Shown here piece after piece: positions 1-64,000 of a stretch of 64,000 nucleotides of DNA; positions within the stretch are counted from its first letter, which is position 1; the number at the start of each line of letters is the position of its first letter. This stretch comes from Mobula hypostoma (taxonomy: Eukaryota), in the NCBI RefSeq assembly GCF_963921235.1, contig NC_086097.1, positions 38,070,001 through 38,134,000 on the forward strand. Reading direction: 5' to 3'. The position numbers and the translations under genes are program-made. Under the pieces are notes generated by a model that worked only from the letters and a program-made list of their open reading frames with translations, made no database searches and was not told the DNA's origin.

Positions 1-254
1 CAACTCCTGTATTGGCATGAATAACTTCATTCCCCACAACTCTGAACTGATTCTGTAACCCGCAGACTCACTTTCAAGAACTCCACAACTCATGTTCTAA
101 GTATTAATGTTTTTTTAATTGTTGTCTTTTGCACATTGTTTGCAAGTTGTTTATAGTTTTTTTTGTAAATTATGCTGTATGTATTTTTTGTAAATGTCTA
201 CAAGAAATGAGTCTCAAGGTAATACATGTAAACTCATATGTACTTTGACAATAA
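1..254 (+). mobile_element. Rex1/Babar-type LINE 3' UTR fragment
   Basis: Reverse complement of the 3' UTR attached to Rex1-like RT C-terminal ORFs at 8795-9590 and 57200-58370 (gactcactttcaag...actcatgttct). Confidence 0.65.
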
Positions 255-785
255 GAAATTACAGCAGCGTCTTCAATTCCTGAGGGTGAGGTGAGCGAGG
301 CTCCCTCTCCACTCTCAGTATTTACAAGACCACCAAATCATAAACACAAGGGGTTCTGCTGATGTTGGAAATCCAGAGCGACCCACACAAAATGCTGGAG
401 GAACTCAGCAGGTCAGACAGCAACATGTGGAAATGTATAAGCAGTTAACATTTTGGGCTGAGACGGGACTGGAAAGGAAGGACAAAGATGCCACAAGGTG
501 GTCGGGGGCGGGGAGGAGGAGGACAAGCTAGGAGGTGATAGGTAATATCAAGTGGAGGTGTTGAAGTAAGAAGCTGAAGGTGGAAAAGTTAAAAGGCTGG
601 AGAAGAAGGAATCCGATGGGAGGGGAGATTAGACCATGGGCAAAAGGGAAGGAGGAATGGCACCAGGAGGAGCTGATGGGCAGGTGAGGAGAAGAGGAAA
701 GTGGCCAGAGTGGGGAAATGAAGTGAGAAGGGGAGGAGAAAAAGTTAACGAAAGTTGGAGAAATTGTTTTCCCAATGGGGAAAAC

Positions 786-908
786 GGCGTGGGTTTTTCT
801 GGGTGCTCTGGTTTCCTCCCGCAGTCCAAAGATGTTACCAGGTAGATTAATTGGTCATTGTAAATTGTCCTGCACTGTTTTACTAATAAATAAATAATAG
901 ATAGATAG
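786..908 (+). mobile_element. V-SINE (HE1-like) partial copy inside the PLE
   Basis: V-domain gcgtgggtttttctgggtgctctggtttcctcccgcagtccaaaga; (taaa)n/(taga)n tail. Confidence 0.8.
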
Positions 909-1686
909 AAGTTCATGCCATCAGGTTGGAGACTACCGAGATGCAATATGAGGTGTTGCTCCTTCGATCTGAGAATGGCCTCATTGTGCCAGAAGACCAA
1001 GGACCGACATGTCAGAATGGGAATGGGGATAGGAGTTAAGTTGCCACAGGGAAGTCCCACTTTTTGTGAATAGAGCAGAGGTGCTTGACAAAGTGGTCCC
1101 CCAGTCTACTTCGGGTCTCACCAACATAGAGGAAGCGATGTCGGGAGCAGCGGATACAATAGATGACCCCACCCCCCCCAACAGATTTTCAGTTGAAGTG
1201 TTACCTCACCCTGGAAGGACTGTTTGGGGCCCTGAATGGAGGTGAGGGAGGAGATGAATGGGCAGGTGTAGCACTTCTGCTGCTTGCAGGGTTAAGTGCC
1301 GGGAGGGAGATTGTTAGAGAGGGACGATGGGCAAAGGAGTCACAGGGAATGGTTCCTGTGGAAAGTGGAGAGCGTGAGGAGGTAAAGATGTGTTTGGTGG
1401 TCGGGTCCAGTTGAAGATGGCGTAAGTTGCAGAGAATGATGCGTTGGGTGCAGAGGCTCATAGGGTGGTAGGTAAGGACAAGAGAAACTCTATCTCTCTA
1501 TCCCTGTTAAAGCGGCGGGAAGATGGGGTGAGTGTGCATGTCTAGGAAATGGAGAAGGTGTGGATAAGGGCAGCATCAATGGTGGAGGAAGGGAAACCCC
1601 ATTCTTTGAGGAAGGACATTTCTGATGTCTTGGAAAGGAAAGCCTTATCCTGAGAACAGATTCAGCAAAGATGAAGGAACATTTTC

Positions 1687-4487
1687 TTTCTTTCTTTCTT
1701 TTTAAATCTTTTTATTGAATAAGTATACAAAAGGGTAAGCCATATAGGCACTAATATACTGTTAGAATATAATAAAATTACATGAAATATTAATACAGAA
1801 AAAAAAGTGATACAAACAATGTAATTTAAACATAACATACTAAGGTAATATAAAAGTATACTAATTTTATATATATATATCAATAGAGAAAAGAAAAAAC
1901 CCCCCCCAAAAAAAACCCACCGTGCAACTAAACTAAAAGCAAAGCAAAGCAATGGGCTAACTTGGAACCAAATAGAGTTAAAGAACTTAAAATCACGTCC
2001 TCAAACCCGACCTCCATTAAAAACAGTAAAAAAAAACAAGGGTATATAAATATGGAGCAAAAAAGAGAAGAAAAAAAAATTACTTTAAATGAAAATATTG
2101 AATAAAAGATCTCCAGGTCTGTTCAAATTTAAGTGAGGAATCATAAAGATTGCTTCTAATTTTCTCCAAATTCAAGCATAATATCGTCTGAGAAAACCAA
2201 TAAAAGGTGGTTGGAGCGTTAAGCTCGTTCCAATGTTGTAAAATACATCTTTTCGCCATTAAAGTAAGAAATGCAATCATTCTACGGGCTGAAGGAGAAA
2301 GATTACTGGAAATTTTAGGTAGTCCAAAGATAGCAGTAATAGGGTGAGGTGAGATATCTATATTCAATGCCTTTGAGATAATATTAAAAATGTCTCTCCA
2401 AAAAGTTTCCAGAGTAGGACAAGACCAAAACATATGAGTTAAAGAGGCTATCTGCCCCGGACATCTATCACAAAAAGGATTAATATGAGAATAAAAGCGA
2501 GCTAATTTATCTTTGGACATACGTGCTCTATGAACAAATTTAAATTGAATTAGGGAATGTTTAGCACAGATAGAGGAAGTATTGACTAATTGTAAAATCT
2601 GCCCCCAGTCATCCAGGGAAATTATCGATAGACCCCAATTCCTGTTCCCAATCTACCCTAATCTTATCAAATGGAGCTTTCCTAAGTTTCATAATAATAT
2701 TATAAATCATAGCCGATGCACCTTTCTGACATGGATTAAGGTTAATTATAGTATCTAAAATGTATGTAGGAGGAAGCATTGGAAAAGAAGAAAGTATAGT
2801 ACTTAGGAAATTTCTAACTTGTAGATATCTAAAAAAAATGTATTCTTGATAAATTATATTTATTAGATAATTGTTCAAAAGACATAAGGGAACCATCTAA
2901 AAATAAATCCAAAAACCGTGAAATACCCTTAGTCTTCCAAATTTGAAAAGCACGATCCGTAAAAGAGGGAGGAAAAAATATGTTACCTAAAATAGGAATC
3001 GCTAGCCCAAATTGGTTAAGATCAAAAAATTTTCTGAATTGGAACCAAATACGTAAGGTATATTTAACTATCGGGTTAGATACCTGTTTAAGACGTTTCA
3101 AATCAAAAGGAAGAGAGGAACCTAAAATAGAGCCAAGTGTATAGCCCTGAACAGATTGTAATTCCAATGCTACCCATTTAGGAATGGATAGTATATCCTG
3201 GTCGTAACCAAAATTTCATATGTCGAATATTGATTGCCCAATAATAGAATCTAAAGTTAGGTAATGCTAAACCTCCATCTCTCTTAGCTATCTGTAAATG
3301 TATTTTACCCAGTCTCGGGTTTTTATTTTGCCAAATAAATGAAGAAATTTTTGAGTCAACTTTATCAAAAAAAGATTTTGGAACAAAAATCGGTAATGCC
3401 TGAAATATATATAAAAATTTTGGCAGAAAAAACTTCTTAACTGCTTTAATACGACCAATCAAAGTTAAATATAAAGGAAACCATTTAGATGTAAGTTGAA
3501 TAATATGGTCAATTAAGGGTAAAAAGTTAATCTTAAATAAATCTTTGTGTTTACAAGTAATTTTAATCCCAAGATATGAAAAATAATTATTAATCAATTT
3601 AAATGGAAAGTTATGATATAAGGGAAGTTGTTTATTAATCGGGAAAAGTTCACTCTTACTAAGATTTAATTTATAACCTGAAAAGAGACTAAATTGTGCT
3701 AATAACTCTAAAACAGCAGGGATGGATTTTTGAGGATTAGAAATATATAAAAGTAAGTCATCAGCATAGAGTGATATTTTATGGGACTTTAAGCCCCGAG
3801 TTATCCCAGTAATATTTGGAGATTCTCGAATGGCAATTGCAAGAGGTTCTAATGCAATATCAAATAATAAAGGACTAAGAGGACAACCTTGTCGAGTACC
3901 TCGAAAAAGAGGGAGAAAAGGTGAGCTTAGAGAGTTAGTATGGACCGAGGCCACAGGAGAATGATATAACAGTTTGATCCAGGATATAAATTTCGAGCTA
4001 AAATTAAACATTTCAAGCACCTTAAATAAGTAAGGCCATTCTACTCTATCAAAAGCTTTCTCAGCATCTAAAGAGATAACACACTCAGGAACATTTTGTG
4101 AGGGGGTATAAACAATATTTAACAGTGTGCGAATGTTATAACAAGAGTAATGACCTTTAATAAAACCCGTTTGGTCTTCCGAAATAATAAAAGGAAGTAC
4201 TTTTTCTAATCTGTTTGCTAATAACTTAGAGAAAATTTTAGAGTCAACATTTAATAAAGATATTCGTCTATAAGATGCACATTGAGCAGGATCTTTATCC
4301 TTCTTTAATATTAGAGAGATTGACGCTCTATTGAAAGATTCGGGAAGTTTACCAAGATTTAATGAAGCTTCGAAAAGCCTACAGAACCAAGGGATTAATG
4401 AAGGTGCAAAACATTTATAAAATTCTACGGTAAACCCATCAGGGCCAGGGGCTTTCCCCAGGTTGATAGAGGAAATAACATTCTTAA
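1687..4487 (-). mobile_element. L1/Tx1-clade LINE, 5'-truncated; ORF2 RT + C-terminal CCHC, frameshifted
   Basis: KAPGPDGF, SLDAEKAFDRV, RGTRQGCPLSP, YADD in ORF 3178-4803; CDRC..HMFWSC in 2080-2520; AATAAA + (AAAG)n tail; 10-bp TSD gaacattttc at 1677-1686 and 4488-4497. Confidence 0.95.
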
Positions 4488-4779
4488 GAACATTTTCACA
4501 AAAGACACATTGGGAAGAGATCTTGCCAAGATAGCTGTGGTAATTGGTAGGTTGATAACAGATATTGTTGGACAGATTTTCCTCTGGAGAAGGAGACAGA
4601 GAGATTGAGAAAGAGGAGAGAAGTCTCAGAAATGAACCAAGTGAATTTAGGGGCAGGGTGGAAATTGGAGGCAAAGTTGATGAAATTGTTGAGCTCAGCA
4701 TGGGTGCATGAAGTAGTGTTAATGTAGTGCAGAAAGACTGCGGCTCTCCTGACTGTACCTGTTCCCAGCCTCTGAACCT

Positions 4780-5436
4780 TTTGAAGTTATCTACTCTACC
4801 CATGCTCCTGATGCAGCCTCCTCTGCATTGTTGAGACCTGATAGAGATTGGGGGACCACTTTGTTGAGCATCTCTGCTCCATCCGCAAAAAGTGGGATTT
4901 CCTGGTGACCAACCATTTTAAATGCTGTCCCCGTTCTGACATGCTGGTCCATGGCTACCTCTTCTGCCATGAAGAGACCATTCTCAGGTTGGAAGAGCAG
5001 CACCTTATAATCCAGTCTGGGTTACCTCCAATCTGATAGCATGAGCATCGATTTCTCCAACTTCTGGTAATTTTCCTCCCTCCCCCTTCCTTCTTCTATT
5101 CCCCACTCTGGTCTCTTATCTCTTCTGCCTATCACCTCCCTTTGGTGACCATCCTCCTCCTTTCTTTTCTCCTATGGTTCACCCTCCTCTCCTATAAAGA
5201 TTCTTCTCCAGCCCTTCACTCTTTCTACCTATCACCTTTGGCTTCTTACTTTAACCCCATCCCCCACCGACTTGGTTTCATCTATCACCTTCTAGCTTGT
5301 CCTCCTTCCCTTTTTATTCTGGCATCATCCCCTCCCTTTCCAGTCCTGATGAAGGATCTTGGTCCAAAATGTCAACTGATCATTCATTTCCATAGATGCT
5401 TCTGACCTGCTAAGTATCTCCAGCATTCTGTGTGTG
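4780..5436 (+). mobile_element. Inverted PLE arm (GIY-YIG end + pseudo-LTR without the terminal tail)
   Basis: ORF 4848-5036 GDHFVEHL...LRLEEQHLI; degenerate hammerhead at 5342-5378; opposite orientation to 341-4730. Confidence 0.85.
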
Positions 5437-6513
5437 TTTACCGAAGCACTATTGAGAGTGTCCTGACCAGCTGCATTATGGTCTAGCATTGACCGCAAGT
5501 CCCTACAAAGTATTGTGAGGACTGCTGAAATGATCATTGGGGTCTCACTTCTAACTTTTCAAATCAGGGTTTCACTGTCACCACCTAGGTCTCACCATGT
5601 ATGAAGCGCCATTCGCATTATACTGATTACTTTTTCACTTGTGATGTGAATGAACCTTTTTATTTGCGGTGACATTACCTTTTGGGTTGTGTGTAAGTTA
5701 TACGTATTGTGTTGTGCACCTTGGTCTGAAGGAACATTGTTTTATTTGGCGTCGTACATGTACGTGATCGGAATGACAATGAACTTGAACTTCCATCCGA
5801 GATGCATGGTTTCACATTCTTAATCTAAATTTCATCTTCCACTAGTCCTTCCTTTTTATCTACCTATATTTTGCTGAAGTCTGTTTACTGCCATCCGCAA
5901 AGCTCTGAAATTATAACCTATAGGGTCTGGTCATTAGTTGATGTATATAAGTAAGGACTCTATTTCTTATAAGAACATAAAAGTAAGAGGTCTATCTCTC
6001 TATCTTTATTAATATTGTGTTGGATACTCGTTTCTGCCCCTCATTCTGTTTTACCCCAACAGCCATTGTGTCTTTAATCTCATAGACTTTCCTTATGCAG
6101 TTCAATGTCAGGCACCTTATGAAAGTCCACATGCACATCATCTACTACATTACTGTCAAAAGGCTTCATCAAAAGAAACATCAGTTTGCCCTGTTTTCAT
6201 TTACTAATCGAAGCACTTTATTAATATTGTGTTGGATAATTGCTCTTAAAGATTTGCATAATTTATTTTATGCTGGCTGGCCCATGGCTTTTTCTAGGGA
6301 CACTCCCAGTAGTCGGTAACTTATTAGTATTGGTCAGAATAGGTACATCACAGAAGGTTGAATGCATGCGAATCAGTTGGGGGGAAAAATCTCATTTATT
6401 TTCTTATGCCACAAAATCTTTTGGAAATCTATCTTGTGAGCAGAAATAAAACTTGTTGGAAATCTGTATTGTATTATATTGTATCTCACATACTTGTCAA
6501 TCAGATATGCAGT

Positions 6514-6595
6514 AATTGCTTACCAAAGTATTGCTGTCTTTAGGTAAGACTCGGAGATCTATTAAGTTACCACAATAATACTTTGGTAAGCAATT
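6514..6595. repeat. Perfect 19-bp inverted repeat (hairpin)
   Basis: aattgcttaccaaagtatt (6514-6532) / aatactttggtaagcaatt (6577-6595). Confidence 0.9.
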
Positions 6596-6869
6596 TGACA
6601 TGTTAAATATTGTATAGGCAATATGCTGATCTATACTTTGTGCAGCAAGAGACAATTTTTAGTTTTCCCTAAGCATATCCTCTGGATTAATAAATGCTCA
6701 GGTTGGCTCTGACTGATTGATGATGTGCTGTTCTGTGCTGCACTTGGCAAGGAAAAAATGTCTAATGTTATTACTGCCTGCAGTGAATTTATCATAACAG
6801 CAAATTGCTAATAGAGATCAATACTGCTGACCATGGAATAAATATGTGCTCTTATACTTTAAAAAAAAA

Positions 6870-7485
6870 GAGACCATGCTGACCATGGTGTCTACTCAGC
6901 TAGTCCCAATTTCCTGCGTTCGACCAAGACCACGCTAAGCCCCACCCTTCCAATTTACATGATACTGTTGTACCTGCCTCAAATGCTTACATATACTCGC
7001 CATCCTTTGCATGAAGAAGTTGCCCTTCAGGTCCTTTTAAATCACTCCCTTCTTACCTAAATATATACCTCCTAGTTTTACATTCACCTAGCCTGGCAAA
7101 AAGACTTACCATCCACCTTATTAAAGCCCCTCATAATTTTAAACATGACTTACCAGGTTATCCCTCATTCTTCTACGTTCCAACAAACTCACTCAGTGAT
7201 TCAAGGCCAGACTCTGCCATCCGATTTCTAAAAGGGCATTCTGTTTTTTTGCACAACTTATTTTAATTTAACCATTTAATTAACATGTATACCGCATGTA
7301 ACTCAGTATTTTTCTCTATATTTATTTATCATGTATTTCATTGTACTCCTGCAGCAAAGTTTACCAATTTCACAACATATGCTGGTGATATTAAATCTGA
7401 TTCTGAATAAAGACCTAGCCTCGCCAACCACTCTCTGTAACTCAGGCCTTCTAATCCTGGCAATATCCTTGTAAATCTTTTCTGA
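6870..7485 (-). mobile_element. Old CR1 3' fragment with a nested Rex1-type 3' end (+, ~7190-7408)
   Basis: gaagaagttgcccttcaggtcc and ctagtccca match CR1 3' regions elsewhere; insert ends atattaaatctgattctga. Confidence 0.6.
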
Positions 7486-8235
7486 AGGGTTTAGAAGATT
7501 ATGAACCAAATGCGTAGGCAATTTTGTCAGCAGAGAAGTTGAGCCGAAGGACCTTTCACTGGGTTATCTACCTCTGTTCACATGTTTACCTCAAGTTTTA
7601 ATTTGCTACATTAAGGAAATTTTTTCCCTTGAGTTTGTTGAATGTTTATGCTTATTTCAACAAAATTAGTTAAACCAAAGTTAATTTAACACATTATTTA
7701 TTTAAAAATATGCCTGTCACATTTTAATGGTAATATGAGTAAGGCTAGCCTATTTAACTAACGACATTGCAATGGATGTCCTATGTGTTTTTAAAGCCAA
7801 AGAAGGAGATTACAAACAGGAATGCTGGAAATATTCAGCAGGTTTGACTGAATTCTGTGCCAACAGGAACAGTTTTGGATGAGTGAGGTATTGTTCATTT
7901 GCACAAAGTTGATGCTGCTCATTTTATTCACACTTAATTTCAAGGGAAACAGATCTGGGCACCTTTTGTTTAGATTTGGGAATGTGCATCAGTAATGCTT
8001 TGAAACAATAACTGCTGTAAAATGTGATGTGTTCATGTACTGACTGATCAAAAGAAAATGTTTACTGTTTTGTCCATGTCACTCAACCAATGAATCATCT
8101 GAGAATATTTTGAACACGACTAAAGAGGATACCTTTACGTTTTCAATAGAATCAAAGAGGCGTACAACACAGAAGTAGATCTTCAGCTAACCATTTCTGT
8201 GTAGACAATTGTACTTGTCTGTACCAATCTCATCA

Positions 8236-9592
8236 AGAATCAGGTTTAATATCACTGGCATATGTCACGCAATTTATTGCTTTTGAGACAGCAGAAAATT
8301 GCAATACATAATTATAGAAAATAAAAACAGTAAGTATTCAGTTTATAAATTAGTTAAATAAGTAATGTAAAAACAGAAATTTTAAAAAATAGTGAGGTGA
8401 TGTTCAGTCACAGACAAGAGAAAATCTGCAGATGCTGGAAAGGCAAGCAACACACAAAATGCTAGGGGAACTCAACAGGCCAAGTAGCATCTATGGAGAA
8501 GATTACAGTCAATGTTTCAGGCCGAGATCCTTCAGCAGTCCTGCCAAAGGGTCATGGCCGAAAAACGTCGACTGCTCTTTTCCATAGATGCTGCCTGGCC
8601 TGCTGAGTTCCTCCAGCATTTTGTGTCTGTTGTGAGGTGGTGTTCATGGGTTCCATTTAAATTCAGAATTAGGTGGCAGGAGGGAAGAAACTGTCCCTGA
8701 ATCACTGAGTGTGTGTCTTTAAGCTCCTGTACCTCCTCCCTGATGGTAGCAATGAAAACAAGGCATGACCTGAGTGATGGGGATCCAGCATCCAAAGTTA
8801 AAAGTAAATTTATTACAGAAGATTACTGAAATTTATTACTACCCTGAGATTATTTTCTTGTGGGCATTCACACTAAATACAAAGTAACAAAATAGAATGA
8901 ATAAAAAACTGCACACAGCAAAGACAAACAACTGATGTCCAAAAGACAAATCATGCAAATAGAAAAAAGAAAAATAAGCAAAATAATTAAATAAATACGT
9001 TAAAAGTATTGAGAACATGAGCTTGTAGCGTCCTTGAAAGTGAGTCTGCAGGTTATGGAGTCAGTTCAGCAGTGGGGTGAGTGAAGTTATCCACACTCAT
9101 TCAGGAGCCTGAAGGCTAATAATAACTGTTCCTGAAACCTGGTGGTGTGAGACCCAAGGCTCCTATACCTCCTTCCTGACTGCAGCAATGGGAAGAAAGC
9201 ATGGGCTGGATTGTGGGCGTCCTTGATGATGGATGCTGCTTTCCTCTGACAGCACACCCTGTAGATATGCTCAGTGCCGGGGAGGGCTTTACCATATCCA
9301 TTTCTTTTTGTAGGCTTTTACGTTCAAGGACATTGGTATTTCCATACCAGGCTGTGATGCAAGCAGTCAATATACTGTCCACCATGTGTCTATAGGGTTT
9401 GTCAGAAGTTTAAATGACATGCCGGATCTTCGCAAACTTCTAAGAAAGTAGAACTGCTGTCGTGCCTTCTTTGTAATGGCATCTACGTGATGGGCCCAGG
9501 ACAGATCCTCTGAAATGATAATGCTGAGGAATTGAAAGTTGCTGATCCTCTCCATCTCTGATACCATGATGAGTACTTGCTCATAGCTCACC
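8236..9592 (-). mobile_element. Two Rex1/Babar-type LINE 3' fragments (~8236-8790 and ~8795-9592)
   Basis: ORFs 9367-9606 (ERISNFQFLSIIISEDLSWAHHVDAITKKARQQFYFLRSLR) and 9116-9385 (SILTACITAWYGN). Confidence 0.8.
8407..8631. mobile_element. Fold-back mini-element made of two inverted PLE pseudo-LTR ends
   Basis: Arms are reverse complements meeting at ~8535-8540; 15-bp TSD gtgaggtg(a/g)tgttca at 8392-8406 and 8632-8646. Confidence 0.9.
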
Positions 9593-9724
9593 CACATTAG
9601 GTCCATAGCTTTCCAGGCCTTGGAATTTCAAACACCTGACACTCCTTCCTACATGTTGGCAGTCGTGTACTACTAGGAAAAACAGCACTTACAATTTGCT
9701 CGGAGGGATGCGCAGTCTAATAAG

Positions 9725-10080
9725 AAATGCATAAAATTATGAAAGGGGTAGGTAAGAGAGAGACAAGTAAGTTGTTTCCACTGGTAAGTGGAACTAGAAT
9801 GAGGGGACATTGCCTCATGAATCGGGAGAATAGGTTTAGGATGGAGAGGAGGAGAAACTGCATTTTCCAGGGAGTAGTGAATCTGGGGAATTCTCTGCCC
9901 AGGGAAGCAGTTGAGGCTACTTCATTAAAAATATTTAAGACACACTTAGATTTTTTCATAGCATGGGAATTGAGGGTTTTGGGGTAGAGACAGGTTGGCG
10001 AAGCTGAATCCACTGCCAAATCAGCCATGATCTTATTGAGTGGCTCAGCAGGCTTTCTTGGCCTACACCTGCTCTCATTT
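9725..10080 (+). mobile_element. CR1 LINE 3' fragment
   Basis: ORF 9727-9987 KIMKG..KLFPL..RGH...VVNLGNSLP...FKTHLD. Confidence 0.8.
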
Positions 10081-10092
10081 CTTTTTCCATTT

Positions 10093-10338
10093 AGATATAC
10101 AGCACATTGACAGGCCCCTCTAGCCCAGCCAGCCCCTGGTGCCCAATTACAACTCTGGGACCAATTAATCTACTGACCCGCATATCTTTGGAATGTGGGA
10201 GGAAACTGGAGTACCCAGAGGAAACCCACACATTCACCGGGAGAACATACAAACAGCTTGCGGGCAATGGCGGAATTGAGCCTGGGTTGCTTGCAGGTTA
10301 ATGGCGTTACGCCAAATGCTGTGCGGCCGTTCCACCCA
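10093..10338 (-). mobile_element. V-SINE (HE1-like), near full length
   Basis: Antisense V-domain ctttggaatgtgggaggaaactggagtacccagaggaaacccac; antisense tRNA-like head; CR1-type tail. Confidence 0.8.
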
Positions 10339-10447
10339 TGTTCTTAATTTCTAATACCAAGGCATTTCTTTCACCCTGACACAGTTATGGTCGTACCTAT
10401 AGGATCCCAAAATAGCAGTAGCTTTAGCCACAATAAACAAATATATT

Positions 10448-10706
10448 TTCCTATTTCCCTCCCGTCCCATAATCCTCTTATATCCCTTTTGCCAATCACC
10501 TGTCCAGCTCTTGGCTCCATCCCTCCCCCTCCTGTCTTCTCCTATCATTTCGGATCTCCCCCTCCCCCTCCCACTTTCAAATCTCTTACTAGCTCTTCCT
10601 TCAGTTAGTCCTGACGAAGGGTCTCAGCCTGAAACGTCGACTGTACCTCTTCCTAGAGATGCTGCCTGACCTGCTGCGTTCACCAGCAATTTTTGTGTGT
10701 GTTGCT
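10448..10706 (+). mobile_element. PLE pseudo-LTR, young subfamily
   Basis: Closely matches the reverse complement of 43065-43315. Confidence 0.9.
10607..10642 (+). ncRNA. Minimal type-I hammerhead ribozyme, intact core
   Basis: AGTC-CTGACGA-AGG(GTCTCAG)CCT-GAA-ACGT-C-GACT; predicted cleavage after C10638. Confidence 0.85.
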
Positions 10707-11569
10707 GGCGAGAATAAAACATAGGATCAATGCCCAGTTGGTGAAGATACATGGTTAAAAATCAGCATTGACACAGTGAGCCAAACTGCCTGCTTTGATG
10801 TTGTGTCACTCAATTGACTTTATCCAGAATGTGATTGGATATTTCCAGCATGTGAGGCCACTCGCTCAAAAAGAGCAGCTTCTAGACCTTTAACTGCTGT
10901 TCATCTGCAGTACAGATGACATTCCCACTGTACATTGGCAAACCGTCAGCGTGTTAACAGCAGAAGTAAAATTTGTCCAAATGGTCACCTTCTGAGGTCT
11001 ACTGGAGGTCACAAGAGCAAGTGGGAGCACACGTACTGACACGACAATTTGGGGACAAATGGGTCAAAATCAGTTGGGGTTCAACTGTCTTGGTAGTAGA
11101 ATGTCTGCCAGAGGTAGATGTGGTACAATTATGACATTTAAAAGACATTTTGCCAGGCACATGGATAGGCAAAGTTCAGATGGAAGTTGGGCCAAATGCT
11201 GGCAAATTGAACGAGCTCAGTGAGGCAACTTGTTGGCATGGATGAGTCGGGCCAAAAGGCCTTTTCCAGGCTGTCTAGCTCTTTGACTCTAATGAGCCCT
11301 CAACAGACATATTTTCTGAAGTCAAATACGTTGCTAAACATGGTGATCAGCAGAGGTCCCTTATGGGTTGACCATCATAAAAGAGAATGGGGAGTAAAAT
11401 CTTTCATTAAGATGTTGTATCCACTTGACATTAGGTAAGACGGTGAGTCACACTGGAGAGATGAGCATGTTCTCCAGATTGAGTGACAGTTAATTTATTG
11501 AAGTTAGTAATATATATGAAATGATTATCGTTCAAAAAGCCAGCAACAATTACACCCCACTTGGACCTT

Positions 11570-12127
11570 ATTCAGACCCCACTTGGAGTACTGTGTACAG
11601 TTCTGGTCACTTCACTACAGGAGGGATGCATATGCTACAGAGAGAGTGCAAAGGAGATTTACAAGGATGTTCCCCGGATTGAAGAGCATGCCTTATGAGA
11701 ATAGGCTGAGTGAACTCGGCCTTTTCTCCTTGGGGCAATGGAGGATGACAGGTGACCTGATAGAGGTGTATAAGATGATGAGAGGCATTGATTGTGTGAA
11801 TAGCCAGAGGCTTTTTAATCAGGGCTGAAATGGCAAACACAAGGGGGCATAATTTTAAGGTGCTGGGAAATAGGTACAAGGGGGATATCAGGGGTAAGTT
11901 TTTCACACAGAGTGTGGTGGGTGTGTGGAACGCACTGCCAGCGAAGGTGATAGGGACAGATACAATAGGGTCTTTTAAGGGACTCTTAGGTAGGTATATG
12001 GAGCTTAGAAAAATAGAAGACTATGTGGTAGAGAAATTATAGGCAACTTCTAGAGTAGTTTACATGGTTGGCACAGCATTGTGGGCCGAAGGGCCTGTAA
12101 TGTGCTGTAGATTTCTATTCTCTATGT
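11570..12127 (+). mobile_element. CR1 (HER1-like) LINE 3' end
   Basis: EYCVQFWS..ERVQRRFTRMFPGL; TRGHNFK..FFTQSVVGVWNALP; gggccgaagggcc hairpin + ttctat tail. Confidence 0.92.
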
Positions 12128-14087
12128 TGTAAGTGCCTGTCATGAGTAGATTTTGGAGTCCTTCTTGGATTATGGGTGGTGAGATTATTAACAACATCAG
12201 CCGATTAACTTGCCGACCAAGAATAGATGTTAGACCTTGATTGGTACTGACTTTGAGATAGAAGTCACCTTTGGGATTCAGTAACATGAAATGGTTTGAA
12301 TAACAATTTATTTAAGGCAGGTGGCCTGCTTGGCACAGTATGTCGAACAGGATTATCTCACTTCATCTGTGTCTGCCTTAAATAATTCATAGAGTAATTT
12401 TGCTAGTTCAGGAAAATTGTGGTTAAATATTCCTTGATAGCCAGTCAAACTCAAAATGGACTCTAGTCTTTGAATAGGGAAGAGTTAATTTCTGTGTAGC
12501 GTGTTAATATCACACTTGCACTTCTTGGTTCAATCTCAGCGTGGATTCCTGTACTAGTTTAATGTCCTTGGATCAGCTTTCAGGCCTGCAGTATGAAGGT
12601 GACTAAAAAATTTCTCCAGAGTAAGTAAGTACTCTTCTACTTCATTGATGACTTTGTAGAAGATTATAAGATCATTGTGAAGCCTTAAATAATGTCAAAC
12701 TTGTCCATGTTCTACTCTTAATCACCACAAATGAAAATAAAACAAGTTATTACTTTTCCTGGCAGGTAAGGATGCATCAAAACCATTGGCAATATCTTGG
12801 ATTGAAATATTTGAGGGAATTTGGGAAAGGAATATTTCTGAACCATAGAAGCACAGGCGAGGAAAAGAGCACTAAAAGTTTGTGAAAGGTGGTCATGCAA
12901 TGTAAACTGCTATCTTGCTTTTTGTACTAGCCAGACTGATAATAAAGCCTCTTTCGGGATGACCCCCTGCTTTAAGAGCGCCAGTGAGCAGTAATTATTT
13001 GTAGGAAAAGCTCCAGGCACACTTGAGTATTGTCTGGCAGAGTCATGAGCCTTTAACGTTTACCTCATCTTGCATTGGACAGCTGACATATTTACATCAG
13101 GCAAGAATATTTTGATACTTTTGAATGGAGGCATATACTAATTTATTAAGTGAGAGAGTCAAGTCAAATGGGCTTGGTTTCTTAACTTCATAGACTTCAT
13201 GTGTGTCTGATGCCACTGAACAAAGGCCTTCAATTCTCCGAATGAGGTTATTCAGGCTCAAAACAGGAACATGATTACAGCCAGCGAACGAGCAGGACCA
13301 CTAAGGGGCCAGAAGGATAATCTCTGTGTGAAGCCAGACATTAAATAAATACTTCTCATTTGTATTCAATAAGGAGAAGAGCACAGAAGATAGTGAATTC
13401 GGGGAAGGGTATGTGGATAATCTGGAGAAGGTCTAAGTGTCATCGTATAATTAGCGTTCATTAGTATCCAGGGCTGGGTGAGTCCAATCCCAGGAAGAGA
13501 GAAGCTACCTGAGGCCCTGACTGAAATGTTTGTATCATTTTTAGAAAAAGCTGGGAGCCGAAGACTGGAGATAGCCAATATTTATTTAAGAAGGACAGCA
13601 GAGATAAGCCAGTTAACTAGGGGTGAGTTTTATGTGGTGGTAGGAAAATTATTGGAGAGAACTTAAGACATATATTTCACTATGACATTATACCATTAGG
13701 TAGAAGGCCCTAATTAGGGAGCCTGAAGATGCATACTTAACATTTTAGGATTAGCTTCTTCCCCTCCGCAGTCAGACTTCTGAACAGTCCATGACTTCCA
13801 GCTCACTAATCCTCTTTTGCACTATTTATTACTCTTACCTCTTTTTTTGTAGCTTATGGTAATTTTTTTTATGTATTGCACTGTACTGCTACCACAAAAC
13901 AACAAATTTCATGACATACAGTGTTAATAAACCTGATTCAATTCTGATTCTAATTATATATTTTTGAAAAGGCAAGGGCCGACCAGAGATGGTCAGGAGG
14001 GGTAATCCCACCTCATTAACTTGATTGAGTTTCTGAAGATAGAATGAAGAAGATTGATGAAGGCAGGGCCGTAGGTACTGACTCCAT

Positions 14088-14166
14088 CAGGGTTTCCCGA
14101 CCATTTTTATGCCATGGACCTCTACTATTAACTGAAGGGTCTGTGAACCCCACGCTGGGAGCCCTG
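14088..14166. mobile_element. ~80-bp hAT/Charlie-type MITE (decayed)
   Basis: TIRs cagggtttcccga / gctgggagccctg; homologous to 26613-26691. Confidence 0.7.
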
Positions 14167-14573
14167 GGTCCAGATGGACCTCCATAGGGCATGCAACAAG
14201 GTCCTACAGCGTAGGCTGGTCCCGAAAGTTAAGACACATTAGATGCAAAGTGAGCTGGCTAAACTGGATCTAAAATTGGCATGGTGCTAGGAGGCAGAGG
14301 GTACTGTTGGTAGGATGCTATTCGAGTGGAAGTCTGTATTCAGTAATTGAGATTGGTGCTAGTTTGCTTGTTGATTGTGATGTGCATTAGTGACTTGGAT
14401 GTGAATGTGGGGAGTGTGATTAGTACATTTGCAGATGCTGCAGAAGTTGATAGCATTGTGAATAGCAAATAAGTTGTCTAAAACTACAGCAGAACATAGA
14501 TCAGATGGACCATTGGGCAGAGAACTGGCTGATGGAATGTAATCCCAACAAGTGAAAGGAGATACTTCACTTC

Positions 14574-15815
14574 TTACTTCAGTGGTTGGTAAGTTGATGG
14601 AGAAGATCCTGAGAGGCAGGATTTATGAACATTTGGAGAGGCATAATATGATTGGGAATAGTCAGCATGACTTTGACAAAGGCAGATCATGCCTTACGAG
14701 CCTGATTGAATTTTTTGAGGATGTAACTAAACACATTGATGGAGGTAGAGCAGTAGATGCAGTGAATATGGATTTCAGCAAGGCATTTGATAAGGTATCC
14801 CCTGCAAGGCTTATTGAGAAAGTCAGAAGGCATGGGATCCAAGAGGACATTGCTTTGTGGATCCAGAACTGGCTTGCCCACAGAAGGCAAAGTGGTTGTA
14901 GAGGGGTCATATTCTACATGGAGGTCAGTGACCAGTGGTGTGCCTCAGGGATCTGTACTCTTTGTGATTTTGATAAATGACCTGGATGAGGAAGTGGAGG
15001 AATGGATTAGTAAATTTGCTGATGACGCAAAGGTTGGGGGTGTTGTGGATAGTGTGGAGGGCTGTCAGAGGTTACAACGGGACATTGATAGGATGCAAAA
15101 CTGGGCTGAGAAGTGGCAGATGGAGTTCAACCCAGATAAGTGTGAGGTGGTTCATTTTAGTAGGTCAAATATGATGACAGAATATAGTGTTAATGGTAAG
15201 ACTCTTGGCAGCGTGGAGGATCAGAGAGATCTTGGGTTCCGAGTCCATAGGACACTCAAAGCTGCTGCGCAGGTTGATTCTATGGTTAAGAAGGCATACG
15301 GTGCATTGGCCTTCATCAATCGTGGGATTGAGTTAAGAGCCGAGAAGTAATTTTGCAGCTATATAGGACCCTGGACAGACCCCACTTGGAGTACTGTGCT
15401 CAGTTCTGGTTGCCACACTACAGGAAAGATGTGGAAACCATAGAAAGGGTGCAGTGGAAATTTACAAAGATGTTGCCTGGATTGGGGAGCATGCCTTCTG
15501 AGAATAGGTTGAGTGAACTTGGCCTTTTGTCCTTGGAGCGACAGAGGATGAGAGTCATTGATCGTATGGATGGCCAGAGGCTTTTTCCCAGGACTGAAAT
15601 GGCTAGCACGAGAGGGCACAGTTTTAAAGTGCTTGGAAGTAGGTACATTTTTAAGAGTCTCTTTTTAAGAGACTCCTGGATGGATGGGTACATGAAGCTT
15701 AAAAAAATAGAGGGCTATGGGTAACCCTAGGTAATTTCTAAGGTAAGGACATGTTCGGCAGAGCTTTGTGGGCCGAAGGGCCTGTATTGTGCTGTAGGTT
15801 TTCTATGTTTCTATG
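14574..15815 (+). mobile_element. Young CR1 LINE, 5'-truncated RT
   Basis: LTSVVGKLME, DFSKAFDKV, SGVPQGSVL, KFADD in ORFs 14552-14980 and 14787-15350; tail ttctatgtttctatg. Confidence 0.95.
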
Positions 15816-16958
15816 AGATGCCATTTGGGAAGTCATATAGGGATAGAACATAAATCGTAGATGGTAGGGCACCACGGAATGTTATAGTTCCCTGAAAGTA
15901 GCTGCGTGGCTTTATAAGGTGGCGGCGAAGACAAATGGTATACTGGCCTGTATAGGCTAGGCATAGAACATATAAGTTTGGACTTTATGTTGCTACTTTC
16001 CAAAACTGTGAGACCGCATTTGAAGTATCATGTGCAGCTCTGGTCACCACTCCAAAGGAAGGATGTGGTTCTGCTGGAGAGAATGCCGAGGAGACTCGAT
16101 GGAATCTTGCCTGGATTGATTATGGGGTATGATTGAATAAGCTAGGTTTGCTTACCCTGGAGTGAATGAGGCTGAGAAGTAACCTGATAGAGGTCTATAA
16201 AGTTATAAGATGCATAGGTGGTATAGATAGTTAAAATCTTTTCTTCATAGTAGATGTATCAAAAACAAGTGTTCATAGGTTAGAGGTGAGTGGAAGGCAT
16301 TTTAAAGAGGAGTTGAGAGGTAATTATTTTTTACACAGGGAGTGGTTGATTTCCAAAATGTGCCACCAGAGCAAATGATGGAATCAGATACTGTACAATC
16401 ATTACGTTCAAAAGACATTTAGGCAAACAGGTATCCTGGAAGGATACAGAAACCATTGCAGGCAAGCATTTTAGGATCAGCAAGGAGGCTGGCATGTACG
16501 TGGTACACTGTAGGGCTCATTTCTGTGTGTATGACTCTATGACTCTATCACTGCTTGATACTGTCTAGGTTTATCTTGTATCAACAGACCAAAGCCAGAT
16601 GACAAGTGCGAATATACATACGCACAAATTCAAATCTGAATCAAAGCAATATCCCGGCAAATGGAACACTTTCTTCATTTAATAATTTGTTGAAAATCAT
16701 CAAAAATGATCAAATGTTATAACCCACAATAGTGACAATAGTTCAGGAGTACTTCATTAGACAGGCCCTTTATGATGTCTTGATGTCATGGATAAGTGGA
16801 AGTTCTTTCTAATACCACATTTTTTCTCAATATTACACTATCTGCCAACTTGCCCCCTCAGTTAACCTGTATCTATCCCAATGCAGATTCTTTGCATTCT
16901 GTATTCTACCAGATACTCTGTCTGTCGTGGTACTGTCAACAGATCTGGTTATGATAAA

Positions 16959-17179
16959 GCAGCGCACACAAAATGCTGGAGGAACGCAGCAGGTCAGGCA
17001 GCATCTACGGAAGAGTAAAGAGTCGACGTTTCGGGCTGAGATTAGTCCTGATGAAGGGTCTCAGCCCAAAACGTTGACTGTTTACTCTTTTCTATAGATG
17101 CTGTCTTGCCTACAGAATTCCTCCAGCATTTTGTGTGTGTCGCTTGGATTTCCAGCAACTGCAGGTTTTCTTGTCTCTA
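16959..17179. mobile_element. Second fold-back PLE mini-element
   Basis: Inverted arms meet at ~17041; hammerhead at 17044-17079 (GAAA>AAAA); 11-bp TSD gttat(g/a)ataaa at 16948-16958 and 17180-17190. Confidence 0.9.
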
Positions 17180-17274
17180 GTTATAATAAACCTGGGCCTT
17201 TCACTCATAATAAAGATTATAAATACCTGAGCACTGATCCCCATGGCACTGCAGTAGTTATTGCTGCCAGTTCA

Positions 17275-18125
17275 AATATGGCCCATTTTGACAGATACGT
17301 TGATATGAAAGGTTTGGAAGGACTGAGCCAAATGACCACATCTAGGATGTTATACACAGTTCTGGTAAGAAAGTGCAGCAAAGTGTCACAAGGCCATTGC
17401 TGGGACTGGAAGGCTTGAGTTAAAAGGAAAAACTGGATAAGCTGGGATTGCTTTACCTGGAGCAAAGAAGACGGAAGGTGACTTTATTTTGTATACAAGG
17501 GGTGGTACAGTAGTGTGGTGGTTAGCACAACACTTCACAGTACCAGCGACCCGGATTCAATTCCCGCCAGTGCCTGTAGGATTTTGTCTGTTCTCCAAGT
17601 GCCCACATGGGTTTCCTCTGGGTTCCCCGGTTTCCTCCCACAGTCCAAAGATGATAGGTTAAATGTCCTTTGTAAATTGTCCCGTGATTAGACTAAGGTT
17701 AAATTGGGAGTTGCTGGGCGGCGTGACTTGAAGGGCCTATTCTGCGCTGTCTCCGTAAATAAATAAATAAAATCTTGAGAGACAGAGATGAGGTGGATAG
17801 CCATGGTCTTTTTCTCAGAGTAAGGGAATCTTAAACTTGTGGGCATGTCAAAGGTAGGAGAGGAAAGATTTAAAGTGGATCTGAAAGGCAAGTTTTTCCA
17901 CATACAGGGTGGTAGGTATATGGAATGAAGTGCCAAAGGAAGTTCTAAAGACCAGTATAATGACAATATTTAAAAGACCTTTGGACAGGTTCATCAATAG
18001 GAAAGGTTAAAAAGGATATAGTCCAAATCTAGGCAGATGGGACTAGTTCTGAAAAGCACCTTATTTGGCCTGCTTGAGTTGGACCAGAAGGCCTGTTTCT
18101 ATGCTGAATAACACTATGACTTCTG
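17275..18125 (+). mobile_element. Old CR1 3' fragment interrupted by a V-SINE
   Basis: cagggtggtaggtatatggaatgaagtgcca; gaaggcctgtttctatgctg tail. Confidence 0.7.
17499..17771 (+). mobile_element. Full-length V-SINE (HE1-like)
   Basis: A box tagtgtggtgg (17511), B box ggattcaattcc (17553), V-domain, CR1-like gaagggcctattctgcgctgt, (taaa)n tail. Confidence 0.9.
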
Positions 18126-18992
18126 TATTTATGTTCTCTATGGAAAATGGCATTGACATTTGAGGGCCAGAAAGAGCAGAAAAGGCCAATTTATATGCAT
18201 TTCCCACTTAACATTAACCTAGATGGTTTCTATTCTGAGATTATGCTGTGATGTTAGGCTGGAGGAGGTATGGTTGTGTTCTTTGAAGTAAAGAAGTTTG
18301 AGAGGAGGTTGCTTAAAAATGTGCAAGATCATACGCACTTCAGATGGAAAATCTATTTCCATTAGCAGATAATCCAAAGACCAGGAGACCAGAATAACTC
18401 ACCCATGCCAACCAAGGTGATTTCTTGAATTAGTCCCATCTGCCTGAATTTGGCCCTTTTTTAAAAAAACTTTTCCTATCAATGAACCTGTCCAAATGTC
18501 TTTTAAATATTGTAATTATTATCTGCCTCTACCACTTCCTCTGGCACTTCATTCCATTACCTACCTGTGTGTGGAAAAAAATTGCCCCTCAGATCCCTTT
18601 TAAATCTTTCCCCTCTGACTTTTGACTCACAGCCACAAATTTTGAGCAAAAGGTACAAGGAGGGTTTGAGGAAAAACATTTCTACTTAGGGTTGTAATTT
18701 GAAATTCATGGTATCAATCAGTACTTAAAAAAAGTTAAGTGGGTAAGCACTTGGAGAGAGAATGACCTCATCCGTGCCATAAGAACCTGATGATTCGATG
18801 AGCATTAAAATGAAGAGATTGCATATTTGAAGCCCAAGGTACGACCAAATCATTTGCTGCTTTTTCATTCTGTCTGTATCCCCATCCCTGACTTTTTTTT
18901 CCCCTTACTGCATTGCCTTCCATGTCTAAGTACAAATTTGCACTTGAAATTTGTCTATCCTTACTTTGCCTGTTTCTACTTCATAAAAACAC

Positions 18993-19130
18993 CGGTTTTG
19001 ATGAAGGGTCTCGACCTGAAATGTCGACTGTTCATTTCCTATCTAGATGCTATCTGACCTGCAAAGTTCCTCTGGCATTTCTTTTTGTATGTTGCTCCAT
19101 GCCGGCATCTGTGGTCTTTCTTGTGTCTCT
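18993..19130 (+). mobile_element. Short PLE terminal copy starting at a decayed hammerhead
   Basis: ttgatgaagggtctcgacctgaaatgtcgactg...gcatctgtggtctttcttgtgtct. Confidence 0.8.
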
Positions 19131-20018
19131 AAAATGAGTTGTCGCTATTTTTAAGTTACATGGAATGGAGCTCTATCTCTGGATGGTGTGTGCATAGAAT
19201 TATAATAGTTTTCATAAGATATGTCTATTACAACACACTTTCATAAAAATGGCATCTCTACATCTGTTTGAATTTAATACTTTGTTTTGTGATTTTTCTA
19301 GCTAATAGCAACAAAGTAGTAATGAAAGTTTTATTTCCAAAGTAATTGTTGTTCAAAGTATCAATTAATACAAAGAGTAGGTATGCTACATTGCCGAATG
19401 AAAGATTTAGATTTAATAGATTAGTGAATATATTGTTTACAGGAACGCTAGAAGGCTATTGTGATTCATGAATTCGGTCTTGTTGTTTTTGCTTGGACAG
19501 CTGATGTACAGGTTGATTTCATGATAAAAGCCAGATTTTATGATGTAATCTGTGTGGTACAGGTGGTTGATATCAAAATAAAGATAATTATTTGGAAAAT
19601 TGGGCTGTTAATCTAATTACCTACTGATGGTCTTTCATGTGCTTTTTATGTGGAAGCCAGAAATCAAAACTCCTAAAAATAGATGCATCAGATCTATGTT
19701 ATGTTTAATTACTCATGTTCCTGTACCATTAGGTTGATTACTTAAGTAGCTGAGTACCTGAGTCTTGTTGAACAGGAGTGAGCTGCTTTTAATTTGAAGA
19801 GAGATTTGCATTCTGTTTCAGAGGAAGAGCAATCCCCAGGGCAATTACATGGCAGTGCTGATTTGCTGCAGTGGAGACTGCAGCGTTTACATATTGCCCT
19901 CCCCTTTCCCCTGCTCTGCTTACTACACCAGTCTCCTGCCAGTACGTACTTCACCCCATAAATGCATTGGAATGCCTAACTGAATTTTCTAGTGGCCGAA
20001 ATATCAGTGAGATTTTTG

Positions 20019-20089
20019 ATGTCCCAAGATGCAGACCAGTGTGGATTCGGCGAAGATGGAATGCTTGTGGAGTTGCTGGAAGAACCAGG
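20019..20089 (+). CDS. Candidate coding part of a first exon (MSQDADQCGFGEDGMLVELLEEP, phase 2) of an unidentified host gene
   Basis: ATG in a TE-free island, purine-rich codons, weak donor CAGG|gtactc; no protein recognised. Confidence 0.2.
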
Positions 20090-20890
20090 GTACTCAATTT
20101 GTTTGCTTGTTTTGAAAGCACTGAATCAGGAGCAGTTGTGACTGTACTAAAATGTGCTTTGTTCACCTGTGGCCCTTTCACTTGTGTTTTTATTGCAGCA
20201 GTGAAGTAATTTGTTGTGCCGTATTGTGCTGTGGTTAGGTATGGTGCAGATTAAAATTGCTGAAGGAAAGCACAAGCTACATTTTTCGTTGCTTTGTGTG
20301 TATGGCTGCAAAACCTTTCTAGAGTGAATGGTATTTGATCATCTGTGTTTATTAATTGTGAATTGATATTCCAGCTAAATAAGTAATAAGATAATATTGG
20401 AATGAATGAATCTGTTTAATTGTCATTCTCTTTCTGAGCAGCATTTAACAGTAGAGCTGTACAGCATCATTTTTCAAAGGGACACACCCATAGTGAATGC
20501 ATATTTTTCTCAAAGCTGATTATTTGTTATGTAGAAAAAAGATTCCGTTTCACATTCAGACTTGCTGTTCAAAATTAATTATTTCATATATACTGTTCGT
20601 GTTGCCTCATGCAAAGCACCTAAAAGACATGCGGTGAAGATTCTGCCTGAAACAAAGTAAAAATGAACATATTCTAGTTATGAAATATACTGTTGTATGA
20701 CCTACTAAAATAATTTATGCAGAGACAAGTGGGACCATTCATTTGATTATCTATTTGTAAAGAATCTAGAATCAGCTTTGGGTGTGGCCGTCTGCCTCCA
20801 ATACAGTGCACAGAGGGCCTTTCAGCCATTTTTTTTCTCAGCATCACTCTGAATTCTGTCTAGACATTTTTGCAGCTGAGGTGAAGGATA

Positions 20891-20940
20891 ATGAAGATGT
20901 CTGATTATCCTCCAAAAAGAGATTTCTTTGTATTCTCAGT
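20891..20940 (+). CDS. Candidate coding part of a first/5' exon (MKMSDYPPKRDFFVFS, phase 2)
   Basis: Consensus donor |gtaagt at 20941; possible acceptors tttctcag (20841) and ttttgcag (20875); no protein recognised. Confidence 0.3.
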
Positions 20941-21620
20941 GTAAGTGTCCCAGTGCTGTTCAGGGAATTTCACTAACGAGTTGCTTTTTATGATCCGAAG
21001 CCTTCGAGCATTTTCCATGCTTAACCACCTTACTTGTCACATTTTTCAAAATAGGATAAATCTGCAAAATACCCCTCCCATCTTGCAACTGTCCAGGAGT
21101 TCAAAATATAGTTAAAATCCTTTAAGGATTAATATACTGTGTGTTAAGTGCTGCAGCATCATAGTATATTTACTTGAATTATTATGTTTCAGAACAGTGT
21201 TTCAAAAAACACATTCGTAAAATGACTGTGTCCTCCTTTTGTCAATGTATAAAAACCATTGCCACTTAATTATGAATACTATTATATATGCATGGAACAG
21301 TAGTTTTTCCTTTAAATTTTGATTGTGGTTTCTTTATATGGTACAAGCTGTCTTCTTCCCCCTCAGTAAAGTATTAATTTTGAGCAATGCTGGAGGCATA
21401 GATTTTGTTTGTAAAAGTCAAAATTTCAAAATTCGAATAAATCCTAAATTGTAAACACAGGTTTTCCTACTTGTTTGAATGGGCTTGCAGATTCAATGAG
21501 AAAATCTGTCAAGTCATAAGTTTAGCAAATAAAGATACTTATTCTGCAAACAATCTGCATTATCAGGTGTACTGTGGAAAGAATCTTTCTTGAAAGAGGG
21601 TGCAGTGCTTAACAAAATGA

Positions 21621-21647
21621 TGACGTCACAAACTTTAATATATAAAA
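21621..21647 (+). promoter_or_regulatory. Palindromic CRE (TGACGTCA) followed by a TATA-like TATATAAAA
   Basis: tgacgtca 21621-21628; tatataaaa 21639-21647; inside the TE-free island. Confidence 0.3.
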
Positions 21648-22836
21648 AAAGATAAGCCATTCCCACATATCACTGGGATCCTGATGTCATTCTTGAGAGT
21701 GGATGCTACACTTACTTCATTTGAGAAAGGGCTTAAAATTTGAGGTTTTTATTTCGATGAATAATATCTTGGAGTTCTTTGCAACGACTCTGTTCTTTTT
21801 CATATAAAGAATATGAAAGAATAGTTTCATATTCCGTACATGTGAAAGTGACATTATAATGGAAGTGGAAAATAATATTTGATATTTTGAGTGCAATTGA
21901 AGCTTTTAATGACATGGAAATACACAGAAATCTGAAGCAGGAGGAGTGCTTTGAGGGTATTATGGTAATAAGGCAGTAGATGTAATTCGACAAGAGCTGG
22001 CTCCTCTCATTAAGCAGGCAAAGGCTGTTTACATCGTTTCACATCCCAGCAGGAAGTAGAAAGTCTGACTCTTTGTTTAGAATTCTATTCAGCTGAATGA
22101 ATTCACAATGGCTACATTTGGTTTGTATATGCTTGATTCACTTATTATTTGGAGAAAAAAATAAATATGAAATTACTGGTACAGTTATATGTTTGGCGAT
22201 GCTGCAGCGCAGTGGAGAATGTGCATATATGTAGTTAGTTAAATGCAGTGGCTGTTAATGGTTGCTGTCTTGGGTGCTGGAATTATCCTGGAACTTGTTC
22301 AAGAAAGGTTCATAGCATGCAAAAGTAGATGCTGCGGTTGTTCCTTGAGTGACCGCAGAACTATGTTTTTATTTAAAATCTGTTTGAGATTAGAGTTCAT
22401 TTATATTGAAGGAAAATATTGAATTTATTTGACCTTGAGCAAAGAAATGCAATACCCTAGGGTTGTAATTTGATGCAAAGAAGACAGCTGAGCCTTGGTT
22501 TAACGTATGAGAAACCTTTTGCATCTTCGAATGTGACTAGTCGGCATTCCTAATTTTAGACATGGATCAGCAGGACGGGCCAGGGTTTCTTGCTACGTTC
22601 TGCTTTCTCCACTGATTCTTAAAGAGTTTGCTACAGATTTCAGACTGAAGTACCAGAATGGGAAATCTTACCACAAACGTAGGTACTGGCTAAGGCCACA
22701 CCCGCAGCACTGGGTGCTGTTTTTTGTTTTTAGAAGAAGAAATTTGAGGTATTGTGACAGAAGCTGAAAGGGTTGATTGCTGGGATGGCCTCTGATTGGA
22801 AGGTTGAGTATAATAGGACCAAGTTGTTTGAATAAT

Positions 22837-24291
22837 GGGTGGCACTGTGGCATAGCGGTTACCGCAATCGTTTACAGTGGCAGCAATCACCTGTCAGAGT
22901 TCGATTCCTGCTGCTGTCTGTAAGCAGTTTGTACGTTTCCCTCGTGACCACGTGGGTTTCGTTTGGGCGCTCCAGTTTCCTCCCACATTCCAAAGCCATT
23001 GGGGTTAGTCAGTTGACGCACACAAAATACTGGAGGAGCTCAGCAGGTAACGCAGCGTCAATGGAAATGAGAAAAAAACAGTCGACGTTTCGGGCCGAGA
23101 CTGGAGAACTGGAAAGGAATGGGAAAACACCAGAATAAAAAGGTGGGAGGGGAAGTAGGTTAGCCGTAAGGTGATAGGTGAAGCTAAGTGGTGGGAAAGG
23201 TTAAGGGCTGGAGTGGAAGGAATCTGATAGGAGAATGGGCTAGTGGAGAAAGGAAAGGAGGAAGGGAGCCAGGGGAAAGTGATAGGCAGGTGAGAAGAGG
23301 TAAAAGGGCAGAGTGGGGAGTAAAAGAAGAGGGGAAGGGGAGGGAACTTATTTTACCAGAAGGAGAAATCGATATTCATGCCATCTGGTTGGAGGCTACC
23401 CAGATGAATATAAGACATTGCTTCTCCACCCTGAGGGTGGCCTCATCTTGGCCCAAGAGGAGGCCACGGACTGACATGTCGGTACGGGAATGGGATTTGG
23501 AATTCTAATGTTTGTTCACTGGGAAGATCCCCTTGTTGCGGATGGAGCAGAGGTGCTTGACAAAGCCGTCCCCCAATTTACGACACATCTTACCTGCATC
23601 GAGAGTACCAGACACAATAGACGAACCCAGCAGATTCGCAGGTGAAGTGTCGAAAGGACTCTTTGGGGCCCTGAATGGAGGAGATGGAGGAGGTGAATGG
23701 GCAGGTGTAGCACTGAGGCGGCTTGCAGGGATAAGTGCCAGGAGGGAGATCAATGGGGAGGGACAAGTGGACAAGTGAATCACGGACGGATCAGGGTGGG
23801 TGGGGGGAGTTAAAGATATGGTTGTTGTAAGATCCCTTTGGAGATGGCAGAAGTTGCGGAGGATTATGTGTTGGATGTGGAGGATCATGGGTTAATAGGT
23901 AAGGACAAGAGGAACTCTATCATTGTTAAGGCAGCAGGAAGATGGGGTGAGCATGGAGGTTCGTGAAATGGAGGCGATGCGGGTGAGGGCGGCATCAGTA
24001 GTGGAGGAAGGAAACCCCGTTCTTTGAAGAAGGAAGTCATCTCTGATGTCCTGGAAAGGAAAACCACATCCTTGGGAACAGATGCAGCAGAGGCAAAGAG
24101 GAAAAGGGAACAACATTTTTACAGGAGTTGTGGTATGCTTTGGTGGCACCAGAAACATGGCAACACTTGTGGGCTGCCGCCTCCCACAATCCTCAAAGAC
24201 TGTGTTGGTTGTTGCTGGTAAACAATGCATTTCACTGTATATTTCAATGTACATGTGACAATGTGACAAATAAAGATAATCTTTAATCTTT
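22837..24291 (+). mobile_element. V-SINE with a non-CR1 tail, split by a PLE (pieces 22837-23015 and ~24126-24291)
   Basis: A box tggcatagcgg, B box gagttcgattcc (22897), V-domain; agttg on both sides of the PLE; ends gtgacaaataaagataatcttt. Confidence 0.75.
23016..24125 (-). mobile_element. PLE fragment (decayed)
   Basis: ORFs 23505-23888 and 23892-24269 (HIILRNFCHLQRD, DAALTRIASISRTS, RVPLVLTY). Confidence 0.88.
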
Positions 24292-24707
24292 GGAGTTTAG
24301 AAGAATTACCTTAATAAAATTAAATATCTGTAGAAGACATGATAGTGTTTCTTTGGTAGAAGAGTCTGGAATCAAAGGATGTAACAATGGTACAAGTTGC
24401 CAGCAATATTCTCTACTCAAAGGCTGTGAACCTTTGGGATTCTGTGCGTAAGCTTAGTCATTGAGATTTTCAAGATCAATAGATTTTTGAACCCATGTGA
24501 CTCATGGCAATCAAACATGAAAGCAAAGAGCAAAAATCAAATAATTTTGCTGTATAGTACAACAGGCTCAAAGAGTCGTGTCTCCTTGGAAAGGTTCATT
24601 GAAATGCTCATTGAAAGATTGAGCTAGAAGCTTTGAGAAGAGATAAGAAGCAACTCCAATTCCCACTATACTTTGTGAACGTAAAGGTAAAGTGTCTACC
24701 AAAACTT

Positions 24708-25420
24708 CTTTTTCAATCTTTTTATTAAATTTCAGATTAATATACATAACAATACTAATGATACAAAGAGATGGGTATAACATTGATAATGGTTAACATA
24801 TACAAACATAATTCGAGTAAAATATATAATTCAAGCCTCCCAATCTCTGAGTAATTGAACATGAAAAAGAGTTTTATAAAGAAACTAAAACAAAACAAAA
24901 CAAAGACTGGGCTGTCCTATTCCCTGGGATAAAAACATTATTTGTCATTAACTCTGCTCCTCTATAGATAAACAAAAGATTATTTTAAAAAAAGGGTTCT
25001 GAAAGGGACAACTTGTATCATATGAAAATGTTGAATAAATGGTCTCCAGGTTTCTTCAAATTTAACTGAAGAATCAACCATACCACTCCTAATTTTTTCC
25101 AGGTTTAAACATAGTATAGTTTGAGAAAACCATTGAAAAGTAGTGGGGGGATCAGAATCTTTCCACTTAAGTAAGATGGATCTTTTAGCTATTAGTGTAA
25201 CAAATGCAATCAAAAGGCAAGCTGAAACGGATAAATGACCAACATCTGTCACTGGTAATCCAAAAATTGCAGTAATAGGGTGAGGTTTTAAATTAATATG
25301 CAAAACTGTTGAAATAATATCAAAAATGTCTTTCCAATATTTATCTAAAAGAGGGCAAGACCAAAACGTATGTGTCAGAGAGGCCACCTCAGAGTTACAT
25401 CTGTCACACACAGGATTTTA
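24708..25420 (-). mobile_element. L1/Tx1-clade LINE 3' end
   Basis: ORF 24980-25411 CDRC..HTFWSC...LNLEKIR homologous to 2080-2520; 7-bp TSD aaaactt at 24701-24707 and 25421-25427. Confidence 0.92.
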
Positions 25421-25589
25421 AAAACTTGACAAAGAACTAGAATCTGAAGGAATCTTTCCTGGAACTCCTACCAAAGATATCTCCATTGAATGAACTGCAA
25501 CAGTTCAAAAAGAAAGCTTTTTTCAAATTCATCTCTTGGGCAACAATGGCTGGTTTTGCTGACAAAAGCAACTTTCTAAGAATTTTATT

Positions 25590-26138
25590 AAGACCATAAG
25601 ACATAAGAGCAGAATTAGGCTATTTGGCCCATCAAGTCTGCTCTGCTATTCCATTGTGGCTGATTTATTATCTTTCTCAGCCCCATTCTCCTGCCTTCTC
25701 TCTGTAAGGCCCTTACTAATCAAGATCCTATCAGCCTCCATCTTAAATAAACCCAATGACAGCCTCCACAGCTGTCTGTGGCAATGAATTTCACAGATTC
25801 ACTACCCTCTGGCTAAAGAAAATATGAGAAATTAAATATATGAGAATGTAGACATTTTTGGTAGGCTTGCAAATGACACCAAAATTGTTGGTATAGTGGA
25901 CAGTGAAGAAAGTTATCCAATGTTATAGCAGGGTATAAATCAACTGGGAAAGTGGACAAGGGAGTTGGAGATGGAATCTAACTCTGGCAAATAAAAAGTC
26001 ACACCTTCTGGGAAGTTGAACCAGGGCAGGACATGTACAGTGAATGGTGTTGAATAGAGAGACCTTAGGCTACAGGTATGTAGTTCTCTGAATATTGGAA
26101 CACATTGATAAGGAAGGCATATGGTTTGCTTGCCTCCT
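25590..26138. mobile_element. CR1 fragments: 3' end on - (~25590-25820) and RT piece on + (~25835-26138)
   Basis: agaccataagacataagagcagaattaggc tail; gcaaatgacaccaaaattgttggt (decayed ADDTKIGG). Confidence 0.7.
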
Positions 26139-26612
26139 GTAACTTCGTGAGGTTAGTTGCACTGGGAGAAATATGGGAAATTAGTTTTTTTTTTACATAG
26201 TAGCAATGGAATGGAGCCCCATTGAGGTAAACCCAATGCTACTTAATCATTCAGCAATGCCCCTTACCGTACCAGATCCCTGAATAGTGAATACTCTTAC
26301 CATGGCCTACAGTAGACCTAGATCATAACCTCCATTTCTGGGAACAGCTCTTCTGTAACCACGTAGCACACCTGTTTGATGCATTAGCATTTCTGCCCTT
26401 TGTGAAACAGTAAGATATGGTGACTTTATTGCTTACTTTGCAAATGGGTAATTTGTGTATCAGTTCTCCTAGCTTCCACCCAATTTATGGCCAATTATAT
26501 AGCCAGGACATAGGCACTGATAATGGTGTCAGTTCTAAAGTCAGCAACTTGGGAAAACATAAAATGGCTGGTATACCAATCGGAATGCAGAAGGTGAGGA
26601 GATGATCTAGCA

Positions 26613-26691
26613 CAGGGTTTCCCAACTTTTTTTATGCTATAGACCAATACCATTAAGTAAGGGGTCCATGGACCCCAGGTTGAAACCCCTA
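26613..26691. mobile_element. ~79-bp hAT/Charlie-type MITE
   Basis: TIRs cagggtttcccaac / gttgaaaccccta; 8-bp TSD a(t/c)ctagca at 26605-26612 and 26692-26699. Confidence 0.85.
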
Positions 26692-27079
26692 ACCTAGCAG
26701 CCGGTTCAGGGTTAAGAGCCTGCGGTAGAAAAGGTCTTACCAAAACACAGGCCTCAGCATTACTCTCATGCCTCGTATATGGCTGGATTTTGCAACAGTT
26801 GCATGATTTGCATTTATTAATTAGTTACTCCCTGTAGTCTCATCAGCAACATCAACATTAACAGGGGATTGGAAGGAAATGGGGTTCTTCATTTTAACTG
26901 TTCCCTGTTCTTTTCCCATCTCTCACAAAGTGAAAATTCCTTTTAAGCATTTTAACTATTTTGGTCAAATCAACCTTTCTTGGTATTCTTTCCATTAATG
27001 TTGATAGTTTGTTAGTGGCTTCTGCAAAAGCATCACTCTCTGGCTCTAAAGCAGAAGTGAAGTATCTTTGTTTTTCATG

Positions 27080-27613
27080 TAGCAGCACCTTCGCTCCATC
27101 CGACAAAAGCAGAACTTCCTGGTGGCCAAGCATTTTAATTCTCATGCCCAATCCCGTTCCAACATGCGCCAAGATGAGGCCATCCTCAGGGTGGAGGAGC
27201 AACACTTTATATTCTGTCTGGGTAGCCTCCAACCCGATGACATGAATATCAATTTTCTCCTTCTGGTTTAAAGAAAAGTCTCTCACCCTCCCCTCATTTT
27301 CTATTCCCCATTCTGGCCTCTTACCTCTTCTCACCTCCCCTGGGTCCTCCCCTCCTTCCCTTTCTTCTGTGGTGCACTGTCCTCTCCTATCAGATTCCTC
27401 CTTTTCCAGCCCTTGACCTTTCCAACCCACCTGGCTTCACCTAACACCTTCTAGCCATCATCCTTCCCCTCCCCCCTCCATTTTCTTTTTCGGTCTTCCC
27501 CCTTCCTTTCCTGTCCTGAAGAAGGGTCTCAGCCTGAAAGGTTGACTGCTTATTCATTTCCATAGATGCTGCCTGACCAGCTGAGTTCCTCCAGCATTTT
27601 GTACGTGTAACTC
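27080..27613 (+). mobile_element. PLE 3' end/pseudo-LTR
   Basis: ctcagggtggaggagcaacactttatattc; decayed hammerhead 27512-27547. Confidence 0.88.
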
Positions 27614-28162
27614 TACCAGTTAAAACTTTGAAGAACCTGGAATTTTTTAGGTCCATTGGTTCAGTCTGTTTTATTAAGTTGGTCAGAAATGATGTGTGTG
27701 TTGAGGGGATGAGTGAAAAGGGGACATTTTCTCCTTGGGGCTGTTTGTTCTGAAATAGATATTTTTCAAAATTCACAATAGTTGTTGCCTTTATAGTTAA
27801 TGTCAGTTGTATTATTTTTAGAACCTGACCGGTAGGGTGACCAGCCATTTCACAAATGCCCAACCCTGGTTCCACAGGGCAGTTTGGCCTACAACTTGTA
27901 GTCAGTAGTGAATTGGTAATGTTCTCTGCAGACATCAAGAGGAAATTACATTTACCCTATATGGTTCATCTACCCCAAAATCAGCAGTACAGGGCCCAGC
28001 AGTGAAATCCTCCATGTTAACTCCATGTGGGTGGAGCCAAAACTTGGTCTGCCCACAAATACTGAAAAAGCAACTGGCAAACCACATCAGCCCAGTGATT
28101 CTCCCTGCTGAAAAGGAACAGTAGTTTAGAAACAATGGTAGTGTAGAAGCAGGAATAGACCT

Positions 28163-28852
28163 TATAGAACATAGAACGGCACAGTGCGGATCATTCAGCC
28201 CATGATGTTGTGCCAACCTTTTAACCTACTTCAAACTAAATCTAACACTTCCCTCCTACATAACCCTCCATTTTTCTATCATCCATGTTCCTATCTAAGA
28301 GTCTGTTAAATGGCCCTAATGTTTCTCCCTCTACCACCACCTCTGGCAGCATGTTCCATAGGCCCACTAATCTCTGTGTAAAAAAAACACACACTACTTC
28401 TGACACCCCACCTATATTTTCCTCCAGTCATTTTAAAATTATGCTCTCTCATATTAGATATTTCTGCCATAGGAAATATGGTACTGGCTGTCATAGAACA
28501 TAGAAATCTACAGCACATTACAGGCCCTTCGGCCCATAATGTGCTGACCATGTAATCTACTCTAGAGACTGCCTAGAATTTCCCTAGCGCATAGCCCTCT
28601 ATTTTTCTAAGCTCCATGTACCTATCTAAGAGGCTCTTAAAAGACCCTATTGTATCCACCTCTACCACCGCCGCTGGCAGTGCATTCCATGCACCCACCA
28701 CTCTGTGTGAAAAACTTACCCCTGACATCTTCTCATATTTCCAAGCACCTTAAAACTATGCTGCCTTGTGTTGGCCATTTCAGCCCTGGGAAAAAGCCTC
28801 TGACTATCCACACGATCAATGCCCCTCATCATCTTATACACCTCTCATCCTC
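28163..28852 (-). mobile_element. Two adjacent CR1 3' ends (older ~28163-28460, younger ~28492-28852)
   Basis: atagaacatagaa tails; caggcccttcggccc hairpin. Confidence 0.85.
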
Positions 28853-29519
28853 CACAATGGACAGCCTGTCACGGCCCCTTCTCACATCATCTAATGCAGG
28901 GATTCTCTCTGTGGTGTCCACAGCTGCACTTTGGGTCACTCCCAGGCAGACACGGGAAAGTAACATGGGAGTGTACTGAAGAGGTGGGAACATGCTTTCA
29001 GTGGGACCATAGTGCAAAGTTGCAGTATAATGTATTTCTGCCCTTTTCCACATAGACAAAGAGTGTACTCGGCATAAAGCACATACATCAGCTCAGTTGT
29101 TTTTCACTTGGTACAATATTCCCTCTGCCTGGTCAGTTCAGAAGAGTATGAAGGTAGAGGGTTAGCTGTTCCAGACTACTGTGAGAAAGAATTTCTGCAG
29201 CCCGAGTCTTTTCAATTAGTTTGGGGGATATGGGATTTGTGAAGAGATTGGCTTTGAGCTGATAGTTCACCAATAATTCAGCAGTAGAGGTGCAGACACT
29301 CAAATCAAACCCCTAGGGGGTTGTCTGTTGGAGGGTCCAGTATGGACTGTAGAAGACCTGGGATCCATATATTCTGGTGCAGTGTGGATAAGAGTAACCA
29401 ACCTTCTCCTCTAGTTGATCTTTGTAAACCTCATACCACGGGTCTTGGGCTTGTCCGGACCTCACAGTCCTACCCCCTTTGCCACTTCCTAATCACCACG
29501 AGACGTAATCCAGGATATT

Positions 29520-29870
29520 AGTGTGGGTTCACATATATCTGTGCGTGACTTTTTTTTAATGTGAGGAGTCTGGTGCAGGGGCAGCCAACTTGCGCTACTT
29601 GACAGATCAGGATCAGGGTCCGGTGGCATGGCATGCAAGATGACTGGGGACCCTTCCTCTGTCTTCATTGCCGTGGTGATGTGTCATCATCTTCTGCCAG
29701 CTCCACCATTTAGGTCTTGGCTGGATTGCTGTCTGTCTGGAACCATCCCCCTGACCTTACTGCCATAGGTGACCTTACCAGGAACTAAGTGCCAAATGTT
29801 TAAACTCCGTATGGCATCACTCTCGGGATCTCAGAAACTCACACGCCTCTCCATCACAACGAGGTGATGA
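29520..29870 (-). mobile_element. RTE-clade (Rex3/Expander-like) 5' region or RTE-derived short element
   Basis: Minus strand reads cacctcgttgtgatggagagg...cctggtaaggtcacctatggc, resembling fish RTE 5' ends (recalled, not searched). Confidence 0.5.
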
Positions 29871-29903
29871 ACCTCAGAGAAGAGCCATGAGAGTAAAGTC
29901 CAA

Positions 29904-30071
29904 CTTGTACTTTCTATCGTGCCTCTCCACCACGACAAGAGAAGACCCGTGATCTAGCTGACTGCAGACTGTAAAATCCAGCTTGTATTTTCTATCGTGC
30001 CTCTCCACCACGACAAGAGAAGACCTATGATCTAGCTGACTGCAGACTGTAAAATCCAGCTTGTATTTTCT
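29904..30071. repeat. 78-bp tandem repeat, ~2.15 near-identical copies
   Basis: ctatcgtgcctctccaccacgacaagagaagacc at 29914 and 29992. Confidence 0.95.
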
Positions 30072-30342
30072 CTCACTTAAGATTTAAAAAGAACAATAAA
30101 GAACAAAAGAACAACTGGTTAGGCCAAGGTACCTTGACATGTCAAATGACTATTTCTGACATTCAGAAATCATATTTACAGAACTATTCAAGGAAAGCAA
30201 AGAGAAAGTAGCATGTATGCAGCCCTATCATTTGGGAACACCGCCTAGTGACAGCTTAAGGTTATTTGTATGGTTTCTGCCTGCCTGGAGTTCAGGACTG
30301 TCTGTTTGACAATGCAGACAACCAGAACTGTAGCTTTGGTTT

Positions 30343-31146
30343 AAGATGGCGCAGGTGAACCATAGCAACGACTTGCTGGTATCAGACTAAACTACTAATT
30401 ACTTTATTAATCACATTTTTTTTCAAAAACAATAATTGCAATCAGTAGCTTGTATTTTCCTTTTCAGATTTGAGCTTTCAGCCACATTTACACACTGGCA
30501 TTTTTGTGGTGTGAACTGAAGTTTCAAAGGTGCAAGAAGGTTGTGTCATGGCATGTACAGGTGGAATCAAGGCAGCGGGGCCTGAGCCTGAAAGCGGGGA
30601 ATGAGCCAATGTTTGGCCACGGAGTGGACTTTGGAGGCAATTTGAAGTGGCAGAACTGAGGCGAGACGGAGTCAGGGCAGCGAGGCCTGGGCCTGAGAGC
30701 GAGGAACAAGTGATATTGGACCAATTTAAGTGCCGGGCCAGATTAGAAAGGTCAGCTATGGGCCAGGTAGAGGCAGTGGGTCCCAGGTCCAAGAGTATAT
30801 TGAAGTGGCAGGGCCTGGAGCTAAGTGTGAAGAGCAGACCCGCTGTTCGGCTGATTTAAGCATTGAGCCAGATTGGAAAGGTCAGGGTGTTGGGTCGGTG
30901 GAGAGGGACGGCCAGTGTTCAGCTCGCTCACTGCTTGTAAGGTTAACTCATCTCCGCGCTAGATGTAACTTGCTTACTTTAATTGTTTGCACAATTTTTT
31001 TTTCTACACACTGGGTATATGACAAGCTTCTGTTTTTCAATGGGCTCTATTAGGTTTCTTTGTTTTCTGGCTGCCTGTGAGGCGATGAATCTCAATGTTG
31101 TATATAGTATAGATACTAAATGTACTTTAAACTTGGAACTTTGAAA
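30343..31146 (+). mobile_element. Non-autonomous element with aagatggcg 5' end and Rex1-type 3' tail
   Basis: Starts aagatggcgc; ends gaatctcaatgttgtatat...aaatgtactttaaacttggaactttgaa, like the tail at 200-254; internal sub-repeats; no RT. Confidence 0.55.
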
Positions 31147-31403
31147 TGAGCCACTGCTGTAGACATGAATCCAAATGGACTGCTGCTGAAAGGCAAAGGA
31201 GCCTGAAAATAGACTAGGGTCACTAACGTCAGGGCCTTGATTCTGCTGTTGATCAAAATCAGCCAGAAGACCAACAGACTGGTACTCCTCCCTACTGAAA
31301 GCAGGCAGCGGCCAACATTAAATCCTAAAACTCGAAGCAGGAGTCCCTAAAGCCATTCAATTAAATCACAGCTTGTCCTGCAGGCCAAGTGAGGGCAGAT
31401 TCC

Positions 31404-33424
31404 CATAGAAACGTAGAAAACCTACAGCACAATACAGGCCCTTCGGCCCACAAAGCTGTGCCGAACATGTCCCTACCTGAGAAATTACCTAGGGTTGCCC
31501 TCTATTTTTCTGAGCTCCACGTACCTGTCCAGGAGTCTTTTAAAAGACCCTATCGTATCCACCTCCACCACCGTCGCCGGCAGTCCATTCCACGCAGTCA
31601 CCACACTCTGCGTTTTTAAAAAAAAAACTTACCCCTGACATCTCCTCTGTATTTACTTCCAAGCACCTTAACACTGTGCCCTCTCATGTTAGCCATTTCA
31701 GCCCTGGGAAAAAGCCTCTGACGATCCACATGATCAACGCCTCTCATCTTATACACCTCTATCAGGTCACCTCTCATCCTCTATTACTCCAAGGAGAAAA
31801 GGCCAAGCTCACTCAACCTATTCTCATAAGGCATGCTCCCCAATACAGGCAACATCCTTATAAATCTCCTCTGCACCCTTTCTGTAGTTTCCACATTCTT
31901 CTTTTAGTGAGGCAACCAGAACTGAGCACAGTACTCCAAGTGGAGTCTGACCAGGGTCCTATATAGCTGCAAGATTACTTCTCGACTCCTAAACTCAGTC
32001 CCACGATTGATGAAGGCCAGTGCACCATATGCTTTCTTAACCACGGAGTCAACCTGCACAACAGCTTTGAGTGTCTTATGGACTCGGACCCCAAGATCCC
32101 TCTGATCCTCCACACCGCCAAGAGTCTTACCATTAATACTATATTCTGCCATCATATTTGACCTACCAAAATGAACCATCTCATACTTATCTGGGTTGAA
32201 CTCCATCTGCCACTGCTCAGCCCAGTTTTGCATCCTATCAATGTCTCGCTGTAACCTCTGACAGCCCTCCACATTATCCACAACACCTCCAACCTTTGTG
32301 TCATCAGCAAATTTACTAACCCATCCCTCCACTTCCTCATCCAGGTCATTTATAAAAATCACGAAGAGTAGGGGTTCCAGAACAAATCCCTGAGGCACCC
32401 CACTGGTGACCAATCTCTATGCAGAATATGACTCATCTACAACCACTCTTTGCCTTCTGTGGGCAAGCCAGTTCCAGATCCACAAAGCAATGTCCCCTTG
32501 GATCCCATGCCTCCTTACTTTCTCAATAAACCTTACATGGGGTACCTTGTCAAATGCCTTGCTGAAATCCATGTATACTTATATTCCGTCTGGGTAGCCT
32601 CCAAGCTGATGGCATGAACATTGACTTCTCTAACTTCCGTTAATGCCCCTCCTCCCATTCTTACCCCATCCCTTATTTATTTATTTATTTGTTGTTTTTT
32701 ATTTTTTCCTTTTTTCCCCTCTCTCTGTCCCTCTCACAATTACTCCTTGCCTGCTTTCCATCTTCCTCTGGCGCTCCCCTCCCCCTTTCTTTCTCCCTAG
32801 GCCTCCCGTCCCATGATCCTCTCCCTTCTCCAGCCTTGTATCCCTTTGGCCAATCAACTTTCCAGCTCTTAGCTCTATCCCTCCCCTTCCTGTCTTCTCC
32901 TATCATTTTGGATCTCCCCCTCCCCCTCCCACTTTCAAATCTACTATCCCTTCTTTCAGTTAGTCCTGTTGAAGGATCTCGGTCTGAAACGTCGACTGTG
33001 CTTCTTCCTATGGATGCTGTCTGGCCTGCTGCGTTCCACCAGCATTTTATGTGTGTTGCTTGAATTTCCAGCATCTGCAGATTTCCTCGTGTTTGCGTCC
33101 ATATACACTACGTCTATTGCTCTACTTTCATCAATGTGTTTAGTCACATCCTCAAAAAATACAATCAGGCTCATAAGGCACGACCTGCCTTTCGCAAAGC
33201 CATGCTGACTATTCCTAATCATATTATGCCTCTCCAGATGTTCATAAATCCTGCCTCTCAGGATCTTTTCCATCAACTTACCAACCACTGAAGTAAGACT
33301 CACTGGTCTATAATTTCTTGGGCTATCTCTACTCCCTTTCTTGAATAATCCGCAACCCTCCAGTCCTCCGGAACCTCTGCTGTCCCCATTGATGATTCAA
33401 AGATCATCGCCAGAGGCTGAGCAA
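31404..33424 (-). mobile_element. Young CR1 LINE (RT region) interrupted by a PLE
   Basis: ORFs 31904-32413 (SGVPQG, FADDTK) and 32956-33303 (SLTSVVGKLME); cccatag at 31402-31408 and 33425-33431. Confidence 0.95.
32580..33097 (+). mobile_element. PLE pseudo-LTR inserted in the CR1 RT VYMDFSKAFD motif
   Basis: 12-bp TSD tccatgtatact / tccatatacact at 32568-32579 and 33098-33109; hammerhead 32962-32997 with CTGTTGA core. Confidence 0.92.
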
Positions 33425-35886
33425 CCCATAGCCCATGATTTTCTTGTTATCTGAATATCTCTTAATTTCCATATTCAATTCATTCTGCAACTGAACACTG
33501 ACAACAAAATTCTAAATATTTGTATTCCTGTACATGTTTATCTGAAGATTGCAAGTACGAATGTAATGTGAAAAGGATAGAATCCCAGCACATCGAACTG
33601 GAATACATGATTTAGCCCTTTCTCCAACTTGGATGTCAGAATTCAGCTGCTGCATATTCGTAGATGGGGACTCTGGATGTAGGTTTGATTCCAATATGAC
33701 ATTCAAGTTGCATGCACACATTTGGCATTGTTCCTACTGGAAAAGATATTGGAGAAAGCATTAGTACATGCATTGCCACTGCCACCTGCAAGAATCAATA
33801 GCTCATGGTATAATGTGCATGCTCAGTGCTCCAGACAATACCATGTATTACCCTCATAGAGCTAGGCATGCATGCCCAACAAGGTAGAGTCAGCTTCCCT
33901 GTCTACCACTCAATCTGGCACTATTTAAAAGCATAATTGATTACTTGAAGATTACTTGCTGGTTGATTTCTACTGAATTTTGCTTTGGTTCAGTATGTAT
34001 CTGCAGCTTTTCAGATTGTTGTCTTAAGTCGTTCACCCAGAACTGAAGAAACAGTCTTGCTGTAAAACTTATGTGAATAGCTGGACATGTTTTAGTGTTC
34101 ATTCCTCTGTGGGAGGAATAGGAGGAATCAGCTGATGGTACAGAGCATGGGACAAACTGCTGGACGAGAGAGGGAGTGGGAGAAGAGTCTATAGCAAGCA
34201 GCCTTCCATATACTCAACAGTTTTGGAGGAAAGGTTCTTTTATTTGATCCTTAATAATGGATGAAGTATCTGTAATTCATTAAAGATATCCCCATTGAAA
34301 TATTCTTCAGCCCCAGACTCCCATGAGGATGGCTTTACTGCTGAATATTGGTGACTGTCTTCTGTGTGCTTTTGTCTGTGAGCTGTGGTTCACTATACTT
34401 TGGGGAAGTCTACTGACCTTGCAAGGCCACATGTTTGCTACTGCTATGTGCTGACGAGAGGAAGTAAAATGCTCTCAGAATTCTTGCCATTGGTGTCCTT
34501 TATCTGATGTTTTATGACAAACTGGAATATGTTGTGGATGTCTCCATGGCCTCAGGAAGCCCTGGTGTAATAACTGCAAGCCCACACTGAAGGACGGGAG
34601 CAAGCCCGCGATAGCAGCAGTGACACTTTGATTCTGTCAAACTGAATTAGCATGGCGGAAATGTCACTCTCATTGCAGCATCCATTCGTTATGTGAATCT
34701 GGTTGTACTTCAGTGCAAGTTGACTGAAATTGCTCATCAATTGCTGTGTGATTACAGTTGTCCCAGTGGAGATGGTCATCTCCTCCATGTTTAGAACAAA
34801 AAAAAATGGCATGTCAGTTCTGTGAAAAGTTTGGCAAGGTTCTGACTCCCAGATGGTATATGGCCACCCTGGTCCAGGCACGTTACTACCAATGACATAG
34901 GTGGAAAAAGGGATGAGGTCCTGAAGAGAGAATAAAATGAACTAGGTAGAAAGCAGGACCTCTGGGGTAGTAATCTCTGGATTACAGCCTGTGTCATGTG
35001 CCAGTGAAGGTAAAAATAGGATGATATGGCAAATGAATATGTGGCTGAAGAACTGGTAGAGGAGACAGGGTTTCAGATTTGTGGATCATTGGGGTAGGTA
35101 TGATCTTTACAAAAGGGGACAGGTTACACCTGAACTCAAGGGGACCAGTATCCATGTGAGCAGGTTTGGTAGAGTTGTTGGGGTGGATTGAAACTAGGTT
35201 GACAGGGGAAATAGGAACCAGAGTGTTGAGTCAGGAGATGGAGCAGTTGGCGTAAAGGTAGATGCAACATTGGGAGAGACTGTAAGGAAGTTTAGGGCAT
35301 ATTTCAGTCAGTTGGATGTATTTACTTTAGTGCAACCGGCGTCAGGAACAAGAATGATGAACTATAAACGTGGACCTGGATTTGGTTGTCACTAGAGCAG
35401 TAATGGCTGCTGTATGTTCCGGGCTGTAGATGTTTCAAAGCGGATGGGTGTGTGGGGGTAAAAGAGGTGGGGGAGTGGGATTGATAATCAGGGATACTAT
35501 CACAGCTGCAGAAAGAGAGGACATTATAGATGGATCATCTACTGAGCAGTGTGGGTGCAAGTGTAAACAGGAAAGGAGCAATCACTCTACTGGGATTATT
35601 CTAGAACACCCCCCCCCCCACCAAAAGTAACAGAGACATTAAGGAGCACATCACAAGGCAGATTTTGGAAAGGTGTAAAAATAACATGATTGACTTCAAC
35701 TTCACTAACTTTGATTGGGACCTCCTTAGTGCAAAGGTCTTAGATGGGGCTGAATTTGTTAAGTTTGTCGAAGTATGCCTGACAATATATAGACAGGCCA
35801 ACTAGAGAAGAGGCCATACTGGATCTAGTTCCAGACAATAAACTTGATCATGTGACAGATCTCTCAGTGGGAGAGCATTTTGGAGA

Positions 35887-36870
35887 TAGAACATAGAACA
35901 GTAGAGCACAGTGTAGGCCCTTCGGCCCACAATGTTGTGCCGACCCTCAAATCCTGCCTCCCATATAACCCCCCCACCTTAAATTCCTCCATATACCTGT
36001 CTAGTAGTCTCTTAAACTTCACTAGTGTATCTGCCTCCCCCACTGACTCAGGCAGTGCATTCCACGCACCAACTACTCTCTGAGTCAAAAACCTTCCTCT
36101 AATATCCCCCTTGAACTTCCCACCCCTTACCTTAAAACTATGTCCTCTTGTATTGAGCAGTGGTGCCCTGGGGAAGAGCCGCTGGCTATCCACTCTATCT
36201 ATTTCTCTTATTATCTTGTACACCTCTGTCATGTCTCCTCTCATCCTCCTCCTCTCCAAAGAGTAAAGCCCTAGCTCCCTTAATCTCTGATCATAATGCA
36301 TACTCTCTAAACCAGGCAGCATCCTGGTAAATCTCCTCTGTACCCTTTCCAATGCTCCCGCATCCTTCCTATAGTGAGGCAACCAGAACTGGACACAGTA
36401 CTCCAATTGTGGCCTAACTAGTTTTATAGAGCTGCATCATTACATCGTGACTCTTAACTCTATCCCTCAACTTATGAAAGCTAACACCCCATAAGCTTTC
36501 TTAACTACCCTATCTACCTGTGAGGCAACTTTCAGGGATCTGTGGACATGTACCCCCAGATCCCTCTGCTCCTCCACACTACCAAGTATCCTGCCATTTA
36601 CTTTGTACTCTACCTTGGAGTTTGTCCTTCCAAAGTGTACCACCTCACACTTCTCCGGGTTGAACTCCATCTGCCACTTCTCAGCCCACTTCTGCATCCT
36701 ATCAATGTCTCTCTGCAATCCTCGACAATCCTCTACACTATCTACAACACCACCAATGTTTGTGTCGTTTGCAAACTTGCCAACCCACCCCTCTACCCCC
36801 ACATCCAGGTTGTTAATAAAAAACACAAAAAGTAGAGGTCCCAGAACAGATCCATGTGGGACCCCACTCG
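35887..36870 (-). mobile_element. Young CR1 3' part nested antisense in the older CR1
   Basis: ORFs 36467-36874 and 35864-36406 with well-preserved CR1 RT C-terminus. Confidence 0.95.
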
Positions 36871-37482
36871 TCATAATTCCCTGACCTTTACAGGGGTAGG
36901 AGCAGTCAGTACGGAAAGGTATTTAATTGGGGGAAGGTAAATAATGCTATTAAGCAGGAACTTGGGCGCGTAAATTGGCAACCGATGTACTCTAGGAAAT
37001 ACGCATTGGAAATGTGGGCGTTGCATTGGTTTCTGGATAGATTTCTTCCATTGAGGCAGGGAAAAGAAGGTCATGGTTGACAAGGGATGTGGAACATCTT
37101 GTCAAGTTGAAGAAAGAAGCTTACTTATGGTTTAGGAAGCAAGGATCAGACATGCTCTGGAGATTTATAGATTAGCCAGGAAGGAGCTTAAGAAGGAATG
37201 TAGGAGAACTAGAAGGGGACATGAAAAAGGCTTTGGTGAGTAGGATTAAGAAAAACCTTACAGCATTCTACACATACTGGAAGAACAGGAGGTTGACTAG
37301 AGTGAAGGTAGGACCAATCAGGGATAAGAGAGGAAACGTGCTTGAAATCCTTAAGTACTTTGCTTCAGTATTCGCCAGTGAGAGATCTTGACAAATGTGA
37401 AGTCAGCGTAGAACAGGCTAATATGCTGGAGCATGTCAAAATTAAGAAAGAGTAGGTGCTGGAAATTTGAAAAACATTAACA

Positions 37483-37612
37483 ATTAAAGATAGCTTTATG
37501 TACGTCAAGCATTGAAACATTCAGTGATATGTATTGTTTGCATCAACAAGCAACACACTCCAAGATGTGCTGGGGGTAGCCCACAAGTGTTGGCATGCTT
37601 CCGGTGCCAAGA
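37483..37612 (-). mobile_element. 3' tail of the V-SINE subfamily seen at 24126-24291
   Basis: Reverse complement matches ggcaccagaaacatggcaacacttgtgggctgcc...catttcactgtatatttcaatg. Confidence 0.65.
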
Positions 37613-38009
37613 AGGCGTTATAGTGTGTTGGTTTTCAGTAGTTAGGGGGTTGAGTTCAAGAGGCACGAGGTCATGTTGCAGTTCTATAAAAATCTGGTAA
37701 AGTGTTGTGTTCAGTTCTGGTCACCTTTATTACAGGAAGGATATGGAAGCTTTAGAGAGGGCGCAGAAGAGATTTACCAGGATGCTGTCTGATTAAAGAG
37801 CTTGTATTATGAGGAAAGGTTGAGTGAGCTAAGGCTTTTATCTTTGGAGTGAAGGAGGCTGAGAGGTGACTTGATAGAGGTGTATAAGATGATAGGAGGC
37901 ATCAGTAAAGCGGACATCCAACACCTCTTTCCCAGGGCAGAAATGATGGCTAAGATGAGAGGGCATAATTTTGAGGTGATTGGAGGAAAGTATAGTGTAA
38001 TGTCAGTTT

Positions 38010-40101
38010 TTTTTTGTAATTTATTTTTTATTGAGTTTCATTATCAAACAAACATTTCCGTAAGATATATTTCAGATACTGTACATATATATCATATAAT
38101 CATATTTGTCATAAATCTCCACATAATGTTTATCTGAGGTATACACCTATAGAAAGAAGAGGAAAGAAAGAACAATCGAAAGAAGAAAACTATGTACAGA
38201 GTAGGGAGTGATTTTTTTTTACAACATATTGATTGTGAGAATAAAATCAGGCCTTTGAGGTGTTATGTAGTTAAACCATTTTTTTCCAGTATGAATAAAA
38301 TTGTTCCAACTTATGATTAACAGATGTTGTTATCTTCTCCATTTTATAAATGTCCATTGTAATTTCCATCCATACATTTAAAGTTGGGCTCTCCTGAGAT
38401 AACCATTTCCTGCTAAGGGTCTTTTTACCAGCCACCAGCAGTACATTCATTAAATATTTATATTTATCTCTTTTCAACCATTCTTGAGGTATATACCCAA
38501 AATATATGGTTTTACTCTCTAAATGTATTTATCTGTTAGTATATCATTGAAATTTGCAGAATATATAACTTAATCGATCTACTCCCTGAACAAATAAGAA
38601 TCAAGAAAAGTGAATAATAAGAAGAAAGGTAAGGAAGGTGTGGTTCCAAGGCTGGGGTCTCCAGATGACCCTGGGTTGGGCTAGGAGAAAAGTCTAGCCG
38701 TGGGGGATAGCCCCTCCTACCTGTGGGTTGAGGGCCCTCGCTGCAGTACCGATAAAAGTAATAAAAAAAAACTATGTCTATTACACAGAAGTGATTTCCC
38801 TGTGTATTCCTCCCATGTATATATTCTCATTTAGGTGGGGAAAAAGCAATGAATAAATGAATTTTTTAAGAATTGAGTAATATAAAATCCACATTATAAC
38901 ACGTATTTCTCGAGATAGGTATATCACCGTCTAATTTTGCTTCCGTTTAGTTTATCAGCACTTTTGAAGTTAGCCAAACCTTATGGCTCTTCTGGAGGAG
39001 GTGAGGGCTGCCCTCGGAGAACTGACAATCTCTTCCTAAAATCTTTCTCTCATCCTGTTCCCATCCCCTGCTTTCTCAGTTCTCTTACTATTTCCCAAGC
39101 AGCTCAGGACAACTGCTCAGCCAGAGTTTCCCTTGGTTTGACCACGCTAATGGACAGTCCTCTGTTGTTCATGTCTGTAGTCGCCTCCTCCACCGTCTGG
39201 TACAGTCGCATCCCTTCTTGGTAAAATGGGGTTTGGAATTTAATCTTTTCTTGCTTTAATATTCGTTTTGCTTCGGAATATTCCTTCCATTTCTGTAGGA
39301 CCGCCGGGGGGCAATCATGATCGAAAAATATTAACTTCCCATTCCAAAACACCCTCTTCTTACCCCAGGCCCTTTGTAGATTCTCCGCCTTGCTCTTGAG
39401 TCGAAGGAATCTAAGTACAATGGAGCGCGGTTTATCTTCTCTGTCTCCGGGAGACCGCTGGACAAGCAAATGGGACGCCCTCTCAATTTCAATCTCCGTA
39501 GTCTGAGGAATCTCCAGCGCTTCCTGCAGCAGCTTGTCTACAAAGCCCATCATCAACAATCCCTCCGCTCCTTCAAGAACGTTATAACTCCTGTTATTTT
39601 TCCGTCGCGATCTTCCCTCCTGATCAAGCAATTTACTCTCCTGTTGTTTTAATATTTTTATCGTATTACTTAGTATCTGTTTCACGTTTTGCACGTGATC
39701 TTCCATCTTCTCAATTCGAGTCTCTGCCACCACTATTTTCTGATTGACATTGGCAAGCTCTGACTTTATATCATTGAGTTGCTGCTTTATATCTTTTTGG
39801 ACTTCCCTTATCTCTTCCAAAATCCTTATCAAATTTGCCGCTTCGACTGCACTAAGCCCATTGTCAGCTTCGCTGCCAACGCGCACGTGTAGGAGAGCCG
39901 CGCACTGTACCTCTCGCTTCCATAGGCTCCACAGTGGTGCTTTTTTTTAATCTCGATTCTTTCTCCCCATTCTTGCCCCCTTATCAATTCAGATATTTTC
40001 GAAAGGTCTTATATTTGATGGATTAACGGGGCAAAATATGCGTTTTTCCAGAGAAGCTATTGATTTAAGCTGCCATTGTGAACATTGCCGTCACCGGAGC
40101 C
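38010..40101 (-). mobile_element. L1-clade element with 5' end and ORF1 but almost all of ORF2 deleted
   Basis: ORF 39104-39886 coiled coil + EGRSRRKNN..N.EGAEG, IEIERASH, PRSIVLRF, IFFDHD (L1 ORF1p-like); ORF2 tail 38271-38477; AATAAA/polyA; 10-bp TSD atgtcagttt at 38000-38009 and 40102-40111. Confidence 0.9.
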
Positions 40102-40442
40102 ATGTCAGTTTATTTTAATACAGAGATTCGTGGATGTATGGAATGTGCCACCAGGGCTGGTGATAGAGGCAGATACATGAGAGACATTTAAGAGACTCTT
40201 AGATAGGTACATGGATGAAAGAAAAATGGAGGGCTATGCAGGAAGGAATTGTTATATTGGTGTAGGTTACAATGTCAGCACAACATTGTCAGCCGAAGAG
40301 TCTGTACTCTATTGGAATTATGCTGCATGATATTACGCACAGATTTTCCAATGGATCTGCCAACACACAACCAATTCAATGGTCTTCTACTCCAAACTAT
40401 CCCATCAAAATCATCTTTGTGCTTCTTTGTGAATAAACAGTT

Positions 40443-42465
40443 ATTCCATGGAATTGAAGAAACAGTCAACGTTTCAGGCCGAGACCCTTCATCGGGACTG
40501 AAAAGGAAGGGAGAGGATGTCAGAGTAAGAAGGTGGGGGGGGGGTGGTGGAGGAGGGGAAGGAGTACAAGCTCGAAGGTGATAGTGAACCCAGGTGGGTG
40601 GGAAAGGGGGTATGAAATAAGAAACTGGGAGGTGATACATGGAAAAGGTAAAGGGCTGGAGAAGAAAGAATCGGATGGGAGAGAAGAATGGACCATGAGA
40701 GAAAGGGAAGGTGGGGGGGGGTAACAGGGTGAGGTGAAAGGCAGGTGAGAAGAGGAAAGAAGAGGGGCAGATTGGGGAAATGAAGAAGGGGGAGGGGGGG
40801 AAATTACTGGAAGTTGGAGAAATTGATGTTTATGCCACCAGGTTGGAAGCTACCTAGATGGAATATAAGGTGTTGCTCCTCCAACCTGGGAGTTGCCTCA
40901 TTGTGGCAGAAGAGGAGCCTATGAACTGACATGTTGGAACGGGAATTGGAATTGAAGTGATTCACTACTGGGAAATCCTGCTTTTTGCGTTTGGAGCAAA
41001 GGTCCTCAACAAGGTGGAACCTCAGTCTACCTTGAGTCTCACCAATGTAGAGGAAGCTGCATCAGAAACATTGGATACAATATACAACCTCAGCAGATTT
41101 GCAGGTGAAGTGTTGCCTCATTTGGAAGGACTGTTTGGAGTCTTGAATGGAGGTGAGGGAGGAGGTGAATGGGCAGGTGTAGCACTTTTTCAGCTTGCAG
41201 GGCTAAGTGCCAGGAGGGAGATTATTGGGGAGGGACAAATGGACAAAGGAATCACAGAGGGAGCGGTCCCTGTGGAAAGTGGAGAGTGAGGGGTGGGGGG
41301 AGCTAAAGCTGTGTTTGGTGGTAGGGCTTTGTTGAAGATGGAGGAGTTTGCGGAGATGATATTTTGGATGCAGAGGCTCATGGATGGTAGATGAGGACAA
41401 GAGGAACTCTATCCCTGTTAAGGCAACAGGAAGATGGGGTAAGCGCAGATGTCCAGGAAATGGAGAAGATGTGGGTGAGGACAGCATCAATGGTGTAGGA
41501 AGGGGAATCCTGTTCTTTGAAGAAGGACATCTCTGATATCCTGCAAAAGAAAGCCTCGTCCTGGGAACAGATGAGGCAGAGACTAAGGAACTGAAATAAG
41601 GGAATGGCATAGGAAGAGGGACAGTCAAGTCAGCGATGACAGTCACAAACGAGAGAAAATCTGCAGATGGTGGAAATCCGAGCAACACACACAAAATGCT
41701 GGAGGAACTCAGCAGGCCAGGCAGCATCTGTGGAAAGTAGTACAGTCGACACTTCGGGACGACACCTTCAGCAGGACATAGCAATGACAATCGGAAGGTT
41801 TATAAAAGTGAGTCACCTGCGAATCTCTTTGTCGATCACCTTTGGTCCATCACAAAAAGCAGGATTTCCCAGTGGCCAGCCATTTCAATTTCAATTCCAA
41901 TTCCCTTTCCCATTCCGACATGTCGGACCATGGCCTCCTCTTCTGCAATGATGAGGTTGGGGGTGGAACACTAAATATTCCGTTTGGGTAGCCTCCAACT
42001 TGATGCCATGAACGTTGATTTCTCCAAATTTTGGTAACTTCTTTCCCTCCCCTTCCCTGTTCTTTATTTTCCCACTCTGCCCCTCCTCACCTCTTCTGCT
42101 TACCTACTTATCACCTCCCCCTGGTGATCCTCCTTCCCTTTCTCCACTCTTGGAGCACTCTTCTCTCCTGCCAGATTTTTTTCTTCTCCAGTTATTTATC
42201 TCTTGCATGTATCACCTTCCAGTTTCTTTCTTCATCTCACCTCCCTAACTTACCTGGCTTTACCTATCACCTTCTAGCCCTGACCGCCCCCCCTCACCTT
42301 TCCTATTCTGGCATCTTCCCCCTTCTTTCTAGTCCTGATGAAGCGTCTCAGCTTGAAACGACGGTTTATTTATTTTCATAGAAGCTGCCTGACCTGCTTT
42401 GTTTCTCTAGCATTTTGTGTGTGTTGCTCTGGATTTCCAGCATTTGCAGAATCTCTGGTGTTTAT
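40443..42465. mobile_element. PLE with inverted arms (- ~40443-41810; + ~41825-42465)
   Basis: Decayed hammerheads at 40464-40499 (-) and 42331-42366 (+); terminal tail gatttccagcatttgcagaatct only on the + arm. Confidence 0.85.
41642..41779 (-). mobile_element. ~138-nt PLE terminal mini-copy nested in a PLE
   Basis: TSD agcgatgaca / agcaatgaca at 41632-41641 and 41780-41789; ends at hammerhead stem I. Confidence 0.8.
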
Positions 42466-43036
42466 GCAATATCCATGCAGCTGAGGTGATGTAGAGTCTG
42501 CACATCCTATCTTACAGACTTAATGGGCCAAATGGCCTAATTCTGCTCCTATGTCTTATGGTCTTATAGTATTGAGGGGAGAGGTAATGAAATCAGTGCA
42601 TCCACATACTGGCTGTTGTATGTAAATTCAAAGAAGCTGCAGGATCTGATAAGATGGGTTTGATGTGAACTGTCTTTTATAATAGCTGTCATTAGTCAAG
42701 GACTCGTATTGGCTAGTCCAAAAGTGGCTTCAGAAGCTGACTTGGCAATGAATACCATCCGTTCGCTAGCTGCAATTGCTTGTTTATCTGTACATAGTTC
42801 AAAATGATAAAATTATTTTGGTAGAAAGTGCTGTACATTTTGTTTGGGCAAAGTACTTTTCAGAGCTGAGAAAGGGACAAAATTTGCAGTATCTGTATCC
42901 ATGTCGTACTAATGCTTACATCCAAATTGTGCCTTGGTTGAAATTGTAAACAGATGAGTGATTTAGATGTAGTAGAAATTACTGTTAAGTGTGTAATTCA
43001 GGTGTGTATCCAGAAAGATCAACAGGTGTTGATAAC

Positions 43037-44635
43037 AACAGGAATTCTGCAGATGCTGGAAATTCAAGCAACACACATCAAAGTTGCTGGTGAACGCAGC
43101 AGGCCAGGCAGCATCTGTAGGAAGAGGTGCAGTCAACGTTTCAGGCCGAGACCCTTCGTCAGGACTAACTGAAGGGAGAGTGAGTAAGGGATTTGAAAGT
43201 TGGAGGGGGAGGGGGAGATCCAAAATGATAGGAGAAGACAGGAGGGGGAGGGATGGAGCCAAGAGCTGGACAGGTGATAGGCAAAAGGGATACGAGAGGA
43301 TCATGGGACAGGAGGTCTGGGAAGAAAGACAAGGGGGGTGGGGAGACCCAGAGGATGGGCAAGAGGTATATTCAGAGGGACAGAGGGAGAAAAAGGAGAA
43401 TGAGAGAAAGAATGTGTGTATAAAAATAAGTAACAGATGGGGTACGAGGGGGAGGTGGGGCCTTAGCGGAAGTTAGAGAAGTGGATGTTCATACCATCAG
43501 GTTGGAGGCTACCCAGACGGAATATAAGGTGTTGTTCCTCCAACCTGAGTGTGGCTTCATCTTTACAGTAGAGGAGGCCATGGATAGACATGTCAGAATG
43601 GGAATGGGATGTGGAATAAAAATGTGTGGCCACTGGGAGATCCTGCTTTCTCTGGCGGACAGAGCGTAGATGTTCAGCAAAGTGGTCTCCCAGTCTGCGT
43701 CGGGTCTCGCCAATATATAAAAGGCCACATCGGGAGCACCGGACGCAGTATATCACCCCAGTCGACTCACAGGTGAAGTGTTGCCTCACCTGGAAGGACT
43801 GTTTGGGGCCCTGAATGGTGGTAAGGGAGGAGGTGTAAGGGCATGTGTAGCACTTGTTCTGCTTACACGGATAAGTGCCAGGAGGGAGATCAGTGGGGAG
43901 GGTTGGGGGGGACGAATGGACAAGGGAGTTGCGTAGGGAGCGATCCCTGCTGAATGCAGAGAGAGCGGGGGAGGGAAAGATGTGCTTAGTGGTGGGATCC
44001 CGTTGGAGGTGGTGGAAGTTACGGAGAATAATATGTTGGACCCGGAGGCTGGTGGGGTGGTAGGTGAGGACCAGGGGAACCCTATTCCTAGTGGGGTGGC
44101 GGGAGGATGGAGTGAGAGCAGATGTACGTGAAGTGGGGGAGATGCGTTTAAGAGCAGAGTTGATAGTGGAGGAAGGGATGCCCCTTTCTTTAAAAAAGGA
44201 AGACATCTCCCTCGTCCTAGAATGAAAAGCCTCATCTTGAGAGCAGATGCGGCGGAGGCAGAGGAATTGCGAGAAGGGGATGGCGTTTTTCCAAGAGACA
44301 GGGTGAGAAGAGGAATAGTCCAGATAGCTGTGAGAGTCAGTAGGCTTATAATAGACATCAGTGGATAAGCCGTCTCCAGAGACAGAGACAGAAAGATCTA
44401 GAAAGGGGAGGGAGGTGTCGGAAATGGACCAGGTAAACTTGAGGGCAGGGTGAAAGTTAGAGGCAAAGTTAATAAAGTCAACAAGTTCTGCATGCGTGCA
44501 GGAAGCAGCGCCAATGCAGTCCTCGATGTAGTGAAGGAAAAGTGGGGGACAGATACCAGAATAGGCACGGAACATAGATTGTTCCACAAACCCAACAAAA
44601 AGGCAGGCATAGCTAGGACCCATACCGGTGCCCAT
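43037..44635 (-). mobile_element. Young 5'-truncated PLE: uninterrupted RT C-half + GIY-YIG endonuclease + pseudo-LTR
   Basis: MGTGMGPSYACLF, YIED, LPFLD, VYYKPT, C-x4-C-x2-C, GVIYCVRCSRCGLLYIGET..RLGDHFAEH; perfect 15-bp TSD acaggtgttgataac at 43022-43036 and 44636-44650. Confidence 0.97.
43131..43166 (-). ncRNA. Minimal type-I hammerhead ribozyme, intact core, GUU triplet
   Basis: Minus strand AGTC-CTGACGA-AGG(GTCTCGG)CCT-GAA-ACGT-T-GACT. Confidence 0.8.
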
Positions 44636-46289
44636 ACAGGTGTTGATAACCCATTTCAGGATACATTCACATATCTGACTGCATGGTGATTCTTGAGGTT
44701 CTTGCAAAGCTACGTCCAGGTTCTTCGATGTTAATCCCAGCAGGTGACACCTTCCACTTTCCCTTGAATATGTGCTTGATAGGTCTCCTGCACACTGACA
44801 CATCTCGCCTCCTAAGCAAGACCTCTCACACAGCATCTCAGGTTTGTGGAGCCCACTATCTTCCCAGTTGCACAATTTGTCTTCTAGCTGGTTGCAATCA
44901 TCTCCACAGACAGCTTCCATTAATTGATGTTGCCACAATGGACTTTGCTTTTAAAGAGTTCCGGCTGGCTATAAGCAGTATATGTGAGTCTAAACTGGCA
45001 AGGACAACACACAAAATCAAGCCTCCTGATGATGCAGTCGTGCAAGTGGGGAGGTCGAAAGTTGAACTGGTTATTACTGAGTGCTCACTGACTGGGTGAC
45101 AAGATCCAGGTGTGGTGAATTATACAAATTCAATCCTTACACCCATCTTCTGGTCTTTTCTGCTTTGTTCTCCAGGTGGATTATAGAACATTACAGCCCA
45201 CGATGTGCTGACGTTTTAACCTACTCTAAGATCACTCTAACCCTTCCCTCCCACATAGCCCTCTTTTTTTTTTGCATTGTGATTACTCATCACATCTTTA
45301 GCATATGTTTTTCATTTAGCTGGATATTATCTTTAGATTAATTTCCACTTAAAGCACAAATAGTATTTTCTTAAAGTGAAAAATATGCATTCAGAAATTA
45401 AAGAACATCTCAAATTTAGCTATTTAACTGCTAAATATAGAAAATGGTCATTTACGAACTGTATTACAGTGTACATTTGGCTGAATATATGCCAGATTTT
45501 TAGGTAATACAAGCCCCTCAAATAACGCTTCTAAGATTGAGCAAGATACTGCAGATATTTGCTTTTTTTTCCCTCTCAAAATATAAAACCACACACTCTC
45601 TCTGGCACGTCACTTGTAAACAAGTTCAGCAGCCATTTTGTAAAAGGAAATTTTTGCTGTGTTCCATTGTTACGTTGAGTGTTTCACTAACATGGGAGGC
45701 TATCAATATTGTTGACGCTACCAGCATTTTTAAGCCCTTCAATTCATGAAACTTTCTGATTTTTGAAGCAAGCTGCCTCCATTTCAAAGACCCTGCTTGA
45801 GTCTATGTTTTCCATGTTATACACAGAATGAGAATGTATTGCATCTGCAGCACTAAGATAAGACAATTGTAAAGAATGTTTGGCAAAATAAATCCCCTCC
45901 CCTTGTACACTTTGTACAACACGCTGACTATTGAATGTCCTGCAGTTCAGTCGATTCCACAGACAACAGATGTCCATGCATACTTACCATGGATAATTAG
46001 CTAGATGCATTAATTTGGTTTTATTAAATGAGCTTTCAGCTTCCAAACACATTCAGTGAAAGATAATGCTTCTGTGTATGTTCTGTTCCTGAATTTACCT
46101 GTTTCAGTGCAACACCAGGTTTTGCCTTTTTTGTCAGTTACTTTTATTCCTGAAAAACTATGCCGTCATGGCGGTGGGGTATGACTTCCTGTCTTTATCA
46201 TCTGTTCAGTCTAAGTCAATAGCAAGTAGCATTTTGGTAGATGAACAAGGGGAAGATAGTGGATTCTAAGCAGTGGCATTTCTGTATAA

Positions 46290-46705
46290 GTACAGGTCCA
46301 ATTCTGTTCCTGGGAACTTTTCATAACCTGAACAGTTTCACAGGTCAGAAATGCAGTCAAGTCATTTACGTTTAAGCAACAGCACCATGTAATTCAGTCA
46401 TTCACATATTTTGGTAAGGTGCAATGAGTTCCGACAGACTGAGCTTCCACATGACAGAAGACGCCTGCAGCCCTGAAGCAGCTGGCAAAGCCATCTTGCC
46501 GGTCTTTCAAACATTTGTTCATTTGTACAGGCGCTACATGTCTGGCATTTGGAATTGGCGAAAGACCTGTATGTTATAAATTGAGGCCTTAAAGATGCAG
46601 TAGAATATTTGGGTACAAGTGGGACTTTGGGCATTGTGGTATACTAAATGAGAACTGTGTATAACCCGATGTCAAATCAAAAGTTCCCAAAAATTGGGAC
46701 AACCA
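46290..46705. mobile_element. Possible ancient Tc1/Tigger-like DNA transposon remnant
   Basis: Begins ta-cagg; ctgttcctgggaactttttcataacctgaac echoed by gagaactgtgtataacccga near the other end. Confidence 0.3.
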
Positions 46706-46884
46706 TGCTTTTGGGAAAAAATGTTATTGTTTGCCCTCCATTTGAGTGTTAATGCCAAAGCATTTCACATGTTTGGTGTACTGACTACAAGGAAGTAGGT
46801 TTGTACATGTGTGGTAGCTTTCTGATGAGGGACAATGTGATAGGACAGGGATGAAGATGGGAGGAAGGTAATGGTACATGGATT

Positions 46885-49000
46885 GAGTCAAGTCAAGTTT
46901 ATTGTTATTTAATTATATACGTGTATGTAATGTCTATAGAAACTAGATGTTTCTCCGAACCAGGGTGTAAAACACAGTCATACACATGACACACATAACA
47001 CATGATTAGTTATGAAGGGTAAAATCTACAGGTGAATCACACATAAATAACAAACTGAAATGCATCAATATTAAATATTATAAGGTGCAAAGCAGGTTAA
47101 CCAGTGGCACTTTGAATACGATGTGGCTGGGAGTTCAAAAATCTAATGGCCTGGGGGAAGAAACTGTTCTCATCATGACTGTTCTTGTTTTTATGCACTG
47201 GAGTCTCGCACCTGTTGGTAGAAAGTCAAAGATGGGTGGGATCCCTAATAATACCAAGGGCCCTGCGTGCTCAACACTCCTAATCAATGTCCCGGATGGA
47301 TGGTATGGAGACCCCTATCATCCTCTCAGCTGTTCTCACAGTCCTTTGTAGGGACTTCTGATCCGATGCTTGACTGCTCCCATACCAGATGGAGATGCAG
47401 CTTGTCAGGGCACTCTCAGTGGTGCTCCTGTAAAACACAGTTAAGATGGTGGGGCGGGAAGGTGGAGAGCCTTGCTTGCTTCAGTTTTCCTAGGAAGAGG
47501 AGGCGCTGCTGTGCCTTCTTGTACAGGGAGGTGATGATAGGGGACCTCCTTATCATCTGTGATGTAAACTCCTAGGAACTTGGTTCACTTAACTCTCTCT
47601 ATGGAGAGGAGGATGGTTCATCTGTACCTTTTTGAAGTCCACAATGATTTCCTTTGTCTTCTCCATGTTCAGACTTGGGTTGTTCTTCTCACACCAATCG
47701 ACCAGCCGCTCCTCTTCCTCTCTATACAGCCACTTTTGTGTCATCCGCAAACTTGGTGGCCCGGTTTGAGCTGGATCCTGTGACACAGTCATGCACCGGC
47801 AGTGTGAAGACAGCAGGCTGAACACACAACAGCAGTATGAACAGTAGTGGGCCGAACACACAGCCTTGGTGAGGGGGGGGGGGCGGTGCCACCAGTGTTC
47901 AGCGTAGTGTGACGAGAGACGTCACTGCCCACACGGACTGACTGTGGCCTTACTGTTGTGAAGTCCAGTATCCAATTGCAAAGGCAAGTGTTGAGAACCA
48001 GCGAGGACAGTTGTCCCACCAGTTTCTGGGGTATGATGGTGTTGAATGCCGAACTGAAGTCCATAAACAGTAGTCTGGCATATGACACCCCATTTTCCAG
48101 GTGGGACAGAACAGAGTGGAGGGCAGAGGCTATTGCAATGTCAGTGGATCAATTTGAGCATTAAGTGAATTGGAAAGGGTCCTGTCTAACTGGGAGAGAG
48201 GCTTTAATGTGTTCCATGACCAGCTGTTCAAATCATTTCATTGTGGTTGATAATGACACCTGATAACAGTCATTTAGGCAGGAGGTGCTGCCTTTGGCAC
48301 TGGAATAATGGTTGCCTCCTTGAAAACTGAGGGGACAGTGAACTGTTCCAGAGAGATGTTGAATATATCCGTCAGCTAGGCTGCACTGTCTTTCAGAACC
48401 CAACCTGGTATATTATCGGTTCCTGCAGCTTTGCGTAGGTTGACTCTGGCCAGGGTCTTCCTCACCTTAGCTTCAGCCAGACAGAGTTTCTGCCCCCCTG
48501 GGGAGAAGGGTGCCTCCCTCACCAGCACTTTATTCTGCACATCAAACCAGGTGTAGAAGACATTCGGCTTTTCGGGGAGTGAAGCATCCTGGTCACTAAC
48601 GCGCAAGGTAGACTTGTAGTCTGTAATCCCCTGAATTTCCTGCCACATGTGCCTCGTGTCTCTGGTATCACAGAAGTGGTTGTACATTCTCTGAGAGAGT
48701 TCCTATTTCACCTTCCTGATGGAGCAGGAAAGGACATTTCTTGCTTCCCTGAAAAATGCCGCATCCCGCGATCTAAAGACAGCATCACAATTCTTCAGCC
48801 ATGCATGGACCTCTGCTGTAAGCCATGGCTTCTGATTTTCCTTCAGATGGATGTGTTTTGTGATGATAACATCCTCAGTACACTTCTCTATGTAACGGGT
48901 CACAGAATCCACATTTTCCTTGATGTTAACATGGTTGCCATAGGTAGGAGCCTCCCTGAACATTCTCCAAGATAGAGCCTAATAGCCAAGGGTGGTCCAG
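46885..49000 (-). mobile_element. Rex1/Babar LINE, ~2.1 kb, frameshifted RT
   Basis: [51 protein letters not shown] in ORFs 48703-48963, 48376-48687, 47789-48088, 47589-47861; aataaacttgacttgac tail. Confidence 0.92.
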
Positions 49001-49051
49001 AACGTCTGCGATCAGTTTTTCATCAGTACCTTCTCCATATTCAGGAAAGGA

Positions 49052-49590
49052 TCCGATTTATTATCATTGACGTATAACTTGAAATTTGTACAGTGCTAAT
49101 ATGTTTTAAAAAATCTATAAATTACATAAATCATGTGGGAAGAAAGGATTAATGAGGTGCTGTACGTGGACTTTCAGAATTCCACTGGTGGAAGGGAAGA
49201 AGCATTTCCTAAATCATTGAGTGTGGGTCTTCAGGCTGATGGTAGTTATAGAGCTGGCTGAATCTGTGGCCCTCTGCAGCCTCTTGCCATCCTGTGCATT
49301 GGAGGCTCTATTCCTGGCTGTGATGCACCAGTCAGAATGCTCTCCAGTGTATTTCTATAGAAATTTGAAAGAGTCTTTAGTGACATACCAGATCTCTTCA
49401 AACTCTAAACGATGTACAGCTGTTGTCATGCCTTCTTCATGATTGCATCAATGTATTGGTCCTAGGATGAACTCTGAGGTGTTGATGGCCAGGAACTTGA
49501 ATATGCTCACTCTGCGCACCACTGACCCTTCAATGTGGACTGCTATGTGTCCTCTCAACTTCCCCTTCTTGATGTCCACTATAAGTATGT
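49052..49590 (-). mobile_element. Rex1/Babar-type 3' fragment
   Basis: gtgatgcaccagtcagaatgctctcca, ccaggaacttgaa (antisense FKFLG-like). Confidence 0.7.
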
Positions 49591-49792
49591 TGTTCAGTCT
49601 GTAGTTCTATCATCTTGGAATGAAATAGGTTACACCATTCAATGGGATCAAAGAAATTGATTGATTTCCTATTCTTTTCCCCACAAGTTTTCACATCTAC
49701 ATTAAATGAGATTGAAATTCATTTATGATCAATTGCACCAAATGCTTCTTTAGTCCCACTGACTGCAGTAGAACAGAGTCTCATCAGTTGTA

Positions 49793-49930
49793 GAGGAACA
49801 GGCCCTTCCAGCCAGGCGAACTCCATTGCCCAGCAACCCACCTATTTGACCCCAGCCTAATCACAGGACAATTTACAATCACCAATTAACTACCAATAGG
49901 GCTTGGGACTGTGGGAGGAAACCAGAGCAT
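49793..49930 (-). mobile_element. V-SINE 3' half
   Basis: caggcccttcc...atcacaggacaatttacaatcaccaattaac...ggactgtgggaggaaaccagagc. Confidence 0.8.
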
Positions 49931-50600
49931 AAAGAAAATTAATTTGTTTGTCCAATGTCATACATGATTTTAATTATTTCCTTCTTGATAACGTGCTTTT
50001 GGACACCAGAAAATCCAACTGCTGATTGTTGTGAAGAAACAAAACGGCCTGAAGTAGCTTCTGATTAGATAGAACGTGTATTTCACAAGTGTAGTGATGG
50101 AGACAATGGTAGAAATGTTGCTTACTTAATTTTGGTTCTGCTGTCTTAATTGAAGACACTACTGTAATTGGTATGACTTCAGATCTTTTTCCAGGGGGAG
50201 TTTTGCGACGCAATAGTTGAATATGAACCAGAGCAGACACCCTCCTGTGGATGAGGTAAACTGGTTCCATTGGTAGTGGTGTTCATTAAAAATCCCTTGG
50301 CATTATTCAACAAAAACTGCATTATATTCTCCCGAGCCCCAAGTGACTCAAATAAATCTGATTAAATTTTTACTTTTGAAATCAAATGTTCAAAATGCTG
50401 CCAGATTTTCCATTAAAGCTGATATTGTTATTAATGTAATTTATTATGTTATTTAGATATTTATGAAACACAATAATTAGGATGTGTATATTTTATAAAA
50501 TTGAGTAATTGTCATTATAACCCCAAATCCTTATTTTAGTTGAAGAACAAATTATGTGCAATGGCTGTTAGTATTGGAGAATGGACACCTTACAATCATA

Positions 50601-50636
50601 AGTCCTGACGAAGGGTCTCGGCCTGAAACGTCGACT
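50601..50636 (+). ncRNA. Minimal type-I hammerhead ribozyme, intact core
   Basis: AGTC-CTGACGA-AGG(GTCTCGG)CCT-GAA-ACGT-C-GACT; predicted cleavage after C50632. Confidence 0.88.
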
Positions 50637-50738
50637 GCGCCTCTTCCTATAGATGCTGCTTGGCCTGCTGCGTTCACCAGCAACTTTGATGTGTGTTGCT
50701 TGAATTTCCAGCATCTGCAGAATTCCTGTTGTTTGCGT
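50601..50738 (+). mobile_element. 138-nt PLE terminal mini-element starting exactly at an intact hammerhead
   Basis: 11-bp TSD tta(c/a)aatcata at 50590-50600 and 50739-50749; near-identical to the reverse complement of 43037-43166. Confidence 0.92.
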
Positions 50739-50964
50739 TTAAAATCATAGAAATGGGTCATTTTGGCACATCCTCACTGACTTCCCTGTACTAATCTCAC
50801 TTGCAGACATAAGGACTGCATCCTATATTGCCTATTTGAGCATCTATCTAAATGCCTCTTAAATGTAGTAATTGTATCCGTTTCTACCAACCCTTCGGGC
50901 AGTGCATTCCAGATATCAATCACTTGCTGTGCAAAATAAACTTGAGCCTCAGATCCTCTTTAAA

Positions 50965-51310
50965 ATCAGAATCAGGTTTAACATCATTGACATATATCAT
51001 GAAATTTGTTGTTTTGCAGTGGCAATACAGTGCAATATATAAAAATACTATAAATGGCAATGAAATATATATGTAATTAAATTAGTGCAAAAGAGAGAGA
51101 AAATAGTGAGGTATTGTTCATGATTTGGATCATTGAAACCTGATGACAGAGGGAAAAAAGTTGTTTCTAAAATATTGAGTGAGTGTCTTTAGGCTCCTCT
51201 ATGTCCTCCTTGATGGTCGTAATAAGAAGAGAGCGTGGCCTGAGTGATGGGGATCCTTAATGACGGAAGGCGCATTTTTGAGGTGTCATCTTTTAAAGGC
51301 GTCCTCTATC
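50965..51310 (-). mobile_element. Rex1-type 3' end
   Basis: atcagaatcaggtttaacatcattg...gtctttaggctcctct, homologous to 8236-8790. Confidence 0.7.
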
Positions 51311-51702
51311 TAGGGAATAAGCATCTTTTCTCACAGTAGTCCAGCAATCTGCCCTCCCAGCAGACTGCCGTGATTGCTCACCAACCACCCGTCATTCTAT
51401 GGTTTACAAACGTGCACTCTATGAGTATAGCAGTCTCCATGATCCCTCCACTGCCTTCAGCCTTTACTGTTGCCAGTCGGCTAGCTAGCCCTGGCTGCTG
51501 AGAAGTAACGCATCTTGAAGTCTCTCTCACTATCAGTAGTCTTTCACCAGTCATACTGGCACCTCTGGGGTTATGCTGTGGAGAAGCACAAAGATAAACA
51601 GGGCACATGGATGTCAGGCACTGTAGGAAAAGTGCCAGGGCAATTAGTTGACATGTTCCTGCTTTTCACCATTTGATTTGGAAAGCTGCTTTTGTCACAG
51701 CA

Positions 51703-52982
51703 TTATAGAAACAGTCCCTTCAGCCCATCTAGTCCATGCCAGACTGTTTAGAGATACAGCACAGAACAGGCCCTTCCAGCCCACAGGGCTCTGCACCCAC
51801 CAATTTAACCCTAGCTTAATCACAGGACAATTTACAGGCCAATTAACCTACTAACTGGTACGTCTTTGGTGTATAGGAAATCTATGCACACACACTAAGG
51901 ACGTACAAACTTTCTACAGAAGATGCCAGAATAGAATTCCAAACTCTGAAACCCTAAGCTGTAATAACATTGCACTAACCATTATGCCCCACAAAAAGTT
52001 ATTCTGCTTAGTCCCACCAACCTGCACCTGGACTGCAGCCCGCTCATCCACATAAATATAGAAACGTAGAAAACCTACAGCACAATACAGGCCCTTCGGC
52101 CCACAAAGCTGTGCCGAACATGCCCTTACCTTAGAAATTACCTAGGGTTATCCATAGCCCTCTATTTTTCTGAGCTCCATGTACCTGTCCAGGAGTCTCT
52201 TAAAAGACCCTATCGTATCCGCCTCCACCACTGTCGCCAGCAGCCCATTCCACGCACTCATCCAAACTTCTTGCTCCAGACTCCAACCAAACTTACATCC
52301 ACCACTTCCTCTGGAAACTCATTCCATACTTAGACCACCCTCTGGGTGAAGAAGTTATCTCCTAGCTTCCCCCTTAAATATTTCACCTTTGACCCTTAAC
52401 CTATGACCTCTAATTCTAGTCATACCCAACCTCTGGAAGATGCCTGTATGCATTTAGCCTGTCCATATCTTTGATAAATTTGTACATCTGGATCAAATCT
52501 CCCCATTCTCTCTTACGCTCCAGGGAATATGGTCCTAACCTATTTAACCTTTCCTTAAAACTCAGGTTTTCGAGTCCCAGTAACATCCTTGTGAATTTTC
52601 TCTGTACTCTTTAGACCTTATTGATATCTTACCTCTGGATAGGTGACCAGAACTGCATACAATACTCCAAATTAGGCCTCACCAATACCTTGTACACATC
52701 AACATAACATCCCAATTCTGTACTCAATACTCTTAATTTATGAAGGCCAAATGTGCCAAAAGCTCTCTTTATGACAGTATCTCCAAATAATGGTACTTTC
52801 AATGAATTATTAATTTCTATCTCCCAGATTCTTTTGTTCTGTCACACTCTTCAGTGCCCTATCATTCACTGTGTAAGTCCTACCCTGATTTGTTCTTCCA
52901 AAGTGCAACACCTCACACTTGTCTGCATTAAATTCCATCTGCCATTTTTCAGCCTATTTTTCCAGCTGGTCCAGATCATCCG
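51703..52982 (-). mobile_element. Old CR1 3' part with nested V-SINE (~51747-51988) and young CR1 tail (~52058-52260)
   Basis: ggtgaccagaactgcatacaatactccaa; SINE V-domain remnant; tail nearly identical to 31404-31600. Confidence 0.8.
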
Positions 52983-53184
52983 GTGATGACTTTTATTTTA
53001 GTGTTACGGTTATGCAGAACCTTGATCAGCAATGGAGGAACCAAGCTGTGACTCTGGTCAGTTTCCTCTTCCTCCTGTTGTACAGCTGTTCATCATTTAG
53101 CCTTTGGTGGCAGTTTACCCCAACAGTGCCAGGACTGTATGGCATTCCACAACCTTCCATGAATCATGGATCCACTGTCGTGAG

Positions 53185-56100
53185 TACAGATATGTTCTAA
53201 AGGGGGAGGGTGAGCAGCCAGAAGTCTTGGTACCTATCGGCAATGACATAGGTAGGAAAAGGGAGGAGGTCCTGAAGGGAGAACTTAGGGAGCTAGGTAG
53301 AAAGGTGAAAAGCAATATCTGCAGTGTAGTAATCTCTGGATTGCTGCCTGTGCCAGGTGCCAGTGAGTGTAAGAATAGGATAATTTGGCAGATGCAAGGG
53401 GCAGGCTTTCAGATTTCTGGATCATTGGGTTCTCTTCTGGGGAAGCTATGACCTGTACAAAAGGTACAGGTTACATATGAACCTGAGGGGGATCAAATCC
53501 TTGCATGCAGGTTTGGTAGAACTTGGGGAGGGTTTAAATTAATTTGGCATTGGGCTGAGGATGGGGTAGTTGGTATACAAGCAGAGACAGTATGTAGTGA
53601 GACTGAGGAAGGACAGGTAGATGATAGGGCAAAATTGTAGTCAGTGGGATGAGTTGCAGTGTGACGGGGATAAAATTGAAAAAGGTGACAAATACAGGAC
53701 TGAAGGTGTTACATTTGAATGCATGCAGTATACGGAATAAGGTAGATGATCTTGTAGCGCAGTTAAAGATTGGCAGGTATGGTGTTGTGGGCATCACTGA
53801 GTTGTGCCTGAAAGGACCTTATAGTTCAGAGCTTAACATCCAAGGATATACATTGTATCAAAAGGACAGGCAGATAGACAAGAGAGGGTGGCATGGCTCT
53901 GTTGGTTAAAATTGAAATCAAATCCTGAGAAAAGAGGTGACACAAGATCAGAAAATATAGAATCTATGTGGGTATAGAGTTAAGAAACTGCAAAGGTATA
54001 AAGACCCAGATGGGAGTTTGATACAGGCTTCCAAACAGTAGCCAGGATTTGGGCTACAAATTACAATGAATGTAGAAAATGCACTTCCAAAGGGAAATGT
54101 TATGACATTCACGGAGGATTTCAATATGTACATAGATTGGGAAAACCAGATTGGTGCTGATTTTGGATCTCAAGAGAGAGAATTTGTAGGATGCCTAAAA
54201 GATGGCTTTTTAGAGCAGCTTGTATTTTTTTATACCTGATTTTGTGTGGTGTAATGAACTGTATTTGATTAGGGAGCTTTAAGGTAAAAGAACACTTAGG
54301 AGACGGTGATCATAATATGATAGAATTCATCTTGTAATTTGAGAGAGAGAAGCTAAAGTCAAATGTATCAGAATGACAGTGGCGTACAGAGGCATGAGAG
54401 AGGAGCTGGCCAAAGCTGATCTGAAGTGGACCCCAGCAGGGATGATGGCAGAGCAGCAATGGCTGGAGTTTATGAGAGCAATTTGGAAGGTGCAGGATAG
54501 ATACATCCCAAAAAAGAAGCATTCTAAAGGCAGGATGACACAACATTGACTGACAAGGGAAGTCAAAGCCAACATAAAAGAAAACTAGAGCGCATATAAT
54601 AGAGCAAAAATTACTGGAAAGTTAAGAGGATTGGGAAACTTTTAAAAGCAAGTAAAGGAGGAAAAGATGAAATATGAAGGTAAGCTAGACAATAATATCA
54701 AGGAGGATACCAACACTTTTTTAGATACATAAAGAGTAAAAGAGAGACAAGAGTAAATATCGGACCACTGGAAAATGACGCTGGAAAGGTAGTAATGAGG
54801 GACAAGGAAATGACAGACGAACTGAATAAGTATTTTACATCAGTCTTCACTGTGGAAGACACTAGCATTATGCGGGAAGTTCTAGAGTATCAGGGGGCAG
54901 AAGTGAATGTAGTTGATATTACTAGGGAGAAGGTGCTTGGGAAATGGTCTGAAGGTAGATAGTCACTTGGACCAGATGGACTACACCCCAGTGTTCTGAA
55001 AGAGGTAGCTAAAGAGATTGTGGAGGCATTAGTAAAGGTCTTTTGAGAAACACTAGGTTCCAAATGGAATCATTAATCTGCCACTAAATTGCAGATGTTA
55101 CTTCACTCTTTGAGAAGGGAGGGAGGCAGAAGAAAGGAAATTATAGGCCAGTTAGTCTGACCTCAGTGGTTGGAAAGATGTTTGAATTAATTGTTAAGAA
55201 TGAGGTTTCGGAGTACTTGGAGGCAGGTGATAAAAAAAGGCCAAAGTCATCATTATTTCCTTAAGGGAAAATCTTGCCTGACAATTGTTTGGAATTCTTT
55301 GAGGAAATAACAAGCAAGATAGACAAAGGAGAATCAGTGGATTTTGTGCACTTGGATTTTCAAAAGGCCTTTGACAAGGTGACACGCATGAGGCTACTTA
55401 GCAAGATAAGAGAACATGGTATTACAGGAAAGAACCAGCTTGGATAGAGCATTGGCTGATTGGACGGAGGCAAGAAGTGGGAATAAAAGCAGCCCTTCCT
55501 AATTGGCTGCTGGTGACTGGTAGTGTTCCACAGGGGTCAATGCTGGGACCATTTCTTTTTACATTGTATGTCAGTGATTTGGATGATGGAGTTGACGGTT
55601 TTGTGCCCAAATTTGCAGATTGATATTAAGAGGGACAGGTAGTGTTGAGGAATCAGGGAGGCTGCAGAAGGACTTAGACAGATTATGAGAACGGGCTAAG
55701 AAGTGACAGATGGAATACAGTGCCAGGAAGCGTATGGTCATGCACTTTTGTAGAAGGAATAAAAGCGCAGACTATTTTCTAAATGGGGAGAAAATTCAAA
55801 AATCTGAGAAGCAAAACGATTTGGGAGTCCTCATGCAGGATTCCCTAAAGGTTTATTTGCAGATTGACTCGATGATGAGGAAATCAAATGGAATTTGATT
55901 GGAACATGCATTTCAAGAGGACTGAAATAATATGGTGTTGGTGGGTTGGGACAGTGCTTTGAGCACAATGTACTAACGTGAACATGTCTCAACCAACAGT
56001 GAGCATCTGTGTCACGCAGATAGACAAAGGGGTAGCACAGTAGCGTAGTGGCTAGCACATCGCTTTACAGTATCAGTGACCCGGGGTCAATTCCCACCGA

Positions 56101-56880
56101 TGCCTGTAAGGAGTTTATACGTTCTGTCCGTGACCATGTGGGTTTCCTCCAGGTGCTCTGGTTTTCTCCCACAGTCCAAAGATGTACCAGTTGGTGGGTT
56201 AATTGGTCATTGCAAATTGTTCCATGATTAAATTGAAGCATGGCTCGTGGCTCATATGTCAATAAATCCAAATAAATACATAAATATAAGTACATAATGC
56301 TGAGGATTTATAAAGCACTGATGAGAACTCACTTAGAGTATTGTGAGCAGTTTTGGGCCACTTATCTAAGAAAGGGATGTGTGCTGACATTGAGGAGGGT
56401 TCAAAAAAGGTTCATGAAAATTATTGCAGGATTGAAAGACTCATCATATGAGGAGCGTTTGATGGCTCTAGGTCTGTACTTGCTGGAATTGAGAAGAATG
56501 AAGAGAAGATCTCATTGAAACCTATGGAATGTTGAAAGGCCTTGATAGAGTTACTATGGAGAGGCTGTTTCCCATTGTGGGGGAGTGAATAACCAGAGTG
56601 CACAACCTTGGAATCGAGGGACGCCCATTTTGAATGGAGGTGAGGAGGAATTTCTTTAGCCAGAGTGTGATGAATCTGAAATTCGTTGCCACGGGAAGCT
56701 GTGGAGGTCAAGCTATTGGGTGTATTTAAGGCTGAGACTGATAGATTCTTGATAAATCAGTGCGTGAAAGGTTACAGGGAGAGGGCAGGAGAATGGGGTT
56801 GAGAGGGAAATGGATCAGCCACGATTAAATGGCAGAATGGACTTGCTGGGCTGAATAACTCTGTCCCAATGTCTTATGGA
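53185..56880 (+). mobile_element. Long decayed CR1: ORF1 SGNH-esterase remnant, ORF2 APE + RT, 3' tail
   Basis: GNDIG..VVISGLLPVP (53104-53451); LKVLHLNACSIRNK..VGITE (53649-53909); ggaccagatgg (GPDG), gattttcaaaaggcctttgacaagg (DFQKAFDK); tail atgtcttatgg. Confidence 0.9.
56029..56288 (+). mobile_element. V-SINE nested in CR1
   Basis: A box tagcgtagtgg, B box ggggtcaattccc, V-domain, A-rich tail. Confidence 0.88.
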
Positions 56881-57224
56881 GACTCTCCATTCTTGTCTAA
56901 GCAACAGAATCATTGTTTGAGCATTCAACTGGTCTTCCTAGACTCTCTGGTGGCTGGGTACTTATGTGCCCTTACGATTTATATGCAGTAGGTGTTGATT
57001 TTTGTGAGCATCACAAGTTAATAGGTAGTGCTTGTCATCCAGATGCCAGGCTTTGCCTTGTCATATTGATTTAAAAGTAGGTGGAAGAGTGATAAGCCGC
57101 AAGATGAAGGCATCATAGCTGCTAACAGGAGATTGGGACTACTGTATATGATAAATTGTGATAATGTCACAATCCTTTCCATTTTGATTTGGATCTGTGT
57201 GATGACATGTGACGCAAGCATGTG

Positions 57225-58372
57225 CTTCGAAGTACATATATGTAACCATATACAACCATGAGATTAATTTTCTTTCGAGCATGCTTAATAAATCCATAGC
57301 AGAATCAATGAAAGTCCACACCAACTTGGGCATTCAACCAGTGTACAAAAGACAACAAACTGTGCAAATACAAAAAGAAAGAAATATTAATAAACAAATA
57401 AGAAATAAATATCAAGAACATGAGATGAAGAGAACTTGAAAGTGAATCTATAGGCTATGGGAACATTTTGGTGATGGGGCAAGTGAAGTTATCCGTTTTG
57501 GTTCAGGAGCCTGATGGTTGGTTACTGTTAATAACTGTTCCTGAACCTGGAGGTGTGAGTCCTGAGGATCTTGTACCTTATTCCTGATGGCGGCAGCGAC
57601 AAGAGAGCATGCCCTGAGTGGTGGGGGTCCCTGATATGGATCTACTTTCCTGCGATGGCACATTGTGTAGATGTGCTTGATGTTGGGGAGGGCTTTACCT
57701 GTGGTGGACTGGGCCATATCCACTACTTTTTGTAGGGTTTCCCGTTCAAGGGCATTTGTGTTTCCATACCAGACTATGATGCAGCCATTCAACGTATTCT
57801 CCGCTACACATCCAAAGAAATTTGTGAACATTTTAGATGGCATGCCGAATCTTCGCAAACTTCTAAAGTGTAGACACTGCTGTGCTTTCTTCATAATTGC
57901 ACTTACGTGCTGAGCCCAAAAAGGGTCCTCCAAAACGATAACACTGAAGAATTTAAAGTTGCTGACCTTCTCCATCTCTGATCCCTGATGTGGACTGGCT
58001 CATGGACCTCCAGTTTCCTCCTTGAAGTCAATAATCATCTCCTCGGTTTTGCTGACATTGAGTAAGAGGTTGTTGCTATGGCACCACTCAGCCTGATTTT
58101 CAGTCTCCCTCCTGTATGCTGATTCATCACCACCTTTGGTTCAGCCTACGACAGCGGTGTCAACAACAAACTTGACTATGGCCTTGGAGCAATAAGTGTA
58201 AAGTGAGTAAAGCAGGAGGCTAAATACCACAGCCTTCTGGTGCACCTGTGCTGATGGAAATTGTGGAAGAGATGTTGTTGCCAATCCAAACTGACTGGGA
58301 TCTGCAAATGAGGAAATCGAGGGTCTAATTGCATAAGGAGGTACTGAAGCCAAGGTCCTGAAGCTTATTGAA
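57225..58372 (-). mobile_element. Rex1/Babar LINE 3' part
   Basis: ORF 57448-57975 EKVSNFKFF..KKAQQCLHFRSLRRFG..CIIVWYGN; 58141-58353 SLLLYSLYT..KFVVDTAVVG. Confidence 0.88.
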
Positions 58373-58663
58373 CTGAAGACAAAATTCTCTGGTGCTTAGT
58401 CAACGACAACAAAATTTATGAACATTAGAAGGCACCAATCTCTTTTTGAATTGTGCCAGCAGCTGGAAGAAATCAGCCAATAATCGGCAAGTAGTTGAAG
58501 ATCATCAAAAAGAGGAGCTAAGGTGTGTTTACTGCTGCTGAATGTGTGATCAATTGAGTGAGCTTAACAGAGTTTTTAGCTGGAGAATTCAACAACATCA
58601 GGACTAACTCAGCAGTGGATGTAACCACTAAATTCTTCCATTAGTTATTGATACTACTTGTTT

Positions 58664-58789
58664 GACTACTAGACAGGTATATGGAGGAATTTAAGGTGGG
58701 GGGTTATATGGGAGGCAGGGTTTAAGGGTCGGCAGAACATTGTGGGCTGAAGGGCCTGTACTGTGCTGTACTGTTCTATATGTTCTATG
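58664..58789 (+). mobile_element. CR1 3' tail of the same subfamily as 35887-36870
   Basis: ctactagacaggtatatggaggaatttaaggtgggggg...gttctatatgttctatg. Confidence 0.9.
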
Positions 58790-59623
58790 ACTGCCTTTAG
58801 TAATTCATTAGCTACTACATCTGTGGTACAAGAATCCGTGCAAATGCTGCTCAGAATGTTCGGGCTAGCTCACTTCCTGCAACGCTCCAACAGTTACTGC
58901 GATTGAAGCGAAGTTTGCAGTCAAATGTCACACAGCGTAGGTAGTAAAAGTAAGTGGAATCTTAGATAATAAGGAACGTTATGAAAAATTACAAGGAGAT
59001 TTTGATCAGCTAGCAACTGAGGAATGGCAAATGGTATTCTATTTACATATGAATGTGAGATGTTGCATTTTGGGAAGTCAAACCAGAGTAGATCTTTCAC
59101 ACTGAATGGCAGGGTCCTGAAAAACGTAGAACAGAAGAATCCAGACATACAGGTACATAATTCCCTGAACATGGCGTCACAGGTATACAGAGTGGTGAGG
59201 AAGGCACTAGGTATGCTGGCCATTATCATTCAGTACATTGAGTATAGGAGCTGGGATGTTATCTTACAGTTGTACAGGAAATTGACGTGACCATACCTAG
59301 AGTGTTTGTATAGTTATGATTAACCTGTTCTAGGGAAAATGACATGAAGCTGGAGAGAGTGCAAAGAAGATTTATGAGAATGTTGCCAACTTGAGGGCCC
59401 AAGTTACAGGAAGAGCTTGTACTTTATTCTTCGGAGTGTAGGAGAATGGGAGGGGTGCTGTAACCTTGTAGAGGTGGGTAAAATAATGAGGGGCATAGAT
59501 AGTGTGAATGCACACAGTCTTTTTTTTCCCCAGAGAAAGGAATCAAAAATGAAAGGGCATAAGTTTAAGGTGAAAGAGAGAGAAGCACAACTTCTTCCCA
59601 CAGAGAGTGGTGTGTATATATAG

Positions 59624-60366
59624 GAAGAGCCCCAAGAAGATGGGAAGGGTGAAGGCAGAGAGACTGATGAAACTGAGGTTCAGTCTGAAGACTACCCCCC
59701 CCCCCAGATGAGAGTGAAGAAGATTCTGAATCTGCAGAGGCCCGGGTAAGGGAAACGTTGGATATGGTCTCCCCTTTGGAAGGGGAAGATGCCTCCTGTA
59801 CTGAGAACAGCTCTGTCTGCACCAGCCACCCAGAGCTAGCATGCAGCCTGGAAGGGAACCACCCCACAGGGGAGGGAGTTGGCACTGAGGATGTCATTGG
59901 GCCGCCCAACACTGTGGAGAAAGGAGTTGCATCAAGTGATGAGGGGAGATCAGTTAGGTCAAGGGGTCAGAGTGGGAGCATTCTCCCTGAGAAAGTCATC
60001 AGGTCAAGCAGTCAGGGTGGGAGTGTTTTCCATGAGGAAGTCATTGGGTCAAGAGGTCAGGGTGGGCGTGTTCTCTCTGAGGAAGTCATTGGGTCAAGCA
60101 ACAAACACATTCCTGTCAGTACTGTGGGACATGATGCAGTGGTTGACAGTACAAGGAGCCCTGAGGGAAAGGACCAGGTAGGGGTGGAGGGTAACACCAC
60201 ACGAGAAGGGGTTAAAAGTGCCATGTCCAGCCCCACAACATCTGAGCATGAGGAGGTGAAAGGTGAACAGCTGGCAAGGCCGGCTAAGAGAAAACGAGCA
60301 GACTCCAGTGGACAAAACCTGGAGATGCCAGAACTTTCCTCTAAGTCGTGTGATGTTACAGAGTAA
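59624..60366 (+). pseudogene. Acidic low-complexity coding-like segment of unknown origin (~247 codons with one slip in a C-run)
   Basis: EEPQEDGKGEGRETDETEVQSEDY / PDESEEDSESAEARVRET + ORF 59758-60366; 3x45-bp in-frame repeat; basic RPAKRKR. Confidence 0.55.
59957..60100 (+). repeat. 45-bp (15-aa) in-frame tandem repeat x3
   Basis: tcaag at 59959, 60004, 60049, 60094; SRGQSGSILPEKVIR/SSSQGGSVFHEEVIG/SRGQGGRVLSEEVIG. Confidence 0.92.
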
Positions 60367-60381
60367 GTAATCAACAACCTG

Positions 60382-61148
60382 ATGGAGTTCAGCCCAGATA
60401 AGTGTGAGGTGGTTCATTTCAGTAGGTCAAATTTCAAGGCAGAATATAATATTAATGGTAAGACCGTTGGCAGTGTGGAGTAGCAGTGAGATTTGGGGTC
60501 CATGTCGATAGGACACTCAAAACTGCTGCGCAGGTTGACAGTGTTCTTAAGAAGGCATATGGTGTGATGGCCTTTATTAAACATGGGATTGAGTTCAAGA
60601 GCTGTGAAGTAATGTTACAGCAATATAAGACCTTAGTTAGACCCACTGTATTCAGTTCTAGTCCCCTCACTACAGGAAGGATGTGGATACTACAGAGAGA
60701 GTGCAGAGGAGATTTACAAGGATGTTGCCTGGATTGGAGAGCATACCTGATGAGAATAGGCTGAGTGAACTTGGACTTTTCTCCTTGGAGCAACGAAGGA
60801 TGAGAGATGACCTGATCGAGGTGTCATGTGGATAGCCAGAGGCTTTTTCCCAGGGCTGGAATGGCTAACACAAGGGGGCATAGGTTTAGGAAGTAGGTAC
60901 AAGGGGGATGTCAGGGGTAAGTTTTTCACACAGAGAGTGGTGGGTGCGTGGAATGCATTGCCAGTGATGGTGGTGGAGGCAGATGCAGTAGGGTCTTTTA
61001 AGAGACTCAAATAGGTACATGGAGCCTAGAAATATAGAGGGCTTTGCGACAGGAAAATTCTAGGCAGTTTTTAGAGTAGGTTACGTGGTCGGCACAACAT
61101 TGTGGGCTGAAGGGCCTGTAATGTGCTGTAGATTTCTATGTCCTATGT
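60382..61148 (+). mobile_element. Young CR1 3' part fused directly to the unknown segment
   Basis: atggagttcagcccagataagtgtgagg (MEF.PDKCE); tail gatttctatgtcctatg. Confidence 0.93.
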
Positions 61149-61707
61149 AGAATGAACTGCCAGAGGATGCTGGAGAGGCAAGTGCAAATACAATGTTCAA
61201 AAGACTTTTGGACAGGTACATGGATAGGAAAGGTTAGAAAAACATGGGACAAAGCAGGCAAATGGGACTAGCTTAGATGAGCATCTTCATAGGCATGGAC
61301 GAGTTGTGTTGATGAGTCTGTGTTACTCTGGGAGTCTATCACATTATTTAATCTGGCTGAATTCAATGCAATAAGCTACATTAATTATCTGGCTCTTTCT
61401 GGGGAACAAATAAATGAAACTATTTAATTTTTGTAGTAGATAATAATGGAATCAATGTTCCTTGAGTTGCTTTTTAGTCCCTGTAGTATATTCTCATTTT
61501 AATTTTGTAATGTTATCAGTGATCTTTCCCAACTATCATTGTAATTTGATGCAATTTTATGTTCAATATTTACATCAACTCTGATAGAAAAGTTTGATTA
61601 TCTTTTTTAAATTAAATTGTATCAGCAATTTAGAAATGAAAGTAATAATTAATTTGCAATATATTTAATGAAAAGTGAAGAAAAATTCAGTGTTGTGCAG
61701 AATTTTA

Positions 61708-61806
61708 CTCTTTTTTTTTCTCCCTTCCTCCTTTCATCTCACCTAATTTGTCTTTTCCTTTCCTACTTCTCTCCAGAAAGGATAACCATGTTTGCTGCCA
61801 TGCATG
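61708..61806 (+). other. Strong candidate 3' splice site (exon start 61777) with downstream TGCATG
   Basis: Branch-point-like cctaat 61742-61747, pyrimidine tract, ctccag| at 61776, Rbfox-type tgcatg 61801-61806; TE-free flanks. Confidence 0.5.
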
Positions 61807-62412
61807 CACCTGTTTAATCTGACATTTTTTCTGAGAATTTGTGAATATTTTGTTTGTTTGTTAATGGGCATGAAATTTCACTTGTGCAAAGCCAGTAGTT
61901 ATCCAACTATTTGTAAGGGACTTCCTGATGACAAAGTATATCAGCCAGGATTAGATGTATAAAATAAACAAAATAAAAGCACCAGAGTAACGGATTTGAA
62001 AGTTGCATTTTAGTGCTCTGAGAGATTTACCAGAGCACGGAATGCATCAAGATAAAAATATAGCGATCAGTTCAATAGGTGAAATCATTTTTCAGTTCTG
62101 TAGGCTTTCCCTTGGTCCCAATAGTTTCGACCTAATTCTTTTTTAATAGAATATACTGTTACAGTTGAGCTGTTTAAATCTGATAGGACAGTTGGACCCA
62201 GTTCAATTTCCCCAGAGTGCCTAAAGAAATGGGCAAAATGTGCTAGCACACAAATTCAGCAAGGGTGATGTCTGTTGCAGTGAAGTGCTAGGAGGTAGTT
62301 AGTTAAAGCTTCTTTGTCATTGCTGAGAACAACGAGGTTACAGTGCTATTCCAATCAGTGCAAAACAGCTTACTGGCAATTCAAGCACTAAAAACACGAT
62401 GAATATATTTAA

Positions 62413-63140
62413 AAGGCAAGACTCTTGGCTGTGTGGAGGATCAGGGGTTCTTGGGGTCCGAGTCCATAGGACGCTCAAAACCACTGTGCAGATTGACTCT
62501 GTGGTTAAGAAGGCATACGGTGCATTGGCCTTCATCAATCGTGGGATTGAGTTTAAGAGCCAAGAGGTAACGTTGCAGCTATATAGGACCCTGGTCAGAC
62601 TCCCCTTGGAGTACCATGCTCAGATCTGGTCACCTCACTACAGGAAGGATGTGGAAACCATAGAAAGGGTGCAGAGGAGATTTACAAGGATGTTGCCTGG
62701 ATTGGGGAGCATGCCTTATGAGAATAGGTTGAGTGAACTCAGCCTTTTCTTCTTGGAGTGATGAAGGATGAGAGGTGACCTGATAGAGGTGTAAAAGATA
62801 ATGAGAGGCATTGATGGTGTGGACAGTCAGAGGCTTTTTCCCAGGGCTGAAATGGCTAGCCTGAGAGGGCACAGTTTTAAGGTACTTGGAAGTAGGTACA
62901 GAGGAGATGTCAGGGGTAAGTTTTTTACGCAGAGAGTGGTGAGAGCGCGGAATGGGCTGCCGCAATGGTGGTAGAGGTGGAAACAATAGGGTCTTTTAAG
63001 AGACTCCAGGATAGGTACATGGAGCTTAGCAAAACAGAGGGCTATGGGTAACCCTAGGTAATTTCAAAGGTAAAGACATGTTCGGCCAAGCTTTATGGGC
63101 CGAAGGGCCTGTATTGTGCTGCAGGCTTTCTGTGTTTCTA
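62413..63140 (+). mobile_element. Young CR1 3' part
   Basis: ORF 62399-62761 VKKAYGALAFINRG..ERVQRRFTRMLPGL. Confidence 0.93.
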
Positions 63141-63199
63141 AAATAACGTCTGAGTTATTTAGAGTGACATCTAAGTTACAACTGAATTTAAAAAAACAA

Positions 63200-64000
63200 C
63201 TCTAAAGTGAGGCTTTGTTTGGTTGCATGACAGCCCTGGGGAAAAAGCTGTTTCTGAGTCTGGATGCCCGTACTGGATGGGTGGAAATAGAACAGGCGAT
63301 TACTGGTGTGGGATGAGTCCATCATGATTTTGCAAGCCCAATGTAGACATCATGAGTTGCAGATGGTTTCCATATCTGGTAGTTGTGTCTCACTGATGTT
63401 CTGGGCAGTTCTGATCACTCGCTGAAGTGCTTTTTGGCCAATCTTCTTGCAGTTCGTGTACCATGCTGTCATGTAGTAGGTCAGCAGGCTCTCAGTTACA
63501 CATCGATAAAGGTTTACCAGCAGCATTGGAGGCAGATTTGCTCTCTTTAAACTCCTAAGATTGTATAGGCGCTGTTGAGCCTTCCCTACCGTCGAGGTGT
63601 TTGTGGTCCAGGTGAGCTCCTCTGTGATGTTCACTCCCAAAAACTTAAAGCTGGAGACCTTTTCCATTGGTTCACTGTTTGAGTAGTGGAGCTTATTCAT
63701 TTGATTACCTGAAACTGATCATCATTTCTTTGGTTTTTTAAATGCTGAGTGAAAGATTATGGTTATTGCACCATTCAGACAGTTTCTGCATCTCCTCCCT
63801 CTATGCTGTTTCATTGTTATTTGTAATTAATCCAATCACTGCGGTGTCATCTGCAAATTTGGTGGCACAGGCAGGGGCACAGTCATGGGTGAAAAAGTTG
63901 TAAAAGACTGGGTGCAGTACACATCCCTGCAGTGCATTGGTGTTCAGGGTCAGGGAGGTCGATGTGTACTTGCCTAGTCTGACTGGGTGTGATTGGCAAG
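63200..64000 (-). mobile_element. Rex1/Babar LINE RT C-terminal part, continuing past the window edge
   Basis: ORF 63350-63700 EKVSSFKFLGVNITEELTW..KAQQRLYNLRSL; antisense KFADDT (gtgtcatctgcaaattt) at ~63844. Confidence 0.9.

Follow-up and report, generated by a model that had tools for sequence, protein, structure and literature searches.

Why do short pieces of a retroelement begin, copy after copy, at the first strand of a ribozyme? The question is raised by a stretch of 64,000 nucleotides from Mobula hypostoma (contig NC_086097.1, positions 38,070,001 to 38,134,000; hereafter the window), in which a first-pass annotation had singled out three short copies of a Penelope-like element (PLE) that appeared to begin at stem I of a hammerhead motif. 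We number the element from the A that opens stem I, q1 (position 50601 of the window, and 43166 in a long copy described below), with no q0 and with the predicted hammerhead cut after q32. The clearest short copy, at 50601..50738 on the (+) strand, belongs to a young subfamily and runs from q1 to q138 through the hammerhead, a spacer and an optional tail (50701..50738, (+)), the last lying between two preferred 3′ ends that correspond to start sites of the reverse transcriptase (RT). Its 11-bp target-site duplications (TSDs) are found at 50590..50600 and 50739..50749 (both (+)), with one mismatch and a null p of 0.007. The second copy, from an older subfamily, occupies 41642..41779 on the (-) strand, begins at about q2 and has a 13-bp TSD with two mismatches (41780-41792 / 41632-41644, p 0.02), so that two of the three are indeed TSD-flanked, as had been claimed. 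The third, at 18993..19130 (+), is a decayed member of another subfamily, 71-72% identical to the other two, and has no TSD above chance (p 0.44). A common start at stem I holds for 50601 (q1, 32 nt before the predicted cut) and 41642 (about q2), and for 18993 only approximately, its 5′ end being approximate. The idea that the three form one family does not hold: they are 71-79% alike, and each is tied to a different nearest long copy (97, 86 and 78%, six long copies compared). Elsewhere the window contains many fragments that we take to be CR1-like LINEs (11520-16240, 28150-28850, 31400-32420, 35860-36920 and 60380-63140), presumably L1-like RT fragments at 2080-4917, so labeled from their translations, and short tandem duplications at 29893-30074 and 59954-60100 with periods of about 78 bp and 90 bp, the second within a 225-codon open frame.

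Read from the sequence against the description of minimal hammerheads excerpted from PMC4209133, positions 50601..50637 (+) have the makeup of a minimal type I hammerhead and would be predicted to cleave themselves. Stem I is formed by 50601-50604 and 50633-50636, the core by 50605-50611 and stem II by 50613-50624 (all (+)); stem III is loopless and palindromic, the extra base before stem II is present, and the predicted cut falls after 50632. An Rfam scan of the whole window returned no family at gathering score, neither the hammerhead nor a tRNA, 5S or 7SL gene such as would supply the Pol III promoter of a SINE. In long copies, as seen at 43152-43175 (-), folding predicts that the pyrimidines upstream of q1 base-pair with stem II and with the core of the hammerhead, and with such pairing the ribozyme would be off in RNAs that reach upstream of q1.

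The parent element can be recognized in a long, 5′-truncated copy of the young subfamily at 43034..44635 (-), which carries the C-terminal part of the RT, a CX4CXXC linker, a GIY-YIG endonuclease, the pseudo-LTR, the hammerhead and the tail, and which is flanked by a 14-bp TSD read by eye. Its end (43034-43166) and the short copy at 50601-50738 are 97% identical over 133 nt. Over 97-98% of its length, an ORF in the window is about 50% identical to proteins whose precomputed Pfam annotation lists RVT_1 and GIY-YIG; when a 395-aa ORF fragment was itself scanned against Pfam, 0 families were returned. The linker before the GIY-YIG domain is visible in translation and fits the CX2-5CXXC pattern, a stated feature of Neptune-type PLEs in the available part of PMC8557442. 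Judged from its sequence, the parent is an EN+ PLE, of Neptune type by its linker and by its occurrence in a vertebrate-sized genome. An uninterrupted 1043-codon frame is found in 6 of 51 protein matches in the genome (for example, G000:C1:124734661-124737789). The leaders of these copies are nearly identical, and six near-identical leaders in at least six intact copies point to recent activity of the family. The first in-frame ATG of full-length copies lies after the tail, at about q171, which makes q1-138 the 5′ leader of the full element; q1-138 is also the 3′ end of every truncated copy, and partial tandems, as expected of a pseudo-LTR, occur in four of the six full-length copies. A 35-mer of the young subfamily has 39,363 exact occurrences genome-wide (3.48 Gb, 200 contigs). 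Within 244 kb examined closely (the window plus 18 stretches of 10 kb, 10 of them adjoining it) there are 53 relatives of the 138-mer, and 16 in the window including the 138-mer itself; a profile search of the 244 kb gave 57, with 0 in a reversed control. At 4493-5438 the window also holds two opposite PLE segments (about q-1354..-1121 inverted, then q-607..+97) that resemble a twin-primed inversion with deletion.

The distribution of 5′ ends was determined in the first 60 loci (63 arms) among the 39,363 exact matches of the young subfamily. These were anchored at q63-97, downstream of the hammerhead, so their 5′ ends are unselected; the sample comes from the first 4.7 Mb of one contig and leaves out copies truncated downstream of q63. 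Two loci with internal deletions, L046 and L077 (automatic ends q-48 and q-76), were reassigned by hand as long. Twenty arms, these two among them, extend past q-88. The remaining 43 ends are far from evenly spread: 21 fall in q-6..+8, 12 in q-49..-7, none in q-87..-50 and 10 in q10-62, or 0.035, 0.011, 0 (in 760 nt) and 0.0032 ends per nt, respectively. The peak is 11-fold above the downstream rate, with a scan-statistic p of 5e-5 under a constant rate for a 14-nt interval whose width was chosen after the data were seen. Ends break off beyond q-50 (P 0.002; one end if L077 is counted), although pyrimidines are as abundant in that far zone as in the near one. Thus, the 5′ ends pile up at stem I, with a shoulder out to about q-47, and about one third of sampled young arms (21 of 63) stop within a few bases of q1. 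The suspicion that the shared endpoint exceeded chance is borne out, and the endpoint-peak test, which had been set beforehand, found the clustering both in this sample and in genome-wide counts. A minor cluster of ends may also exist at q10-q19, close to where the alternative hairpin formed with the upstream pyrimidines has its 3′ foot (L002 3659-3789, L005 6962-7087, L006 3938-4021, L009 9548-9658, L029, L041 and L080).

Genome-wide, an end was counted as an element position preceded by non-element letters. This gave 865 of 33,647 for q1, 2,905 for q2, 1,428 for q3, 346 for q-4, 126 for q-14, 323 for q33 and 184 for q37, denominators other than 33,647 being estimates from the 63-arm sample; the 865 young copies counted at q1 are those with two purines in front. 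The implied end fractions, roughly corrected for flank composition, point mutation and the estimated denominators, are 0.10 at q1, 0.09-0.10 at q2, 0.02-0.04 at q3, 0.06 at q-4, 0.02 at q-14, 0.02 at q33 and 0.01 at q37; the counts also take in small deletions and head-to-head junctions, which makes each of these an upper estimate. The 0.10 at q1 is an upper estimate in particular, since short matches at head-to-head junctions shift the endpoint and contribute part of that count. The stem-I endpoint is seen across subfamilies of this one genome. An alignment artefact from a less conserved upstream region was ruled out by using one young subfamily and checking TSDs. Arms with the tail (11) and without it (10) are about equally frequent in the peak, so that position, not length, fixes the 5′ end, and a length-determined stop is ruled out. 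At the other end, 25 of the 63 arms finish at or before q107 and 38 beyond, the two fixed 3′ ends being about q97-104 or q133-143; a fixed 5′ zone combined with one of two fixed 3′ ends is what gives the copies their near-equal length. Finally, 10 of 15 solo TSD-flanked arms lie in the peak, which is therefore not made by head-to-head junctions.

What sets this endpoint? An RT stop at the ribozyme fold, one of two explanations first put forward, would be expected at the 3′ foot of the fold (about q36), yet ends amount to about 1% at q37. The peak lies on the far side, past the whole copied fold, so a block by RNA folding has the wrong geometry. A programmed endpoint does exist, and rather than the fold it more likely marks where the RNA begins, or a signal directly upstream that is bound by protein. 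Self-cleavage of the hammerhead could also have made the template 5′ end, and the count at q33 is about 2-fold that at the single control position q37. The main peak, however, is 32 nt upstream of the predicted cut, only 2 of the 43 sampled ends are at q33, both in head-to-head pairs, and six q33 loci inspected gave five head-to-head junctions, one internal deletion and no solo insertion. A cleavage-site peak was rejected on this basis, and we regard cleavage as a negligible prospect for the origin of the endpoint.

The other early explanation was a non-autonomous family, SINE- or retrozyme-like. We take this to mean a family that propagates itself, with transcription from an internal promoter and mobilization in trans. 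Such a family would have the defined ends, the TSDs and the thousands of young copies that are found here, and some secondary copying from short copies may occur. Against it, the 21 peak arms fall into seven haplotypes (defined by four diagnostic sites only), five of which are common to long copies, so the search for substitutions that set the short pieces apart from long PLEs turned up no lineage of their own at those four sites. Subfamilies that are 71-79% alike share this endpoint although each is tied to a long copy of its own, and 5′ ends are spread over q-47..+8, with and without the tail. The copies are dispersed, none of the 53 loci in 244 kb or of 60 loci of 257-375 bp is a head-to-tail hammerhead array, and the cleavage site does not define an end. 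A separate family is accordingly very improbable. The short pieces are made by the PLE machinery, as seen from their TSDs, from the match of their 3′ ends to the pair of internal start sites and from the haplotypes that they have in common with long copies.

Many insertions are two-armed, and these bear on how cDNA ends are joined. In the window, head-to-head insertions with the tail on one arm lie at 8407..8632 (junction q5/q1; 15-bp TSD, one mismatch) and 16957..17180 (junction q16/q1; 15-bp TSD, two mismatches); by eye, the 244 kb contain 10 such pairs and 13 solo copies starting at q1-19, and the tail is on one arm only in 10 of 10 pairs. The two arms share a haplotype in 15 of 17 two-armed copies. 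They differ at diagnostic sites in L045 and L062, so that two RNAs can serve one event, and snap-back of a single cDNA was discarded as the sole origin of two-armed copies. Three "solo" copies (L023, L040 and L053) have fillers of 10-17 nt resembling vestigial inverted arms, which suggests that solo and two-armed insertions form one continuum. The peak itself could be an effect of joining if the RT stopped loosely, the hammerhead cDNA folded on itself or paired with a second cDNA, and unpaired ends were trimmed to the stem foot. For the first 36 nt as a single strand, the predicted structure is one rod that q1 closes and not a three-way junction, and junctions via stem I or palindromes are common (L049, L065 and L075; about 40 of the first 100 q33 matches, by eye; five of the six q33 loci inspected). 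Joining through cDNA hairpins accounts for many two-armed junctions. As the cause of the peak it is improbable: cDNA folds computed with DNA energies are weak, at -2.4 to -4.5 kcal/mol, and q1 does not stand out among them, 10 of 15 solo TSD-flanked arms likewise end in the peak, and ends that reach out to q-47, with none beyond, are left without explanation.

We favor, at a probability of about one half, the reading that each short piece is a full run-off cDNA copied from the 5′ leader of PLE RNA, whose main 5′ end would be at q1. The PLE protein would nick and extend both strands of the target DNA, and the RT would start inside the RNA, about 100 or 135 nt in, at the two known internal sites, read through the hammerhead and run off the RNA 5′ end at q1. 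The resulting cDNA end would be joined, often via short matches, to the other side of the break, which gives a solo copy, or to another cDNA whose priming took place on the opposite strand, which gives a head-to-head pair. The RNA would start at q1, where the sequence resembles an initiator and is preceded by an AT-rich patch at -30, and minor starts would lie upstream. The upstream zone q-50..-1 (43167..43216, (-)), absent from short copies, is pyrimidine-rich and has an AT-rich patch at q-32..-25 and AG at q-4/-3 and q1/q2. When 16 long copies of several subfamilies are stacked at q1, A+T is 0.56-0.94 in q-32..-25 versus 0.06-0.44 in q-47..-36. Both q1 and q-4 match the initiator pattern, YYA(+1)NWYY. 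The lack of ends past q-50, the initiator fit at q1 and q-4 and the AT-rich patch across subfamilies are the grounds for reading the 5′ peak as a template end.

Precedents for parts of this scheme can be found in the portions of two papers available to us. A TATA and Inr-like pair is noted in a rotifer pLTR (PMC3846280). For an Anolis PLE, the protein cuts and extends both target strands, RT initiates within the RNA at the two sites between which the tail lies, near the junction of pseudo-LTR and ORF, and reads through the hammerhead, a template with a shorter 5′ end gives a shorter product, sequence beyond the start sites is required for initiation, and ribozyme mutations are without effect (PMC11167929). 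The two classes of 3′ ends and the one-sided tail seen here fit such internal initiation (PMC11167929). Other observations speak against a run-off at q1. None of the six full-length copies starts in q-6..+8 (P 0.07-0.08 against the sample rates); four reach past q-163, one ends at q-21 and one at q16, and the four imply that upstream-start RNAs or a template jump must also exist. There is no cap-derived excess of G before q1, G making up 35 among the purines in the first 100 matches listed, by eye. Read depth on 43010-43609 is given no weight on either side: it drops about 3-fold just upstream of q1 in a DNA run, a figure confounded by older subfamilies that align only over the hammerhead, and a 3.4-fold drop in two runs only guessed to be RNA has the same confounder. 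Nor do we weigh the finding that, of the joints in these reads, the 15 listed (126 more lay beyond the listing) include no GT-AG joint into q1-q3.

The upstream zone at 43167-43216 can be read in two ways, as a TATA-like patch with an initiator or as a branch point with a 3′ splice site. On the second reading the template would be unspliced and extended upstream, RT would stall where it meets a splicing intermediate, or factors that occupy the AG, the pyrimidine tract and the branch point directly upstream of stem I, and the hotspot would be the end of an intron. A pyrimidine tract precedes q1 in 16 of 16 long copies, with A at q1 in 14 and G at q2 in 15 of the 16, and the young family has a branch-point-like word 15 nt upstream, which counts for a splice signal. 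Read-through in four of six full-length copies and in about one third of arms would be accounted for as well. As far as the excerpted sources go, the intron of Penelope in D. virilis ends at helix I (PMC4209133), and the start of that element is 121 nt upstream of helix I (PMC2377424). Several observations nevertheless make the splice-signal reading the less probable of the two. Ends at q3, the would-be exon start, are about one third of those at q2, the short copies inspected share no upstream exon between TSD and q3, and the donor-like GTAA at the ORF stop is missing in the young family. No strong stop is found next to the branch-point A at q-14, a candidate stop hinted at by three or four sample ends and then rejected: its genome count of 126 is far below that of q1, and the fraction, about 0.02, has no matched control position.

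If run-off at q1 is the correct reading of the short copies, how do long copies arise? The minus-strand strong-stop DNA of LTR retroelements is a short cDNA that begins inside the RNA, extends as far as its 5′ terminus and consists of sequence present at both ends of the element. We tentatively consider it possible that PLEs use a comparable two-step route without a tRNA primer, in which a strong-stop cDNA of 100-138 nt extends to q1 and then jumps to the 3′ pseudo-LTR. RT would start in the 5′ leader, where the protein would bind, and copy to the RNA 5′ end at stem I; copying of the ORF would require the cDNA to jump to the 3′ pseudo-LTR, in which that sequence is repeated identically, and a second jump would rebuild the partial tandem. 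Short copies would then be failed jumps and long copies successful ones. The stem-I endpoint suggests this jump together with the need of initiation for sequence downstream of the tail, taken from the accessible text of PMC11167929: if sequence past the tail is needed, only the 5′ leader of a single full element is usable and long copies need a jump. Regeneration of the pseudo-LTR tandem is described as having no obvious mechanism in the part of PMC2377424 at hand. Five loci (L043, L046, L058, L070 and L073) carry local duplications or mis-joins in this zone that fit re-priming at an end. Linkage across q1 (r2 0.34) is similar to that within the two sides (0.35 and 0.27) in 25 long copies; this test shows no sign of frequent switches between lineages and would be blind to a switch within one RNA, so only jumps within one RNA or one source are allowed. 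At L046, q-48 is joined directly to RT-coding sequence about 1.35 kb upstream, and L046 and L047 (G000:C1, about 2456300-2458530) are apparently the two ends of one 2.1-kb inverted insertion.

Comparison with described systems separates what is shared from what is not. Strong-stop priming in LTR elements is by tRNA, whereas here nicked target DNA primes, the product is inserted directly, and strand transfer is only hypothesized. EN+ PLE insertions with a one-sided tail of 30-40 bp have the same RT with C-terminal GIY-YIG, pseudo-LTR, partial tandems, inverted arms and TSDs, and in the sections available their truncation is described as variable, without a reported stem-I peak, in contrast to the fixed peak here (PMC8557442, PMC3846280). 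The Poseidon element PAc of Anolis has the same two tail-bounding start sites downstream of the hammerhead, extends both target strands and likewise has no reads at the cleavage site; it differs in being Poseidon-type with its start codon in stem II, where ours is Neptune-type with an ATG at about q171, and the consulted portion of that study maps 3′ ends and leaves aside where short copies begin at their 5′ side (PMC11167929). Metazoan PLE minimal hammerheads show the same motif, mostly in single truncated copies (PMC4209133, in excerpt); in the present family, ends are set not by the cut but by the 5′ foot of the ribozyme or a coinciding signal. Non-LTR retrozymes, from what is accessible of bioRxiv 10.64898/2026.07.22.740005, likewise derive from PLE pseudo-LTRs and are non-coding with type I hammerheads, but they form tandem arrays of at least two hammerhead units, unlike the dispersed single or head-to-head copies without a lineage of their own described here. 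A metagenome scan for relatives in other species gave 0 matches. The open literature searched, with subscription papers and Repbase/Dfam outside its scope, contained no report of a stem-I truncation peak or of a PLE strong-stop product.

Previous work had already described the element as well as its hammerhead, tail and inverted arms; what appears to be new is the peak of 5′ ends at stem I, a firm pattern for which we infer the mechanism. Cleavage by the hammerhead has left no clear trace in this genome. Where such genomes are annotated with SINE-like elements or dispersed "retrozyme monomers", these can be by-products that the parent element has generated. A fixed 5′ endpoint is a measurable handle, and it predicts where the RNA starts. 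Should the template jump prove true, the genome would preserve, in its thousands of short copies, a record of the strong-stop intermediate and of the PLE start site.

Follow-up and report, generated by a model that had tools for sequence, protein, structure and literature searches.

The window, by which we mean the whole 64,000-nucleotide stretch of DNA analysed here, carries a 36-base motif, AGTCCTGACGAAGGGTCTCGGCCTGAAACGTCGACT, at 50601-50636 (+), together with two copies that each differ from it by one change, at 10607-10642 (+) and 43131-43166 (-). All three follow the arrangement AGTC-CTGANGA-stem II-GAAA-CGT-H-GACT with the core unbroken, and the motif is very probably the minimal type-I hammerhead (min-HHR) module of a Penelope-like retrotransposon (PLE). 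The initial annotation had reported intact copies at these positions, and placed the expected RNA ends after 10638 and 50632. The copies are borne out by pattern and descriptor matches that are absent from shuffled and simulated sequence, and the cleavage positions are the correct ones for C17. The intact copies are the following.

50601..50636, + strand: min-HHR motif, intact; cleavage site after the C at 50632; helix I AGUC/GACU, core CUGACGA...GAAA, helix II GGGU/GCCU with loop CUCG, helix III palindrome ACGU
10607..10642, + strand: min-HHR motif, intact; fourth helix II pair U-A instead of U.G; cleavage site after 10638
43131..43166, - strand: min-HHR motif, intact; H17 is U (GUU cleavage triplet)

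Helix I gains a further U.G pair in copies that have their natural upstream sequence. The core CUGACGA is followed by one unpaired A and then by helix II, which consists of four pairs (G.U, G-C, G-C and U.G) closed by CUCG; after it come GAA, A15.1-CG-U16.1 and C17. The hammerhead core, C3 U4 G5 A6 N7 G8 A9 ... G12 A13 A14 A15.1 ... U16.1 H17, is complete in the three copies. Helix III, reduced in one motif to a single A-U pair over a 2-nt loop, cannot form in the monomer, and two motif copies could build it from two 5'-ACGU-3' strands. With helix I at 4-5 bp, helix II at 4 bp and no monomer helix III, the motif is not a three-helix type-I hammerhead in a single molecule. It does have the short helix I (4-5 bp), the unpaired base between A9 and 10.1 and the palindromic 15.2-16.2 of PLE min-HHRs, and the initial annotation's likening of it to a minimal type-I hammerhead whose helix III is the palindrome ACGU agrees with the available text of PMC4209133. 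Two further traits of PLE min-HHRs are lacking: the G10.1-C11.1 pair, since the three intact window copies read GCCU-GAAA and have G.U, and the long helix II (7-8 bp), in place of which there are 4 bp and a CUCG loop. The G10.1.U11.1 form occurs in 80 of the first 100 genome copies listed and GCCC-GAAA (C11.1) in 20; an older subfamily keeps GCCC-GAAA, and C11.1 sits within a CpG. The U at 11.1 in the youngest and most abundant lineage reads as a product of CpG decay from an ancestral C.

The strict pattern CTGANGA-N6-30-GAAACGTHGAC has three matches in the window, and none of 100 dinucleotide-preserving shuffles has any; the 36-mer with up to three mismatches has four window matches vs 0 expected. 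Our own min-HHR descriptor, which asks for the core, a palindromic helix III and minimum lengths of 4 bp for helix I and 3 bp for helix II, finds the same three sites in the window and none in 50 Markov simulations. The scan with standard hammerhead models envisaged in the initial annotation did not yield these sites: the Rfam hammerhead models gave 0 matches at gathering score over the 64-kb window, and around 50601 (50400-50900) Rfam at E<=10 gave two matches, neither of them a hammerhead.

A whole-window scan identified 15 distinct segments derived from the motif, three intact and 12 decayed or truncated. The count of about 13 given in the initial annotation was slightly low: the sites it listed are real, and every decayed one aligns to the motif, but the inverted partial arm 17021-17047 (-) had been missed. 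The hammerhead core is broken in these 12 segments.

5342..5377, + strand: decayed hammerhead of the older 'CCAGTCC' family; G12 to A, helices III and I damaged
8507-8538 (-) and 8537-8573 (+): decayed head-to-head pair, the two 5' ends meeting at the motif
17021..17079: head-to-head pair; the - arm (17021-17047) begins within helix II, the + arm (17044-17079) begins 2 nt upstream of the motif and has G12 to A
18999..19029, + strand: decayed hammerhead without the helix I 5' strand and C3
23080..23100, - strand: 3' half of the hammerhead alone
27513..27547, + strand: hammerhead with core letters retained and the helix III palindrome gone (AGGU)
32962..32997, + strand: decayed hammerhead, A6 to U, in a ~516-bp older copy at 32578-33093
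40464..40499, - strand: decayed hammerhead, U4 to C
41744..41777, - strand: heavily decayed hammerhead at the 5' end of a ~130-bp copy, 41648-41777
42331..42360, + strand: decayed hammerhead of the older family, U16.1 to A

The twelve are either truncated or broken, mostly at the four CpG sites of the motif, which is where the broken copies mainly diverge. Among 11 diverged window copies, the least conserved motif positions are C8, C/T31, A7, U23 and C28. A very decayed tail of the older PLE family, 72% identical to the 42331 copy, also lies at 339-545 (-), its hammerhead too eroded for scoring.

The three intact motifs lie within copies of one PLE family.

50601..50733, + strand: 133-bp 5'-truncated PLE copy that starts at the first base of the hammerhead and stops at the long-form 3' end
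10458..10706, + strand: 249-bp 5'-truncated PLE copy with the short-form 3' end, without the ~32-nt tail
43034..44644, - strand: 1.6-kb 5'-truncated PLE copy with the C-terminal part of the reverse transcriptase (RT), a CX4CX2C linker and a GIY-YIG endonuclease (EN)

By BLAST, the 50601 copy is 97% and the 10607-bearing copy 92% identical to the copy at 43034-44644 (-). In the latter, the stop codon (43463-43465) is followed by a CT-rich 3' UTR of ~430 nt, and the hammerhead lies ~300 nt past the stop and ~100 nt short of the 3' end. The open reading frame (ORF) 43463-44950(-) has visible RT motifs and, at its end, a GIY-YIG match (Pfam E=0.0075, 17 bits, below the curated cut-off) preceded by CKQNKCYTC. 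Genome homology in this frame begins at residue 103, so that the window copy is 5'-truncated, and a search upstream for more of the element met just a different repeat at 46886-47300. That repeat is itself abundant (4,849 first-look candidates, 76-82% identity).

Open frames of 1,043 and 1,054 aa exist at other genome loci. The 1,043-aa frame, at locus L060, matches Pfam RVT_1 at E=3e-5 (24.3 bits, below the curated cut-off), and both frames match GIY-YIG at E=1e-3 (19.6-19.7 bits, below the curated cut-offs). A protein database search returned 1,050 homologues at E<=1e-10 among 8,000 scored, with precomputed domains that include PF00078 and PF01541; the best named homologues are uncharacterised proteins of a bamboo shark (69-72% identity). 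The full-length ORF had no match in a PDB sequence search, nor by tblastn against phage sequences, an unlikely place for a PLE ORF. L060 is a tandem in which the 3' UTR of the upstream copy continues into the next 1,043-aa frame; its hammerheads, at 3196 and 6709, flank that frame in direct orientation 3,513 nt apart, and the first ATG of the ORF lies ~165 nt downstream of the hammerhead. Together with the RT/GIY-YIG context of the window copy at 43034-44644(-), this places the hammerhead in the terminal repeat, as the initial annotation had supposed in assigning the motifs to PLE termini.

Other features of the family are likewise those of PLEs. First, as in EN+ PLEs, a single ORF carries RT and then a C-terminal GIY-YIG, with Pfam scores under the curated cut-offs. 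Second, the RT-EN linker has the CX2-5CxxC signature that marks Neptune/Nematis (PMC8557442, available text). A single ORF of this make-up, with a CX4CX2C linker, would tentatively place the family with the Neptune-like type. Third, the copies show a pseudo-LTR partial tandem, an adjacent inverted 5'-truncated copy and a 30-40 bp tail at one end. Two 3' termini are found among copies, ~32 nt apart and ~69 and ~101 nt past the cut site. Every head-to-head pair examined has one long-end arm (0 to -7; -17 in one pair) and one short-end arm (-34 to -48), from which it follows that the ~32-nt tail is present at one end only. Among the first 100 genome sites listed, 15 neighbouring pairs lie within 3 kb of each other, 12 of them head-to-head, two tail-to-tail and one direct. 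The anatomy in print comprises a pseudo-LTR, an adjacent inverted 5'-truncated copy, a one-sided 30-40 bp tail and a hammerhead near the 3' end, and our one-end tail and inverted 5'-truncated copies agree with it (PMC8557442; PMC11167929, both in their available text). All known PLEs are said to carry such hammerhead motifs (PMC4209133 and PMC6155905, in the portions available).

Much of the window is filled by several LINE-type fragments with RVT_1, zf-RVT and an ALKBH8_N-like C-terminal domain, including one open RT frame of 579 aa.

3178-4917(-), 2080-2652(-), 14543-15350(+), 31907-32416(-): LINE-type fragments
36470-36922(-), 9370-9627(-), 57448-57999(-), 63353-63718(-): LINE-type fragments

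Genome-wide, the 31-nt core pattern (with Y/R allowed at CpG sites) has 58,730 matches in 3.476 Gb, and the reversed pattern has 0. This density, ~1.08 per 64 kb or about one per 59 kb, makes three exact cores in the window unremarkable. For the PLE ORF there are 238,512 first-look candidates. Young copies are mutually 96-99% identical, and the three cores are intact because the copies are young. A second, older family has CC for TT before AGTCC and a different upstream region, with the same hammerhead; although the motif contains four mutable CpGs, both of these diverged families have kept all 13 core letters. Identities of the 11 diverged window copies to the young family are 0.78 far upstream, 0.65 over the 36 nt directly before the motif, 0.80 in the motif (0.83 outside CpGs), 0.62 over the 14 nt directly after it and 0.78 from +50 to +99 downstream. 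The conservation of core over flanks, on which the initial annotation had staked its reading, is thus found: the motif exceeds its adjoining flanks, but it is no better conserved than the +50-99 nt or far upstream segments. The signal of constraint is modest and only partly shown, and single genomic copies evolve neutrally. The window copies are dead 5'-truncated insertions, not working parts of anything. Sequence, context, copy number and decay pattern were all observed directly.

Folding predictions suggest that the motif on its own is not active. The minimum-energy fold of the 36-nt monomer (-10.0 kcal/mol) is an inactive rod in which the core GACG pairs with the cleavage-site CGUC; the form with helices I and II, at -6.0 kcal/mol, is 4 kcal/mol less stable. 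The ACGU self-duplex between two motifs amounts to 4 bp and -1.7 kcal/mol. When 76 nt of natural sequence are folded, the minimum-energy structure has the upstream CCCUUC paired to GAAGGG, which belongs to the core and helix II, and is no more stable than shuffles (z=+0.56). A predicted inactive monomer accords with PMC4209133, whose available text describes single min-HHRs as inactive and dimers or trimers as weakly active at high Mg2+.

If the motif works as a min-HHR, then, going by the literature, a single copy could not form helix III, and two would pair via the ACGU palindrome to give a double hammerhead, with cleavage after C17 only in the paired form. The element transcript from tandem copies would carry two direct hammerheads one unit (3.5 kb) apart, the hammerhead region of full-length tandem copies doubling as the upstream pseudo-LTR, and cleavage would trim multimeric or read-through element RNA. 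Dimer-dependent cleavage and the role it may have in the element's life cycle are what we infer only. In four sequence runs, consisting of contigs of uncertain kind that carry no information on starts, ends or strand, the PLE tail occurs in thousands of contigs of three runs and in 19 of the fourth, which says nothing on expression or cleavage.

That folding does not favour the active form, and that the most prolific young lineage has G.U at 10.1-11.1 (80 of the first 100 copies listed), can also be taken to mean that the ribozyme is weak or vestigial and that the motif was retained for another role: as a 5'-terminal or promoter-proximal module, for recognition by RT/EN, or as a stretch on which cDNA snaps back. 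We consider this rather unlikely. The literature, within the available text, points both ways. Hammerhead-dead mutants of PAc (Poseidon of Anolis carolinensis) still insert normally in vitro, and in Anolis no RNA-seq ends fall at the hammerhead cut site (PMC11167929); in addition, PLEs of the Naiad group do well without hammerheads, and it has been suggested there that hammerheads may simply be parasites of PLEs (PMC8557442). Against these, the PAc motif does cleave in vitro, and C3/G8 mutations affect it as they would a true hammerhead (PMC11167929); moreover, the PLEs of plants, fungi and protists have canonical active hammerheads at the corresponding position (PMC4209133). Retention of 13/13 core letters in two diverged families despite the four CpGs also argues for the ribozyme.

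The 5' ends of copies bear on the same question. With A0 as the first base of the motif, cleavage falls after C31, and G32 is next. In a BLAST sample drawn from the window and other genome loci, 8 of about 85 3'-anchored copies start at -2 to +1, within a continuum of 5' ends that runs from -1470 to +62. Copies starting at A0 are seen in the window at 50601, 41777(-) and 17042, and elsewhere at loci L022, L036, L037, L085-L088, L091 and L097-L099. Genome-wide breaks, counted as exact anchors preceded by two non-consensus bases and confounded by subfamilies, number 1,902 at -1, 11,314 at 0 and 5,721 at +1, against 67,343 continuous TTAGTCC... sequences; among the first 100 listed at 0, 60 belong to the CC family and 24 have CTGACGA. 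Twenty breaks of the CTGACGA type at 0 were inspected: nine are plain truncations with unrelated flank, nine are head-to-head with an arm from A0, and the other two are continuous copies of the other family. The pile-up at A0 suggests that RNA has a 5' end there or that RT stops strongly at this base, and so many exact starts would also suit a motif kept for something other than cleavage.

A second excess was seen at G32, where breaks (531 at +32) are 2-4 fold more frequent than at the neighbouring positions (95 at +30, 258 at +31 and 120 at +33). We considered it as a fossil of ribozyme cleavage and do not take it as clean evidence of this, as most of 20 inspected sites turned out to be head-to-head junctions. 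The first 20 breaks at +32 comprise about 13 such junctions, many with GAC or GACT microhomology, three point or indel variants, 2-3 plain truncations and 1-2 complex or uncertain cases.

Head-to-head junctions cluster in and around the motif, in the window (8507-8573, 17021-17079) as well as at loci L062-L081. Their microhomology comes from self-complementary parts, namely AGTC/GACT, GAC of GTCGAC and CCCTTC/GAAGGG, as would be expected for snap-back self-priming of cDNA. The complementarity of the upstream CCCTTC to GAAGGG also makes a DNA hairpin, which fits the junction pairs (-10,+4), (-15,+9) and (-9,+9). The use of AGTC/GACT and GAC inside the motif again counts in favour of a non-cleavage role.

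The start of the motif has a further possible function. The initiator consensus is YYANWYY, and TTAGTCC at the motif start fits it, which would likewise suit a promoter-proximal module. As side observations, CTCTTCCTTCAG|TTAGTCC resembles a 3' splice site, and the CTTACTCACTCTTCCTTCAG|TT that precedes the motif (43167-43190 (-) and equivalents in full-context copies), ending 2-3 nt upstream of helix I, has the look of a branch point followed by a polypyrimidine tract and a 3' splice site; the 3' UTR showed no convincing 5' splice site. The resemblance recalls the Penelope of D. virilis, an intron of which ends at helix I (PMC4209133, available text). A recurrent genome variant, CCTGACTG, has the CUGA box fused to the helix I 3' strand, with the entire core and helix II gone; it apparently arose via deletion between two GAC repeats.

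These junctions raise the possibility, which we put forward tentatively, that the first base of the hammerhead is the 5' terminus of the element RNA, perhaps set by transcription starting on the initiator-like TTA(+1)GTCC. In that case the transcript would begin with the ribozyme, and the cDNA end would snap back on the helix I strands AGTC/GACT, the GTCGAC palindrome or CCCTTC/GAAGGG and prime itself, giving head-to-head copies; the module would in this way shape insertion architecture at the DNA level, independently of what it may do as RNA. If true, this would provide an origin for the inverted head-to-head copies typical of PLEs, so far unexplained.

Returning to the min-HHR of a PLE as the preferred identity of the motif, one may ask whether short copies (that of 133 bp at 50601, for example) form a separate non-autonomous family of retrozyme- or SINE-like kind that borrows the PLE machinery. 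The pile-up of 5' ends at the first base of the motif could be read in this way, and non-LTR retrozymes have been reported as derivatives of PLE pLTRs (bioRxiv 10.64898/2026.07.22.740005, available text). However, the short copies are 95-99% identical to ORF-bearing tails and have no sequence of their own, their 5' ends belong to the continuum from -1470 to +62, and the window holds no tandem array. An array does exist at L082 (G000:C1:147387700-147389700), where a 327-bp unit is repeated 2.6 times at 99% identity, with a 101-bp tail fragment from A0 per unit and three hammerheads in direct orientation. Retrozyme-like in look, it is probably a local duplication, given that the remaining 226 bp of the unit are unrelated flank. 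Altogether, a separate short family is improbable.

The last proposal comes from the initial annotation: if a host pre-mRNA contained the copies at 10607 and 50601, these might pair with each other and cut the intron, which, if true, would bear on gene expression. It has next to no likelihood. In its favour, the two copies share the + strand, an intact core and the ACGU palindrome, and intronic hammerheads are known in amniote genes (PMC6155905, available text). Against it, they are 39,994 nt apart, their sole pairing is 4 bp at -1.7 kcal/mol, the monomers favour an inactive fold, min-HHR dimers cleave poorly in vitro even when adjacent (PMC4209133, available text), and no host exon or gene was found in the 136 window ORFs scanned; moreover, with an exact core every ~59 kb on average, trans-pairing that worked would cut up the majority of long introns. 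For a host gene, Pfam was run on 136 of the 186 window ORFs of at least 75 aa, a search that short exons would escape, and gave transposon domains only (RVT_1, zf-RVT, ALKBH8_N and GIY-YIG), plus one TBCA_PH match below the cut-off; the other 50 ORFs are mostly overlapping frames within repeats already examined.

The association of hammerheads with PLEs has been in print since 2014 (PMC4209133, available text), and what we report is a known association, correctly recognised in a genome that holds it in unusual abundance, with no new principle. With 58,730 exact cores from one family, this genome naturally documents PLE insertion junctions on a very large scale. The weakened 10.1-11.1 pair in the most successful lineage adds doubt that PLE spread needs full ribozyme activity. 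The clustering of junctions around the motif offers a testable idea for the formation of PLE inverted repeats, and of all these results only the anatomy of the junctions might open a new direction.

Compared with the Rfam model Hammerhead_1 (RF00163), the motif has the same catalytic core and type-I topology; the model, however, expects a helix III hairpin, and around 50601 the motif goes unmatched even at E<=10. As in the double hammerheads of newt satellite 2 and avocado sunblotch viroid (Forster et al. 1988, cited in PMC6155905, available text), activity would require two copies in one RNA with an extended helix III; there the copies are adjacent in a multimeric transcript, whereas here 40 kb separate the nearest intact copies that share a strand. 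With animal non-LTR retrozymes the motif shares type-I hammerheads related to PLE pLTRs, in short non-coding units moved by the PLE machinery (PMC7229834; bioRxiv 10.64898/2026.07.22.740005, in their available text). Retrozymes differ in forming tandem arrays that give rise to small circular RNAs; in place of tandem arrays of short hammerhead units, the window has dispersed single or head-to-head copies only.

Closer parallels are found among PLEs. In PAc (Frangieh et al. 2024, PMC11167929, available text), too, the hammerhead lies ~90-100 nt upstream of internal reverse-transcription starts, and two start sites ~30-40 nt apart explain the 'tail', comparable to the ~32 nt by which 3' ends differ here. 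Unlike in our family, where the first ATG is ~165 nt downstream, the ORF of PAc starts within the hammerhead, and PAc is a Poseidon, whereas the linker motif here suggests the Neptune clade. The nearest relatives are the min-HHRs of Cervera and de la Pena (PMC4209133, available text), which have the same type-I topology, helix I of 4-5 bp and unpaired base after A9, the same dimer-only helix III made of A15.1-U16.1 around a palindrome, and the same location in the PLE terminal repeat, with thousands per vertebrate genome, mostly as single motifs in truncated copies and often as opposite-strand pairs 100-700 bp apart. Theirs have a helix II of 7-8 bp as against 4 bp here, and a conserved G-C at 10.1-11.1 where most young copies here have G.U. 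Furthermore, the 58,730 exact cores counted here come from one family of very low internal sequence diversity, unlike the min-HHRs of that study, for which totals of about 4,000 in coelacanth and 9,000 in Xenopus were reported.
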